Below, piece after piece: positions 1-64,000 of a DNA stretch of 64,000 nt. Origin of the DNA: an uncultured Actinomycetes bacterium (lineage in GTDB: Bacteria > Actinomycetota > Acidimicrobiia > IMCC26256 > DASPTH01); NCBI GenBank assembly GCA_963784595.1, contig CAWARX010000007.1:410-64409 (forward strand), given 5' to 3'. The notes under the pieces were generated by a model. That model was not told the origin of the DNA. It saw only the letters and a program-made list of their open reading frames with translations, and made no database searches. How positions within the stretch are numbered: position 1 is the first letter of the stretch; each line of letters opens with the position of its first letter. A program made the position numbers and the translations under genes.

Positions 1-528
1 TGCGCGCGCGAGTGGCTTGCCCTGACGTCGGATGGCCTCGGCGGTGCCGATGTCGACGAGCACTCGGAGCTCTCGGCTGATTTCGTCGAAGACCCCACTT
101 TCGGCGAGTTCGCTGCCGCTCTGAGCGTCTGCAGACAAGAGCATGGCCACGAGGCCCCGGTTCCGACGGAAGAGGTCGAAGAGCTCCCCGATGAACTGGC
201 GTGTCAGCGTTTCTTCGTCGAGTTTCGCGGCCGCGCCGGACGTCCATTTCGCGTTGAAGTTTTCTACGAACTCGACAAATGGGCTGACGAGTGCCTCGCG
301 GAAGAGATCGACCTTCGAGCTGAAGTAGCGATACATGAGCGCTTCGGAGACCCCGGCTCGCTCGGAGATCTCGCGGGTACTCGTACCGCTGAAGCCCTGG
401 CTCGAGAACAGATCGCGGGCGGCCTCGAGGACAAGTCGGCGGGGTTCTCCTTGCGCCCGACGCGGTGCGCTCTTGGTGTCGGCCGAACCCGCTGCAAGTT
501 TCCGGGCGGGTTGTTTGATCGTCGCCAA
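1..528 (-). CDS. TetR/AcrR family transcriptional regulator (runs off window start)
   Basis: Manual minus-strand translation from TTG at 528, preceded by a GGAGGA SD: ...RRLVLEAARDLFSSQGFSGTSTREISERAGVSEALMYRYFSSKVDLF, a TetR HTH. Divergent from the amidohydrolase. Confidence 0.85.
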   Translation of the reverse strand, partial: MATIKQPARKLAAGSADTKSAPRRAQGEPRRLVLEAARDLFSSQGFSGTSTREISERAGVSEALMYRYFSSKVDLFREALVSPFVEFVENFNAKWTSGAAAKLDEETLTRQFIGELFDLFRRNRGLVAMLLSADAQSGSELAESGVFDEISRELRVLVDIGTAEAIRRQGKPLARA

Positions 529-758
529 GGTTGGGTTCCTCCATCACCGGTACAAGTTTTGTGAGCTTAACCATGTGGCTGAGCAGCTCAGTCATGCGTT
601 CTGCGTCCGACGAGGGACCGATTGACGGCGGGATGCGCCGGGCCGTCTGGATAGTGGGTGCTCGCTTGCTTCAAAAGCGTAGCAAGCACTAGCGTCAGCG
701 TGACGAGCTTCGGCGTCGCGTCCCGGAGCCGAAGTCCCCCCGCACGTGGAGGTTCAGG

Positions 759-2042
759 GTGAAGACCGAAGAACTGATCTTGGTCAGCGTGGACGATCAC
801 GTCGTCGAACCCCCCACCGTCTTCGAAAACCAGCTTCCGCGTGACCTGCTCGAGCAGGCACCGAAGGTCGTGCGTCGGGCCGACGGCTCCGACGTGTGGG
901 TGTACGAAGGGGTCGAGGTTCCGAACATCGGTCTCAACGCCGTGGCTGGTCGGTTGCCACACGAATTCGGTCTCGATCCCACCTCGTTCGAGGAGATGCG
1001 CCCCGGTTGTTACGACATCAAAGCCCGCATCGACGACATGAACGCCGACGGTGTCCTTGGGTCCATGTGCTTCCCGTCCTTCCCGCAGTTCTGCGGACAG
1101 CTCTTCAGCCGATCGCAGGACAAGGACTACGCACTGACGCTTCTCCAGGCCTACAACAACTGGCACATCGACGAATGGTGTGGCGCGTTTCCTGGGCGCT
1201 TCATCCCACTTGGGCTCCCAGTCCTGTGGGACACCGATCTCCTCGTGGCCGAGGTTCGACGGCTGGCGGAGAAGGGATGCCACGCAATCTCCTTTTCCGA
1301 GAACCCGGCGAAGCTCGGGTACCCCAGTCTTCACAGCGACCATTGGGATCCGTTCTGGCAGATCTGTGCAGACCTCGAGACGGTCGTGTGCATGCACATC
1401 GGTTCCTCATCGTCGCTCGTGGTGACGGCCGACGACGCGCCATTCGATGTGATGGCGACGCTACAGCCTCTCAACATCGTGCAGGCAGCAGCCGACCTCG
1501 TGTGGTCGCCGGTACTGCGCAAGTTTCCGAAGCTCAAGATCGCGCTCTCGGAGGGCGGGATCGGCTGGCTTCCGTACTTCCTCGACAAGGTCGACAACGT
1601 CTACCGGAAGCAGCGAGCGTGGACGGGCCAAGACTACGGCGACCGCCTCCCGAGCGATGTCTTTCGTGAGCAGATCATCACCTGTTTCATCGACGATCGA
1701 CCGGGTATCGAACTTCGCGACCAGATCGGCATCGACAACATCACATGGGAGTGCGACTACCCGCATTCCGACAGTGAGTGGCCCTATGCACCCGAGAGCG
1801 TGATGAAAATCGTCGGTGGCGTTTCCGACGAGGAGATCGACAAGATGACACATCTGAACGCGATGAGGCATTTCCACTACGACCCGTTCTCATGCTTCTC
1901 GCGCGAAGACTGCACTGTCGGGGCGCTTCGAGCGACTGCGACGCATGTCAACACCGCGCCGCGCAGCATGGTGACGCGTGAGCTGAGCGGCGACGTGCGC
2001 GCCCAACATCAGGTCGACCTCTGGGCGCCGACGGCGAACTGA
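759..2042 (+). CDS. Amidohydrolase family protein (amidohydrolase_2 type)
   Basis: ORF of 427 aa with SVDDHVVEP, CMHIG, SEGGIGW and WECDYPHSD motifs. Confidence 0.9.
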   Translation: MKTEELILVSVDDHVVEPPTVFENQLPRDLLEQAPKVVRRADGSDVWVYEGVEVPNIGLNAVAGRLPHEFGLDPTSFEEMRPGCYDIKARIDDMNADGVLGSMCFPSFPQFCGQLFSRSQDKDYALTLLQAYNNWHIDEWCGAFPGRFIPLGLPVLWDTDLLVAEVRRLAEKGCHAISFSENPAKLGYPSLHSDHWDPFWQICADLETVVCMHIGSSSSLVVTADDAPFDVMATLQPLNIVQAAADLVWSPVLRKFPKLKIALSEGGIGWLPYFLDKVDNVYRKQRAWTGQDYGDRLPSDVFREQIITCFIDDRPGIELRDQIGIDNITWECDYPHSDSEWPYAPESVMKIVGGVSDEEIDKMTHLNAMRHFHYDPFSCFSREDCTVGALRATATHVNTAPRSMVTRELSGDVRAQHQVDLWAPTAN

Positions 2043-2334
2043 GCGGTAGCGCTCCATAGACGTCGGCCGTTAGAGAAGCGTCCTGCGCCGCGACAACTGA
2101 CGAGCGGCGCCGGCTCTCGGGGAGCGGACGGTGGCGTTGGGGTTCTGCAGGGGTTGTTCACATGTCGGGCGTAGCCCAACCCACAGGAACTGTCGTCGGC
2201 TCCGCGCCGATGAAGTACAGGTATCAGAGGGTGAGCACTCGCTAGCATCAATCCGCTGATTGTTGTAGCGTGTGCTGCTACGAACTCATCCGGCACCCGG
2301 AACCGGGTTGCCGATTCGGCATGCGGGGGGACCG

Positions 2335-3548
2335 ATGCGTCGGAGCGTTTGGCGGCAGGTCTCAGCACGGCGCTGGTCGTTGCGATCACGATCTCAGGTA
2401 TGACGAGCGCCGTGGCAAGTGGCCCGAGCGCGAAGGCGACGAAGTCGCCGATCAAGATCGGTTGGATTGGCACGACATCAGGCGTCAACGCTGACTCAGG
2501 TAGTCGTCGCGCGCGGCATCCTCGCCTGGGCCAAGTGGGTCAACGCCAACGGGGGGATCGCGGGCCACCCTGTCGACCTGATCGCCAAAGACGACGCCAA
2601 TGACCCTGCGATGGCGTTGCAGGCCGTCAAGGATCTCGTAGAGAACGAAGGGATCGTCGCGTTCGTCGGGAACGCATCGAGCAGCACGACGCAGCGTTCA
2701 AGGATTACCTCGACTCGAAGAACATCCCCGACATTGGTGGCCAGGGCTACAGCTCGGCGATGGCAGGGAACGCTCTCTACTTTCCGGTGACCGCGTGGGT
2801 ATTCACCTCGGTCTGGATGGGAACCAAAACGGTGTCGCAGGTTGGAGCGAAGACCTCGGCTTGTTCTGGTGTAGTTCGAATCCGGCGTGCTCCGCCTCGG
2901 TGCCGCTCTACAAGGGTGATGCCGAGGAAGCGGGCATGACCCTCGCCTTCGACCAGAAGATCGACGATTCCGCATCCGACTTCACGGCGAACTGCCTCGC
3001 CGCGAAGTCGGCGAACGCGGACTCGATCGTGGTTGCCGCCGGCGCGTCTCAAGCGACGAGGATCATCCAGTCGGTGCACGTCAGGGGTACAACCCGACGT
3101 ACGTCGAGACTGCAGCGGGATACACGGACGTGCTCCTCAAACTGGCTAAGGCGGGCACACTCAAAAAGATGGTTGTCGCCAGTGACACCTTCCTGTGGTT
3201 CGACAACCCGGGAACGAAGAAGTCTCAGTCGTACAAGGACTTCCAGACGGCGATGAAGAAGTACGCCAAAGGCAGCTCGGTAGGGCCGCCCGCAGCATCG
3301 AGTTGGATGTCCGGCAGATGTTCGCAGCCGTGGGCAAGGCCTTCGGTGACACGGTCACGAACGAGGATGTCCTCACCGGCCTCTACGCCCTCAACGGCGA
3401 GACACTCGACGGGCTGGCTCCCCAGCCGATTACGTACACCAAGGGCGAGCCGACCCATCTCATGTGCTTCTTCCAGGCGAAGCTCAAAGGAGCGAAGCTC
3501 GTGGCGATGAATGGCGGCAAGCCCAGCTGTCAGCCGCCCAAGTCGTAG
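2335..3548 (+). CDS. Liv/branched-chain-type ABC transporter substrate-binding protein (several frameshifts)
   Basis: Signal peptide, then PIKIGWIG, WVNANGGIAGHPVDLIAKDDANDP, spread across ORFs 2349, 2419, 2795, 3130 and 3195. Confidence 0.75.
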
Positions 3549-3635
3549 CGCAGTGCGACCTGTGGCGGGCGAGGTGGGCAGCCTCTCCCGCCACAGTCGC
3601 GCTCTCGACGACCTGCGAGAGTCGGACTTGATTCG

Positions 3636-6402
3636 TTGAACGAATTTCTCCCATTCATCGTCGCTGGACTCGCGGCGGGCTCGGTGTATGGGCTCGCGGG
3701 TGTCGGCCTGGTCGTCACCTACAAGACGACCGGAGTCCTGAATTTCGGCTACGGGGCGTTCGCGACCATCGGCGCATACGTCTACTACTGGCTGTACGTC
3801 GACCAGGGGTTGGCGTGGCCGTACACGCTCGCGTTGACGGTATTGGTTGTTGGTCCGCTCCTCGGACTTCTGTACGAGCTGCTCGCCGCGAAAGCTGATC
3901 CGCGTTTCTGTGGTGCTCCAGATCGCAGCGACGGTCGGCATCATCCTCATCGTCACGGCCGTTGCCGCTCTGTGGTACGGCCGCTCTGGCGATCTGTTCC
4001 CCTCGTACTTCCCGACAACCACGATCAAGCTCGGTGGCGTGTACGTCGGATGGGATCAGATCATCGTCGCGTTAGTGGCCCTGTCGACGACGATGGTCTT
4101 GTACCTGTTCTTCAAGCGATCTCGCGCGGGTGCAGCGATGAGGGCTGTGGTCGACAATGCAGACCTGCTGGATCTCGGCGGGATCAGCCCGGTCACCGTA
4201 CGGCGATGGGCCTGTGTGATTGGTTGTTCGTTTGCGGTCCTGAGTGGCGCGCTCATCGCACCGAGTCTGAACCTCGATGCGTTCGTGCTGACGCTGCTGG
4301 TGGTCCAATCGTTCGGGGCCGCCGCCATTGGCTACTTCTCCAACCTTCCACTCACGTATACGGGGGGGTTGATGATCGGTGTGGTCGCCGCACTGGCCAC
4401 GAAGTACTCGATCGACTACACGTGGCTGACCGGACTGCCGGCCAGTGTGCCCTTCATCGCGCTCTTCCTGGTGCTCGTGTTGATGCCACGTGCGCTGCTC
4501 GTTGACCGACGCAGCACTCGGCCAAGGCCGCGGCGAGTGCGTCGGGCCGCGGCTCCGGTTCAGATCTCGCTCGGAGTCGTGCTGCTGACGGTGCTGGTGC
4601 TCGTGCCGCAGTTCGCTGGTACCCGGCTCATCACGTACACCGACGCACTCACGTATGTGGTCTTGTTTCTCTCGTTGGGTCTACTGGTGAAGACATCCGG
4701 CCAAGTGTCCCTGTGCCACGTGACGTTCGCAGCGATCGGCGCAAGCGGGTTCAGTCACCTGACCCAGGGCAGCAGCGTTCCGTGGCTGGTTGGTGTCCTC
4801 TTCGCCGGACTGGTGTGCGTGCCGGTTGGCGCGATCGTCTCGATCCCGGCGATCCGTTTGTCGGGGACCTACCTGGCACTTGCAACGCTCGGATTTGGGA
4901 TCTTCGTCGAACGCATGCTCTTCACTACCAGCTGGATGTTCGGCACCGGAATCAACAACTCGCTGTTCATGCGACGTCCGTCATTGTCCTGGCTCGACGT
5001 GAAGGGGGATGAGGGCTACTACTACGTGGTTCTCGCGTTCGTCGTGGTGATCACGGCGATCGTCATCGCGCTGCATCACAGCCGGCTGGGGCGACTCCTC
5101 CGCGCACTGGGCGATTCACCGACCGCGTTGTCGACCCAAGGGCGCGAGTATCGACACCACCGCGTGTTGGTGTTCTGCATCTCCGCGTTCATTGCCGGTG
5201 TCTCTGGCGCGCTGTACGGCTCGATCTTCCCGGAGGTCAATGGCACGACGTATTCGTCGTTCACGTCCTTGACGCTGTTCACTCTTCTCGTGATCGCCGT
5301 CGGCGGCGAGCCGTGGTACGCGTTCGTCGCAGCATTCGCGTTGGTGCTCGTGCCCTCCTACGTCAGCGGGGACAACACTTCGTTGTATCTCCAGATCCTG
5401 TTTGGGTGCTCCGCAATATTCGTTGCGGTGTCGGCGACGTGGGTCCACGATCCCGGGCGAAGGGCCATGGAAATCGTCGCTCGCCTCGGGAGGCGTCCGA
5501 CCCGCGCCGCGACGGCTTCAGAACCCAGTGAGGAGCGCACCACAAGGGTCCTAGCGCCCACGGTCGTAGCAACCGGTCGCGAGGTCGTTCCCCATTTGGG
5601 TACGCCGGGGGTCCTCGAAGAGCCGCGTCGGGGGCTCGAGATCGCTGGGGTCTCCGTCCGCTTCGGCGGGGTCGTTGCCGTCGATGCCCTGGACCTCAAG
5701 GCTCCGACTGGCCGCATCACCGCTTTGATCGGCCCGAACGGCGCGGGCAAGACGACGACCTTCAATGCGTGTTGCGGTCTACCTCGACCAACGTCCGGTC
5801 GCGTTGTGCTTCACGGCGAGGACATCACACGCCGGAGCGCTGCAGCACGAGCGCGCGCCGGCTTAGGGCGGACGTTCCAGAGGATGGATCTGTTCGACTC
5901 GCTGACCGTACGTGAGAACGCGACCATGGGACGGGAAGCGGGGATGGCGGGTGCCCGAATCTTCGGCCAAGTCGTCGCGCTGCCGAGCCAGCTTGACGAA
6001 GTCGCGCAGGCAGCCGACGCTGCACTCACCCTGTGCGGCATCCAGCACCTTGCGCAACTGCAAGCCGGCAGCCTGTCCACAGGGCAACGGCGCCTGGTTG
6101 AGCTTGCACGCTGCCTTGCTGGGGATTTCGACATGCTCCTCCTCGACGAACCGTCGTCCGGCCTCGATCATGGCGAGTCGGAATACTTCGGCCACGTGCT
6201 GACCCGCGTCGTGGCGGAGCGCGGCGTCGGAATCCTGCTCGTCGAGCACGACATGACTTTGGTGATGGAGATCTGTGACTACATCTATGTGCTCGACTTT
6301 GGCCGCCTGATTTTCGACGGCGAACCTGCAGCGGTCGCGAGTAGCCCGATCGTTCGCGCCGCGTACCTCGGCGAAGGCGAACCCATGCTCACGGGGACCT
6401 GA
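3636..6402 (+). CDS. Fused ABC transporter LivH-LivM-LivG (permease-permease-ATPase); frameshift near 3885
   Basis: MNEFLPFIVAGLAAGSVYGL...TGVLNFG, second permease SGQVSL, Walker A GPNGAGKTT, LSTGQRR, LLLDEP. Confidence 0.88.
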
Positions 6403-6408
6403 GACGTC

Positions 6409-7107
6409 GTGCTCGAGATCGAGGCGATTGACGCTGGATACGGCGACAGTCTGGTGTTGCGAAATATCAGCCTGAGCGTGCCAGATGGCGCGGTCGTTGC
6501 ACTGCTCGGTCCAAACGGTGCGGGCAAGACGACGCTCTTGCGTGCCGCGTCGGGATTGCTGGCACCTTCGGCAGGAAGGGTCGTGCTCGCCGGTGAGGAC
6601 ATGACCCACGCTCGGGCCAACCGCGTGGCACGGCGGGGCTTGTGCCACATTCCCGAAGGGCGCGGAGTCTTCCCGACACTGAGCGTGCGGGAGAACCTCG
6701 TGCTGAATGCGCCGCGAGGCCAGCACGACGAAGCGATCGCGCTCGCCGAGGAGACCTTCCCGATCCTGCGCGAGCGGATGAAGCTCCACGCCGGGAAACT
6801 CAGCGGCGGTGAGCAGCAGATGCTGGCGCTCATGCGTGCGTACATCCGCAAACCGAGCGTCGTTCTCGTCGATGAACCGTCGATGGGGCTCGCGCCAATG
6901 ATCGTCGACCAGATCTTCGAATTCCTTCACCGCCTGGTCGTGGGAGGTTCAGCACTCCTACTCGTCGAGCAGTACGTCACCCGCGCACTCGAGATGGCCG
7001 ACCACGCTGCTGTCCTGAGCCGAGGCGAAATCGTGGTGGCCGGAACTCCCGACGAGCTGCGTGACGCCGATGTGTTCCACACCTACCTGGGTGCGACGCC
7101 CGAATAG
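6409..7107 (+). CDS. ABC transporter ATP-binding protein (LivF type)
   Basis: GPNGAGKTT, IPEGRGVF, LSGGEQQM, VDEPSMGL. Confidence 0.92.
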   Translation: MLEIEAIDAGYGDSLVLRNISLSVPDGAVVALLGPNGAGKTTLLRAASGLLAPSAGRVVLAGEDMTHARANRVARRGLCHIPEGRGVFPTLSVRENLVLNAPRGQHDEAIALAEETFPILRERMKLHAGKLSGGEQQMLALMRAYIRKPSVVLVDEPSMGLAPMIVDQIFEFLHRLVVGGSALLLVEQYVTRALEMADHAAVLSRGEIVVAGTPDELRDADVFHTYLGATPE

Positions 7108-7274
7108 TGCGCCCTTGTGCGCCGGGAGGCGATGGCGCGTCGCCTTGACAGCGACTACCCAACCTATGACCGACATTCAATGGCTTCGCGGTCACCGGGG
7201 TCTGAGAACCGGACCCCGGCCCCCGCCGCGGTGTCAACCATGAACCGGAACCACACAACTCGATGCGTTCGTCG

Positions 7275-7292
7275 TTCTACATTTCTTCTACA
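7275..7292 (+). repeat. Paired TTCTACA direct repeat; candidate integrase arm-type site
   Basis: ttctaca at 7275-7281 and 7286-7292, with the same core as the pair at 7515-7535. Confidence 0.45.
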
Positions 7293-7408
7293 CCGCGGGC
7301 TGGTATCATGTGGTATAAGTGAGTACGAATCAGGACGTCATATGGGTGAAAGCCCAGTTCAGCGGTACGATCTGGTACGGAATAGGACCGTAAGAGACGC
7401 TGACCATC

Positions 7409-7456
7409 TGGCTCATAACCCGAAGGTCGAAGGTTCAAATCCTTCCCCCGCCACCA
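7409..7456 (+). tRNA. 3' fragment of tRNA-Met(CAT), initiator type; att-site remnant, not a complete tRNA
   Basis: GGCTCATAACCCGAAGGTCGAAGGTTCAAATCCTTCCCCCGCCACCA has the CAT anticodon loop, T-arm and CCA end. No matching 5' acceptor strand or D-arm lies upstream. Confidence 0.85.
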
Positions 7457-7470
7457 TCGAAGGCGCAGGT

Positions 7471-7500
7471 CAGAAGCCCTCCGGATTCGGAGGGCTTCTG
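7471..7500 (+). terminator. Perfect 13-bp hairpin downstream of the tRNA fragment
   Basis: cagaagccctccg-gatt-cggagggcttctg. Confidence 0.7.
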
Positions 7501-7514
7501 CGCGTTGTGGTGAC

Positions 7515-7541
7515 TTCTACCGGTGTTTCTACCGGGTAGAA
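7515..7541 (+). repeat. TTCTACCGG direct repeats plus an inverted GGTAGAA; candidate integrase arm-type sites
   Basis: ttctaccgg at 7515-7523 and 7527-7535; ggtagaa at 7535-7541. Confidence 0.55.
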
Positions 7542-8080
7542 GCCGGCAGAGCGGCACACGTGTCGAGGATCCCGGCGAACGTCCGCGCGGCTTCTTCTTG
7601 CATGCCGGGGATCACGTGCTGATAGGTCGCCATCGTGAATCCGGGGGTCGCGTGACCGAGGCGCTCGCTGACGACCTTGATGGGTACGCCGTCCTTGAGC
7701 AGGAGGGTGGCGTGGGTGCGTCGGAGGTCGTGGAACCGAATCGGCGGCTGGCCGGAGCGGCGCACCAGTTATTTTGAACGTGTCGGACAGGAGGTGCGGA
7801 TGTGTTGGTTCGCCATTCGGGCGACAGAACACATGCCCCGCGGGGTTGTCGCGGTCGAAGTCGGGGTCTTCGGCTTGGCGATGGTCGCGCCAGCGGTGCA
7901 GCACGTTGACAGTTCTCGAGTCGAGGTTGATCGATCGTCGCGCCGATCGAGATTGCCGCCGCGTTTCGTGCAGCTCGTATCCGACCGAGATCAGCGATCG
8001 GGTGACCGAGAGAGATGCGTTGTCGAAGTCGACGTCACTCCAGTGGAGGCCGAGCACCTCGCCTCGGCGCATGCCCGTGG
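7529..8080 (-). pseudogene. Tyrosine integrase, C-terminal catalytic half (begins at TGMRRGE)
   Basis: TGMRRGEVLGLHW...HDLRRTHATLLL...VVSERLGH...MATYQH in ORFs 7470-8150 and 7529-7765. No N-terminal domain upstream. Confidence 0.88.
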
Positions 8081-8165
8081 TTGGGATCGAGAAGACTGCC
8101 GAACGGAAGGTCCGGCGGGAGGTGCGACGCGGACGCTCCTCGTGGCACACGTGGGCGTCGACGTG

Positions 8166-11110
8166 TCAGTTCTGGCGCTTGCCTGTCCCAGTGCCGAGGT
8201 ACGCGGCGGCGAGGCGCTCGGCGTCGGCCTCCTCGCGGGGGCCCATCCACACGACCCGTCCGAGCTCCATGAAGGCGATGATGTCGGCGACCTTCATGAC
8301 CTCGCTCGCCTTCTCCTCCACGAGCAGGATCGCGGTGCCGAGCCGCGTAGTTCGCGCAACGCGTCGATCACGACCGCCGCGGCCAGCGGAGCCAGGCCGA
8401 GGGTCGGCTCGTCGGCGACGAGCACGACCGGCGGGTCGGCGAGGGCGGGCGCGAGCGACAGCATCTGCTGCTCGCCGCCGGACAGCAGTCCGGCCACCTG
8501 CTTGCGCCGCTCCTCGAGGATCGGGAACCGCTCGTAGGTCTTCTGGCGCAAGGCGGGGTCGCGCAGGAGCACCTGGAGGTTCTCCTCCACGGTGAGCCCG
8601 GGGAAGATGCCGCGCGCTTCGGGCACGAGCAGGAGCCCCTTGCGGACGCGGCCGAACGCCGACAGCGCCGACACGTCCTCGCCCGCGATGCAGCACCCGA
8701 CCCGAGAGCGCCGGCACCATGCCCGCGGCGACGCCGCACAACGTGCTCTTGCCGGCTCCGTTCGCTCCCAGCAGCGCGACGACCTGGCCGGGCTCCACCG
8801 CGACGCTCACCCCGTGCAGCACCTCGACGTCGCCGTAGCCCGCCCTGACCCCCTCGAGCAGGATGACCGGCTCGACCCCGTGGGGTCGGTGCGGTGGCGC
8901 CGACGCGTCTCCAGCACCTCGGCTTCCGGCACCGCCGGCGCGGCCTCGCGTCGCCTCGCCTTCGTGCAGCGGCGCGCTCTCGGCCGCGGCGATGCGCGCG
9001 TCGTGCTGCTTCGCCCGACGCTTCTCGAGCCGGTCGGAGCCGACCATCGCGAGGATCCCATCGGGGTTCTTGGCCAGGTTGATCGCGGCCAGGCCGAACA
9101 GGATCGACGTGAAGTACGAGCTGGTGATGAGCGGCGGCGACGAAGTGCGGCATCCAGGAGAACGAGGCGATCTGCTTCCAATCACGGGCGCGGCGGCATA
9201 GGAGAGCCCTGCCAGCAGGGCGCCGCCCGGCCGGCGCACGCCGAACGTGACCGCCACCGCGATCCAGATCAGCCCGATCACGGGCGGGACGCTGTCCTTG
9301 GTGATCGAGAACGAGGTGAGGCCGTAGCATGGCGCCGCCGAAGCCCGCGATGCCGGCCGACAGCGCAAACAGCGCGACCTGGGCCTTCGCCGGCGAGATG
9401 CCCGACGCCTGCGCGGCGACCGACGAGCTGCGCACCGCGAGCATCGCCCGCCCCGACGCCGACCGTTGCAGGTTGTAGACGAGCAGGGTGAGGATCCCGA
9501 ACATGATCAGGAGCGCGCAGACCAGTTCCGATGACTTCGAGAAGTCGAACTTGTGGATGCCGAACGGGTCGAACGTCGGCGGCCGGAACGAGTAGCCGAA
9601 GCTCCCTGCACTGATCGTGTCGTTCTGGAACACGATGAAGTACATGACCCACGCGAGCGCGAACGTCGCGAGCGCGAGCGCGAGCGTCCCCATTCGGCGC
9701 ACGGGAAAGGCGATGAGCGCACCGAGCACGCCGGCCACCGCCGCGCCGAGCAGGCAGGCGACGAGGAAGTTCATCTGCCCGTGGTGCAGCACGAGCGGGA
9801 TGTCGAAGCTCCACTTCGACCAGGGAGGGGGACGCTGCGCGTCGGAGGTCTGCAGCGCCCAGCCGGCCATGAAGCCGCCGGCCGTGACGAACGTGGCCTG
9901 GGCCAGGCTCACCATGCCGCCGATGCCCGTGACCACCACGAACGAGAGGAACACGATCGCGAGCGCGAGGCCGGGAGCGAGGATGTTCGCCCGCACGTAC
10001 GTGGGGTTGTGCGGCCACGAGAAGGCGCCCAGCGTGTAGAGCACGAGGACCAGGGTGAGGATCGCCCAGGGCAGCTTCCGCCTCCACCCCGGAAGCCCTT
10101 CGCGATGGTCGGGCGCGGGCTTCTCGTCCGAGATCGAGCCCGCGGCACGGCCCCGCTCACGGCCGATGACGAAGAGGGCGATGAGCAGCACCAGGTATGG
10201 CACCGCGGCGTCGAGGCCCGAGAGCTGGCTCAGGAAGTTCGGGAGCAGCTGGGTCTTGTAGCCGGCGACGAGGTTCTGGAGGACGCCGAGGGCCAGGCCG
10301 GCCGCGAACGCGAGCGGGATCGAGCGCATCCCCGCGAGCGCCACCGCCGCGATCGACGCAAGCACGACGAAGAGGAACGTGCTGTCGCTCAGCTGGAAGA
10401 GCGGAGCGATGAGCACACCGCCGAGGCCGGCGAGCGTCATCGAGAGCATCCACGCGATCGCTCGAGGTGCGACTCGGGCTGATCCCGCGCATCGCGGCGA
10501 GGGACTCGCGGTCGACCTGGGCCCGCATCTCGAGGCCCACCCGCGTGCGCCGGATCACCACGTAGAGCAAGCCCGCGACGATCGCCGCGACGATGAAGAC
10601 CGCGAGCTGGTCGGAGTTCAGCACCACGCGGTCGAGCCCGAGCCAGCTCAGGCGGTACACGTGCGACGGGGTCGGGCCGACTCCCGGTGGGACGAACCCC
10701 ACGCCGCCGCCGTAGTCCCCGAGCTTCGCGAGGTTGAGGCCGAGCCAGTCGACCGCCACCGCGTCGACGAGCCACTGCACGAGATTCGGCAGGGCGATGA
10801 GCAGACCGATGGTCCCGACGATGCGGGCGTACACCGGGGCGCTGCTGAGCCGGCCGAGCACGATGCGGTTGAGCAAGTACCCGAGCAGGGGCGCGAAGAA
10901 GACGACGGTGAGGATCAGCGACGGGACGATCGGGATGTGCTGCCCGGTGTTGAGCTGGAAGTAGAAGTACGCGCAGGCGAACGCGACCGCTCCGTGGGCG
11001 AAGTTGAATACACCCGACGTCTGGTACGTGAGCACCAGCCCCGACGCCATGATCGAGTAGATCGCACCGGTCACCATGCCGGAGATGAACAGGTTCAGGA
11101 ACTTCTGCAC
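8166..11110 (-). CDS. Fused ABC transporter LivH-LivM-LivF (permease-permease-ATPase); several frameshifts
   Basis: MQKFLNLFISGMVTGAIY...SGVFNFAHGA; GGMVSLAQA; AGYGDVEVLHGV...GANGAGKST; LSGGEQQM; ADEPTLGL. Confidence 0.82.
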
Positions 11111-11204
11111 GGACTACCTCAGTGGACGAACCCGGGCGTGGCGACGCTGGACGGCCGGGCCCGAGGGACCGGCCGTCTCGATCGTCTCGGAGGAACGGTG
11201 ACGC

Positions 11205-12491
11205 CTACTTCACACCCTTCGGGTACTTGACCTGCCGATACTTGCCGGTGTTCCCGACCTGCTTGAGGAGGTCGTAACAGGCGAACGGCGCAGTGATGGC
11301 CCACTTGGTGCCGTCACTGGTCACGAGCTCTCCGCACGGTGCTCCCGCCTTGAAGCTCGCCGGGTAGTAGGTCGGTCCCACGACGTCGGGGATCTGGTAT
11401 TTGAAGTCGCGCGGCCGCCTTCTGGAACGCCTCGGGCGTCAGGTTCTTGCCGACCTTCTTGAGGATCTGCACGAACATGTCGGCCGAGAAGTACCCGGCG
11501 AGCGCCGGCTGGCCGATGTCGGCCGTCGCGATGCCCGCGTTGTTCAGGGTCTGGACCACCTTCTGCATGTTCGGCGCCGTCGACTCCGGCGTCGGCGAAC
11601 TGCGTGAACGCGGACCACGTGTTCGCCAGCTTGGTCAGCTGCGGGGCGTACGACACCGCGTTGGTCTGGATGCCCTTGTAGCCGGCCTGGGTGAGCGCCT
11701 TGCCGAGGCCGAACACGTTGTTCTGTCCGACGACCAGGAAGACCACGTCGGGCGGCTGGTCGTTGTCGGACGTCATGATGGCCTGCACGTACGGCGAGTA
11801 GTCGGTGACAGTCGCCGGCAGCGGCGGCATCGAGGCCTGCTGGTAGACCACCTTCATGCCCACGGCCTTGGCGGTCGCCGAGATCACCTCGACCCCCTGC
11901 TTGCCCGAGTCGTTGTTCTCGGCGATCACTGCGGCGGTCTTGCCCCTCGCGCCGCCCTTGCCCTGGCTCTTGAGCTGCTGGTCGACCAGTTCACCCCAGG
12001 TGTTGCCCGGGTAGGTGGGCGGGTTCGGCACGAGGCAGCCGGTGAACCCGAACACGTACTTGTTCGACGGATCGCAGAACGCGGGCGCGATGCCCCAGCC
12101 GATCGTGGGCACCTTCTGCTGGTTGAAGTACGCGCCGGCCTGGAGCGTCGCCGTGACCACGGGCACGACGCCGAACACGCCCTGCTGCTCGACCAGCCCA
12201 CGGCCCTCCGACAGGTCCGCGTCGGGCGTCGTCTTGTCGTCGGAGAAGCCGACGTAGTCGATCTTGCGACCGCCCGGGATCTCGCCGTTCTGGTTCGCCT
12301 CGTCGAAGCGCGCCCTTCGCGGCATGCCCCGCGGCCGAGTAGAACGCGGCGTACCCGAGACCGCCGACCTTGATCGTGGAGCTCGTCACGCCGCGCACGC
12401 TGCTCTGCGCGCCTGCGGAGCCGATCGATCCGACGGTCGACGCGGCCAGCGCCGCGGCGAGCGCCGCCACGACGAACTTGGTTCGTTTCAC
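11205..12491 (-). CDS. Liv-type ABC substrate-binding protein (frameshifted)
   Basis: Signal peptide MKRTKFVVAALAAALAA, VRGVTSSTIKVGG, ARFDEANQNGEIPGGRKI; reconstructed stop near 11205. Confidence 0.8.
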
Positions 12492-12616
12492 TTCATCCCC
12501 CTTGGTTGTTGGTGATGGTGGTGCGCGCGCCCGACCCTGCCGGACCGGCCACGACGCAGGCGTCGGCGAGGCGGCGATCGGGCCTGGTCACGGAGCGGCT
12601 CGATCCACCAGCCGGC

Positions 12617-13866
12617 TCAAGAGATGTTGCCGACCGGCTTGCCGATCCGGTCCAGGGCAGGGGTTACGGCGTCGTCGGGGAGCTCACCCGGGGCAAGAGG
12701 GGTCGCAACCTCGCCGACGCGGGGGCCGATCCGATCGGCGATCGGCACGAGGCGATCGAGATCGAAGCCGTAGACGCGCGCGCGGCGTTCACGCCCAGCA
12801 TCCGGGCCACTTCGTCGGGGTCGACGCCGGCGAACGTGTGCCGCAGGGCCTGTGACGTGTGCGGGAACGTCCCCTCGATGTGCGGATAGTCGCTTCCCCA
12901 CATGATCGTGTCGATGCCGGTCTCGGCGCGGACCGAGCAGTCGACGGGACCCATGAAGCTCGCACCGAGGAAGCACTGCCGAGCCCAGTACTCGCTCGGC
13001 TTCAGTGACAGCGGGCGCGCAACCTCACCGCCGAACCGCTCCTCGATGCTGCCCGGCACGTTGCGCATCCGGTCGACGGCCCAGTCGAGGCCCGCCAAGA
13101 GCGCGGGCACCCAGGAGCTGCCCTGCTCGGTCATGACGAAGGTCAGGTCGGGGTGCCGCTCGAACACTCCGCCGAGGATGAACCGGACGAGGGGTCGCTG
13201 CGCGTACCAGCCGTACTCCACGAACAGCAGCGCCGGGGTCGCCGGGTACGGACCCAGGTCGGGAGCACCACTGCCGCCGTGGACGTTGACCGGCAGGCCG
13301 AGTTCCGCGCACGCCGCCCACAGTGGCTCGTACACGGGGGCATGCAACGGGGGGAGGTGCGAGTCGGGGGCGACGTTCGGGACCATCACGCCGCCGAACA
13401 GGCCGACGTCCTTCACCCACCGTGCCTCGGCCACCGCGTCGTCGACGTCGTTGAGCAGGAGCTGCGCGACGCCGGCGCGTCGGCCCGGCAGGTCGGCGCA
13501 GAAGTCGGCCAGCCATCGGTTGTGGGCCCGGATGCCGGCCCACCGCAGCTCGTACTCGTCGGGTCGGCAGTCGGGCAGCGTGAGGGTGCCGCTCGGGAAG
13601 AACGGCGGGATCGTGTTGGGGTACACGACTTCGCCGACGATGCCGTCGGCCTCGAAGTCCGCTTGGCGGATCGCGGGTTCGAAGTTGCGCCGATACTCGA
13701 ACGTGTCCGTCTCGACGAGGTCCTCGTACGGGTTGACGAACTCGGCCTCCCACGCATCGAACTGCTCGAGGTACCGAGCCTCCAGGTACTCGCGGTAGGT
13801 GTGGATCGGTGCGCCGGCGTGACAGTCGGACGAGATGACGACGTAGCGGTCATTGGGGTTCGGCAC
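12617..13866 (-). CDS. Amidohydrolase family protein (amidohydrolase_2 type); C-terminal frameshift
   Basis: ISSDCHAG, VNVHGG, TEQGSSW, MWGSDYPHIEGT. Confidence 0.88.
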
Positions 13867-13934
13867 GAGCCACCCTCCGCTTTGGTCAGAGCGAAGTCGC
13901 TCAGGAACCCGAACATTAATATATGCTTTGAACT

Positions 13935-15068
13935 ATGTCGAGCACCGGACTTCAGGAGGCGCTCAGCCTCTCGGATGTTCGACGCCACCATCTCGCGGTC
14001 GTGCTCGGCCGGTTGCGCCGCCACGGACCGCGGTCGAGAGCGGACCTGGCCCGGCAGACCGGGCTCACCAAGGCCACGGTGTCCACCCTCGTGGCCGACC
14101 TGATGGCGCGCGACCTCGTGGCCGAGATCGCTGCACAGTCCGGATCGGTGGGTCGCCCGGCGACGTTGGTCGCCGCAACAGGGATGTCGGTGCTGACGCT
14201 GGGGATGCAGATCGAGGTCGACCACGTCTCGGCCTGCGCCGCTGACCTCACGGGCCGGGTTGTGAGGTCCGAGCGCCGGTATCGGGACAACCGAGCCTGC
14301 AGCCCCGACGCAGTGTTGGGACGGCTGGCCGAGGTGACCGCCAGCGTGCTCGACGCTGTAGCCGGACGAGACGTCGAGGTCGTCGGCGCGTGCGTGGCGG
14401 TGCCCGGCTTGGTGGAGCCCGTGAGTGGGGAGATCCTGGTTGCTCCCAACCTGGCATGGTCCCGGTTGGAGCTCAGCGGTCTGTCGGGCGTCCTCGGTCT
14501 TCTTCCCGGCGTCGATGTCGTGGTCGACAACGAGGCGAATCTGTGTGCTCTGGCGGAGCTCGAGCGCTGGGATCAGGAGGGACCCCCTTCGTTCGTCTAC
14601 GTCTCGGGTGGCGTTGGAGTGGGCGCGGGCATCGTCGTGGAGGGTCACCTGATGCGCGGTGTGCACGGCTTCGGCGGCGAGATCGGCCACCTCGTCGTCG
14701 AGCCGGAGGGGCGGCGGTGTGCCTGTGGTGCCCGCGGCTGTCTGGAGACGATCGTGGGTGCCGAACGCGTGGCGTCGACCACGGTCCGAGCCCGGGCGCT
14801 GAGCCGAGCCCTCACGGGTGTCGTCCACCTTCTCGACCCCGCGGCCGTCATCTTGGGCGGTACGTTCTCCGGCGACGAGAGGCTGGCGGAGCTCGTGGCT
14901 GAGCAGCTCCACACGGAGACTCTCGCGGGTCGCTGGCGACCTTGCATCGTTCGGACGTCCTCACTCGGCGTCGATGCAGCACTCCTCGGAGCCGCCCGAC
15001 GCGCCCTCGAGGGCGTCCTCGCCGATCCCACCCACGTCGCGAGTCGCGACGGCGTGCCCTCGCCGTGA
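13935..15068 (+). CDS. ROK family transcriptional regulator (XylR-like)
   Basis: N-terminal HTH SRADLARQTGLTKATVS; VDNEAN; GVGAG; GEIGH...CACGARGCLE. Confidence 0.9.
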   Translation: MSSTGLQEALSLSDVRRHHLAVVLGRLRRHGPRSRADLARQTGLTKATVSTLVADLMARDLVAEIAAQSGSVGRPATLVAATGMSVLTLGMQIEVDHVSACAADLTGRVVRSERRYRDNRACSPDAVLGRLAEVTASVLDAVAGRDVEVVGACVAVPGLVEPVSGEILVAPNLAWSRLELSGLSGVLGLLPGVDVVVDNEANLCALAELERWDQEGPPSFVYVSGGVGVGAGIVVEGHLMRGVHGFGGEIGHLVVEPEGRRCACGARGCLETIVGAERVASTTVRARALSRALTGVVHLLDPAAVILGGTFSGDERLAELVAEQLHTETLAGRWRPCIVRTSSLGVDAALLGAARRALEGVLADPTHVASRDGVPSP

Positions 15069-15185
15069 GGGAACCTCGATGACCGAGGATCTCGGTCCTG
15101 CCCCGAGCATGGCTTCCCCTACGACCCGCGGGCACTCGGCTCGCAACGGTCGACCCGGCCAAGCCCAACTGAACGGAGCCGAGGG

Positions 15186-17549
15186 ATGGATCCGCTGACT
15201 GATCGGCCGCCGACCCGGTACCTCGAACGCCTCGAGGTCGACCGCCTCCGGCTGTCGACGACCACGATCCGAGAGATGGGTGAGGGGTTCGTGGTCCTGG
15301 ACGTCGCCTGGACATCGGACACCTCTGCGACGCGGCTGCCCGATGGCGTCGCCCTCGCCGGGAAGCGCGTCGAGGACGGCTCGCTCACGGTGCGCGTCGA
15401 GGCGGTCGGCCCCCGAACCTTCCGGTACCGGTTCGCACTCGGTGCCGATGTGCCAGCGGGCGGCACACCGATGCTGGCGACCGAAGTGCGAGTCGACCCT
15501 GCGGCCCGTGTCGATCGGATCGGCGCCGGCGTGACCATGACCACCGGCGGGGCATCCGTCGAGGTGGAGGTGCCCGAGGTCGGTGGGCCGACCCTGCGGT
15601 TCCGACGCGCAGACGGACGCATGGTCGGAACTGTGGGAGGCAGCGCCTCGAACCTGCTGGACGAGTGGGCGTGGGACTCGTTCCCCACGGGCATCTGCCG
15701 CACACCCGTGCCGGGACACCGACTGGCGACCGAGGTGTTCTCGATCCGCGATGACGAGTGCGTCTACGGGTTCGGGGAGCAGTTCGGTCGACTCGACAAG
15801 GTCGGCCAGACAATCGACCTCGAACATGGCAGAAGCGATGGGCACCGTCACCCCGCGGGCCTACAAGAACATGCCGTTCTTCGGGTCACCACCGCGGGGC
15901 TACGGCGTGTTCTGCCAACCACGACGCCAGGCTCACCGCCTGGGTCGGCAGCCGCATCGTCGCCCGACTCCAGGTGGCGGTGGACGACGACTGGTTCGAC
16001 AGTCTTCGTGTTCGTCGGCGACGTTCGTCAGGTGCTCCACGCCTACACCGACCTGACCGGCCGGCCGCACGTGCCGCCGGACTGGTCATTCGGGTTCTGG
16101 CAGTCGAAGATCTCCTACTCCTCGGCCGTCGAGACGATCGAGGTCGTCCGAGCGGATGCGCGGCCGACGACCTGCCCTTCGACGTACTGCACCTCGACAC
16201 CCATTGGTTCCGCCGACGACTGGCGTCTGCGACCTCGAGTTCGACCCCGACCGGTTCCCCGACCCCGCCGGGTACCTCGACGCAATGGCGGCGCTGGGCG
16301 TCAAGGTGTCGCTGTGGCAGTTGCCTTACATCCCCTCGGGCTCGGCGCTGTTCGACGACCTCGACGGCGGTCGACGGGTTCGTGCTCCGACGCCGACGGC
16401 AGCCTCTACGACGTCGGGCTGTGCTATGCGCCCGACTGGGAGGGCGGACCGATCGGATGCATCGACTTCACCAACCCCGATGCCGTCGCGGTCTACCAGC
16501 AGTGGCTCGGCACGCTGTTCGATCTCGGCGCCCGGGCCATCAAGGTCGACTTCGGCGAACAGGCACCCCTCGACGGCATCTACCACGACGGCACCCCCGG
16601 CCACCGGATGCACAACCGGTACCCGCTGCTCTACAACCGAGCCGTCGCCGAAGCGACCCATGACGCACACCGGCGAGTGGATCATCTGGGCACGGTCGGC
16701 CTTGGCGGGCTCCCAGCGGTACCCACTGCACTGGGGCGGCGACTCCACGGCGAGGTGGGACAACCTCTTCGCCGAACGTCGGCGGCGGCCTGTCCCTGGG
16801 CCTGTGCGGGTTCCCGTTCTGGAGCAGGACATCGGTGGCTTCCTCGGCGAGCCGGAAGACGACCTCCTCGTCCGTTGGCTCCAGGCCGGGCTGTTCCTCT
16901 CCCACAGCCGCATCCACGGATTCGGCAACCGCGAGCTCTACGGCGGGGCGTCACGACCGACACGCTCGGCGCCGTCCGACCTGCTCCACCTGCGGTATCG
17001 GCTCCTGCCGTACCTGACTCGGCGAGGCTCACCGTGCCGCCGCGGCCGGGCGTTCCCCTGGCTCGGCCTCTCGTCGTCGACCACCCCGACGACCCCACCA
17101 CCTGGCACCTCTCGGACCAGTGGCTCCTCGGCGACGACCTGCTCGTGGCCCCGGTCGCGACCGCCGACGGGGATCGGCGCGTCTACGTGCCCGAAGGTGA
17201 CTGGGTCCACTGGTTCACCGGCGAGCACCACCACGGGCCCACCTGGGTCACCACCCACAGCCCGCTCGACCACTTCCCGCTCTACCAGCGGGCGGCGTCC
17301 CTCGTGCCGCTCGGCCCAGTCATGGCCCATGTCGGCGCCCGACCCACCGAGCTGCTCACCCTGCGCGCGGGTGTCCCGACCGCCACGTCGGACTGGCGAG
17401 GCGTGGCGCGAGTCGACGGCGCAGCCGTGACGATCACTACCACCCGACCCGATCCCACCGTCGTCGTCGAAGGACTCCCGCCGCGCGTCGATGTCCGCGT
17501 GGTCGACGGGTCCGGGGAATCCGTCGACCGCCCGATCCGACGCATCTGA
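15186..17549 (+). CDS. Glycoside hydrolase family 31, alpha-xylosidase (YicI-like); many frameshifts
   Basis: YGFGEQF, PPDWSFGFWQS, KVDFGE (GH31 nucleophile motif), HWGGDS, QWLLGDDLLVAP. Confidence 0.82.
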   Translation: MDPLTDRPPTRYLERLEVDRLRLSTTTIREMGEGFVVLDVAWTSDTSATRLPDGVALAGKRVEDGSLTVRVEAVGPRTFRYRFALGADVPAGGTPMLATEVRVDPAARVDRIGAGVTMTTGGASVEVEVPEVGGPTLRFRRADGRMVGTVGGSASNLLDEWAWDSFPTGICRTPVPGHRLATEVFSIRDDECVYGFGEQFGRLDKVGQTIDLEHGRSDGHRHPAGLQEHAVLRVTTAGLRRVLPTTTPGSPPGSAAASSPDSRWRWTTTGSTVFVFVGDVRQVLHAYTDLTGRPHVPPDWSFGFWQSKISYSSAVETIEVVRADARPTTCPSTYCTSTPIGSADDWRLRPRVRPRPVPRPRRVPRRNGGAGRQGVAVAVALHPLGLGAVRRPRRRSTGSCSDADGSLYDVGLCYAPDWEGGPIGCIDFTNPDAVAVYQQWLGTLFDLGARAIKVDFGEQAPLDGIYHDGTPGHRMHNRYPLLYNRAVAEATHDAHRRVDHLGTVGLGGLPAVPTALGRRLHGEVGQPLRRTSAAACPWACAGSRSGAGHRWLPRRAGRRPPRPLAPGRAVPLPQPHPRIRQPRALRRGVTTDTLGAVRPAPPAVSAPAVPDSARLTVPPRPGVPLARPLVVDHPDDPTTWHLSDQWLLGDDLLVAPVATADGDRRVYVPEGDWVHWFTGEHHHGPTWVTTHSPLDHFPLYQRAASLVPLGPVMAHVGARPTELLTLRAGVPTATSDWRGVARVDGAAVTITTTRPDPTVVVEGLPPRVDVRVVDGSGESVDRPIRRI

Positions 17550-17657
17550 GGATCGTTTCCCGCGCGCTTGCCGGAGGTGCGATGTCGGTGGGTGCTCCAC
17601 ACGCTTGGGATTCCGTCATTCGGACAGAATCTGTGCCCGACGAACAGGAAGGCGGCC

Positions 17658-18853
17658 ATGAGCAGCACCCTCAGCCCCACGCCGGCTGATCGCTTCACAT
17701 TCGGTCTGTGGACCGTCGGCTGGCAGGCGCGCGATCCCTTCGGCGACGCGACCCGGCCGCCGCTCGACCCCGTCGAGTCCGTTCACCGGCTTGCGGAGCT
17801 CGGGGCCTCCGGGGTGACGTTCCACGACGACGACGTCGTGCCGTTCGGCGTGGACAAAGCCCAGCGGGATTGTCAGCTGACACGGTTCCGTGCTGCGCTC
17901 GACGAGACCGGGCTCTCAGTGCCGATGGTCACCACCAACCTGTTCACCCACCCGGTGTTCAAGGAGGGCGCGTTCACCGCGAACGACCGGGAGGTACGCC
18001 GATACTCGATCCGTAAGGTGATGCGGAACCTTGACCTCGCCGCCGAGCTCGGCGCCCAGACATACGTGTTCTGGGGTGGTCGCGAGGGCTCCGAGGTCGA
18101 CCTCGCAAAGGACGCCCGCGCCGCGCTCGATCGCTACAAGGAGGCGATCGACACCCTCGCCCAGTACGTGAAGGACCGCCGCTACGCGGTCCGCTTCGCC
18201 CTGGAGCCGAAGCCGAACGAGCCACGCGGCGACATCTTCCTGCCGACCGTCGGCCACGTCCTCGCGTTCATCTCCACCCTCGAACACGGCGACATCGTCG
18301 GGGTCAACCCGGAGACCGGTCACGAGCAGATGTCGAACCTCAACTTCGTGCACGGCGTCGCGCAGGCCCTCTGGCACGGGAAGCTCTTCCACATCGACCT
18401 CAACGGTCAGCACGGACCGAAGTTCGACCAGGACCTCGTCTTCGGTCATGGCGGCCTGCTGAGCGCCTTCGCGCTGGTGGACCTGCTCGAGTTCGGCGGT
18501 CCCGACGGCGGTCCGGCCTACGACGGCCCCCGCCACTTCGACTACAAGCCGCTGCGCACCGAAGCGGCGGACGGGGTGTGGGCCTCCGCCGCAGCGAACA
18601 TGCGCACCTACCTGCTGTTGAAGGAGCGCGCCGCTGCCTTCCGCGCCGACCCCGAGGTGCAGGAGGCCCTCGCCGACGCGGGCGTGCCCGACCTGTCGGT
18701 GCCGACGCTGGCCGGCGGCGAGACCTACGAGGATCTGCTCGCCGACGAGACCGCCTTCGAGCGCTTCGACGCCGACGCGAAAAAGGAGCGTGGTCACATG
18801 GCGCCACCCGGATCGACCAGCTGGCCGTCGAGCACCTGCTGGGAGCTCGGTAG
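17658..18853 (+). CDS. xylA: Xylose isomerase (Streptomyces-type class I); frameshift near C-terminus
   Basis: [10 protein letters not shown]...[52 protein letters not shown]. Confidence 0.95.
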
Positions 18854-20259
18854 GTGCCCCTCGTCGTCGGGGTCGACTCGTCGACCTCGGCCTGCAAGGT
18901 CGAGGTCCGCGACCTCGACACCGGTCGGCTCCTCGGTTCGGGTCGAGCCGCGCATCCGCCGACGACCCCGCCATGCAGCGAGCAGGATCCCCACGCCTGG
19001 TGGACGGCGTTCGAGGCCGCCGCGTCCCAGGCCGATCTGGCCCGGAACCGGCCCGCGGGCATCGCCGTCGCCGCGCAGCAGCACGGCCTGGTCACCCTCG
19101 ACGCCGCCGGCACGGTGATCCGCCCGGCGAAGCTCTGGAACGACACGGAGTCTGCCGACGACGCGGAGGCCCTCGTCGCCGAGCTCGGCGCCACCGGGTG
19201 GGCCGAGGCGTGCGGCAGCGTCCCGGTCGGCGAAGCTTCGCCATCACGAAGCTCCGCTGGCTGCATCGGTGCGAGCCGGACTCGTTCGCGCGGATCTTCC
19301 GAATCGGGCTGCCGCACGATTGGCTGACCCACCGGCTCACCGGCCGGTGGTCGACCGACCGGGGTGACGCGTCCGGCACCGGATGGTGGTCGCCGGCGCA
19401 GGGCACCTACCGGACCGATCTCCTCGACCTCGTCGACGGTAGCGTCGACTGGTCGAGCGCTCTGCCCGACGTGCTCGGACCCTCGGAAGCGGCAGGCGAG
19501 TGGGAGCAGGTCGGCGGTGCACTGGTCGCCGCGGGCACGGGCGACAACATGGCCGCATCGCTCGGCCTGGGCCTGAGGGCCGGCGACCTTTCGCTCAGCC
19601 TCGGGACGAGCGGCACTGCGTGCACGGTCGCCGACACGCCCATGGCGGACGCCACCGGTTCCGTCGCCGGCTTCGCCGACGCAACGGGCCGGTTCCTGCC
19701 ACTCGTGTGCACGCTCAACGCCACCAAGGTGACCGACACCGTCGCCCGGCTGCTCGGGATCACTGCCGCAGAGCTCGACCAGCTCGCGCTCGCCGCCGAA
19801 CCCGGAGCGGGAGGGCTCACGTTGGTGCCACACCTCGACGGCGAGCGGACCCCGAACCGCCCGCACGCGACGGGCTCCCTTGTGGGGTTACGATCCGATG
19901 CCCGTCACGCGACCAGCTCGCACGCGCCGCATTCGAAGGTGTCGTGTGCAACCTGCTCGCCGGAGCCGACCGGCTCGCCGTCAGCGACGGACAGGTGGTG
20001 CTGGTCGGCGGTGGTGCGCACAGCGGTGCCTATCGCCAGATCGTTGCCGACCTCGTCGGACGGCCCGTCCGGGTGTCCGAGGCGGGCGAGCTGGTCGCCG
20101 TAGGTGCCGCGGTGCAGGCCGCAGTCGCGCTGACCGGGGCGTCATTCGACGACGTAGCCACCGCCTGGAACCTCCGGGCGGGACGCACGATCGACCCGGA
20201 CCCGGCCGTGGATGCAGCCGCGATACCGTGGTCGGTACGCCGAGGCGGCGGGCACCTGA
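18854..20259 (+). CDS. xylB: Xylulokinase (FGGY kinase); frameshifted
   Basis: [47 protein letters not shown]; immediately after xylA. Confidence 0.88.
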
Positions 20260-20309
20260 CTTGCGGTGACGCGATCACGTCCCCCGCGTCGAGTGGGTCC
20301 TGTCCGCAG

Positions 20310-20592
20310 CGCATGTTGGCGGTGACCCAGAACGCGGCGTAGTAGCGATGCTCCCTGGTCGAGGCCAGAAGCTCGTGCAGCTGCGCGGCGTTCCACACCC
20401 GCGACGTGTTGCTCGACAACGGACGCCGCTTCGGCGCATGCGCGATCCTCGCCGGATTGGCGAGCAACCAGCCTCGGTGCATGGCGTCGTCGAGTGCTCG
20501 GCGCAGGATCATGTGGATCTCGACGACGGTCTTGTTGTGAAGCCCGCCCGTGCCGTCAGCGTGTCCCTCGTCGAGGAGTTCGGCGTAGAGCC
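20310..20592 (-). pseudogene. Tyrosine integrase internal fragment (core-binding region, ending just before TGMRRGE)
   Basis: RLYAELLDEGHADGTGGLHNKTVVEIHMILRRALDDAMHRGWLLANPA...VWNAAQL...RYYAAFWVTAN. Confidence 0.8.
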
Positions 20593-21460
20593 GGAGACGA
20601 CCTTGATGGGTACGCCCGCGGCGACGAGGAGCGAAGCGTGGGTGTGGCGGAGGTCGTGGAGTCGGATGCGGGGGAGCGCGAGTTTGCGTACTTGGCGGTC
20701 GAAGAGTTGGTACAGCGACTCGGCGTGCACCGGCTTGCCTGCCGCGTTGGTGAAGATTGGGTCAGCGAGCTGAACGCTGTGGCCGTCTCGGCGTTGGCGG
20801 CGCTTCCAACGGGCGAGCACAGCTTCGGTGTCGGCGTCGAGGTCGATGCAGCGGCGGCTGGAGCGGGTCTTGACCGGGACTTCGATCGAGTGGCCTCCGA
20901 CGACTTGGCGGCTGCGGGCGATGGAGAGCCGATGCGTGGTCCGGTTCCAGTCGCCCCAGCGGAGCCCCGCGATCTCGCCGCGACGCATGCCGGTGGTCGC
21001 GGCGAGGTGCAGCGCCGGGTACAGACGAAGATGCTTGATTGCCGCGAGGAACGCGGCGAGCTGGTCGGCGGTCCAGCACTCCGGTCCGGAGCGCTCGCGG
21101 GCGCGGGGCCTTGGGGGCTGTGCGCTGTGGCGACGTTCGCGGGGACGAGGTGCTGGCGGACGGCGTCATTGAGCGACGCCCGGATGATGACGTGCACGTC
21201 GTAGACGGTCTTAGGTGCGAGCCCGCAGCCGCTCGCGTCCGCCGGTGGCGAGAAGCTCTGCGTAGAAGCCGTCGAGATGCTCGGCGTGCAGCGAACGCAG
21301 CGGCATGGACCCGAGCGCGGGGTCGATGTAGTTGTCGATCATCCACGCATACCGGTGCGCGGTTGTCGGCTGCAGGCGTTGACGGCGTCGGGGCATCCAC
21401 CGCTCGGTGAGGTAGCGGCCGAGCGTCAGTTGCTGTGCGACGACAACGTGCTCGGCTGCT
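20592..21460 (-). pseudogene. Second tyrosine integrase, truncated before the LGH/catalytic Tyr and lacking a clear N-terminus
   Basis: LTLGRYLTERW...LQPTTAHRY...; MRRGEIAGLRW; HDLRHTHASLLVAAGVPIKVVS, then an abrupt switch. Confidence 0.82.
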
Positions 21461-21559
21461 TGCGGCCGATTCGAGTCGAGCGGCGATCGCTTCGGCGTCA
21501 GCGCGGGAGTGCCCGGCGGGATGCCACCGCCGGCGTTCCCGACCGGTGGCCGCCCATCA

Positions 21560-22874
21560 TCATTGGGTGCGCACCTCAACGGCATCCGCACGCGGGTGGC
21601 GCGTCGAGGGAGGGTGGGTCTCGTACATGCGGACGGCCACGACGAGGCCGGACAGCGGCGGTGAGGGCGGCGACGGCGTAGACCGCGGCCGGGATGCCGA
21701 GCGGCATCCGCGAGGATGCCGGCGAGCAGCGCGCCGACGGCGAAGCCGCCGTCGCGCCAGAGCCGGTAGATGCCGACGGAGCGGGCACGCCAGTCGGGTG
21801 GGCGACGTCGCCGATCGCAGCGAGCAGGGTCGGGTAGACCATGGCGGTGCCGGCGCCGAGCAGGACCGCGCCGCAGCCGCCCAGATCCCGAAGCCGGTGG
21901 TCGAGGCGACCATGCCGAGCGCCGACGGCCTGGAGCGAGCATGCCGCCGACGATCAGCCGTTTCCGGCCGTACCTGTCGGACAGGCCGCCGGTGACGAGC
22001 TGGCCGAGCGCCCCAGACAGCGGGGTAGACGGCGGCGAGGATGCCGATCCTTGCGATGGTCAGAGTCCGGCGGCGGCGAAGAGAGCGGGGAACAGTCCCC
22101 AGGCGAGGCCGTCGTTGAGGTTGTTCACCATGCCGGCCTGGCTGACCGAGGAGAGCGCCTGCTCGCGGAAGCTGGTCAGGGTGAAGACGTCGCGGTTGGT
22201 GAGTTCCGCGTGGAGCGTGCCGGCATGGACGGAGACGTGGTTGGCGGCTTCGAGCCTGGCGTGGTCGTGGGTCTCGCGTGACGAGCCAGGACGGAGAGCC
22301 CGAGCCCGAGGGCGACGTAGGCGGCACCGAGGAGGAACGGTCCCGGGCCGGAGCCCGTAGTTCGCCGCGATGTAGCCGGTGGCCAGGGCGGTGCCGGCGA
22401 CGGCGAGGTAGCCGGCGGCCTCGTTGAAGCCCATGGCCAAGCCGCGGCGGGAGGGGCCGACGAGGTCGATCTTCATCATCACGGTGGTGGACCAGGTCAG
22501 GCCCTGGCTGATGCCCAGCAGCACGTTGGCGGCGACGATCCATCCCCAGGACGGTCCGACAATCAGCAGCAGCGGTACAGGAAGGGCGATGAGCCAGCCG
22601 GCGACGAGCACCGGCTTGCGGCCGTAGCGGTCCGAGAGGGTGCCGGCGAAGTAGTTGGTGGCCGCCTTGGCCAGCCCGAACGCGAGGATGTACGTCAGCG
22701 CGGAGGTGTAGACGGTCAGGTGCCGAAGACCTGCCCGGCCAGCAGCGGCAGCACCGTGCGTTCCTGGCCGAGCATGCCGCCGACGAGCGCATTGACGGCG
22801 ACCAGGAGCATGAACTGGGCCAGGTTCTGCCGCAGCCCCAGTCGGATGGTGGGGGTGTCGCCGGTGGTGGTCAC
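21560..22874 (-). CDS. MFS transporter (many frameshifts)
   Basis: LRQNLAQFMLLVAVNALVGGMLGQER; GTLSDRYGRK (MFS motif A); GMVNNLNDGLAWG; GIYRLWRD. GTGA overlap with the upstream gene. Confidence 0.8.
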
Positions 22875-24227
22875 GGCTCGATCTGGAGTGACCGGCCGGT
22901 CGCGGTCGCCCAGTCGTCGGGGCCGCCCGTGACGATGCAGCACGTTCTTGTGGCGATGGCGGGCGAGGATGCTGGCGGCACTCGCCGCGCGTTCGCCGTG
23001 CCCGCACATCACGGCAATCGGCTCTGCGATGTCGTCAGCGACCGTTGCCAATGCGCCGAGTTCGATGTTGCGTGCGCCGGGGATGTGCCCGGCCTGGTAC
23101 TCGTTGGCCTGGCGGACATCGAGCGCTGCCCCGGTGAGTCGTTCGGCGGGTATCAGTTCGAAGGCGGCCACGGGAAGCCCCGCAGCGCTCCATGTCTGGA
23201 TGCCGCCCGCGAGTTCGCCGACGATGTGGTCGTAGCCGATGTTGGCGCACTGGCGAACGAGCTCGGCCCGGTCGGTGGTGTCATCGGTGATGAACACCAG
23301 AGGCCGGTCCGGCTCGACGAGCCAGCCGAGCCAGCTCGCGAACACGGCCCGCAAGGCGTTGGACAACGAGCAGGGTACATGAGCCTCGGCGAACGCGGCG
23401 ACGGGCCGAACGTCGATCACCTCGGCACCATCATCCATGAGTCTGCGTACGTCGGATGCCGAGAGTTGAGCAAGTGGTGTTGTCGGTGCGGTTCCGACGC
23501 CGTGGCGGTTCTGTTCGGGGAGCCACGAGAAGTGCGCGGGGAGTGATCCGAGGCCCCCGATCAGCGCGTCGACGAACGCTTGCTCGTCGGGTGCTTGGAG
23601 GAGCTGGTTGGTGGCTTTCTCTCGACCGATCGTGGTGGTCCGGTCGCTCGTCCCTGGCGCCGAGCAGAACGAACCAGCACCGTGGGTCGGGTACACGGGC
23701 AACTCGTCGGGGAGCACCAGCAGTTGTTCCTGGAGGGAGTGCCACATGGCTCGGGCGAGCTTCTCGGCGTGCTCGGCTCCGAGGAGATCGGGCCGCCCGA
23801 CCGTCCCGACCATCAACGACCCGCCGGTGAACACCGCGAGCGGCCGATCGTCGTCGAGGAGCAGGTAGGCGAGGTGGTCTGGTGTATGTCCCGGTGTCGG
23901 CAGCGCCCGCAGGGTGTGGCCGCCCAGGTCGATGTCATCGCCGGGATCGAGTGGCTGATGGGGCGTATCGAGGTGCGCGCCGCGACCGAAGAACGTCGCG
24001 CCCCGTCGACCGAGTTCGGGGCTGCCCGACACATAGTCGGCATGGGTGTGGGTATCGGCCGTCCACGTCAACTCCCACCCGTGTTGAGCGATCGCCGCCA
24101 GGTAGGGCTCGACGACGCGCAGCGGATCGATCACCAACACTCGACCGTCGACGGCAACGAGGTGCCCGGAGTGACCGAGACCCTCATCGACGACGCTGAC
24201 GATCTCGAGTCCCGTGACGACCTCCAA
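22871..24227 (-). CDS. MBL-fold persulfide dioxygenase-rhodanese fusion (CstB/Blh-like)
   Basis: DTHTHADYVSG, TPGHTP, VGRPDL, HGAGSFC; two rhodanese domains, the second with CGHGER. Confidence 0.85.
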
Positions 24228-24247
24228 CCTTCCCGGCGCTCATATAG

Positions 24248-24269
24248 TATTCCACAGAGCAATGGAGTA
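24248..24269. promoter_or_regulatory. Imperfect palindrome; likely ArsR-family operator between divergent genes
   Basis: TATTCCA-cagagcaa-TGGAGTA in an AT-rich intergenic region. Confidence 0.6.
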
Positions 24270-24287
24270 GCGACTGCGGTACAGGAG

Positions 24288-25013
24288 ATGACCATGGCGG
24301 AGTCGGCGGCGAAGCGGGCGTTGTTCGAGCAGTTCGCCCGGATCCCCAAGGCCGTCGCGCACCCGGCTCGCCTGGAGCTGCTCGAGCTGCTCGCCCAGGG
24401 CGAGCGCAGCGTCGAGGACCTCGCCGCGGTCACCGACACCGGACTGAGCACGGTCTCGGCCCAGCTCCAGGAGCTGCGCCGCGGACCTCGTCGACACGCG
24501 CCGTGAAGGAACCCGGATCTACTACCGGCTCGCCGGCGGCGACGTCGCCCGGTTCCTGACCGTCCTCCGTGACCTCGCGGCGTCCCACCTCGCCGATGTC
24601 GCCCACGCGCGGCGCCCTCGTATCTCGGCGATGACACCGACGTCGAGGCGATCGACCGCGACGAGCTGCGCCGCCGGGCCGCGGCCGGAGAGGTCCTCGT
24701 GGTCGATGTCCGTCCGGCCGTCGAATATCGGGCCGGGCACATTCCCGGTGCGGTGTCGATCCCGCTCGACGATCTCGACGCGCGCCTCGCCGAGCTGCCG
24801 AGCGACGTCGAGATCGTGGCGTACTGCCGCGGGCCGTATTGCGTGTTCGCCCACGAGGCGGTACGTCGTTTGCGTCGTCACGGCCGCCAGGCACGACGCC
24901 TCGCCGACGGGTGGCCGGAATGGCATGGCGCGGGCCTGCCCGCTGCCGTCGGCCCCGACCCGGGGCGTCCCGTGCGCAGACCCTCCCGTGCCCGAGGGGA
25001 CCAACGCCTCTGA
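24288..25013 (+). CDS. ArsR/SmtB HTH-rhodanese fusion regulator (frameshifted)
   Basis: LFEQFARIPKAVAHPARLELLELLAQGERSVE; VDVRPAVEYRAGHIPGA; VAYCRGPYCV. Confidence 0.85.
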
Positions 25014-25056
25014 CCGGCGGCCAGGTCATGAGCGGGCCATGCACGAGGAGGTCGCG

Positions 25057-25168
25057 ATAATGTCTTGCTGATCCTCAACGATCCGGCCTACGGCACCGAA
25101 CGTTCGTTCAACGGGCTGCGCCTCGCCGGGTCACTCGCGCACCGTGACGACGTCGCGGTGCGGGTGCA
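25057..25168 (+). pseudogene. DsrE family protein, N-terminal fragment
   Basis: After a GAGGAGG SD: NVLLILNDPAYGTERSFNGLRLAGSLAHRDDVAVRV, then broken. Confidence 0.7.
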
Positions 25169-25485
25169 CCGAACTCGAGCCCAGACTCGACGATCAGATG
25201 CCATCTCGGCGCAACAGGCTCAAGACCCACGATGAACTCTGACGCTGACCAACCGTCAACGGTCCACGATCCGTCGGGAGCGGCTATTGGTGTGGCTACT
25301 CGGAAGCTGTCCAACTCGATACGCGCAAGCAGGTCCTGGATCCAGGCCGCCTCCGCCTCGTCATACACACGCTTGACCACAATGGGTCCGGCCTGGAACG
25401 ACAGACCTTCGCCGCCCGGAAGGGGAACCGGGTCGGCCTGCACGCTGAACGCTCGCGCGACAGCATCCGGCGAGGCCGCAGTCAT
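25169..25485 (-). pseudogene. TIGR02569-like / phosphotransferase-fold protein, N-terminal fragment
   Basis: PDAVARAF...PVPLPGGEG...VVKR...EAAW...FRVATPIA...GSWTVDGWSA; truncated against the DsrE fragment. Confidence 0.55.
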
Positions 25486-25615
25486 GACCGAAGTCTCGCA
25501 CCGCGGGCTGCAACGGTCCCGGTGATCTGGGGCAGCCTGAGTATCTGCGAATCTGGCTGCGCGTCGATGAGCGTGTTTCTGGGGAGTTGCTCTCTGTTGG
25601 AACTGGATGTTCGAG

Positions 25616-26436
25616 CTACGGCGAGGAGTGGGGCTGGAGCGATTCGGCGATGCGGATCGCTTCGTTACGCGACAGTGCTGACTCGAGGCGGTAGGTCACT
25701 CCTCCGTGTTGCCAGAGGAGGGTGTTGCCGGCGAGGCGGGCATGGTCAGTGAAGAACCGGCCGTTCTTGTCGGCGAGGGTGAGGACGTGAGGCTGGCCCG
25801 AGATCCAGTAGCCCGGGTCGCCGTCGACGGTCACTTGTTCCACGTTGGTGCCCGCCGTGAGTGTCTTGCGGATCACCGGTTCGGGGATGGTGGCATGGAA
25901 CTCGGTGAGGAGCAGTCCAACGCCGGTGGTTTCCGTGACGGGGATTCCGGCCCGAGGCGCGTACGCAAGGGTGACCCGCCCAGCGGTCGGGACGTCGCCG
26001 ACGTAGAGCGCGTCGGGCGCGCCGGACTCGCTGTGAGGCGGCACCGCAAGATCGAAGTCGACGCGACGGCGTGCCTCGTTGAGGCTGACTCGGGTTCCGA
26101 GCGACAACCTGGCGCCCGGGGGGATCCGGGCCGGGCCGTCGTGCTGTTCGATCTGCACGCCTCGCAGCCCGAAGAAGTCGGCGACCGCATCACGTGTCGC
26201 CGATGACGCTGCGAGCAGCGCGCTCGGCTACGAGCACGATCACTGCCACGGCGACCAGCACGCGCGTGCGTATGCGAACTGACGGCGCTCCGTTGCGTCG
26301 GACGGGCGTGTCCTCGCCGACGACGCGCTCGGACCGCGCCGGTGACGGTGCCGGCATCGGCCACGACGAGGTGCCGGGCGAGGTCGCGGAGCGCGACGAT
26401 CAGTTCCGTGTCTGGGTGCCCGTCGCGCCTAGCCAT
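25616..26436 (-). CDS. Putative membrane anti-sigma factor (frameshifted)
   Basis: Overlaps the sigma factor's 3' end; short N-terminal domain, TM segment, VADFFGLRGV, extracytoplasmic domain ending NTLLWQHGGVTYRLES. Confidence 0.6.
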
Positions 26437-27033
26437 CGAACATCTCCTCGCCCGGCGCGGCGCGCTGGTGGTATCGAATTGTTCGCGTAGGCGTGTGAGC
26501 GCCCACGAAAGCCTCGACTTCACCGTGCCCGGCCGGATCCCAAGTGCGGCCGCGGTTTCCGCCTCGCTGAGATCCGCGAGGTAGCGGCACGAGATCACGT
26601 CGCGGTCGGCCTCCGAGAGCCGTCCCAGCGCGACGAGGAGCATCTGGCGTTGCTCGAGCGCGAGGACCGCCTCCTCGGTGGATGGGGCCGCACCCACCGG
26701 AGGGCGGCCCTCGAACACGCGCAACTCGAGACGTGCACGACGGCCCGCGCCGCGTCGCGCGTTGCGCGCCTCGTTGGCGACGATCCGCAACAACCACGGG
26801 CGGAACGGCGCCCCGGGCCGGAAACGGTCCAACGCCCGCCACGCTTTCACGAACGCCTCCTGCGTCGCGTCGGACGCAGCCGTCGGCCCGCACAACAGCG
26901 TCGCGACCCGCACGGCGACACCCTCATAACGCTCGACCAGGTGCACGTACGCGTCGACGTCACCCCCGTACGCCCTCCTCACCAACTCGCCGTCGTCGTC
27001 CAGTGGGCGGCCCTCCACTGCCAAGTCGTTCAC
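26429..27033 (-). CDS. ECF RNA polymerase sigma factor
   Basis: DATQEAFVKAWRALDRF...FRPWLLRIVANEARN; LSEAETAAALGIRPGTVKSRLS. Confidence 0.9.
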
Positions 27034-27039
27034 GGTCAC

Positions 27040-27066
27040 TACACCGCGGCGGGCCAAAAGGTTCCC
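27040..27066 (-). promoter_or_regulatory. ECF-type promoter GGGAACC-N13-CGGTGTA driving the sigma gene (probably leaderless)
   Basis: Minus strand reads gggaacc ttttggcccgccg cggtgta; a GTG start lies 7 nt downstream. Confidence 0.7.
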
Positions 27067-27067
27067 C

Positions 27068-27094
27068 GGGAACCCGAACCGCCCCGGCGGTGTA
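27068..27094 (+). promoter_or_regulatory. ECF-type promoter GGGAACC-N13-CGGTGTA driving the secreted-protein gene
   Basis: gggaacc cgaaccgccccgg cggtgta; boxes and spacer length identical to the divergent copy. Confidence 0.7.
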
Positions 27095-27144
27095 GGAGAC
27101 ATCGAGCCACCACCCCTCGACTACCCCGAGAAGGGAAGCCGTCG

Positions 27145-27640
27145 ATGAAGCTTCGCACCCTCGCTGTTGCCATAGTCGTCGTCGGCGTCGTGCTCATCCC
27201 GACGACGGCGTGGGCCAAGGGCGCCAAAGACGTCACGATCACCGGCCCCGGCCTCCACCAGCCCGTCCACGTCGAGAACATCGCCGGCCCCACGATCATT
27301 GAAGTCAACCGTCTCGCCGAAGCGACCGGACTCCTCTACGCGGCGTTCCGCACCACACCATCTCCCATCACCCACGCTCGACCTGCAGGCAAGTTGGGTC
27401 CCCGCTACCGCGCGGTCTACGAGCTCTACGCCTCCGAAAGCAACACCGTGACCATCCGCCAGGACCTCTACCCGTTCGCCGCGGCAGGTTTCGTCAGCTA
27501 CACCGCTCCGGGCCAACACGTCTTCCAACGGACAGCTCGCAGCGGCTGGTACGTCACCACCGACAAGTACAACACCGGAGTCGACAGCCCGAGCGCCACC
27601 GCGATGCTGGTATCGCTCGGAGCACCACCCCCAAAGGCCA
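27145..27640 (+). CDS. Secreted hypothetical protein (3' end replaced by the antisense of another gene)
   Basis: Signal peptide MKLRTLAVAIVVVGVVLIPTTAWA-K; the ORF runs on into antisense phosphotransferase sequence. Confidence 0.6.
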
Positions 27641-27885
27641 AGAGCGCGGCGTACACCGTCGCCTCGCGTCGCAGGTTCAGCGCTGAGCTGGAAACCGGGC
27701 CGGTGCCGGGATCGAGACGCACCACCACGGACCGCACGTCGTGCGCGTCGGACGCGACGTCGATCGCCCAGATCTCGAGCTGCGCCGCTGCCGATGCGGG
27801 CCTGTTGACCGACGGTCACGGCCAGCTCGTGTTCGATCCAGGACACGATGTCCGCCGGCAGCGCGTCGCGCGCGGTCGCCGTCAT
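27641..27885 (-). pseudogene. Phosphotransferase (APH-like) family, N-terminal fragment
   Basis: MTATARDALPADIVSWIE...GSG...VVVRLDPGTGP...LRREATVYAAL, then truncated; ATGA-coupled to the TetR gene. Confidence 0.55.
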
Positions 27886-28477
27886 GGCTGGGGGACCGAC
27901 GTGGGGTAGAGCGCTTGGACCATCGCCTCCACTTCGCGACCGAGCTGGGCGCGACTGGCGCGCACGCCCTCGAGCTGCTCGTAATGGCACAACCCCAGGA
28001 GCAACAGGAACAGGGCCTTGACGGTGGCCCGCTGCTCGGCGGCGTGCCCGGTGCGAACGATGCGAACAACTTCGCGAACTCGCCGTGCCACTGCGCCATG
28101 TAGGCCGCCAGCTCGGGATGGCGCACGCTCGCCATGTGCAGCTCGAGCAACAGCACCCGTGTGGTCGTCATGTCGGTCCGCAGGAACGCCGCGGCGACGT
28201 CGTGTACGCCATTGATGACGTGACCGTTCGACGACAACGTGGCGGCGAGCTGCTCGAGGGCGCACCGTCCCGCGAGATAGAGGAGCTCTTCCTTCGTTTG
28301 GAAGTGGTTGTAGATCGCCGTCGCGGTGACGCCGGCGCGCTCGGCGATGCCCGCGACGGTTACCGCTTCGAGACCATCGGTCGCGCAGGCGACCACCGCC
28401 GCGTCGAGCAGGCGATCGCGAGTCGACTGATCATCGGATTTCGGGGGTCGTCCTCGACGTCTGGTCATCACGGCCAT
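27882..28477 (-). CDS. TetR/AcrR family regulator (frameshifted)
   Basis: GRPPK...TRDRLLDAA...TVAGIAERAGVTATAIYNHFQTKEEL. Confidence 0.85.
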
Positions 28478-28632
28478 GTATAGACGGAGTAGGGATCGGC
28501 GACGATCGCCGGGTCGAAGGGGTCGTACTGCAAGGTCATGGTGCGCCCCACACGTCGTTGCCGCGCAGCGCGCACACGCCCGCGCCGTCCACGAACACGG
28601 CTCGAACCACTGGCAGTCGATCGAAGCGCTCG

Positions 28633-30561
<1,929 letters not shown>

Positions 30562-30597
30562 GGAAGCTCCCTGACGAAATCGTGGCCTGTTGGGCGG

Positions 30598-30723
30598 TCA
30601 GTGACGACGGTGGGCGAAATGGGTGGCGTGGTCGCTGCAGACACCGGCACCGCAGACGACGCAGATGCCGACGGCAGCCCGGGCAACCGAAGAGCTTCCG
30701 GTTGCGCAGTCGGAGCCGTTCAT
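30598..30723 (-). CDS. Small Cys-rich protein, DUF2180-like (possibly truncated)
   Basis: MNGSDC...AAVGICVVCGAGVCSDH; ATGA overlap with acr3. Confidence 0.5.
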   Translation of the reverse strand: MNGSDCATGSSSVARAAVGICVVCGAGVCSDHATHFAHRRH

Positions 30724-31799
30724 GACGTGGCCCCCTCGAGGGCGACGGGGTAATAGCGGCCGCGTGCCCACAACGACACATACACGAGGGCGACGAGCAC
30801 CGGCACCTCGACGAGGGGTCCGATGGTGCCGGCGAGCGCCTGGCCCGAGGTGATGCCGAACACGGCGATGGACACGGCGATGGCGAGCTCGAAGTTGTTG
30901 CCGGCTGCGGTGAAGGCGATGGACGCGTTGCGGTCGTAGGGGAACCCGAGTTTGCGACCGGCGGTGAACGAGCCACCCCACATCAGCGCGAAGTACACGA
31001 GGAGTGGGATGGCGACGCGGGCGACGTCGAGCGGATCGGCGGTGATCTTCTTGCCTTGCAGGGCGAACAGCACGACGATGGTGAAGAGCAGGCCGTAGAG
31101 CGCGATGGGGCCGATGCGGGGGAGGAACCGTTGGTCGTACCACTCGGTGCCCTTGCGCTTCTCCCCGATCGTGCGGGTCAGGAAGCCGGCGAGGAGCGGG
31201 ATGCCGAGGAAGATGACCACCGACCTGGTGATGTCCCACATGGACACGTGGAGGCTCTGGGTGTCGAGCCCCAGCCAGTTCGGCAGCGCGGTCAGGTAGA
31301 ACCAGCCGAGTACCGAGTACATGACAATCTGGAACACCGAGTTCAGCGCGACGAGCACGGCCGCGAGCTCCCGGCTGCCGCACGCAAGGTCGTTCCAGAT
31401 CAGGACCATGGCGATGCACCGAGCCAGGCCGACGATGATCAGACCGGTGCGCAGCTCGGGCTGATCGGCGAGGAACACCCAGGCGAGGGTGAACATCAGC
31501 AGGGGCCCGACGATCCAGTTGAGCACCAACGAGAACACCACGGCGCGACGGTCGGCGAGCTCGTCGCCGATGTGGCGGTAACGGACCTTCGCGAGCACCG
31601 GGTACATCATGGCGAACAGCCCGATCGCGATCGGCAGGGAGACGGTGTCGACCTTGATGCCCTCGAGCGTGTTGTTGAGGTCGGGTATCAGCCGCCCCAA
31701 CACGAGTCCCGCCGCCATCGCGAGCCCGATCCAGACCGGGAGGAAACGGTCGAGAGTCGACAGCTTCGAGGTCACGGCCTCGGTGCGAGTCGTGGTCAT
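30720..31799 (-). CDS. acr3: Acr3-family arsenite efflux transporter
   Basis: LSTLDRFLPVWI, MMYPVLAKV, GLARCIAMV, AGNNFELAIAV, GPLVEVP. Confidence 0.95.
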   Translation of the reverse strand: MTTTRTEAVTSKLSTLDRFLPVWIGLAMAAGLVLGRLIPDLNNTLEGIKVDTVSLPIAIGLFAMMYPVLAKVRYRHIGDELADRRAVVFSLVLNWIVGPLLMFTLAWVFLADQPELRTGLIIVGLARCIAMVLIWNDLACGSRELAAVLVALNSVFQIVMYSVLGWFYLTALPNWLGLDTQSLHVSMWDITRSVVIFLGIPLLAGFLTRTIGEKRKGTEWYDQRFLPRIGPIALYGLLFTIVVLFALQGKKITADPLDVARVAIPLLVYFALMWGGSFTAGRKLGFPYDRNASIAFTAAGNNFELAIAVSIAVFGITSGQALAGTIGPLVEVPVLVALVYVSLWARGRYYPVALEGATS

Positions 31800-32089
31800 C
31801 GGATCGCTCCCGCGAGGTCGGGCGTGACCGCCGACACGGCGGCCGCGAGCGCGCCCGGGTCGAGGGTGTAGTCGACCCACCGCCCGCGGCGCTTCGCCGT
31901 GATGAAACCTGCATCGCGCAGCACCGTCAGGTGGTGAGACAGCAACGACCCCGACACGCCGATCCGGTGCCGCAACTCGCACACGCAACGGGTGCCGTGG
32001 GCGAGCTCTTGGATCACCCGCAGCCGTGTGGGGTCGCCGAGTGCCCGAAAGCGGGCGGCCTGAAGTTCAACTGATGTTGAATCATGCAC
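31796..32089 (-). CDS. arsR: ArsR family regulator
   Basis: FRALGDPTRLRV...RCVCEL...LSHHLTVLRDAG...RRGRWVDY; palindrome ttcaac-tgat-gttgaa at 32066-32081 lies in its 5' end. Confidence 0.88.
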   Translation of the reverse strand: MHDSTSVELQAARFRALGDPTRLRVIQELAHGTRCVCELRHRIGVSGSLLSHHLTVLRDAGFITAKRRGRWVDYTLDPGALAAAVSAVTPDLAGAIR

Positions 32090-32193
32090 CCGTGGAGTAT
32101 GTGCCCGGCATGGCGAGGCCGCACAGGGGCCAAGGTCCCAACCCCCGAAGCGGTGCTCCCAGGCCCGAACCGAGAGCACCACCCGACAGGTGC

Positions 32194-32670
32194 TCAGCTG
32201 CAGGTCGACTTGCTCTGGGCGGCGCCCGTCAAGGCGACCGGCTCCGTGGCCGCGGCGGGTGCGCAGCACGTGCCGCTCGCGGCGCCGCGCACTTCGTTTG
32301 CCATCTGCTCGGCGTCGCCGGTCTTGACGTACCACTCCCACTTGGCACCGTCGGGGTCGGTGACCCAGGTCTCGGTCTTGGTGGCGTAGCAGCAGACGGT
32401 GTCGTCGATGCCGGTGGTCTCGAGGCCGGTCTCGGACAGGCGGCCCTCGGCGGCGACGACGTCCTCGCCACTCTCGGTCTCGACGCCGAGGTGGTTGAGC
32501 GTGCCGCCCTCGGGTGCCTCGATGAGCACGAGCTTGAGGGGCGGCTCGGCGATCTCGAAGTTCGCGTAGCCGGGCTTGCGCTTCGCCACCGGCGTCGCGA
32601 AGAGCTTGGAGTAGAAGTCGACCGCCGCGTCGACATCGGTGACGTTGAGGGCGAGTTGGACACGGGACAT
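32194..32670 (-). CDS. ArsI/CadI family VOC metalloenzyme (putative C-As lyase)
   Basis: MSRVQLALNV...GYANF...LKLVLIE...LNHLGVE...TVCCYA...WVTDPDG..WEWY. Confidence 0.88.
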   Translation of the reverse strand: MSRVQLALNVTDVDAAVDFYSKLFATPVAKRKPGYANFEIAEPPLKLVLIEAPEGGTLNHLGVETESGEDVVAAEGRLSETGLETTGIDDTVCCYATKTETWVTDPDGAKWEWYVKTGDAEQMANEVRGAASGTCCAPAAATEPVALTGAAQSKSTCS

Positions 32671-32693
32671 GGGGTCCTCCGGCGAGATGATAG

Positions 32694-32742
32694 ATTGACG
32701 TTCGTTGATGAGTACCATACCATCACATCGAACGATGTCAAT
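32694..32742. promoter_or_regulatory. Inverted pair of ArsR-type operator-like sites between divergent arsI and arsR
   Basis: attgacgttcgttgatg (32694-32710) and catcgaacgatgtcaat (32726-32742). Confidence 0.55.
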
Positions 32743-32775
32743 GTGTGTGCCGAAGTTTCGAGCGCGGAGACTGAG

Positions 32776-33104
32776 ATGTCCGTGAAGCCGTTCGACCTGT
32801 GCTGTGGCACCCTCACCGAGTCGGTCCTGGAAGAGACCGCAGCGGTCGAGTTGGCCGACGCCCTGAAGGTGCTCGCCGACCCGGCTCGCCTGCGCCTCTT
32901 GTCGCTGGTGGCGTCCGCGGCTGACGGGGAGTCGTGTGCGTGTGACCTCGTCGAGCCGCTTGACCGGTCACAACCGACCGTGTCGCACCACCTCTCGATG
33001 CTCGTCGACGCCGGCTTCCTCACCGCGAACGACGCGGCCGCTGGGCCTACTACCGGGTTGACGGCGAACGTCTGCGTGCGCTCTGCTCCGTGATCTGCCC
33101 CTGA
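32776..33104 (+). CDS. arsR: ArsR family regulator (frameshift near C-terminus)
   Basis: DLCCG...LKVLADPARLRLLSL...ESCACDL...SQPTVSHHL. Confidence 0.85.
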
Positions 33105-33126
33105 ACGGAGCTCCGCGCGATCGGAG

Positions 33127-33777
33127 TCAGTCCGCCGCGAGCCCGAGGGACCCGAGCAGCGCCACGACCCGCACTCGGATGTCGTCACGGATCACGCGCA
33201 CGGTGTCGAGATCCTGCTCGGCGGGGTCGTCGAGGTCCCAGTCCTCGTAGCGCTTCCCCGGGTACAGCGGACAGGCGTCACCACAACCCATCGTGACGAC
33301 GACGTCTGCCGCGCGGACGATCTCGTCGGTCCAGGGCTTCGGGAACTCTTCGGTGATATCGATCCCCACCTCGCCCATCGCGGCGATCGCGACGGGGTTG
33401 ATCTCCGAGGTCGGCTCCGACCCCCCGGACCACACCACCACGGTGTCGCCGGCGAGGTGACGGAGCCAACCGGCCGCCATCTGGGAGCGACCGGCATTGT
33501 GCATGCAGAGGAACAACACCCCGGGCACCGCTGATGGAAGGGCGCCCTCGACCCGGCCGAGCGCGCGGAGCCGTTCTCGGGCGAACTTCTCTGCGAGCAC
33601 GGGCAGGAACGAGGTCACCGTGGCGGAGGGGAGCAGCTTGTCGAGCGAGTCGACGACGAATCGCTCGATCGTCTCGACGCCGAACGTACCGGCGAACTGT
33701 GACTCGAGCCGAGCGGTGACCCCGCGCACCAGATGCTGCTGGTCGACGGGGAGGTGGGAGAGGTGGAGGTCACTCAT
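33127..33777 (-). CDS. arsC: Arsenate reductase, LMW-PTP fold with N-terminal helical extension (ArsC1'-like)
   Basis: LESQFAGTFGVETIERF...FLCMHNAGRSQMA...TMGCGDACP...WDLDDP. Confidence 0.9.
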   Translation of the reverse strand: MSDLHLSHLPVDQQHLVRGVTARLESQFAGTFGVETIERFVVDSLDKLLPSATVTSFLPVLAEKFARERLRALGRVEGALPSAVPGVLFLCMHNAGRSQMAAGWLRHLAGDTVVVWSGGSEPTSEINPVAIAAMGEVGIDITEEFPKPWTDEIVRAADVVVTMGCGDACPLYPGKRYEDWDLDDPAEQDLDTVRVIRDDIRVRVVALLGSLGLAAD

Positions 33778-33795
33778 CGTGTCGCCGGTTGCTCG

Positions 33796-34215
33796 CTACG
33801 AAGCCGGGGTGAAGAGCTCGGCGACCAGCGCCCGGATGCGACGGTCGATCTCGTCGCGGATGGGGCGCACGGCATCGACACCTTGGCCCGCGGGGTCGTC
33901 GAGCTTCCAGTCTTCGTAGCGCTTGCCCGGGTAGATCGGGCAGGCGTCGCCGCAGCCCATGGTGATGACGACGTCGGATGCCTGGACGGCCGCGTCCTCG
34001 AGCCGTTTCGGGTGCGCACCCTCGGCGCGCAGGTCGATGCCGATCTCTGCCATGGCTTCGACCACGGCGGGGTTGATGTCCTCGGCTGGCACGGATCCGG
34101 CTGAGCGGACCACGACGCGGTCACCCGCGTGATGGGCGAGGAGCGCGGCCGCCATCTGGGAGCGGCCGGCGTTGTGCACGCAGACGAAGAGCACTTCGGG
34201 GCGGGTGTCAGTCAT
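33796..34215 (-). CDS. arsC: Arsenate reductase, LMW-PTP fold
   Basis: VLFVCVHNAGRSQMA...TMGCGDACPIYPGKRYEDWKLDDP. Confidence 0.92.
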   Translation of the reverse strand: MTDTRPEVLFVCVHNAGRSQMAAALLAHHAGDRVVVRSAGSVPAEDINPAVVEAMAEIGIDLRAEGAHPKRLEDAAVQASDVVITMGCGDACPIYPGKRYEDWKLDDPAGQGVDAVRPIRDEIDRRIRALVAELFTPAS

Positions 34216-34961
34216 TGGGGGGTCTCCGAATGATTGTGGGGATAGAAGAGGCGGACGAGGCCGAACGCGATGACGGCGCCGACCAGTTGCATGACGATGA
34301 ACATCGGTGCCGAGGCCGGAGCGATCCCGGCGAAGGTGTCCGACAAGGTGCGGGCGATGGTGACGGCAGGGTTCGCGAAACTCGTCGATGACGTGAACCA
34401 GTAGGCCCCACCGATCCAGGCACCCACCGCGAACGGCACCACGTTGGCGCGGCCAGTACGGACACAGCCCTGGATCAGCAGGAGGAGGGTCACGGTGGCC
34501 ACGACCTCGGACAGCCACAGCGCGCCCGAAGATCGTGTCTTGGTCGAGAGGTCGATCGCCGGGAGTTCGAACATGACGTTCACGAGCATCGCTCCGAGAC
34601 ACGCGCCGACCACCTGGGCGACGACATACAGCGCACTGTCGCGGGTGGTCGTCGTGCCGAGAATCCGGTCGAGGAGCGTGACAACCGGGTTGAAATGCGC
34701 GCCGGAGACCGCGCCGAACATCAGGATCAGGCCGACGAGCGCGGCGGCGGTTGCCGCTGCGTTCTCCAGCAACTGGAGACCGAGGTCGCCGTGCGAGAGT
34801 CGGCTGGCCATGATTCCGGAGCCGATCACCGCGACGATCAGCATGCCCGTGCCGAACGCCTCGGCAGCCAGGCGGCGAGTCAGGTCGAGGTTGAGCCGAC
34901 CGACGCCGGTTTCGAGCTCGCCCGAAAGCTCGAAATCGCTGGGGTGTAGTTCGTCGCTCAC
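34212..34961 (-). CDS. MIP/aquaporin family channel (arsenic-associated, AqpS-like)
   Basis: AEAFGT...GSGIMA; SGAHFNPVVT; FTSSTSFANPAVT. Confidence 0.9.
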   Translation of the reverse strand: MSDELHPSDFELSGELETGVGRLNLDLTRRLAAEAFGTGMLIVAVIGSGIMASRLSHGDLGLQLLENAAATAAALVGLILMFGAVSGAHFNPVVTLLDRILGTTTTRDSALYVVAQVVGACLGAMLVNVMFELPAIDLSTKTRSSGALWLSEVVATVTLLLLIQGCVRTGRANVVPFAVGAWIGGAYWFTSSTSFANPAVTIARTLSDTFAGIAPASAPMFIVMQLVGAVIAFGLVRLFYPHNHSETPQ

Positions 34962-35641
34962 GATGCAGACTCCGATGCCGCGACGAGGGTGGCGATCCGA
35001 TCGCGCAGCTCTCGCACCGTCGCGTCGAACGCCGCCTTCGTGCCCACCGGGACCGGGTCGGGGATCGACCAGTGCAGCCATGTGTCGTCGGCTTCGAGCT
35101 CTTCGTGGGCCCGGTCGCACACCGTGACCACCACCGGCGGGAACGATTCGATCCCGGCGAGGTCGTGCGGAGACGCCGAACCGAGGTCCAAGCCCGCTCG
35201 AGTCGCCGCCGCGATCGCCCCACGGTGGACGCGCTTGGCGGGATGCGTGCCGGCAGAGTCAGCCGGCTCGCCTGTTTCTCGTTGCCACAAGGCGGCGGCG
35301 AGCTGCGAGCGAGCCGAGTTCGCCGTGCACACGAACAACGCCCGAGAGGGCGCGATCCCTCGGTCAGGTGCGAGCCCCTCGAGCGCGTTCCGCAACAGGT
35401 GCACGTAGCGCCGGCGACCATCGCCGCTTGACCGAAACCGCTCGATGAGCCCGACCCGTTCCAGCACATCAAGGTGGTGGGCGAGCAGGTTCGACTCCAT
35501 CCCGAACCGACGCCGCAACTCGATCGGCGCCCGATCCGAGACGAAGAGCTCGTCGACGATGGCCAACCGAGCCGGATCACCCAACGCGGCGTGGCACGCC
35601 GCCCGCTCGTCCAGACGTCGACTCGGGTCCATGCGCCGCAC
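34958..35641 (-). CDS. ArsR HTH-LMW-PTP (ArsC-like) fusion
   Basis: HAALGDPARLAIV...SNLLAHHL; FVCTANSARSQ; VVTVCDRA; HWSIPDP. Confidence 0.85.
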   Translation of the reverse strand: MRRMDPSRRLDERAACHAALGDPARLAIVDELFVSDRAPIELRRRFGMESNLLAHHLDVLERVGLIERFRSSGDGRRRYVHLLRNALEGLAPDRGIAPSRALFVCTANSARSQLAAALWQRETGEPADSAGTHPAKRVHRGAIAAATRAGLDLGSASPHDLAGIESFPPVVVTVCDRAHEELEADDTWLHWSIPDPVPVGTKAAFDATVRELRDRIATLVAASESAS

Positions 35642-35727
35642 TCTGTCACTCTAAGAAGGATGAGTCAATAATCGTTGATGGAAGTTGCGGCATAGGTTCT
35701 CGACGCGGCACACACGGAGGAGCAGTC

Positions 35728-35928
35728 ATGAGCGATCGAGAGTTCCGCGACATCACAGCCGACGTCGACGCGCTCCTCGAAGACCCGAAGCACGCGCCCG
35801 CCGTCGCCGCGGCACGTGAGGCTCTGGCGGAAGCGGACCGTGAGTATGCGATGGGGCTTGGCGCGCTGCGTCAGGCGCTCGGGCTCACGCAGGTCGAGCT
35901 CGCCAAGCGTCTCGAGGTCACCCAGCCC
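35728..35928 (+). pseudogene. XRE/HigA-like HTH antitoxin, truncated within the HTH
   Basis: ...LGALRQALGLTQVELAKRLEVTQP, then antisense of another gene. Confidence 0.65.
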
Positions 35929-36200
35929 GTCGGGCTCGATCGAGTCGACTGTGTACCGCCCCTCGTAGACGCGCAACTGGCCGTCGGAGAGCTGTTGGCG
36001 GGGGCGGGCACGTTGTGAACTCCAGCGAACTCCGAGAGCGCCCAGTCCTTCAGGAAGAACTCGGCGAGGAGCTTGGGACCGTCCTCCGAGTTCGTGAGCA
36101 TGGAGATCCCGAAGTTGCGCTCGGGGACGAACAGGAAGCCACTGTGCTGGCCGGGCCAGTCGCCGCCGTGCTGGACCACCCGGATGCCTTCCTTGGTCGG
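35929..36200 (-). pseudogene. Serine hydrolase (beta-lactamase-like) internal/C-terminal fragment
   Basis: VVQHGGDWPGQHSGFLFVPERNFGISMLTNS...YEGRY. Confidence 0.65.
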
Positions 36201-36526
36201 ACGGCGCGACCGCGGCGACCCCGAGGACGAACGCCACGGGAGCCAGCCGCGCCGGCCGGGCGTCGGCACGTCGAGCCGCAGCGGGGGTGGCGCGGCTCAC
36301 CACCGAGGTCGTCGTGACCGGAACATCGGCAGTCCTGCAGGGCGACTTCAGGGCGAACGTTCCGGCCCCGATCCAGCACGGTGGGCGCCGGACGTGGGGA
36401 CGTCGACGAGGAGGAGGGTCCCCGATCGGGCGGGTAGCCCATGTCGCGGAAGGTCGCGTTCAGGTGCGCGTGCCACCAGTGCCTCGCGCCACCGCAGCCG
36501 CGCCCGTCCTGTGCAAGGCTGCCGCG

Positions 36527-38254
36527 ATGCTCGATGTGGCGATCGTCAACGGCACGGTGATCGACGGGAGTGGTGCACCGGGTCGCCGGGCCGACGTAGG
36601 AATTCGTGACGGCAGGGTGGTAGCGCTCGGATCGCTCGACGAGGCCGCGTCGTCGACCGTCGACGCCGGTGATCTCGTCGTGGCACCCGGCTTCGTCGAC
36701 CCGCACACCCACTACGACGCCCAACTGTTCTGGGATCCGCTGGCCACGCCGTCGAGCCTGCACGGGGTCACGAGCGTCATCGGCGGAAACTGCGGCTTCA
36801 CCATCGCGCCGCTACGCGAACGGGACGCCGACTACACGCGGCGTCTGATGGAGCGCGTCGAAGGAATGCCGCTCGATGCGCTGGAGCAGGGGGTGCGTTG
36901 GACCTGGGACAGCTTCGGCGAATTCCTCGACGCGCTCGAGGGCACGATCGCCGTGAACGCCGGCTTCATGGTCGGTCACTGCGCCCTGCGACGCTACGTC
37001 ATGGCCGGCGACGACACCCGGCGTGCAGCTACGGACGCAGAGCGCGCCGAGATGGCCACGCTGCTCTCGCGGTCGCTCACCGAAGGAGGCCTGGGCCTGT
37101 CGACCAGCCGGTCCAACACCCACATGGACGGTGACGGTCAGCCGGTGCCGAGCCGGTACGCCACCGAGGAGGAACTGCTGTCGCTCTGTGACGTCGTGGG
37201 CGAGCATCCGGGCACCTCGTTGGAGGCGATCACGTCGGGCTGCATCGCGGGGTTCGACGACGCCGAGGTCGCGCTGTTCGCCGCCATGAGCGCGCGGGCG
37301 GGTCGACCACTGAACTGGAACGTGTTGGCCGTCACCGCTCGCGATCCGGAGCGGCTCGAGCACCAGTTCCGCCCTTCGACCCGGGCCCGGGCGCAGGGCG
37401 GCCGCGTGGTCGCGCTGACGATGCCGGTTCCGGCACCGATGTGCATGAGCTTCGGCAGCTTCTGCGCCCTGTGGCTGATCCCGGGTTGGGAACCCGTCCT
37501 GCGCCGTCCGGTCGCCGAACGAGCGCGGATGCTTCGTGATCCGGCCGTGCGCGCCCAGATGCAAGACGGCGCGAAGACGTCGCCGCTCGGTGGCTTGGCC
37601 CGCTTCGACGACTATGTGATCGGCGACACCTACTCAGCGGAGAACGAAGGCCTCACCGGGCGTCGGGTGTGCGAGATCGCCTCGGCCCGCGGCATCGACG
37701 ACGTGTTCGCGGTGCTGGTGGACATCGTGGTGAACGACGACTTCCGCACCGTGCTCTGGCCCCGCGATCCCCGCGACGACGCCGTCGGGTCTGCCGACGA
37801 CGCCGGTGTCTTCGCCGACGTTTGGCAGCGCGACGACGTGTTGCTCGGCGGTTCCGACGGCGGCGCCCATCTCGATCGCATGTGTGGCGCGCCGTATGTC
37901 ACGCGATTCCTCGGCGATTGCATCCGCGGGCGCCAAGTGGTGAGCCTCGAGCGGGGTGTGCAACTGATCTCGGACGCTCCGGCGCGGCTCTACGGACTCC
38001 GTGATCGCGGACGGGTGGCCGTCGGCCATCACGGCGACCTCGTCGTCATCGACCCCGCGACCGTCGGTGCCGGACCGCCCACCCTGGTGAACGACCTCCC
38101 GGGCGGGAGCGTCCGGATGGTGGCCGACCCGATCGGTGTCCACCGGGTCTTCGTCAACGGTGTCGAGACCGTGCGTGACGGCCTTCCCACCGGCGCAACC
38201 GCCGGCTCCGTCCTGCGATCCGGTCGCGATGCCGACACGGTGACCACACGGTGA
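36527..38254 (+). CDS. N-acyl-D-amino-acid deacylase family amidohydrolase
   Basis: IVNGTVIDGSG, PGFVDPHTHYD, GGNCG, GSDGGAH, GLRDRG. Confidence 0.9.
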   Translation: MLDVAIVNGTVIDGSGAPGRRADVGIRDGRVVALGSLDEAASSTVDAGDLVVAPGFVDPHTHYDAQLFWDPLATPSSLHGVTSVIGGNCGFTIAPLRERDADYTRRLMERVEGMPLDALEQGVRWTWDSFGEFLDALEGTIAVNAGFMVGHCALRRYVMAGDDTRRAATDAERAEMATLLSRSLTEGGLGLSTSRSNTHMDGDGQPVPSRYATEEELLSLCDVVGEHPGTSLEAITSGCIAGFDDAEVALFAAMSARAGRPLNWNVLAVTARDPERLEHQFRPSTRARAQGGRVVALTMPVPAPMCMSFGSFCALWLIPGWEPVLRRPVAERARMLRDPAVRAQMQDGAKTSPLGGLARFDDYVIGDTYSAENEGLTGRRVCEIASARGIDDVFAVLVDIVVNDDFRTVLWPRDPRDDAVGSADDAGVFADVWQRDDVLLGGSDGGAHLDRMCGAPYVTRFLGDCIRGRQVVSLERGVQLISDAPARLYGLRDRGRVAVGHHGDLVVIDPATVGAGPPTLVNDLPGGSVRMVADPIGVHRVFVNGVETVRDGLPTGATAGSVLRSGRDADTVTTR

Positions 38255-39444
38255 GCACGCCGCTCCCGCGCATCATCTCCGTCGACGACCACGTCGTGGA
38301 GCCGCCCGACCTCTGGACGAACCGGGTGCCGGCGAAGTACGGCGATCGCGTACCCCATGTGGTCCGGGAGCGGTTCGACGGAGGCACGACCGGTACCGGC
38401 GCCCGCGCCAGTGAGGGTTGGGCCGACGTGTGGCACTACGACGGAGTTCGCTCTCCGCTCATGATGCTCAGCGCTGCCGTCGGGTTCGACACGTTGGACT
38501 TCGGTGTCACCACATACGACGAGCTCCGCCCGGGTTGCTACGAGCGTTCGGCGCGACTGGCCGACATGGACGCCAACCACGTCGACGCGTCGATGTGCTT
38601 TCCGAACACGCTGCCCCGCTTCTGCGGCCAGACCTTCATGGAGCGCGAGGACAAGGACCTCGCGCTCGAGTGCGTCCGCGCCTACAACGACTGGATGATC
38701 GACGAGTGGTCTGCCGGCGAGGCGGCCGGGCACCTGATCCCGGTGACGATGGTTCCCCTGTGGGACGCGACGTTGGCGGCGGGGGAGGTCCGCCGGTGCG
38801 CGGACAAGGGGAGCCACGCGGTGACCTTCAGCGAGAATCCGTACGCCCTCGGGCTCCCGTCGGTGCACTCGGGCGATTGGGACCCCCTGTTCGCGGCATG
38901 TCAGGAAACCGAGTCGGTGCTGTGCATGCACATCGGCTCGTCGTCGCGAATGCCGGGAACGACTCCCGACGCTCCGTTCATCATCAGCTCGGTCCTCACC
39001 TTCCAGAACGCGATGGGATCACTCCTCGACTTCGTGTTCTCGGGAACCCTCGCCCGGTACCCGAGCCTCACCCTCGCGTACTCGGAGGGCCAGGTGGGGT
39101 GGATGCCATACGTGTTCGAACGGGCCGACAAGTTGTGGCGCGAGCGTTCCGACAACTCCTTCGGTACGAGCCTTCCCGACCCGCCGACGTCGTACATCCG
39201 CGACCGCGTGATCGGCTGCATCTTCGACGACGAGACCGGTCTCGAGTGCCGCGACCGGATCGGCATGAGCCAGATCTGCTTCGAGACCGACTACCCCCAC
39301 GCCGACAGCACCTTCCCTGACTCGGCCGCGGTAGCAGACGCGATCTGCCGAGAGGCCGGCTTGGACGACGCAGAGACCTACCAGTTGCTCCGCGGCAACG
39401 CCATCCGCGCGTTCGGCCTCTCCCGTTTCGGCGTCACCACCTGA
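38251..39444 (+). CDS. Amidohydrolase family protein (amidohydrolase_2 type)
   Basis: SVDDHVVEP, CMHIGSSS, SEGQVGW, FETDYPHAD; paralog of 759-2042. Confidence 0.9.
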   Translation: MSTPLPRIISVDDHVVEPPDLWTNRVPAKYGDRVPHVVRERFDGGTTGTGARASEGWADVWHYDGVRSPLMMLSAAVGFDTLDFGVTTYDELRPGCYERSARLADMDANHVDASMCFPNTLPRFCGQTFMEREDKDLALECVRAYNDWMIDEWSAGEAAGHLIPVTMVPLWDATLAAGEVRRCADKGSHAVTFSENPYALGLPSVHSGDWDPLFAACQETESVLCMHIGSSSRMPGTTPDAPFIISSVLTFQNAMGSLLDFVFSGTLARYPSLTLAYSEGQVGWMPYVFERADKLWRERSDNSFGTSLPDPPTSYIRDRVIGCIFDDETGLECRDRIGMSQICFETDYPHADSTFPDSAAVADAICREAGLDDAETYQLLRGNAIRAFGLSRFGVTT

Positions 39445-39515
39445 CGCGAGCGTCTGCGTGCGCGGCTGACCGTTCACCCCGGCGGTCCCCTCCCGCGGCG
39501 ACCGGCTTCCGCACA

Positions 39516-40077
39516 TCATCGGATCGTGCCGGCGAGCACCTCGTCGAGCCACTCTCGAGCGCGCGGACGTTCTGGATGTCGGGGGTGATGTTGTGGTCCC
39601 CGCTCGTGATCTCGTAGCGGACCCCCCCGCTGGGCGGACGGACGAGCGAAGTCGTTGCGGGCCCGGGCTCACGCGTACGCGAGCGGCGTCCCCTGGGTTG
39701 CGGGGACGGCCAGCCCGTCCCGCGAGCCGTAGATGAGGTACGCGGGTGGTCGCCCGCGTCGAGGCTCGGCGGCAATGTCGGGTCGGCGAACACCTCGGGC
39801 GCGACCGCGGCCAGCGTCGCGAGCTGCCGCCGGCCGATGCGCCGGCGAGGATCATGTGGTCGGGCTCGAGTCCCCCAGCGCGCCGCGTCGGCCTTTCAGG
39901 AACCGCACCGCGCGATCGGCGTCGTAGTCCGCAGCGGGGAGCGTGTCGATCCCGGCGCCGTTGGCGTCGATCGTGGCGAGGCGGTCGTCGACCGACGCGA
40001 CCGCGATGTCCGCCCGGGTGAATCTGGCGCCTCAGCACCTCGGGAGAGGCGGGCTCGTTGCCGGCGATCCAGCCGCC
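39516..40077 (-). pseudogene. Degenerate, internally deleted partial copy of the alpha/beta hydrolase at 47908-49056
   Basis: Aligns by eye to about 47908-48651 (e.g. YEITSGDHNITPDIQNVRALE, GGWIAGNEP), with about 180 bp missing and many indels. Confidence 0.85.
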
Positions 40078-40129
40078 TCTGACCTGGCTCGTGAACGCCA
40101 GGTCAGAGGCCCCGCTTCGGCGGGGTCTC
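40075..40129. repeat. GCCTCTGACCTGG...CCAGGTCAGAGGC palindrome overlapping a TTCG-loop hairpin
   Basis: 13-14 bp stem at 40075-40110, then gccccgc-ttcg-gcggggt. Confidence 0.65.
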
Positions 40130-40256
40130 ACGGGTTGTCGGGATGCGCCGTTGGGGGACGACCCGGGGTCGCATGAATAGCTGCGCGCCACAACGAGCGG
40201 GAAGGATCGCCATACAGGAGGCGGCTGCTCCTTCGTCATCCCCGATCGAAGCTACG

Positions 40257-41575
40257 TCAAGGTCGGCTCGGGCGACTCCCGCGGGGCACGCCGGCAAGCG
40301 GGCTGAACTCGAGGTGCAGGTCCCGGAGGCCGCGCAAGATGTACGTGGGCACGTACTCGTAGTGACGCGCGCCGAGCGGGCCATGCTGTGCCGGGTCGAT
40401 GCGGATGTCGGCCATGCGATCGAGGAATCGCTCCACGGTGATGCGACCCTCCGCGGCGCGAGCGGAGCGCCGGGGCAGGTGTGGGGGCCATGCCCGAATG
40501 CGAGGTGTTGGCGGGCGTTGGCGCGCTCGACCTCGAACTCGGCCGGGCACTCGAATTTGCGGGGGTCACGGTTGGCGGCGCCATTGACGACCATGACGGT
40601 GGTTCCGGCGGGTATCTCGACCCCGCCGACGGTGGTCGCTCTGCGCGAGAGGCGGAAGTCGCCCTTGACCGGACTCTCGAAGCGCAGGCACTCCTCCACG
40701 AAGTTCGGTATCAAGCCGCGTTCCCCGCGCAGGCGCGTCTGCAGCTCGGGATCGTCGGCGATGCGTTGGAGCGCGGTGCCGAAGAGGCGAACGCTGGTCT
40801 CCTGGCCGGCCGCGAAGAGGTTCGCGGCTATGCGCGCGACATCGAGGACGTCGGGGATGGCGCCGTCGGGGAACGTCGCGGTGGCGAGTCCGGTGAGCAC
40901 GTCGTCCCGAGGTGTCGAGCGACGATCTTCGACGTACGCGATGAACTGCTCGTAGAGGAACTCGAGCGGGTTGTGGGCGAGCATGTCGTCGCGGCCGGTC
41001 CCGCCGAGTGTCCCACTGCGCTCGTGCTGGCGAGGGCCGAGCTGCTCGCGGAACAGCTCGTGGTCCTCCTCGGGAACCCCGAGGAGATCGGCGATGACGA
41101 GCAGGGCGAATGGCTGGCCGTAGTCGCCGATGAACTCACACGCGCCGCGGTCGATGAACTCGTCGATCTGCCGATCGGCGAGTCGCCACATGAAGTCCTC
41201 GTTCTCGTTCAGTCGCTTCGGCGTGATCAGCCGCATCAGCAACCCGCGGTGCGCGGTGTGCACCGGTGGGTCGAACGTGAGTATCTGATCGCTGAAGGGC
41301 AGCTCTTGGCGGTGTTGGTCGATCAGCGCGCTCACGTCGTCGCCCTCGAGCGGCACCGGAAAGCCGGGGAACGGTCCGGTGGGCGAGTTGCAGGAAGAGA
41401 ACATCGTGGTGTCGCCATAGACCGCCATCGCCTCCTCGTAGCCCGTCACCATCATCACGTCGTGATGCGACTCCCGAACCACGCGAGATCGAGAACGCAG
41501 CCAGTCGAAGTAGCCGTACGGGTCGGCGATGAGCTCGTTCCCGCGGAAGAAGTCGGTCGCGTCGTAGTCGGTCAC
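40257..41575 (-). CDS. Cytochrome P450 (frameshift after the heme Cys)
   Basis: AAGQETS, EECLRFESP, AFGHGPHTCPG. Confidence 0.9.
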
Positions 41576-41656
41576 GTGACACCCGCTCCGTGAGAGATCC
41601 ACTCTGGTATCCGGAAGCCGACGCTCAGAACGGTGAGGTCGGCGGCCGGACGATGG

Positions 41657-41993
41657 TCACTCGCCCTCGGCCGCGCCCTGGACTTCGGCCATGGCCGACC
41701 AACCCTCCCCGGGAACCTCGACGTGCACGACCTCGGGCATACCGGCGTACGCGTGACCCATCTGCCCCATTGCCGCCTTGAAATGCTCCGAAGTCACGTG
41801 GGAATCACCCGCGGCCCGATCCCGGAACATCTCGACCAGCAGGTAGAGGTTGGGGTCGTCGACGCTGCGAAACCAATCGAAGCAGATGTTGCCGGGCTCG
41901 GCGCGAGTGGCTGCGGTGAACTCCGCCGCGAGTACCGGCCACTCGTCGGCGTACTTCGCGGCGTAAGGGATGTCGGACGATGCTCAGGATCAT
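41657..41993 (-). CDS. Putative quinol / antibiotic-biosynthesis monooxygenase (ABM); frameshifted
   Basis: Manual translation: FTAATRAEPGNICFDWFRSVDDPNLYLLVEMFRD...HVTSEHFK. Confidence 0.75.
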
Positions 41994-42214
41994 GCCGCGG
42001 GGTCCTCCCGGGAAGGCTTCGTGCAAGTCGTGCGATCCCCGCACTGTATCGGCGCGGATTCTCGGCATCTGGGCCCGATGTTGCCGACGGTCGACCGCGA
42101 CGGCACCCACGACGTCGGGGCGGTGGTTTGTCGCCCGCCACCGTCGAATGCCAGGTCACGAGGGCCGGACCTCCGGGTCCGGCCCGATCTGCGTCGGGTC
42201 GGTAACGTCGCCCC

Positions 42215-43309
42215 GTGCCGTCGATCAGTAGCGACCCCAGCCCGTTGCCGCCGTTCCTGCGGGCGTGCCGTGGCATCCCGGGCGGCCCCGACGACCCGGT
42301 GCCGGCGTGGTTCATGCGCCAGGCGGGCCGGTCGCTGCCCGAGTATCGCGCGCTTCGAGGGAACGGCAGCATCCTCGACGCCATCCATGATCCCGAGTTG
42401 TCGGCCGAGATCACGTTGCAGCCGGTCCGGCGCTACGGCGTCGACGCGGCGATCCTCTATTCCGACATCGTCGTACCGGTTGCCGCGATCGGCTTCGGGG
42501 TCGACGTGGCGCCCGGGGTCGGGCCGGTCGTGGCCGAACCCTTTTCCTCTGCCGCCGACCTCGAGCGGCTGCGGCCCCTCGACCCGGAGAACGACACGCC
42601 GTACGTCCTCGAGACGGTGAAGATCCTCGCCAGGGAATTGAGCGTGCCGCTCATCGGCTTCGCCGGTGCGCCCTTCACGGTGGCGAGCTACCTGATCGAA
42701 GGCCGTCCGTCGCGAACGTATGTGCGCACCAAGACCTTGATGCACTCCGGCCCGGCGCTGTGGCACGCGCTCATGGAGCGCCTCGCCGACATGGCGATCA
42801 TGTCGCTGCGATCCCAGATCACTGCGGGCGCGGCCGCCATCCAGCTGTTCGACTCGTGGGCCGGCACGCTCAGCCCGCCTGACTACGAGCGCTTCGTGCT
42901 CCCGCACAGCCGGCGCGTGCTCGAGGGCGTCGCCGACCTCGGCGTTCCCCGCATCCACTTCGGTGTCGGCACGGGTGAGTTGCTCGGTCTGCTCGCCGCT
43001 GCGGGGGCGGACGTCGTGGGCGTCGACTGGCGCGTCCCGCTCGACGTCGCCCGCCGGCGAGTGCCCGGCGGTGTCTCCCTCCAGGGCAACCTGGATCCCG
43101 CGCTGTGTCTGGCCCCCTGGGACGCCGTGGCCGTCGCCACCCGCGACGTGTTGGCCCGCAACGCCGGCCATCCCGGTCACGTCTTCAACCTCGGTCACGG
43201 GGTGATGCCCGAGACCGACCCCGCGGTGCTGGAGCGAGTCGTCGAGCTGGTGCATGCGGAGGGTCGTTGTGACGGCCTGCCCACCGAGGCCGGGGAGCCC
43301 TCCGCATGA
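42215..43309 (+). CDS. hemE: Uroporphyrinogen decarboxylase
   Basis: [41 protein letters not shown]. Confidence 0.95.
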
Positions 43310-44244
43310 GCGGTGGTGGCGGACCGTTGGGCCTCGTCGTCATGGCCTACGGGACCCCTCGGACGCACGACGAGATCGAGGCCTACTACACCGACATCCG
43401 CCGGGGCCGCCCGCCGACCCCTGAGCAGCTTGCCGACCTCGTCAGGCGTTACGACGCGATCGGGGGCATCTCACCGTTGGCGGAGCGCACCGAAGCCCAA
43501 CGGGCCGCGCTCGAGCGCGCGCTCGCCGAACGCATGCCGGGGCGGTGGACGGTCGTGCTCGGCCAGAAGCACGCGGCGCCGTTCATCGAGGACGCGGTCG
43601 CCCTGCTCGTCGATGCCGGCGTCGCCGAAGCCGTCGGACTCGTGCTCGCGCCGCACTACTCGGAATTCAGCGTCGGGGAATACCAGCGTCGAGCGGCCGA
43701 GGCCGGGAAGGTCCGGGGCCTCGCCGTCTCCGGCATCGACCACTGGCACCTCGAACCCGCGTACCTCGACTTTCTCGCCGACGCGACGCGCGAGGCGCGT
43801 GTCGGTCTGCCCGCGAAGCACAAGGTGCTCTTCACCGCCCACTCGTTGCCCGAGCGGGTGCTCGTCGGCGACCCGTATCCCGAGGAATTGCGCGAGAGCG
43901 CGACCGCGGTCGCCGAGCGGGCCGCGCTGTCGTCGCCGTCCGGCTGGGAGCTGTGCTGGCAGAGCGCGGGCCGTACACCGGAGCCGTGGCGCGGGCCGGA
44001 CGTCCTCGAGGTGATCCGCGACCTCGGCGCGACCGGCGGGTGCGACGCCGTGCTGGTGTGCGCGCAGGGGTTCACCTCCGACCATCTCGAGATCCTCTAC
44101 GACCTCGACGTCGAGGCACGCGGCGTCGCCTCGGAGGTGGGGCTCGCCTTCGCCCGCACCCGGTCCCTGAACGACGCCCCCGCGGTGATGGCGGCACTGG
44201 CGGACCGGGTGATCGCCCGGCTCGCTGAAGCCGGAGGACGCTGA
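43306..44244 (+). CDS. hemH: Ferrochelatase (coproporphyrin ferrochelatase type)
   Basis: [41 protein letters not shown]. Confidence 0.95.
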
Positions 44245-44245
44245 G

Positions 44246-45694
44246 GTGGGCGACGACCACACGACCCATGTCGTGGTGCTGGGCGCCGGTGTCACGGGCC
44301 TCACGGCGGCGTTCACCCTCGCGACCCGTCACCGCGAGGTACGGGTCACGGTGATCGAAGCCGCGGATCGGGTCGGCGGCAAGGTGCTCACCACGCCCTT
44401 CGCCGGGCGCCCGATCGATTGCGGCGCCGATGCGTTCCTGGCCCGGGTGCCCGAGGCCACCGAGCTGTGCGACGAACTCGGCTTGTCGGGGATGTTGACG
44501 TCGCCGGCCGAGCGGTCGGCGTTGGTCTGGTCCCGAGGGTCGTTGCACAAGCTGCCTCCCGGCCTCGTGCTCGGCGTGCCCACGGACATGGACGCGCTCG
44601 CCGCTTCGGGCATCGTCAGCCCCGAAGGCGTCGCCCGTGCGGCCGAAGACGTCGATCGCGCCGAGTGGCCCGAGGGCGAACCCGCTTCCGATCCCGAGGG
44701 CGCGGGCGACGAGTCCGTGGGCACGATGGTGCGGCGGCGTCTCGGCGACGAGGTCTTCGAGCGCCTCGTGTCGCCGCTCCTCTCCGGCGTCAACGCCGGC
44801 GACGCCGATCAGCTGAGCCTGGCGGCCGGCGCCGCGCAGCTCGCCGGTGCCGCCCGGCGCCAACCGAGCCTCGTCGTCGCGCTCCGGGAGCAGCAACAGG
44901 CCGCCCTCGCCGCCGGCGCCGATGCGTCGGCTCCGGTCTTCTTCGGCATCCCGGTCGGGACCCAGACCTTGACCGATCTCGTGTTCGCGCGCCTCACCGC
45001 AGCCGGTGTGCCCGTGCACCTGCGCTGTCCCGCGACCGCGCTCGAACCCGCGAAGGGGGCCTGGCGGGTGCACACGTCGTCGGGGGTCCTGACCGCCGAC
45101 CGGGTGGTCCTGGCCACGCCTGCTCCGGTCAGCGCGCGTCTCCTGGACCCGGTGGTGTCCGACGTCGCGGCCGAGCTCGGCGACCTGCAGTACGCGTCGG
45201 TCGCCATGGTCACCCTCGCCGTACCGCGCGCAGCCGTCGGCCACCCTCTCGATGCCAGTGGCTTCCTCGTGGCCACCACCGACCGGCTGCCCTTCCTCAC
45301 CGCGTGTTCGTGGGCGTCCACGAAGTGGGCCCACCTCGCGGATCCAGATCTGGCGCTCCTGCGCGTCTCTGCGGGGAGGTTCGGCGACAGCGCCGCGCTC
45401 GCGTTGGACGACGACGATCTCGTGGTGGCGCTCAACGCAGATCTGGCGACCACCGTCGGACTCACCGCGCCGCCGGTCGCGTCCCGCGTGACCCGCTGGA
45501 TCGACGGGCTTCCGCAGTTCCGGCCGGGTCACCTGGGTCGCGTACGGGACTGGCGCGCGCGTCTCGGCGACCGTGCCCCCGGTGTCGTGCTGGCGGGCGC
45601 GGCCTACGACGGTCTCGGGCTACCCGCGTGCATCCGCCAGGGTCGCGAGGCGGCACAGGCCGCGCTCGCTGACGGGGGTCGCGGTGCGAACTGA
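44246..45694 (+). CDS. hemG: Protoporphyrinogen/coproporphyrinogen oxidase (HemY type)
   Basis: GAGVTGL, EAADRVGG, DCGADAF, GFLV, STKW, GLGLPACI. Confidence 0.93.
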   Translation: MGDDHTTHVVVLGAGVTGLTAAFTLATRHREVRVTVIEAADRVGGKVLTTPFAGRPIDCGADAFLARVPEATELCDELGLSGMLTSPAERSALVWSRGSLHKLPPGLVLGVPTDMDALAASGIVSPEGVARAAEDVDRAEWPEGEPASDPEGAGDESVGTMVRRRLGDEVFERLVSPLLSGVNAGDADQLSLAAGAAQLAGAARRQPSLVVALREQQQAALAAGADASAPVFFGIPVGTQTLTDLVFARLTAAGVPVHLRCPATALEPAKGAWRVHTSSGVLTADRVVLATPAPVSARLLDPVVSDVAAELGDLQYASVAMVTLAVPRAAVGHPLDASGFLVATTDRLPFLTACSWASTKWAHLADPDLALLRVSAGRFGDSAALALDDDDLVVALNADLATTVGLTAPPVASRVTRWIDGLPQFRPGHLGRVRDWRARLGDRAPGVVLAGAAYDGLGLPACIRQGREAAQAALADGGRGAN

Positions 45695-45712
45695 GGGATC
45701 GGTGCGGGTCGC

Positions 45713-46180
45713 TCAGGTGAAGATGATCTGGCCGCCGGCGGACTTCTCGTAGAACTCGCCGACGGTGATGATGTCCTCGATCTGGTCGACGAAGTCGTCC
45801 TTCGAGAACCCGAACATGTCGACGGACGCCTTGCAGGCGTACATGCCCGCGCCGGTGTCTCCGATCATCTCGATGAACTCGTGGACGGGCGGGATGTCGA
45901 GGGCGGACATCTTCTTCTCCATCATCTTGGTGGCGATCGCCGACATGCCCGGGAGCACACCGACCAGGCTGGCGATGTGCATGCCGGGGTTGCCGACGGT
46001 CGCGACCTTGATGTGCTCGATGCGTTCCCGGTGGACCGCGTCGAGCCCGAAGAAGGTGAAGAAGAGGTTCGCTTCCATCCCTTCGGCGCGCGCGCCGTTG
46101 GCCATGATGAGCCCGGGATAGATGCCTTCGAGCGAGCCCTTCGAGATCACGACCGAGACCTTCTCGATGCTGTCCGCCAT
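45713..46180 (-). CDS. DsrE/DsrF/DrsH-like (DsrE2) sulfur-carrier protein
   Basis: LFFTFFGL...MYACKASVDMF...GQIIFT. Confidence 0.85.
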   Translation of the reverse strand: MADSIEKVSVVISKGSLEGIYPGLIMANGARAEGMEANLFFTFFGLDAVHRERIEHIKVATVGNPGMHIASLVGVLPGMSAIATKMMEKKMSALDIPPVHEFIEMIGDTGAGMYACKASVDMFGFSKDDFVDQIEDIITVGEFYEKSAGGQIIFT

Positions 46181-46198
46181 CGGGAGTCCTTTCCCTAG

Positions 46199-46516
46199 CT
46201 AGATGCAGCCGCGAGGCTTGGGGATGCCGGCGATCTTCGCCGCGAGCTTGGCCGGACCCTTCGGGAACAGCTGGTAGAGCTCCTTGATCGGCACGCCCGA
46301 CGTCTTGCCCAGCGCACGGACGCTGGGGCCCGTGCCCTTGGCGAAGTACTCGTCGCGCATGAAATGGATGACCTGCCAGTGTCTCGGCGTCAGCGGGTCG
46401 ATGTCCTCCCGCCGGGCGATCTCGACGGCCATGTCCTCGGTCCACTGGTCGGGATGCTCGAGGAAGCCCTCGTCGTTGAGGGCGACGTCGACGCCCGCGA
46501 TGGTCTCGGTGGCCAT
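46199..46516 (-). CDS. tusE: TusE/DsrC-family sulfur relay protein (single C-terminal Cys)
   Basis: NDEGFL...W...HWQVI...LYQLFPKGPAKLAAKIAGIPKPRGCI. Confidence 0.88.
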   Translation of the reverse strand: MATETIAGVDVALNDEGFLEHPDQWTEDMAVEIARREDIDPLTPRHWQVIHFMRDEYFAKGTGPSVRALGKTSGVPIKELYQLFPKGPAKLAAKIAGIPKPRGCI

Positions 46517-46543
46517 GGTGGTCGGCTCCTTGGTCGGGGGTGG

Positions 46544-47794
46544 TCAGGTGGCCGTGTCGGCCGGAAGGTCCTTGCCGGCGACGGGCATCTCCGGCGTGAT
46601 GCCCGGGATGTCGCGGCCCGGCAGCAGGGCGTGCCAGTAGAACCACTGGAACATGAGCTTCCCGAGATGGTTGAGCCGCGATTCCTTCAGCAGGGGGAGC
46701 CCCACGCGCGTGGGGAAGTGGCCACCGACGGGTTCCTGCTCGTAGTTGAAGTCGATGAGCATCGCCTTGTGGAAGCCGGTCTCGATGAAGCAATTGGCGT
46801 GACCGTCGTACGACGCGTCGAGCGTCTCGCCCCGAAGGAACCGCTGGATGTTCTCGACGAGCGTCTCTCCCTCGTAGTGCGTGACCGACCCGGCCTTCGA
46901 GACCGGCAGGCCGGTCGCGTCGCCGATGGCGAAGACGTTCGGCTTGACGTTGGACTGGAGGGTGTGCTCGTCGGTGAACACGAAGTCGAGCGAGTCGCCG
47001 AGGCCGGGGGACGCCCCGACGTAGGCGGCACCACTGTGCACCGGCACCACGACCGCCAGGTCGAAGGGGACCTCGCGATCGTCGTAGCTGACGAGACGCC
47101 CGCCCGCGCCGTCGACCTCGCCGGTGTTGAACTCCGTCACCAACTCGATGCCACGCTCGGCGAGCATCCCGCCCAACGTGCTCGACGCGGTCGGTGTCGT
47201 GAACGCGCCGTCGAGGGGCGTCACGAAGGTGATGGTGACCTGGTCGCGCACGCCGCGTTCATGGAAGAACCAATCGGCCAGGAAGCAGAACTCGAGCGGT
47301 GCCACCGGGCACTTGATCGGCATGTCGACCACGTTCACGACCAGCCGCCCGCGGTCGAAGGTCGCGAGCTTCGCCGCCAACGCGGTGGCCCCGGGCAGGT
47401 CGTAGAAGGTGAACACGGTGTCGAGCCAGGCCGGGCCCGTGAGGCCCTCGGTCTCTTCGGGGACGAGGCGTGAACCCGACGCGATGACGAGCACGTCGTA
47501 CTCGAGCACTGTGGCGTCGGCGAGGCGGACCTGCCCGGTGTCGATGTCGACGTGGTCGACGCCGCTCTGGTGGTAGTCGATGCCGGCGTGGAGTTGGCGC
47601 GACCGGGGCCGGACGATGTCTTCGGGATCCGCCAACCCGAACGGCACGAACAACAACCCCGGTTGGTAGACGTGACGATCGTCGGTGTCGACCACCGTGA
47701 TCGACGCCTCGGCCTCCGGGAGCGCCTTGCGCAACCGGTTGGCGGTGAGCGTTCCCCCTGTGCCTCCACCGAGAATCACGATCCGCGAGCTCAT
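46544..47794 (-). CDS. sqr: Sulfide:quinone oxidoreductase (type III-like)
   Basis: GGGTGG, HVYQPG, IKCPVAPLEF, AIGDA, YDGHANCFIETG. Confidence 0.85.
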   Translation of the reverse strand: MSSRIVILGGGTGGTLTANRLRKALPEAEASITVVDTDDRHVYQPGLLFVPFGLADPEDIVRPRSRQLHAGIDYHQSGVDHVDIDTGQVRLADATVLEYDVLVIASGSRLVPEETEGLTGPAWLDTVFTFYDLPGATALAAKLATFDRGRLVVNVVDMPIKCPVAPLEFCFLADWFFHERGVRDQVTITFVTPLDGAFTTPTASSTLGGMLAERGIELVTEFNTGEVDGAGGRLVSYDDREVPFDLAVVVPVHSGAAYVGASPGLGDSLDFVFTDEHTLQSNVKPNVFAIGDATGLPVSKAGSVTHYEGETLVENIQRFLRGETLDASYDGHANCFIETGFHKAMLIDFNYEQEPVGGHFPTRVGLPLLKESRLNHLGKLMFQWFYWHALLPGRDIPGITPEMPVAGKDLPADTAT

Positions 47795-47907
47795 ACTGCC
47801 TCCACGGTACGGGCCCGCGGGTGCGTCGCGGCAGGGCCGAACGACCCGAGTTCGCGGAAATCAGCAGGCACGGGCGGGTCCCGGTGAGCGCCCCGCCCGC
47901 CCGCGGG

Positions 47908-49056
47908 TCAGCGAATCCTGCCCGCGAGCACCCCGTCGAGCCACTGCTCGAGCGCGCGGACGTTCTGGATGTCCGGGGTGATGTTGTGGTCCCCGCTCGT
48001 GATCTCGTACCGGACTCCCCGCTCGGCGGGCGGACGAGCGAAGTCGTTGCGGGCCCGGGCCCACGCGTACGCGAGCGGCGTCCCCTGGGTCGCGGGGACG
48101 ACCAGCCCGTCCCGCGAGCCATAGATGAGGTAGGCGGGTGGGTCGCCGGCGTCGAGGTAGCTCACCGGGCTCGCCGCGGCGATCGTCGCCGAGGGACATG
48201 ACGCCGGGTCAGCGATCCGGCACCCGAGGTACGCGGTCATGATCCCGGGGGCCCAGCCTCCGACGTCGGCGAAGTTCGAGAAGTCGGATGGCCCGACCAT
48301 GTCGATGACGCCGATCGCCTTCGGCGAGACGCCGACGAGCTCGGGCGGCAACGTCGGGTCGGCGAACGCGCCGGGAGCGACTGCGGCCAGAATCGCGAGC
48401 TGCCCGCCGGCCGACGCGCCCGAGAGGATCATGCGGTCGGGATCGAGGCCCCAACGCGGCGCGTTGGCCTTCAGGAAACGCACCGCGCGGTCGGTGTCGT
48501 AGTCCGCCGCGGGGAACGTGTCGACGCGGTTGCCGTCGGCGTCCGTCGTGACCGGCCGGTAATCGACCGAGGCGACGGCGATGTCCGCGCGCGTGACCTG
48601 GCGCTTCAGCACCTCGGGGAACGCGGGCTCGTTGCCACCGATCCAACCCCCGGAGTGCAGGTAGACGAGGAAGGGGATCTTGTCGCTGGCGACATGACCG
48701 GGTGGCAGCAGCAATTCGAAGTGCTGGCGGGGGAGTGGTCCGTACGCGATCTCGTCGAGCTCGACGGTCGGCGGCGCCTGGTAGTCGGCGGGCAGTGCGT
48801 CGGCGTCGACCGAGGTCCGCAGATCGCCGGGACGCGGGGCGGGTACCACGAAGTCGGCGAGGGACGGGATCGTCGTGGTGGGCGTCGTCGTCGTGTCCGG
48901 GCCCGCGGCTTCCGGTGACGGGTTCGACCCGCCCGTGTCGAACACCCCAGCGAGGGCCAACGTCGCCGTCGTCACCCCGACCAGCACGAGCGTCCCGACC
49001 ACGAGCCCGACGGCGGCGCGCCGTCGTCGTGTCCGACTCCACCTCGCGCTGCCCAC
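47908..49056 (-). CDS. Secreted/membrane-anchored alpha/beta hydrolase (HSL/BD-FAE-like esterase)
   Basis: N-terminal TM segment, Thr-rich linker, YLHSGGW, GASAGG, DGLVV, GDH. Confidence 0.85.
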   Translation of the reverse strand: MGSARWSRTRRRRAAVGLVVGTLVLVGVTTATLALAGVFDTGGSNPSPEAAGPDTTTTPTTTIPSLADFVVPAPRPGDLRTSVDADALPADYQAPPTVELDEIAYGPLPRQHFELLLPPGHVASDKIPFLVYLHSGGWIGGNEPAFPEVLKRQVTRADIAVASVDYRPVTTDADGNRVDTFPAADYDTDRAVRFLKANAPRWGLDPDRMILSGASAGGQLAILAAVAPGAFADPTLPPELVGVSPKAIGVIDMVGPSDFSNFADVGGWAPGIMTAYLGCRIADPASCPSATIAAASPVSYLDAGDPPAYLIYGSRDGLVVPATQGTPLAYAWARARNDFARPPAERGVRYEITSGDHNITPDIQNVRALEQWLDGVLAGRIR

Positions 49057-49155
49057 GGCCGCTCATCATGCTCGGCGGGCGCGGCGGCGCGCGTTCAGGG
49101 GGCAGGCCGTAAGTTGGCGGTGGACCGCACCGTGAGCTCGTCACCGAGGAGGGCC

Positions 49156-50354
49156 ATGTCGTCGAACGACCCGTTCCAGCCCACGACCATCGGGCCGGTC
49201 GCGCTCCGCAACCACTTCATCAAGGCCGCGACCTTCGAGGGAATGGCGCAGGACAACCTGGTGAGCGATCGGCTGATCGACTTCCACCGGGTGATGGCAG
49301 CGGGCGGGATCGCCATGACGACGGTGGCGTATCTCGCGGTGTCGCCCGACGGTCAGGGCGCGCCAGCCGAGATCGTGGTACGCCCCGAGGCGGTGGCAGG
49401 CCTCCGGCGGCTGGCCGACGCGGTCCACGCCGAGGGCGCGGCCGTCTCCGCGCAGATCGGTCACGCCGGACCGGTGGCGGCGGGCACGGGACACCAGGGT
49501 CTCGCACCGTCACGGCAGTTCAGCCCGATCGCGATGAAGTTCACCAAGGCGGTCACCGACGCCGACATCGCCCGTATCACCGCCGACTTCGGGCGTGCCG
49601 CGGCGCTCCTGCAGGAAGCCGGGTTCGACGCGGTCGAGGTGCACCTCGGGCACAACTACCTGCCCAGCGCGTTCCTCAGCCCCGCGTTGAACAAGCGCAC
49701 CGACCGGTGGGGCGGGAGCATCGAGCACCGTGCCGAGTTCCCCCGCCGGATCGTGCGCGAGGTCCGCGCCGCGGTGGGCGATTCCATGGCCGTGCTGGCC
49801 AAGCTCAACATGATCGACGGCTACCGCGGTGGCATCTGGCTCAACGAGAGCATCGCCGCCGCGCGCCTGCTCGAGCATGACGGCGCCCTCGACGCCATCG
49901 AGCTCACCGGCGGCAGCTCGTTGAAGAACCCGATGTACCTCTTCCGAGGCGACGCGCCGATCGAGGAGATGGCCGCCGCGTTCCCCAGCCGTTGCGCACC
50001 GGCTTCAAGCTCATGGGGAAGCGCTTCCTGCCGTCCTACCCGTTCGAAGAGGCCTTCTTCCTGCCCGAGGCGCGGCAGTTCCGCGACGCGCTGTCGATGC
50101 CGCTCGTGCTCCTCGGTGGCGTGAACCGGTTCGAGACGGCCCAACGCGCGCTGGCCGAGGGGTTCCAGTACGTCGCCATCGGCCGGGCGCTGCTGCGGGA
50201 ACCCGATCTCCTTCAGCGGTGGCGCGCGGGCGATCACTCGGAGGGGCTGTGCGTCCACTGCAACAAGTGCATGCCGACCATCTACCAGGGCACGCACTGC
50301 GTGCTCGTCGCACCGGAAGACCGTCCGGGTCACCCCGCCATCATCCCTCGCTGA
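49156..50354 (+). CDS. NADH:flavin oxidoreductase (Old Yellow Enzyme family); frameshifted
   Basis: LRNHFIKAATFE, QIGHAG, GFDAVEVHLGHNY, NKRTDRWGG; C-terminal CVHCNKC...C. Confidence 0.88.
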
Positions 50355-51198
50355 GCGCGGCGACCTCCTGCGCGTCGAGGCGGATGCTCGCTGCAGTCGT
50401 GTTCTCCTCGAGATGCGCGACCGAACCGGTGCCCGGGATCGGCAGCATCGCGGCCGATCGTGCGAGGAGCCACGCGAGCACGACCTGGGTCGTGGTGACG
50501 CGGTGGCGCGACGCCACCTCCTGGAGCGGCGCGTTGCGCTCCGCGTCCTGGACGGGCGCCCAGGGGAGGAACGCGATCCCTTCCTGCTCGCACAGGTCGA
50601 CGAGCGATTCGGACCCGCGATCGGAGAGGTTGTAGCGGTTCTGGATCGAGACGACGGGCGTCAGGCGCTGCGCGACGCGGAGCTGGCCCTCGTTCACGTT
50701 CGAGAGCCCGATGTGGCGGATCTTGCCCTGCTCCTTCAGCTCGACCAGCGCGCCCACCGATTCCTCATACGGCACCGCCGGATCGGGCCGGTGGAGCTGG
50801 TACAGCGGGATCTCGTCGAGACCGAGGCGCCGCAGGCTGCCTTCGCACGCCTGCCGCAGGTGGTCCGGGTGTGCGTTCGACGGCCATTGCCCCGGGCCCG
50901 TGCGCACCAGGCCGCCCTTGGTCGCGATCACGAGGTCGTCGGGATAGGGAGCGAGGGCCTCCGCGATCAGCATCTCGCTCACGTCGGGCCCGTAGGAGTC
51001 GGCGGTGTCGATGAAGTTCACACCGAGCTCAACCGCCCGCCGGAGGACGGCTTTGGCCTCGTCGCGGTCACGCGGCTCGCCCCAGATGCCCTCCCCGGTG
51101 ATCCGCATCGCGCCGAAGCCGAGCCGGTTGACCGTCAGGTCGCCGCCGATGTCGATGGTGCCGGCTCCGCCGGCGACGGTCGTGATGGGGTCGTCCAT
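50341..51198 (-). CDS. Aldo/keto reductase
   Basis: LGFGAM, IDTADSYG, ATKGG, LYQLHR, PIPGT. Confidence 0.92.
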   Translation of the reverse strand: MDDPITTVAGGAGTIDIGGDLTVNRLGFGAMRITGEGIWGEPRDRDEAKAVLRRAVELGVNFIDTADSYGPDVSEMLIAEALAPYPDDLVIATKGGLVRTGPGQWPSNAHPDHLRQACEGSLRRLGLDEIPLYQLHRPDPAVPYEESVGALVELKEQGKIRHIGLSNVNEGQLRVAQRLTPVVSIQNRYNLSDRGSESLVDLCEQEGIAFLPWAPVQDAERNAPLQEVASRHRVTTTQVVLAWLLARSAAMLPIPGTGSVAHLEENTTAASIRLDAQEVAALSEG

Positions 51199-51319
51199 GG
51201 TTGATCTCCTCGTACCGGTCGTCGTCCGGCCCGGTCTATGCGATCGGGCGGTGACGGTGCCACCCGCGCTCAGCGCTGGCCGAGCAGCGAGGCGGGCACG
51301 TCCGGATCCCTACGCGGCC

Positions 51320-53265
51320 TCAGCTCGCGCCCTCGGTCATGCGGACGGCGACAGTCGTGGGTTCCTCTTGCGTCGGCGGTTCGAGCAACCACACGTACGC
51401 GCCGAACAGCAGGAAGAGGAGCCCAGGGATCACCCACAGGATCTCCTGGAAGACCGCGGCGTAGGCGAGGCACGGGAGTCCGGCGGCGATGACGAGCGGG
51501 AAGAACGACGGTGAGGGCATGTGGATGCCGGTCACGCTGGGTTGTTCTTCCGCGGCGGCCGCGCCACCGTGGGGGAGCGGGATCAGACGTCCGTCCGGAC
51601 CCTCCGTGTACTTGCGGTGCCACCAGTCGTCACGGGCCTCGATCATGGGGATCTCGGCGAAGTTGTAGGCGGGTGGCGGCGAAGGGATCGACCACTCGAG
51701 CGAACGGCCGTCCCACGGGTCGGGACCGGCGATCGGACCGCGCCTGGTCGAGTACAGCATGTTCACGAACATGATCAGCACCGAGAGGGCGATGATGAAC
51801 GCGCCGACGGTCTCGATCATGTTCATCGTGTTCCAGCCGTACCCGGAGGGGTAGCGGTAGGTCCGGCGGGGCATTCCGGTGAGACCGAGGATGTGCATCG
51901 GGAAGAACGTGAGGTTGAACCCGACGAGCATGGTCCAGAAGTTCCACTTGCCCAGTTTCTCGTTGAGCATGCGACCGGTGATCTTGGGCCACCAGAAGTA
52001 GAGCCCGGAGAAGATGCCGAACATGAGGCCGCCGAAGAGCACGTAGTGGAAGTGGGCGACGACGAAGTAGGTGTCGGTCTGCTGGGTGTCGGCGGGAACG
52101 ACCGCGTGCAGAACGCCAGAGAGCCCGCCGAGGGTGAACATCGCGATGAAGCCGAGCGAGAACAGCATCGCGGTCGTGAGCTTCACCGCGCCGCCGTAGA
52201 CGGTGCCCAGCCAGTTGAAGATCTTCACGCCGGTGGGGATGGCGATGAGCATGGTCGAGAGCCCGAACGCGGAGATCGCGACCGGCCCGAGGCCGGTGGC
52301 GAACATGTGGTGCGCCCACACGCCCCAACTCATGAAGCCGATGGCGATGGTCGAGAAGATGACGACCGAGTAGCCGAACAGCGGCTTGCGGGAGAAGACC
52401 GGGATGACCTCGGACAGGATGCCCATGCCCGGCAGGATCAGGATGTACACCTCGGGGTGGCCGAACAGCCAGAAGAGGTGCTGGTAGAGCAGCGGATCGC
52501 CGCCCTTCGATGCGAGGAAGAACGTCGTGTCGAAGTTGCGGTCGAAGAACACCATGATCATCGCCGCGGTGACGATCGGCATCGCGAACAATGTCAGGAA
52601 CGCGGTCACGAGCATCGACCATGCGAACGGAGGCATGCGCATGAGCGTCATGCCCGGCACGCGCATGTTGAGCGCGGTGACGATGATGTTGATGGCAGAA
52701 GTGGTCGAGCCGATGCCGAGCATCACGATGCCGACCGCCCAGAAGTCCGGCCCGTGACCCGGCAGGGCGCCCCCGGAGATCGGGGTGCTGGTGAGCGGCG
52801 TGTAGCCGAACCATCCGCCGTTCGGCGCGCCACCGAGGAAGAAGCTCGAATACATGAAGAGGCCGCCGAAGAGCACGACCCAGTACCCGAACATGTTCAG
52901 GCGCGGGAACACGACGTCGCGCGCCGATCTGGAGCGGCACGAAGTAGTTGGCGAGTGCCACCGAGAGCGGCATCCCCATGAGGAAGATCATGGTGGTGCC
53001 GTGCATGGTGAACATGGTGTTGTACTGGGCGGCGGTGAGGACACTGCCGTTCGGGCCCGCGAGCTGCAGGCGGATCAGCAGCGCCTCGACCCCACCGACG
53101 ACGAGGAAGAAGAGCGCCGTACCGCCGTAGAGCACGCCGATCTTCTTGTGGTCGATCGGTGGTGAACCAGCTCCAGAACCCGGTGGTCGAGGCCGGTCGC
53201 CGTAGCACCCGCGGCCGCGTGACTGCGACGAGCGCCTCGTCGACCGCGTCGTCGACGACGGTCAT
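51320..53265 (-). CDS. ctaD: Cytochrome c oxidase subunit I (A1-type heme-copper oxidase); frameshifted
   Basis: DHKKIG, MHGTTMIF, WLFGHPEVY, WAHHMF, VVAHFHYV, GMPRR; C-terminal IHMPSPS extension. Confidence 0.92.
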
Positions 53266-53733
53266 CAGCGCGTCGACGGCGAAGGGATCCGCAATCCGCT
53301 CGCCTGCCGCGGCGAAGCTCGCGAAGGCGTCACGCATCGCGGCCCGTTCGAGCGCGGAGAACGACAGGAGGATCGCGCGCACCTGTGCGCGGCGTGATGC
53401 CATGACCCGCTCCACGACGCGGCGCCCACCTGCTGACAGCGCGAGCCGGATCACTCGACGATCCTCGACGCCGGGATGCCGGAGGATGAGCCGCTTGGCG
53501 GCGAGTCGATCGGCGAGACGCGTGGTGGTCGACGGCCTGATGCCGAGCCGTTCGGCGAGACCGCTGACCGTTATCGAGTCCTGGTCGGCGAGGACCACGA
53601 GGGCACGGAGCTGCGGGAGGGTGAGCTCGTGGGGAAGCTCGGCGGCCGATTGGGCGGCGATTCCGTGCATGACCTTCGAGACGGCCATCGCGGCCTCGAC
53701 ATCGGCGTCGAGCGAATGGAAATCGGGTGTCAT
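53265..53733 (-). CDS. MarR family transcriptional regulator
   Basis: LTLPQLRALVVL...LAERLGIRPSTTTRLADRL...EDRRVIRLALSAGG; as read, in frame with the ctaD start. Confidence 0.85.
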
Positions 53734-53734
53734 G

Positions 53735-53771
53735 TAGCTGCAATTTAGCAGTAGATGTAGTAATGCAGCTA
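53735..53771. promoter_or_regulatory. AT-rich promoter with TAGCTGCA/TGCAGCTA inverted repeat (candidate MarR operator)
   Basis: tagctgca at 53735-53742 and tgcagcta at 53764-53771, directly upstream of the marR ATG. Confidence 0.5.
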
Positions 53772-53789
53772 ATTCTCGGTCGGTCCCGC

Positions 53790-54263
53790 TCAGCGGGGCT
53801 TCGTCACCCGCCCGACCTCGATCGGCACCGCGCCATCGTCCGAGTGACCGGCGAGCAGTCGCTCGAGGGCGTGCGCCATCTTGGCGGCGCGGTCGACTGC
53901 GAGGTCCGCGGTCGGTCCTTCGAACTGCTCGTGCACCGTCTCGGTGAAGAGGGCCAGCCAGCGGTCGAAGTGGGCCGGTGTGAACGGCACCTTCCGGGCG
54001 ACGGGTTGATGCGCGCGCAGCGGATTGCCGGCGTAGCCGCGGACGCCGAAGAGCTGCCACATCCAGAAGTCGGTGACGGTCTCGAGGTGACCGGGCCAGT
54101 CGACCGCGGCGGCGACGAACACCGGCCCGAGGAGATCGTCCATCGCCGCGGCGCGGTAGAACCGGACCACCAGCGACTCGACATCGTGGCGGGTCGCGAT
54201 GTCGTGGCGATCGTCGAAGAGGTGGGCCCAGCAGGCCGCGTCGCCGCCGGCGTCGTCCGCCAT
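53790..54263 (-). CDS. Group III truncated hemoglobin (trHbP-like)
   Basis: DIATRHDVESLVVRFY...DDLLGPVF...DWPGHL...DFW...Y.GNP..AH...HFDRWLALF. Confidence 0.88.
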   Translation of the reverse strand: MADDAGGDAACWAHLFDDRHDIATRHDVESLVVRFYRAAAMDDLLGPVFVAAAVDWPGHLETVTDFWMWQLFGVRGYAGNPLRAHQPVARKVPFTPAHFDRWLALFTETVHEQFEGPTADLAVDRAAKMAHALERLLAGHSDDGAVPIEVGRVTKPR

Positions 54264-55064
54264 CAGACGAGCACCCCGATCGCGGTGCCGGCGACGACGA
54301 CGAGGCCGAACACCATCTGCCAGATGCCGACGACCTTCGCCGGGCGGGCCGGGCCACGGCTCCAACCGAACTGTGTGACGGTGACCGCGAGCACGCAGAG
54401 CGCACCCACGGCGACGCCGGCGTCGACGAGCCACGCGACCACCGCGATCGCGACCCCCGCCAGCTGTGCGAGATCGCTGTCGGAGGTCGACGAAGATCCG
54501 TGGTGCAGGCGGAGCACCTGACCCCGCGCGAACGTGACCGACGCGACCGCGCGCGCCGCGAGCACACACCAGAGCGCGATGGCCAACGACGCGGCACCGC
54601 CGTCGGCGACCACGATCGCGGCGACGAAGCCGGAGATGCCGATCGCTCCGCACAGCTCGGGCACCAGGCGCCGGCTCCGGCTGCCGCGCGTCGAACCACA
54701 GCTCGACGACGAAGAACGGCATCGCGGCGCCGATCGGAATCAGCCATTCCGCCCCCGCCGATGCGACCGCGGTCGCGACGAGCGTCACGAGCAGCGCGAG
54801 TTCCACCGCCGCGAACCGACCGGCGACCCGTGTACGGTCGAGTCGACGACCACGACGGTGGTCGACGAGAACGATCTTCATCGGCGTCCACGCGAGGAAC
54901 GCGAGGAACGCGACCGCACCGATGGCCGCCCCCGCGAGCGACGGCGCGACCACGAGACCGAGCAGAGCCGGTTCGAGGGTCAACCCCCAGCCCCCGTGCT
55001 CGCTCGGAAGCGCGACCGCTCGCCACGGGGATCGCGCCGCGGGTGCGGCCGAGACGCCGGTCAC
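54263..55064 (-). CDS. YwiC-like membrane protein (frameshifted)
   Basis: WRAVALPSEHGGWGLTLEP; multiple TM segments; AKVVGIWQ. Confidence 0.8.
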
Positions 55065-55471
55065 CGCACACCACCGGCAGCGAGTTGCGCGAGCGAGACG
55101 TTCCCGAGCTCGGCGAGCAGCTCGGCGCGGGCTCGACCCCAGGCGAGATGGAGCGCGCAGTGCGGCGCGCCGCCGCACGGGCGGTCGGCGACGACGCAAC
55201 GCCCGACGTCCGTCGGGCCGTCGACGGCCTCGATGACGTCCAGCACGGTCATCGCGTCGAGCGCCGCGGCCACCGAGTAGCCGCCGCGGGGGCCGGGATC
55301 CGAGCGGACCCATCCCCGCTTGACCAATGGCCCCACGATCTGGGGGACGAACCCGCTGGTGGTCTCGAGCGCCCGGGCGAGCTCACCGGCCTTGACCCGG
55401 CCGTCGCGCAGGGAGAGCGTGAGCAGCGCCCGCACCGCGAGGTCGGCCCGGCGAGAGATCTCAAGTCTCAT
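55061..55471 (-). CDS. Rrf2 family regulator with three Cys (putative Fe-S)
   Basis: RRADLAVRAL...GPRGGY...LDVIEAVDG...CVVADRPCGGAPHCALH. Confidence 0.9.
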   Translation of the reverse strand: MRLEISRRADLAVRALLTLSLRDGRVKAGELARALETTSGFVPQIVGPLVKRGWVRSDPGPRGGYSVAAALDAMTVLDVIEAVDGPTDVGRCVVADRPCGGAPHCALHLAWGRARAELLAELGNVSLAQLAAGGVR

Positions 55472-55538
55472 AGTGAGAGACTATGAGATTCAGGTGTCGC
55501 GGCACAAGGGACCGGTCGCGGTATGGGATGCTCGGGGT

Positions 55539-56000
55539 ATGGACGACACCGGCGTCGTGATCAAGGACGTTTCCCACGTGTCGATCGCCGTCTCCGACAT
55601 GGAACGGTCGATCGCCTTCTACCGGGACGTGTTCGGGTGGGAGCAGCTCTTCGACGAGCGCATGGAAGGCGAGGCGTTCGAAACCCTCACCGGCGCGGTC
55701 GGCGCCTCGGGGCGGGCCTGTGGCGGGCGGATCGGTTCGCTGCGGGTCGAGCTCATGTGCTTCAACTTCATCCCGGCGGTCGCGGCCTCGTCGGGGCTGG
55801 GGCTGCGGGTCCTCTCGATGGAGGTGGCCGACGCCCGTGCCGCGCACGACGCGCTGGTCGCGCGCGGCGTCCCGGTCTCGGGGCCCCCGGTCGAGGTCTT
55901 CGGCGTGCACATGTTCTTCGTGGTCGATCCCGACGGCCAGGGCATCGAGATGTGCGAGTACGTCCCCGGAGGGCCCGCGTGGGGCGGCGCCTACCCCTGA
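55539..56000 (+). CDS. VOC/glyoxalase family protein
   Basis: SHVSIAVSDMERSIAFYRDVFG...FVVDPDGQGIEM. Confidence 0.85.
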   Translation: MDDTGVVIKDVSHVSIAVSDMERSIAFYRDVFGWEQLFDERMEGEAFETLTGAVGASGRACGGRIGSLRVELMCFNFIPAVAASSGLGLRVLSMEVADARAAHDALVARGVPVSGPPVEVFGVHMFFVVDPDGQGIEMCEYVPGGPAWGGAYP

Positions 56001-57133
56001 TCCCGCGTGCGGCCGCGCTGGCCGCGTGCACCGGACTGGTCGTGCTCGCACCCGGCGCGGCGCTCGCCAAGACCGCGAACGGCAGCGCCCGCCGGACATT
56101 GCGCGCCGGACTCGAGGCCGATCTCCGGCAGGATCCCGCGATCCCCGGTGAGGTCGTGGCGATCGACGCGCCGGGGCTGCGCCTCGCGGTGGCCGTCGGA
56201 CGGGCCGACGTGGCGGCCGGGACCCCACTCGAGCCCGACACGACCTTCCGCGTCGCGAGCGTCACCAAGACGTTCGTGGCTGCGGCCGTGCTGCGCCTGG
56301 TCGAGACGGGCGAGGTCGGCCTCGACGCGCCCATCACCCGGTACCTGTCGGCGGCGTCGCTCTCGGTGTTGCGATCGGGCGGCTACGACCCGCAGCGCAT
56401 CACGGTCCGCCAACTGCTCCAGCACACCGCCGGTCTCTTCGACTACGCAGCCAGCGACGAGTACGACCACATCAACGAGACCGACCCCGGTCATCGGTGG
56501 ACGCCCGCCGAGCAGCTGCGCTTCGCCATGGACCATGGCCACCCGGTGGCGAAACCGGGCGCGAAGTACCACTACTCCGACACCGGGTACGTACTGCTCG
56601 GCGAGCTCCTCGAACGCGCGACCGGGGAGTCGCTGGCCGCGGCGGTCCGGGGCCTCCTGCACTTCGATCGGATCGGGCTGACCGACACGTACTGGGAGCA
56701 GCTCGAACCGATGCCGCCCGGCCTGGGTCCCCGCGCGCACCAGTACTACGACACGTTCGACAACATCGTGCTCGACGCGTCCCACGACCTCTACGGAGGC
56801 GGCGGGCTCGTCTCGACCGTGGCCGATCTCACGAAGTTCTCGCGTGCGCTGTTCCGGGGCAAGGTGTTCGACGACCCCCACTCGCTCGCGACGATGGAGA
56901 CGGTGTCCGGCCCCGGTCGCAAGGCGGGCGCCGCGATGGGTCTGTTCGCGCTCGACGTGGCGGGCGAGCACTGCTACAGCCATCCCGGGTACTGGGGCAC
57001 CGAGTCGACGTACTGCCCCCGGCTCGATCTCGCGTTCGCCCGCACGATCAACCAGGCCGACGACGCCGACTTCGACTACCAGCGGCTCGAGCGGGTGATC
57101 GTGCAGCTCGCCCGGCGTGCCCGCGGCGCCTGA
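55997..57133 (+). CDS. Secreted serine hydrolase (beta-lactamase/DD-peptidase-like family)
   Basis: Signal-like N-terminus; ASVTK (SxxK), LLQHTAG, YSDTGY, HPGY. Start uncertain. Confidence 0.85.
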   Translation: MIPRAAALAACTGLVVLAPGAALAKTANGSARRTLRAGLEADLRQDPAIPGEVVAIDAPGLRLAVAVGRADVAAGTPLEPDTTFRVASVTKTFVAAAVLRLVETGEVGLDAPITRYLSAASLSVLRSGGYDPQRITVRQLLQHTAGLFDYAASDEYDHINETDPGHRWTPAEQLRFAMDHGHPVAKPGAKYHYSDTGYVLLGELLERATGESLAAAVRGLLHFDRIGLTDTYWEQLEPMPPGLGPRAHQYYDTFDNIVLDASHDLYGGGGLVSTVADLTKFSRALFRGKVFDDPHSLATMETVSGPGRKAGAAMGLFALDVAGEHCYSHPGYWGTESTYCPRLDLAFARTINQADDADFDYQRLERVIVQLARRARGA

Positions 57134-57151
57134 CCGGTACGCTCGGCCGCC

Positions 57152-57907
57152 GTGACCCGACCTGACGCCGCCGGCATCGACCCCACGTCCGTGTACGTCG
57201 ACAACCGGGGCGTGCGGATCCATTCGCTCGACAACGGCGCCCTCCACGCGCACCGGCCCGCGGTGCTCGTGGTGCCGGGGATGGGGGAGGCGGCCGAGGA
57301 GTACGCCTGGCTCCTCGACCGGCTGGGCGACCGGCGGGTCGTCGTCGTCGACGTGCGCGGTCGCGGTGGGAGTGACGTGCCGGACGCCGGCTACACGTGG
57401 GAGGACCACATCGGCGACCTCCGCGCCGTCGTCGAGGCGAGGGCGCTCGACCGTCCGGTGCTGGTGGCGTTCTCCCGGGGCTCGTCGTACGCCCTCGGGT
57501 ACGCGCTCACCTACCCGGCCGAGACGCGCGGGCTCGTGGTCGGCGACTACTTCGCCCGGCACGTCGGCTTGCCCGCGGAGATCGCCGACCAGCAGCTCGC
57601 GCAGAAGATCCGCGGCGTGCCGATCTCGGAGCGCATGTCCGAGCACGCGGTGCGCAGCGTGTTCGCCGACGGCCGCGAAGTGCCCTTGTGGGACCGCCTC
57701 ACCGAGTTGCAGTGCCCCGTCCTGGTGATCCGCGGCGGCCGGAAGAGCGCGCTGGTCGGTGACGAGCTCGCAGCACAGTGGCAGGCCTCGTTGCCGTCGG
57801 TGGAGATGGTCGTGCTCCCCGATGCGGGTCACGATCTCTGGAGTCGCGACCCCGACGCCTACCTCGCCGCGCTGCTGCCGTTCCTGGACCACGTCACCGC
57901 GGAGTGA
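57152..57907 (+). CDS. Alpha/beta fold hydrolase
   Basis: DVRGRGGSD, AFSRG, PVLVIRGG, DAGHD. Confidence 0.82.
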   Translation: MTRPDAAGIDPTSVYVDNRGVRIHSLDNGALHAHRPAVLVVPGMGEAAEEYAWLLDRLGDRRVVVVDVRGRGGSDVPDAGYTWEDHIGDLRAVVEARALDRPVLVAFSRGSSYALGYALTYPAETRGLVVGDYFARHVGLPAEIADQQLAQKIRGVPISERMSEHAVRSVFADGREVPLWDRLTELQCPVLVIRGGRKSALVGDELAAQWQASLPSVEMVVLPDAGHDLWSRDPDAYLAALLPFLDHVTAE

Positions 57908-59079
57908 ACACCAGCGGCAACGGATCGACGGTGCGGATCGCGGTGTTGTTGTAGCCCGGCTCACGATCGGGATCGAGCGCGTAGTCGGGGATCCGCTCGT
58001 GGAGCGCGGTGAGGATCACCGTGAGCTCCATGCGCGCGAGGTGGGAGCCGAGGCAGCGGTGGAAGCCGCTGGCGAAGGCGATGTGGCGCTTGGCCACCCG
58101 GTCGAAGTCGACCTCGAGCGGGTGGCCGAAGCCATCGTCGTCGAGGTTGGCCGCCGCCCAGCAGACCGTGATCTCGTCGCCGGCTCTGATCTGCTCGCCG
58201 GCGAGCTCGAAGTCGGCGGTCGCGTACCGCCCGCCCGCCACGACCGGAGTCTCGAACCGCATCAGCTCCTCGATGGCCGCGGGGAGCACGGCGGGATCGT
58301 CGAGCAGCCGTTGCCGCTGGTCGGGATGTCGGGCGAGCCAGTCGACGATGCACGAGAGCGACGCGGCCACGGTGTCCAGCCCGGCCAGCACCAGCAGGAA
58401 GGTGATGTCGATCACGTCTTCCCGTGTGAGGGTCTGGCCGTCGACCTCGGCGGTGATGAAGCCGCCGATGAGATCGTCGCCCGGCTCGCCGCGCGGCACG
58501 CCGGTCGAGCTCCGCGTAGAGGTACTCGATCATCTTGGTGTTGGCCTCGACGCGGTGGTTGTCGTCGGTGGGCCGGATGATGCCGTTCTTGAACCAGATC
58601 AGGAAGTCGAGGTCGTCGAGCGGCAGGCCGAGCAGCGTGAGGAACACCATCGACGGCAACGGCTCGCAGAACGCCGCGTAGAGATCGACCCTGCCTTCGC
58701 CGGCGAAGCCGTCGATCAGGTCGTCGGCGAGCCCGCGGACACGCGTCGCGAGCTGCGCGACGACCTTGGGCGCGAACAGCGGATCGAGCAGCTTCCGGTA
58801 CTTGGTGTGCTCGTCGCCGTCGAGCATCAGGGGGATGAGCGGTCGACCGGCGCCCATGAACGCGCCGGCGAGCTCGATGATCTCGGGGTTCATCGAGTGC
58901 ACGTCGCGTCGCTTGGTGACCTCGAGCGCGTCGTCGAGGTGCAGGACGGCGACCCGGCCGTCTTCCTGACGGACGACGCGGGGCCCGGCCAGCAGGTCGT
59001 GGAGCGCAGGCTGGATGTCGGGCACGCCGTTCTGGAACACCTCGGGGAAGAACGTCCCGGGTCCGTAGTCGTCGGCCAT
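57894..59079 (-). CDS. Cytochrome P450 (one frameshift)
   Basis: AGLDTV, EELMRFETP, FASGFHRCLG. Confidence 0.9.
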
Positions 59080-59208
59080 GGTCACCTTTCGCAGTGGAGC
59101 CCTCGGAGTGGGCGAGCTCCATGTTCGCACGTCCCGCGTTCCGGTGGTCGACGAGAGCCGGGAGCCACGGCACACGGCCCCCGGCCGCGTTCGACGTAGG
59201 GTCGTGCC

Positions 59209-59776
59209 GTGGCCTTGCAGTTCCTGACCCGGCACGAGTTCGACGTCGTCGCGCGCGGCCGGAGATCGGTTGCTGCCCCCGCACGGTGAGTTTGCCGGGG
59301 CGGCCGCGGCGGGCGTGGCCGACTACGTCGACCTCGTGCTCGGAGCCTTCGCTTCCGATCCACCTCGCATCTGGGCCGGCGGCCCGTATTCGGGCCGCCA
59401 CGGTGGCGACGCCGGCTTCGAGGAGTTCCTCCCGCTGTCGCGCGTCGAGGAGCTCGCCTGGCGCACCCGTCTCGAAGGATCACGCGGCATCCCCGAGCGC
59501 GAGTGGAACGGCCCGGTGCGCGGGTGGCAGGAGGTGTACCGGGAGGGCATCGCGCAGCTGGGAGAGGATTTCCTGGAGCTCACCGACGACGAGCAGGGCG
59601 CCGCGCTCGAGCGCGTCCCCGAGCTACGTGGGCTGCTGTTCGAGCACGCGTGCGAGGCCTGCTACGGCGCGCCCGAGTACGGAGGGAACCGCTCGCTCAC
59701 CGGCTGGCGGGCGATCCGGTACGCCGGCGACGTGCAGCCCCGCGGTTGGAGCGACGACGAGGTGACCGGTGCCTGA
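59209..59776 (+). CDS. Gluconate 2-dehydrogenase subunit 3-like protein
   Basis: GAAAAGVADYVD...FLELTDDEQ...EACYGAPEYGGN...GWRAIRYAG. Confidence 0.75.
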
Positions 59777-61465
59777 CTTCGACGTCGTGGTCGTCGGGTC
59801 GGGGCCCGGCGGGGCGACCACCGCCGACGTGCTCACCGGGGCGGGGAAGTCGGTGTGCATCCTGGAGAAGGGCCGCAACCACCTGCTCGCGCTGGAACCG
59901 CCGTTCGAGAGCCTCGGTCACCTCTCCAACGACGAGATCAAGTTCCACCGGCGTCACTTCCTCGGGCCCGATCCGCTGCTCGAACCCCGCACCTACCGCC
60001 GTTCGATCGCCGACGGTGAACGACGCTTCACCGGCGACGTGAACAACATGCCGTCGACGGTGGGGGGTGCCGGGTACCACGCCGACGGCAAGCTCCCGCG
60101 CTATCGGGAGGTCGACTTCCGCCTCGCGTCGGAGCTCGGGACGGTGGAGGGCGCCGAGGTCGCCGACTGGCCCGTCGACTACGACGAGATGGAGCCCTAC
60201 TACTCGGACGCCGAGCGGCTCATCGGTGTGGCGGGAGACCACACCGCCAATCCGTTCGCGGCGTGGCGCAGCAGCCCCTATCCCATGGCGCCCGGCGCCG
60301 ACATGTTCCTCACCACGCTCACGGTCCCGGCGGCTGAGACGCTGGGCTACCACCCCTACCGCGCGCCGACCGGCGCCAACAGCGTTCCCTACGACGGCCG
60401 CCCCGCCTGCAACAACTGCGGGTTCTGCTCGTTCTACGGCTGCCCGATCGACGCCAAGGGCGACCCGACCGCCATGTTGCGCCGAGCCTTGCGCAGCGGT
60501 CACTGCGAGGTGCGGCCCGAGAGCCTGGCGCTCGAGATCCTGGTCGACGGCCGCGGCCGGCGCAGCCGGGGCGTGCGCTACCTCGACGCCGAAGGGATCG
60601 AGCAGACGGTCACGGCCGACGCGGTGGTGGTCGCGTGCGGGGCCTTCGAGACGCCGCGCCTCCTCCTGCGCAGCGGGATCGGCAACTCGTCTGACCTCGT
60701 CGGGCGGTTCCTGATGTTCCACCTCCAGACGATCGTGCTCGGCTTCTTCCCGTTCCGGTTGCACGCATACAAGGGTCGCGACGTGACGCACCTCATGGAC
60801 GACCCGATCGTGGGCGACGAGGCGGCGACGACGGCGGCGCGTGCGGCCGGCCTGCCGTACCTGCGCGGCGGGATCGTCGAGCACGGTGGGAGCGGGCACC
60901 CGATCATGGAGGCCCTGCACCTGCCGCCGGGATCGGGACACAGCGCGCTGATGGCGGACTCACCGACGCGCGACAAGATGGTCGCGTTCACCATGCAGGG
61001 CGAAGACCTGCCCCAGGCCACGAATCGCGTCGACCTCGATGCGGGCGTGCGTGACGTGTGGGGTCTTCCGGTGGGGCGCGTCACCTACCAACCGCACGCC
61101 CACGACGTCGCGTGTTCCCACCACTGGGCGCCGCGGCTCGAAGCCGTCCTGCGCGGGGCAGGCGCCCAGGGCACGTCGTGGGTGACGTCACCCGGGACGC
61201 CGGGCACCATCGCGCCGGGCCTCGAACCGATGTCGCGCCACTGGATGGGCACCGCCCGCATGGGGGTCGACTCCCGGTCGTCGGTCTGCGATCCGTGGCA
61301 GCGGCTCTGGGACGTCGACAACGTGGTGATCACCGACTCGTCGGTGTTCCCGACGTCGACCGGCTACGGCCCCACCATGACGCTGGCCGCCCTGGCCGTG
61401 CGCGGCGGCGCGTTCGCTCGCCGGTCTCGCCCCGCTGACGTCGAAGCGCGCCCGACGCGATCTGA
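59769..61465 (+). CDS. GMC family oxidoreductase (C-terminal frameshift; end approximate)
   Basis: VGSGPGG, TVGGA, CNNCGFCSFYGC, ETPRLLL, HWMGTARMG, DSSVFPT. Confidence 0.88.
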
Positions 61466-61474
61466 GGGGGACCG

Positions 61475-62026
61475 GTGCCCGAGGGATTCACCTCCGTCGA
61501 CGAGCTCTTCGAGGCGCTGCTCGCGTCGGGTGACGCCGACGACGAAGGCGGGCTCCCGATCCTCAACCACATGCTCCAGTGCGCAGCGCGGCTCCGCGCC
61601 GCACACCCCGACGACGTCGAGCTCCAGGTCGCCGGCCTGGTCCACGACCTCGGGTGGCTCGAGCGCTCCGCCGAGGGGTGGACGTTGCGTCTCGACGCCT
61701 CCCACGACGTCGACGGCCGCGCCCTGGTCGAGGGTCTGCTGGGCCCCCGGGTGGCGTCTCTCGTCGGCGGCCACGTCGCCGCGAAGCGCTACCTCCTTGC
61801 CACGGATCCCCGGTACCGCGCCGGGCTCTCGGCCCGCAGCAAGACCACCCTCGCGTTCCAGGGTGGGGTGATGACCGCCGCGGAGGCCGAGCGCTTCGCC
61901 GCGTCGCCGGACCTCGACGATCTCGTCGCGCTCCGGCGCGCCGACGACGCGGCCAAGGTCCGCGGCAAGGCCGTGCCCGGCCTCGAGACGTGGCGCGGGA
62001 CCGTCGAGTCGATTGTCCCGGGCTGA
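61475..62026 (+). CDS. HD-domain protein, PhnZ/TmpB-like
   Basis: HMLQCA, VHDLG, SHD, HVAAKRYL, YRAGLS..S..TL..QGG.M, LRRADDAAK. Confidence 0.8.
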   Translation: MPEGFTSVDELFEALLASGDADDEGGLPILNHMLQCAARLRAAHPDDVELQVAGLVHDLGWLERSAEGWTLRLDASHDVDGRALVEGLLGPRVASLVGGHVAAKRYLLATDPRYRAGLSARSKTTLAFQGGVMTAAEAERFAASPDLDDLVALRRADDAAKVRGKAVPGLETWRGTVESIVPG

Positions 62027-62108
62027 TCGTCACCGCATTTGTTCCGAGGAGACTGTTGAGCCGACGAAGGTCGCGGCGCCGGCGGTGGGTCGGTGAGCGA
62101 TCACCGGC

Positions 62109-63189
62109 TCAGAGCAGCGCGCGGCCCGTGGCCCGGGGGAGACCGACGCCGAGGAGCGCGGCGATGGTCGGAGCCCAGTCGGCGGCGCCCACCGGGGTCG
62201 TCGCGACCGCGCCGGCCAGCGGTTCGACCACCGGGTGACCGCCGGTCACCACCGCGACCTGGGCCCGGGTGCGGGGCCCGCCGTGGGTCCCGAGCTCCGT
62301 CGGCGACTCGGCGAAGCCGAAGGCGCGACCGGGCTCCGACCACACGAGGCAGCACTCGAGGTCGGTGTCGACGGGGTGGAACGGCGCGGTTCCCTCGATG
62401 CCGTCGACCGAGGGCAGCCACGCCCGGGCCGCGAGCGCGCCGTCGCCGCACACCACCGACGCGCTGCCTTCCGGGAGCGCGAACAGCTCGAGTCCGCGAC
62501 GGTCGAATTCGGGTCGCAGGTCGATCGGCTCGCGCACGTCGACCGGCTCCTGGTCGTGGTCGGACACGATGATCCACACGGTGTCGTCCCACGCCAGGTG
62601 GTCGCGGACCGCCGCGAGCAGCGTGTCGGTCGCCCGGTAGCTCGCGAGCGCGCCCTCGTGGTCGGGCCCGAACACGTGGGCCGCGGTGTCGGGCGCGTTC
62701 AGCTGACCCACGACGAGATCGGGCGCGGCGTCGAGCGCGAGCCAACTCGGCGAGGGTGTCGCGGTCGTCGACGTACCCGTGGGCGTCGAGCCGAGCGGCT
62801 TCGGGCGGGACACCGTCGGCGGGCCAGTGATCGTCGGCGGCGCGTGCGCCCATCACGCCGACCAGGTACTGGTCGCTGAAGACGGCCGCACTCGTGCGCC
62901 CGGCCTCGCGGCAGGCGTCGAAGATCGTCGGCACGGCGGGTCCGAGCTTCCAGGCCGGCACGAGCCGACCGGTTTCGGGGACCCAGTTGGTGACGATGCC
63001 GTGGTCGCGAGGGGCGGCGCCGGTGGCGAAGGTCGGCGTGGTTGGGATACGTCGCCGAGGTCATCACGGCGCGGGCCTGCTGCGCGCCGCGCACCGGCCG
63101 ACGCGGGCCAACTCGGCCAGCACCGGCGTGTGGTCGTCGCCGACGTGGCGGGCCGGGAGCGAATCGAGCACGGTCAGGACCACCTTCAC
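62109..63189 (-). CDS. Alkaline phosphatase superfamily / nucleotide pyrophosphatase-like hydrolase (frameshifted)
   Basis: VLTVLDSL, SATYPNH, PDTAAHVFG, VSDHD, GTHG; GTGA-coupled to the phyH-like gene. Confidence 0.78.
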
Positions 63190-63947
63190 ACCGGCCGTCC
63201 TTCGAAGTCGCCGATCAGCGAGACGCGGGTGCGGTCGCCCGTCGGGGTGGACGCGAAGACGGTCCGCTTCGCCGCGTAGTACGCGGCGCGCCGGTCACCT
63301 TCCCGCGCCGCGTTGTAGGTGGGGTAGATGGCCCGCCGCGGCGCGGTGGACCGGTTCGCGCCGCTGCGGTGCGGGGTGCGGCTGTGGAACCACAGCGTCT
63401 GTCCCGCCGCCAGCGGGACCGCTTCCCACTCGAGCGTGTCGGCGACCGTCGGGGGGATGCAGCCCCGGTCGTCGGTGGGCAGGACCCGGTCGAAGCATCC
63501 GGACACGACCTCGAGGCCTCCGTTGGCGTCGTCGGCGTCGTCGACCGCGATCATCGCGGAGACGTGGGTGTCGATCAGCGGATAGGCGGGCGCGTCCTGG
63601 TGAGCCGAGTAGCCCGCGCCGCCGGGAAGCTTGTAGTTCACCTTCTCCTTGTAGAGCACCGCCGGCTCACCCAGGAGTGCCCCGGCGACTTCCACCAGTG
63701 TTCCCGAGCACAACAGCCGGCGCAGGCCCGCGTGGACCGGCACGAAGTTCTCGCTGCGGCACAGCAGCGGACCCTGGTCGGTCCCTTCGAAATGCTGCAG
63801 GAGGCCACCTTCGCCGTCGGGCCGTGCCGCGATGTCGTCCACCCAGCTGCGGAGATCCACCTGCTCGGCGGATGACAGCGCGTCGACGATCACCCACCCG
63901 TACCGGGCGAACTGGCGCGCCGCATCGGCCAGGGCCGGTCTGGTCAC
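63186..63947 (-). CDS. Fe(II)/2OG phytanoyl-CoA dioxygenase family, PhnY*-like
   Basis: CRSENF, LYKEKVNYKLPGGAGYSAHQD, NGGLEV, PHRSGAN...RRAIYPTYN. Confidence 0.85.
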   Translation of the reverse strand: MTRPALADAARQFARYGWVIVDALSSAEQVDLRSWVDDIAARPDGEGGLLQHFEGTDQGPLLCRSENFVPVHAGLRRLLCSGTLVEVAGALLGEPAVLYKEKVNYKLPGGAGYSAHQDAPAYPLIDTHVSAMIAVDDADDANGGLEVVSGCFDRVLPTDDRGCIPPTVADTLEWEAVPLAAGQTLWFHSRTPHRSGANRSTAPRRAIYPTYNAAREGDRRAAYYAAKRTVFASTPTGDRTRVSLIGDFEGRPV

Positions 63948-64000
63948 GCGACGACACTACCCAGGACGGCTGACACGCCCCGCGCGAACCCGGTACGCTC

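Follow-up and report, generated by a model that had tools for sequence, protein, structure and literature searches.

A tyrosine integrase gene split by a 12.2 kb metabolic block at a tRNA-Met island hotspot in an uncultured actinomycete

Tandem islands at a tRNA-Met gene

The window, by which we mean the whole 64,000-nucleotide stretch of DNA analyzed here, opens within an island that we call E1, whose right-hand part occupies positions 1 to 7399 and whose full length is about 13.45 kb. Pfam searches of this part identified an Amidohydro_2 gene (693-2039), genes for a branched-chain-type ABC permease/ATPase (3838-6399), and an ATPase gene (6403-7104). The GC content of E1 is 0.62 to 0.63, versus 0.70 for the genome, and the island is 98% identical to sequence on contig C8 of genome G011. 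E1 contains no integrase, and a search for the integrase family PF00589 returned no match within it. Positions 1 to 7139 of a second contig, C2, are the reverse complement of positions 1 to 7156 of the present contig (C7) at 98.6% identity, and it is on C2 that the full tRNA-Met gene stands (c12791-12867).

E1 ends, and an older integrase-bearing island starts, at a partial tRNA-Met on the plus strand (7410-7458), composed of 47 nt of the 3' part of the gene plus 2 nt. This segment is a perfect 49-base repeat of C2 positions 12837 to 12789, which lie inside the full tRNA-Met, and neither ARAGORN nor Rfam calls a tRNA at 7410-7458. The locus thus has the layout of a tRNA-targeted island, with the full tRNA near one end and a repeat of its 3' part at the far end, and the same layout is found in genomes G007 and G008. 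Both E1 and the G008 island carry the two repeats with no integrase between them, the composition of a cis-mobilizable element. The stretch that separates the tRNA remnant from the stop codon of the integrase contains, on the plus strand at 7472-7535, a hairpin (7472-7499) and, in direct orientation, two copies of TTCTACCGG (7515-7523 and 7527-7535). These elements are possible arm-type integrase sites, to judge from their sequence and position, and the region aligns colinearly with G007, G008, G025, and G029.

Four features follow: the downstream, catalytic piece of an integrase that we call integrase A (7529-8084, minus strand), a 12.2 kb insert (8085-20313), the upstream piece of integrase A (20314-20593, minus strand), and integrase B (20596-21550, minus strand). 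Integrase B, delimited from open reading frames, matches both PF00589 and PF14659 and is cut after ...GVPIKVVS, so that it lacks the C-terminal LGH...Y part. Its truncated 3' side runs straight into the upstream piece of integrase A, the proteins of the two integrases being 37 to 40% identical, and a second short-homology junction lies at this fusion (20594-20598). A 21-base identity between 7672-7692 and 20599-20619 was considered as the origin of the fusion through recombination; the downstream piece is G007-like on both sides of it, and we rejected the idea. Beyond integrase B lie transporter, sulfur, and arsenic genes.

Read from left to right, the locus runs from the true tRNA-Met on C2 through an integrase-less island of 13.45 kb and 63% GC to the tRNA remnant of 49 bases, and from there to an older island's integrase and to another integrase that is older still and truncated. 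In this family, it is common for tRNA-Met to carry tandem islands whose integrases are related, and several genomes have multiple tRNA remnants. We conclude that the locus is a tRNA-Met integration hotspot with tandem, decaying islands.

One integrase gene in two pieces

The minus-strand translation of 7470-8090 reads SIPT-TGMRRGEVLGLHW..., running from TGMRRGE to the stop codon with a change of frame near 7765. Both sides of the frame change exceed the Pfam cut-off of 27.1 bits for PF00589 (Phage_integrase), at 29.6 bits for 7766-8081 and 39.3 bits for 7529-7765. All the catalytic motifs of a tyrosine recombinase can be read in this piece: TGMRRGE, HDLRRTH, LGH, and ATYQH, which we take to be the Arg of box I, the HxxR motif, the later His, and the Tyr, respectively. 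The upstream piece is found in the minus-strand translation of 20315-20611, which reads ...LYAELLDEG...RYYAAFWVTAN; about 93 codons, from LYAELL to WVTAN, belong to integrase A, and they have no Pfam match. The first ~120 codons of the gene are absent from this piece, and no close copy of them exists anywhere in the genome. The part that bears PF14659 (residues 135-186 of the G007 protein) falls largely within those missing codons. A tyrosine recombinase is expected to be a single continuous gene whose product has an N-terminal SAM-like core-binding domain; integrase A departs from this, being split by 12.2 kb of other DNA.

An uninterrupted relative shows how the pieces belong together. On contig C4 of G007, a genome of the same genus, positions 12057-11381 match window positions 7407-8084 (84.8% over 682 columns, BLASTN), and positions 11386-11106 match window positions 20314-20593 (82.2% over 281). 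There the two pieces lie next to each other and overlap by 6 bases, and the G007 gene, which adjoins a full tRNA-Met, reads ...WVTANTGMRRGEVLGL... without a break, so that WVTAN-TGMRRGE is continuous across the site of the split; its product scores 99.6 bits against PF00589. The downstream piece is also 74% identical at the DNA level to sequence on G017:C4. More broadly, among the 20 loci outside this genome that best match the upstream piece, the downstream match begins 0 to 15 bases past the end of the upstream match in 19; at the twentieth (G014:C2), the DNA match is to the integrase tail only. On this sequence comparison, 7529-8084 and 20314-20593 are adjacent parts of one tyrosine integrase that is now dead. 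None of the integrase loci we examined harbors another split integrase, and to judge from these loci the insertion looks like a one-off event.

These results bear out the initial annotation, which had recognized one tyrosine integrase in two pieces. Its fragment coordinates needed correction: the upstream piece spans 20314-20593 and does not begin at the gene start, and the downstream piece had been given without its frame change. The claim that the pieces join with neither overlap nor gap fails at the DNA level, where there are a 5-base duplication and one extra base.

Could the pieces instead derive from two tandem integrase copies, each trimmed by its own deletion, with the intervening block being ordinary island body? 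The frequency of tandem islands with related integrases at tRNA-Met in this family lends some plausibility to such an origin, and short-homology deletions clearly occur here, as at 20594-20598. However, it would take two independent deletions whose endpoints coincide to the nucleotide within a ~1.2 kb gene, with a 5-base overlap left behind, and the pieces show much the same identity to the G007 gene (82% and 85%) and are similar in GC content (66.4% and 64.7%, with 69.7% for the insert). We regard a two-copy origin as highly improbable.

The foreign block and its junctions

The insert is made up of genes for sugar and amino-acid uptake and for xylose and glycoside metabolism, identified from Pfam families and open reading frames. 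On the minus strand are genes for two ABC ATPases, permeases, and a binding protein (8166-12491) and an Amidohydro_2 gene (12664-13866); on the plus strand are a ROK regulator (13935-15068), a GH31 glycosidase (15186-17549), a xylose isomerase (about 17658-18853), and a xylulokinase-type FGGY kinase (18854 to about 20257). The insert is single-copy in this genome. Its ends fall in short intergenic tails just beyond complete genes, leaving 80 and 56 non-coding bases, and since ends this tidy would be rare under random breakage, they hint at selection or at a defined unit. We considered whether the left 80 bases might be a relic of an integrase 3' end, but 104 and 212 of 2000 shuffles reached the observed scores, which is suggestive only, and we dropped the claim.

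The block is imported. Positions 8099-17577 are 95.9% identical to G008:C1 and positions 13293-18561 are 95.6% identical to G001:C4, whereas syntenic flanks are only 71 to 80% identical between this species and those two. Given that difference, we agree with the initial annotation that the insert is foreign, mobile DNA. Its context differs in each of the three carriers: here it lies inside an integrase, in G008 it lies 78 to 90 bases after tRNA-Met with no integrase, and in G001 it is a 5.3 kb piece whose genes are truncated at both ends.

As the initial annotation reported, both breakpoints share short sequences. GTTGG on the plus strand, or CCAAC in the sense of the gene, occurs at 8080-8084 and again at 20315-20319, and GCGCATG occurs at 8067-8073 and 20309-20315. 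Within the window, GTTGG has a per-position frequency of 0.0013 and GCGCAT one of 0.0003; that both stand at the junctions is not a matter of chance. Apart from one extra base, the 8085 junction is exactly what a simple crossover at CCAAC would give. Two other ideas about the junctions were set aside: continuation of the integrase into the 115 bases past the right junction or the 119 past the left (scores reached by 132, 167, and 345 of 1000 shuffles), and a pseudo-attachment site, for which comparison by eye found no convincing likeness to the 3' end of the tRNA or to its anticodon stem-loop.

A direct duplication at both junctions is what a DNA transposon leaves at its target site, and transposons of the Tn3, Tn7, and Mu groups make 5-base target duplications like the one seen here. 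Unlike them, the insert has no terminal inverted repeats and no transposase. We found no terminal inverted repeat at its ends among the 25 longest of 130 inverted pairs or by eye. Of the 93 stop-to-stop frames of at least 80 amino acids over 8000-20400, the integrase pieces themselves were alone in matching a Pfam recombinase or transposase; in particular, PF00589 has no match inside the insert. Both searches uphold the initial annotation, which had noted the lack of a recombinase and of terminal inverted repeats. Nor does the block have attachment repeats at its ends, as a cis-mobilizable element would.

It could still be that the block is a discrete, non-autonomous unit moved in trans, either through a transposase whose target duplications are 5 bases long or through a recombinase that used a secondary site, in which case this would be genuine transposition or integration. 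The exact duplication and the position of both ends just outside complete genes would fit such a unit, as would a left end that is nearly identical here and in G008, lying within ~14 bases of the start of the G008 homology. Moreover, a 58-base imperfect direct repeat flanks the block on both sides in G008 (its score of 45 was matched by 0 of 1000 shuffles). However, the shared left end could equally be a defined terminus or the outcome of deletion from an arrangement that both genomes inherited from a common ancestor, and the right end is different in all three carriers (17577 in G008, 18561 in G001, and 20313 here). Both ends of the G001 copy fall within genes, and we saw no second case of a split integrase. 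In scans for exact patterns, the left end turned up among species-representative genomes in G008 alone, and the metagenome collection yielded neither the left nor the right end. Together with the lack of terminal inverted repeats and of an internal transposase or recombinase, these points make a discrete unit unlikely. A more specific version is that a 9.5 to 12 kb uptake and xylose block is a discrete integrase-less module that passes between species of the genus, with machinery acting in trans putting it beside or within the integrases of tRNA-Met islands; we consider this improbable, and it is likewise doubtful that the 5-base duplication here and the 58-base island-end repeat in G008 are the traces of such placement. 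If true, it would be an unrecognized way for islands to gain cargo. The G008 spacer itself showed no relation to the integrase or to the xylB tail (scores reached by 264, 127, and 208 of 300 shuffles).

We also weighed whether the split was created by the assembler, with a chimeric path through a strain-mixed, noisy long-read assembly and an integrase that is intact in the cells. The assembly is 71% complete and noisy, with 65 mismatches and 31 gap openings in the ~7.1 kb self-overlap of its own contig ends, and two contigs end in this unmerged 7.15 kb overlap right beside the locus. No spanning read or independent contig was obtained for any of the three junctions: of six sequencing runs searched, the best contained 0.14 of the sampled words, and the four we used gave short contigs, none of which was seen to bridge 8085, 20313, or 20596. 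On the other hand, the 5 to 6 bases shared at the junctions are far too few for an assembler join, the block is single-copy in the genome, and a contig from run X1, though short, matches the window without a difference from 7433 to 7724, a stretch that begins in the tRNA remnant and reaches into the integrase. Two false joins at the same nucleotide and in the same orientation, leaving a clean duplication, would be an extraordinary coincidence, and an artifact thus has only a slim chance of being the explanation. The noise does mean that single-base frameshifts carry little weight here, and in noisy long-read metagenome genomes generally, frameshifts are no evidence of gene decay.

Proposed history and known systems

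We think it probable, with some reservation, that a one-off illegitimate insertion at short homology split the integrase, which belonged to an island in a decaying tandem array, and that this island was gutted afterwards. The older island's integrase would have suffered a single break, at the boundary of an Asn and a Thr codon right in front of the catalytic-Arg motif, through the insertion of a 12.2 kb uptake and xylose/glycoside block that circulates among species of the genus. The join may have been made through the five bases of CCAAC identity, either by a single illegitimate crossover with a circular copy or by end-joining at a staggered break, with no dedicated transposase or site-specific site. 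Host recombination or end-joining would then have supplied the enzymology; a Ku gene is present (187 bits), so end-joining is available. A second illegitimate deletion would later have taken the first ~120 codons of integrase A together with what remained of its island and the 3' end of integrase B, an order of events that we infer. The microhomology-associated route of the initial annotation thus stands as regards the short sequences shared at the junctions, while the insertion route itself we infer. Its further claim, that the cargo entered the island's own integrase and immobilized the element, is not borne out: almost nothing of that island is left, and the upstream piece is fused to another truncated integrase. 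Furthermore, since integrase-less islands with tRNA-Met repeats occur at the same hotspot here and in G008, integrase loss alone is no proof of immobility.

Overall, the locus looks like a messy one-off DNA join and not a new kind of mobile element. It nevertheless offers a clean, datable example of island-hotspot remodeling, in which an integrase was cut by incoming cargo with five shared bases. Given that the cargo is ~96% identical in two other species in different contexts, metabolic operons circulate via tRNA-Met hotspots in uncultured soil actinomycetes without an integrase of their own.

Among known systems, pSAM2 and SLP1 are actinomycete integrative elements at tRNA genes, in which the 3' end of the tyrosine integrase faces the 3' end of the tRNA and the attachment site is a copy of the 3' part of the tRNA. 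Both features recur here. Unlike pSAM2 and SLP1, neither integrase has replication or transfer genes beside it (Pfam, 20.5-46 kb and the G007 element).

The tandem accretion of integrative elements and CIMEs, as set out in section 2.3 of a review that cites the ICESt1/CIME work (PMC5704250), resembles this array in several ways. Islands are stacked at the 3' end of the target gene with partial target copies between them, the newer element is nearest the intact tRNA, and decayed members keep attachment repeats without integration genes, as do E1 and the G008 island. Unlike the accretion outlined in that section, the array here has no conjugation or mobilization genes that we could see, and the block is bounded by integrase halves, not attachment repeats.

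The Prochlorococcus tycheposons and tRNA-linked islands (bioRxiv 10.1101/2020.12.28.424599) belong to another phylum and another integrase lineage, and unlike them, the present locus shows no replication or helicase module. The portion of that preprint considered here contains no description of an integrase cut by its own cargo. The likenesses that it does document are close: nutrient-uptake cargo beside tRNA genes, successive integrations that push older elements inward, and fragmented integrases and extra partial tRNAs left as remnants.

Integrase A and its interruption

Integrase A, a tyrosine integrase on the minus strand, lies in an upstream piece (20314-20593) and a downstream piece (7529-8084), separated by a 12.2 kb insert of uptake and xylose/glycoside genes (8085-20313). 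On the minus strand, 20315-20611 translates as ...LYAELLDEG...RYYAAFWVTAN and 7470-8090 as SIPT-TGMRRGEVLGLHW..., the latter changing frame near 7765 to run on as ...IRFHDLRRTH...LGH...ATYQH... to a stop; the parts on either side of this frame change both match Pfam Phage_integrase. The initial annotation had proposed that one integrase was split by the insert and advised looking for an intact allele in related genomes. We found an uninterrupted homologue adjoining a full tRNA-Met on contig C4 of G007, a genome of the same genus. The two pieces abut there: window 7407-8084 aligns with G007:C4 12057-11381 at 84.8% identity and window 20314-20593 with 11386-11106 at 82.2%, with a six-base overlap between the alignments. 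The proposed joined reading, WVTAN-TGMRRGE, crosses the break point unbroken in this gene.

A second homologue, in another genus (G017, 74%), gives an alignment that also ends at window 8084. Among the 20 best upstream-piece loci outside the source genome, G000, none holds a split integrase, and in 19 the downstream match starts 0-15 bases past the end of the upstream match; the exception, on G014:C2, has a DNA match to the tail only. GC content is 66.4% in the upstream piece, 64.7% in the downstream piece and 69.7% in the insert. The two pieces are one gene.

The G000 assembly (4.06 Mb in 9 contigs, 70% GC, 71% complete), whose contig C7 contains the window at 410-64409, is noisy. Its contigs C2 and C7 start with an unmerged 7.15 kb dovetail (window 1-7156 and G000:C2:1-7139) of 98.6% identity, which links them and whose 65 mismatches and 31 gap openings gauge the assembly noise; these differences may also be strain variation at the hotspot. 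The GH31 frame is broken in the window at 15821-15967, while in the relative G008 this gene stays open throughout (805 aa). Short contigs from run X1 equal the window except for single-base indels at five places within 15821-15967, and in three soil and rhizosphere runs short contigs show such indels at five or six places in this part of GH31. Given this noise, we disregarded single frameshifts, whether in the integrase pieces, GH31, xylB or the ABC genes. It is unlikely that the split itself is a misassembly, since internal grounds speak against it.

Junctions of the insert and fusion with integrase B

The sequences reported as shared by both breakpoints, GTTGG (8080-8084 and 20315-20319) and GCGCATG (8067-8073 and 20309-20315), are present; within the window, the per-position frequency is 0.0013 for GTTGG and 0.0003 for GCGCAT. 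In the sense of the gene, CCAAC closes the upstream piece and the insert follows directly, starting ATGCGC. At its far end the insert stops just before a second CCAAC, which is followed by one extra base and then by the TGMRRGE codons, themselves including ATGCGC. The insert is therefore flanked by an exact 5-base direct duplication, alternatively described as a 17-base duplication with one copy lacking six bases. The pieces had been said to join with neither overlap nor gap: the protein reading does continue, but the DNA carries the CCAAC duplication plus one extra base. Neither flank of the insert was found to continue the integrase. The 80 bases from the junction to the ABC ATPase stop (8086-8165, minus strand) translate as ...HEERPRRTSRRTFRSAVFSI, weakly recalling the integrase C-terminus ...QEEAARTFAGILD; as DNA, they show no significant match to the end of the G007 gene (104/2000 shuffles reach the score).

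A second fusion lies at the other end of the upstream piece, which begins at LYAELL. The first ~120 codons of the G007 gene are absent, with no close copy elsewhere in G000, and the piece is joined at 20594-20598 to integrase B. This second integrase (20596 to about 21550) shares only 37-40% protein identity with A and is cut after ...GVPIKVVS, without the C-terminal LGH...Y part. We take the fusion to be a deletion between sites that have two bases in common. A 21-base identity to the downstream piece, lying next to the fusion (7672-7692 and 20599-20619), is read as conservation, because the downstream piece is G007-like on both sides of that stretch.

The insert in other species and its route of entry

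Window 8099-17577 matches G008:C1 at 95.9% identity and 13293-18561 matches G001:C4 at 95.6%; every other match to the insert among 32 relatives is at 74% or lower. The insert is DNA that circulates between species. In G008 the block begins 78-90 bases past a full tRNA-Met and stops 28 bases past GH31, followed by a nucleotidyltransferase/HEPN-like pair and then a partial tRNA-Met; the 40 kb examined there contain no integrase. The block lies between the copies of a 58-base imperfect direct repeat (L025 13577-13632 and L026 3122-3180, loci on G008:C1; 0/1000 shuffles reach the score), which resembles the hairpin-to-integrase-stop stretch of this island family (16/2000 shuffles reach the score against G007). 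The repeat holds two CTTCT..ACGG-type motif copies, similar to the two TTCTACCGG copies in window 7515-7535; both are possibly integrase arm sites. G001 has only a 5.3 kb piece (L027 13440-18707, G001:C4), 95.6% identical and truncated inside Amidohydro_2 and xylA. It sits among unrelated genes, its left flank syntenic with G000:C6:302523-305420, and neither a tRNA remnant nor an integrase was found near it. As the GH31-xylA adjacency is common to G000 and G001, the G008 form probably lost its right part.

Homology with G008 starts no more than ~14 bases from the 8085 junction, and the G008 sequence immediately left of that start matches the last integrase codons better than the block. Two readings fit: G008 may derive by deletion from an arrangement in which the integrase was split as in G000, or the left boundary of the block may be a defined one; shuffle statistics favour neither. 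If the former is true, the composite island would have moved between species after the integrase was cut. Insertion of metabolic cargo into the integrase, as first described, is borne out, but its supposed immobilising effect would be contradicted by the deletion-derivative reading.

We favour a one-off illegitimate insertion, in which either a circular copy recombined by one crossover at five bases in common or a staggered break was closed by end-joining. As originally noted, the insert carries neither a transposase nor a recombinase and has no terminal inverted repeats. The three carriers (G000, G008 and G001) each have a different right end of the block, the other integrase loci examined are all unsplit, the A-B fusion next to the insert is also a short-homology join, and G000 has a Ku gene; all of these observations argue for such an event. 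The tidy intergenic ends of the insert and the 5-base duplication would suit a trans-mobilised unit, which we hold as a minority reading.

The tRNA-Met hotspot

Window 7410-7458 is no gene; it comprises the final 47 nt of tRNA-Met plus two bases, repeating the true tRNA-Met (C2 c12791-12867) perfectly over 49 bases. Both C2:1-12790 and C7:1-7800, dovetailed through the 7.15 kb overlap, have ~63% GC. Together, window 1-7399 and G000:C2:7140-12790 form an island of about 13.45 kb, E1, which ends at the full tRNA-Met and the perfect 49-base repeat. It encodes binding proteins, a P450, a GMC oxidoreductase, TetR, Amidohydro_2 and an ABC transporter; Pfam and PF00589 searches found no integrase in it. 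E1 is 98% identical to G011:C8:859-7981, from another species, and matches G008 and G001 at 87-88%; the background divergence is given by the C2 side of the tRNA, where the syntenic G008 sequence is 71-80% identical.

Far island ends carry toxin-antitoxin-like pairs: TacA-like and GNAT in G007 (L017 632-1453, G007:C4), and a nucleotidyltransferase with a HEPN-like protein in G008 (L026 3257-4475, G008:C1). To the right of integrase B, 22063-25010 encodes an MFS transporter, a metallo-beta-lactamase-fold/rhodanese protein, ArsR-type regulators and a rhodanese, and 30723-35650 holds an arsenic-type cluster with an SBF/ACR3-like carrier, a glyoxalase-fold protein, two LMWPc arsenate-reductase-like proteins and an MIP channel. 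These two gene groups probably constitute the oldest island's body.

Within the family, several genomes have multiple tRNA-Met remnants. The array resembles tandem accretion as outlined in PMC5704250, where decayed integrase-less elements keep their attachment repeats, as here. It likewise resembles the tRNA-linked islands of bioRxiv 10.1101/2020.12.28.424599, which have fragmented integrases and extra partial tRNAs, as this array does.
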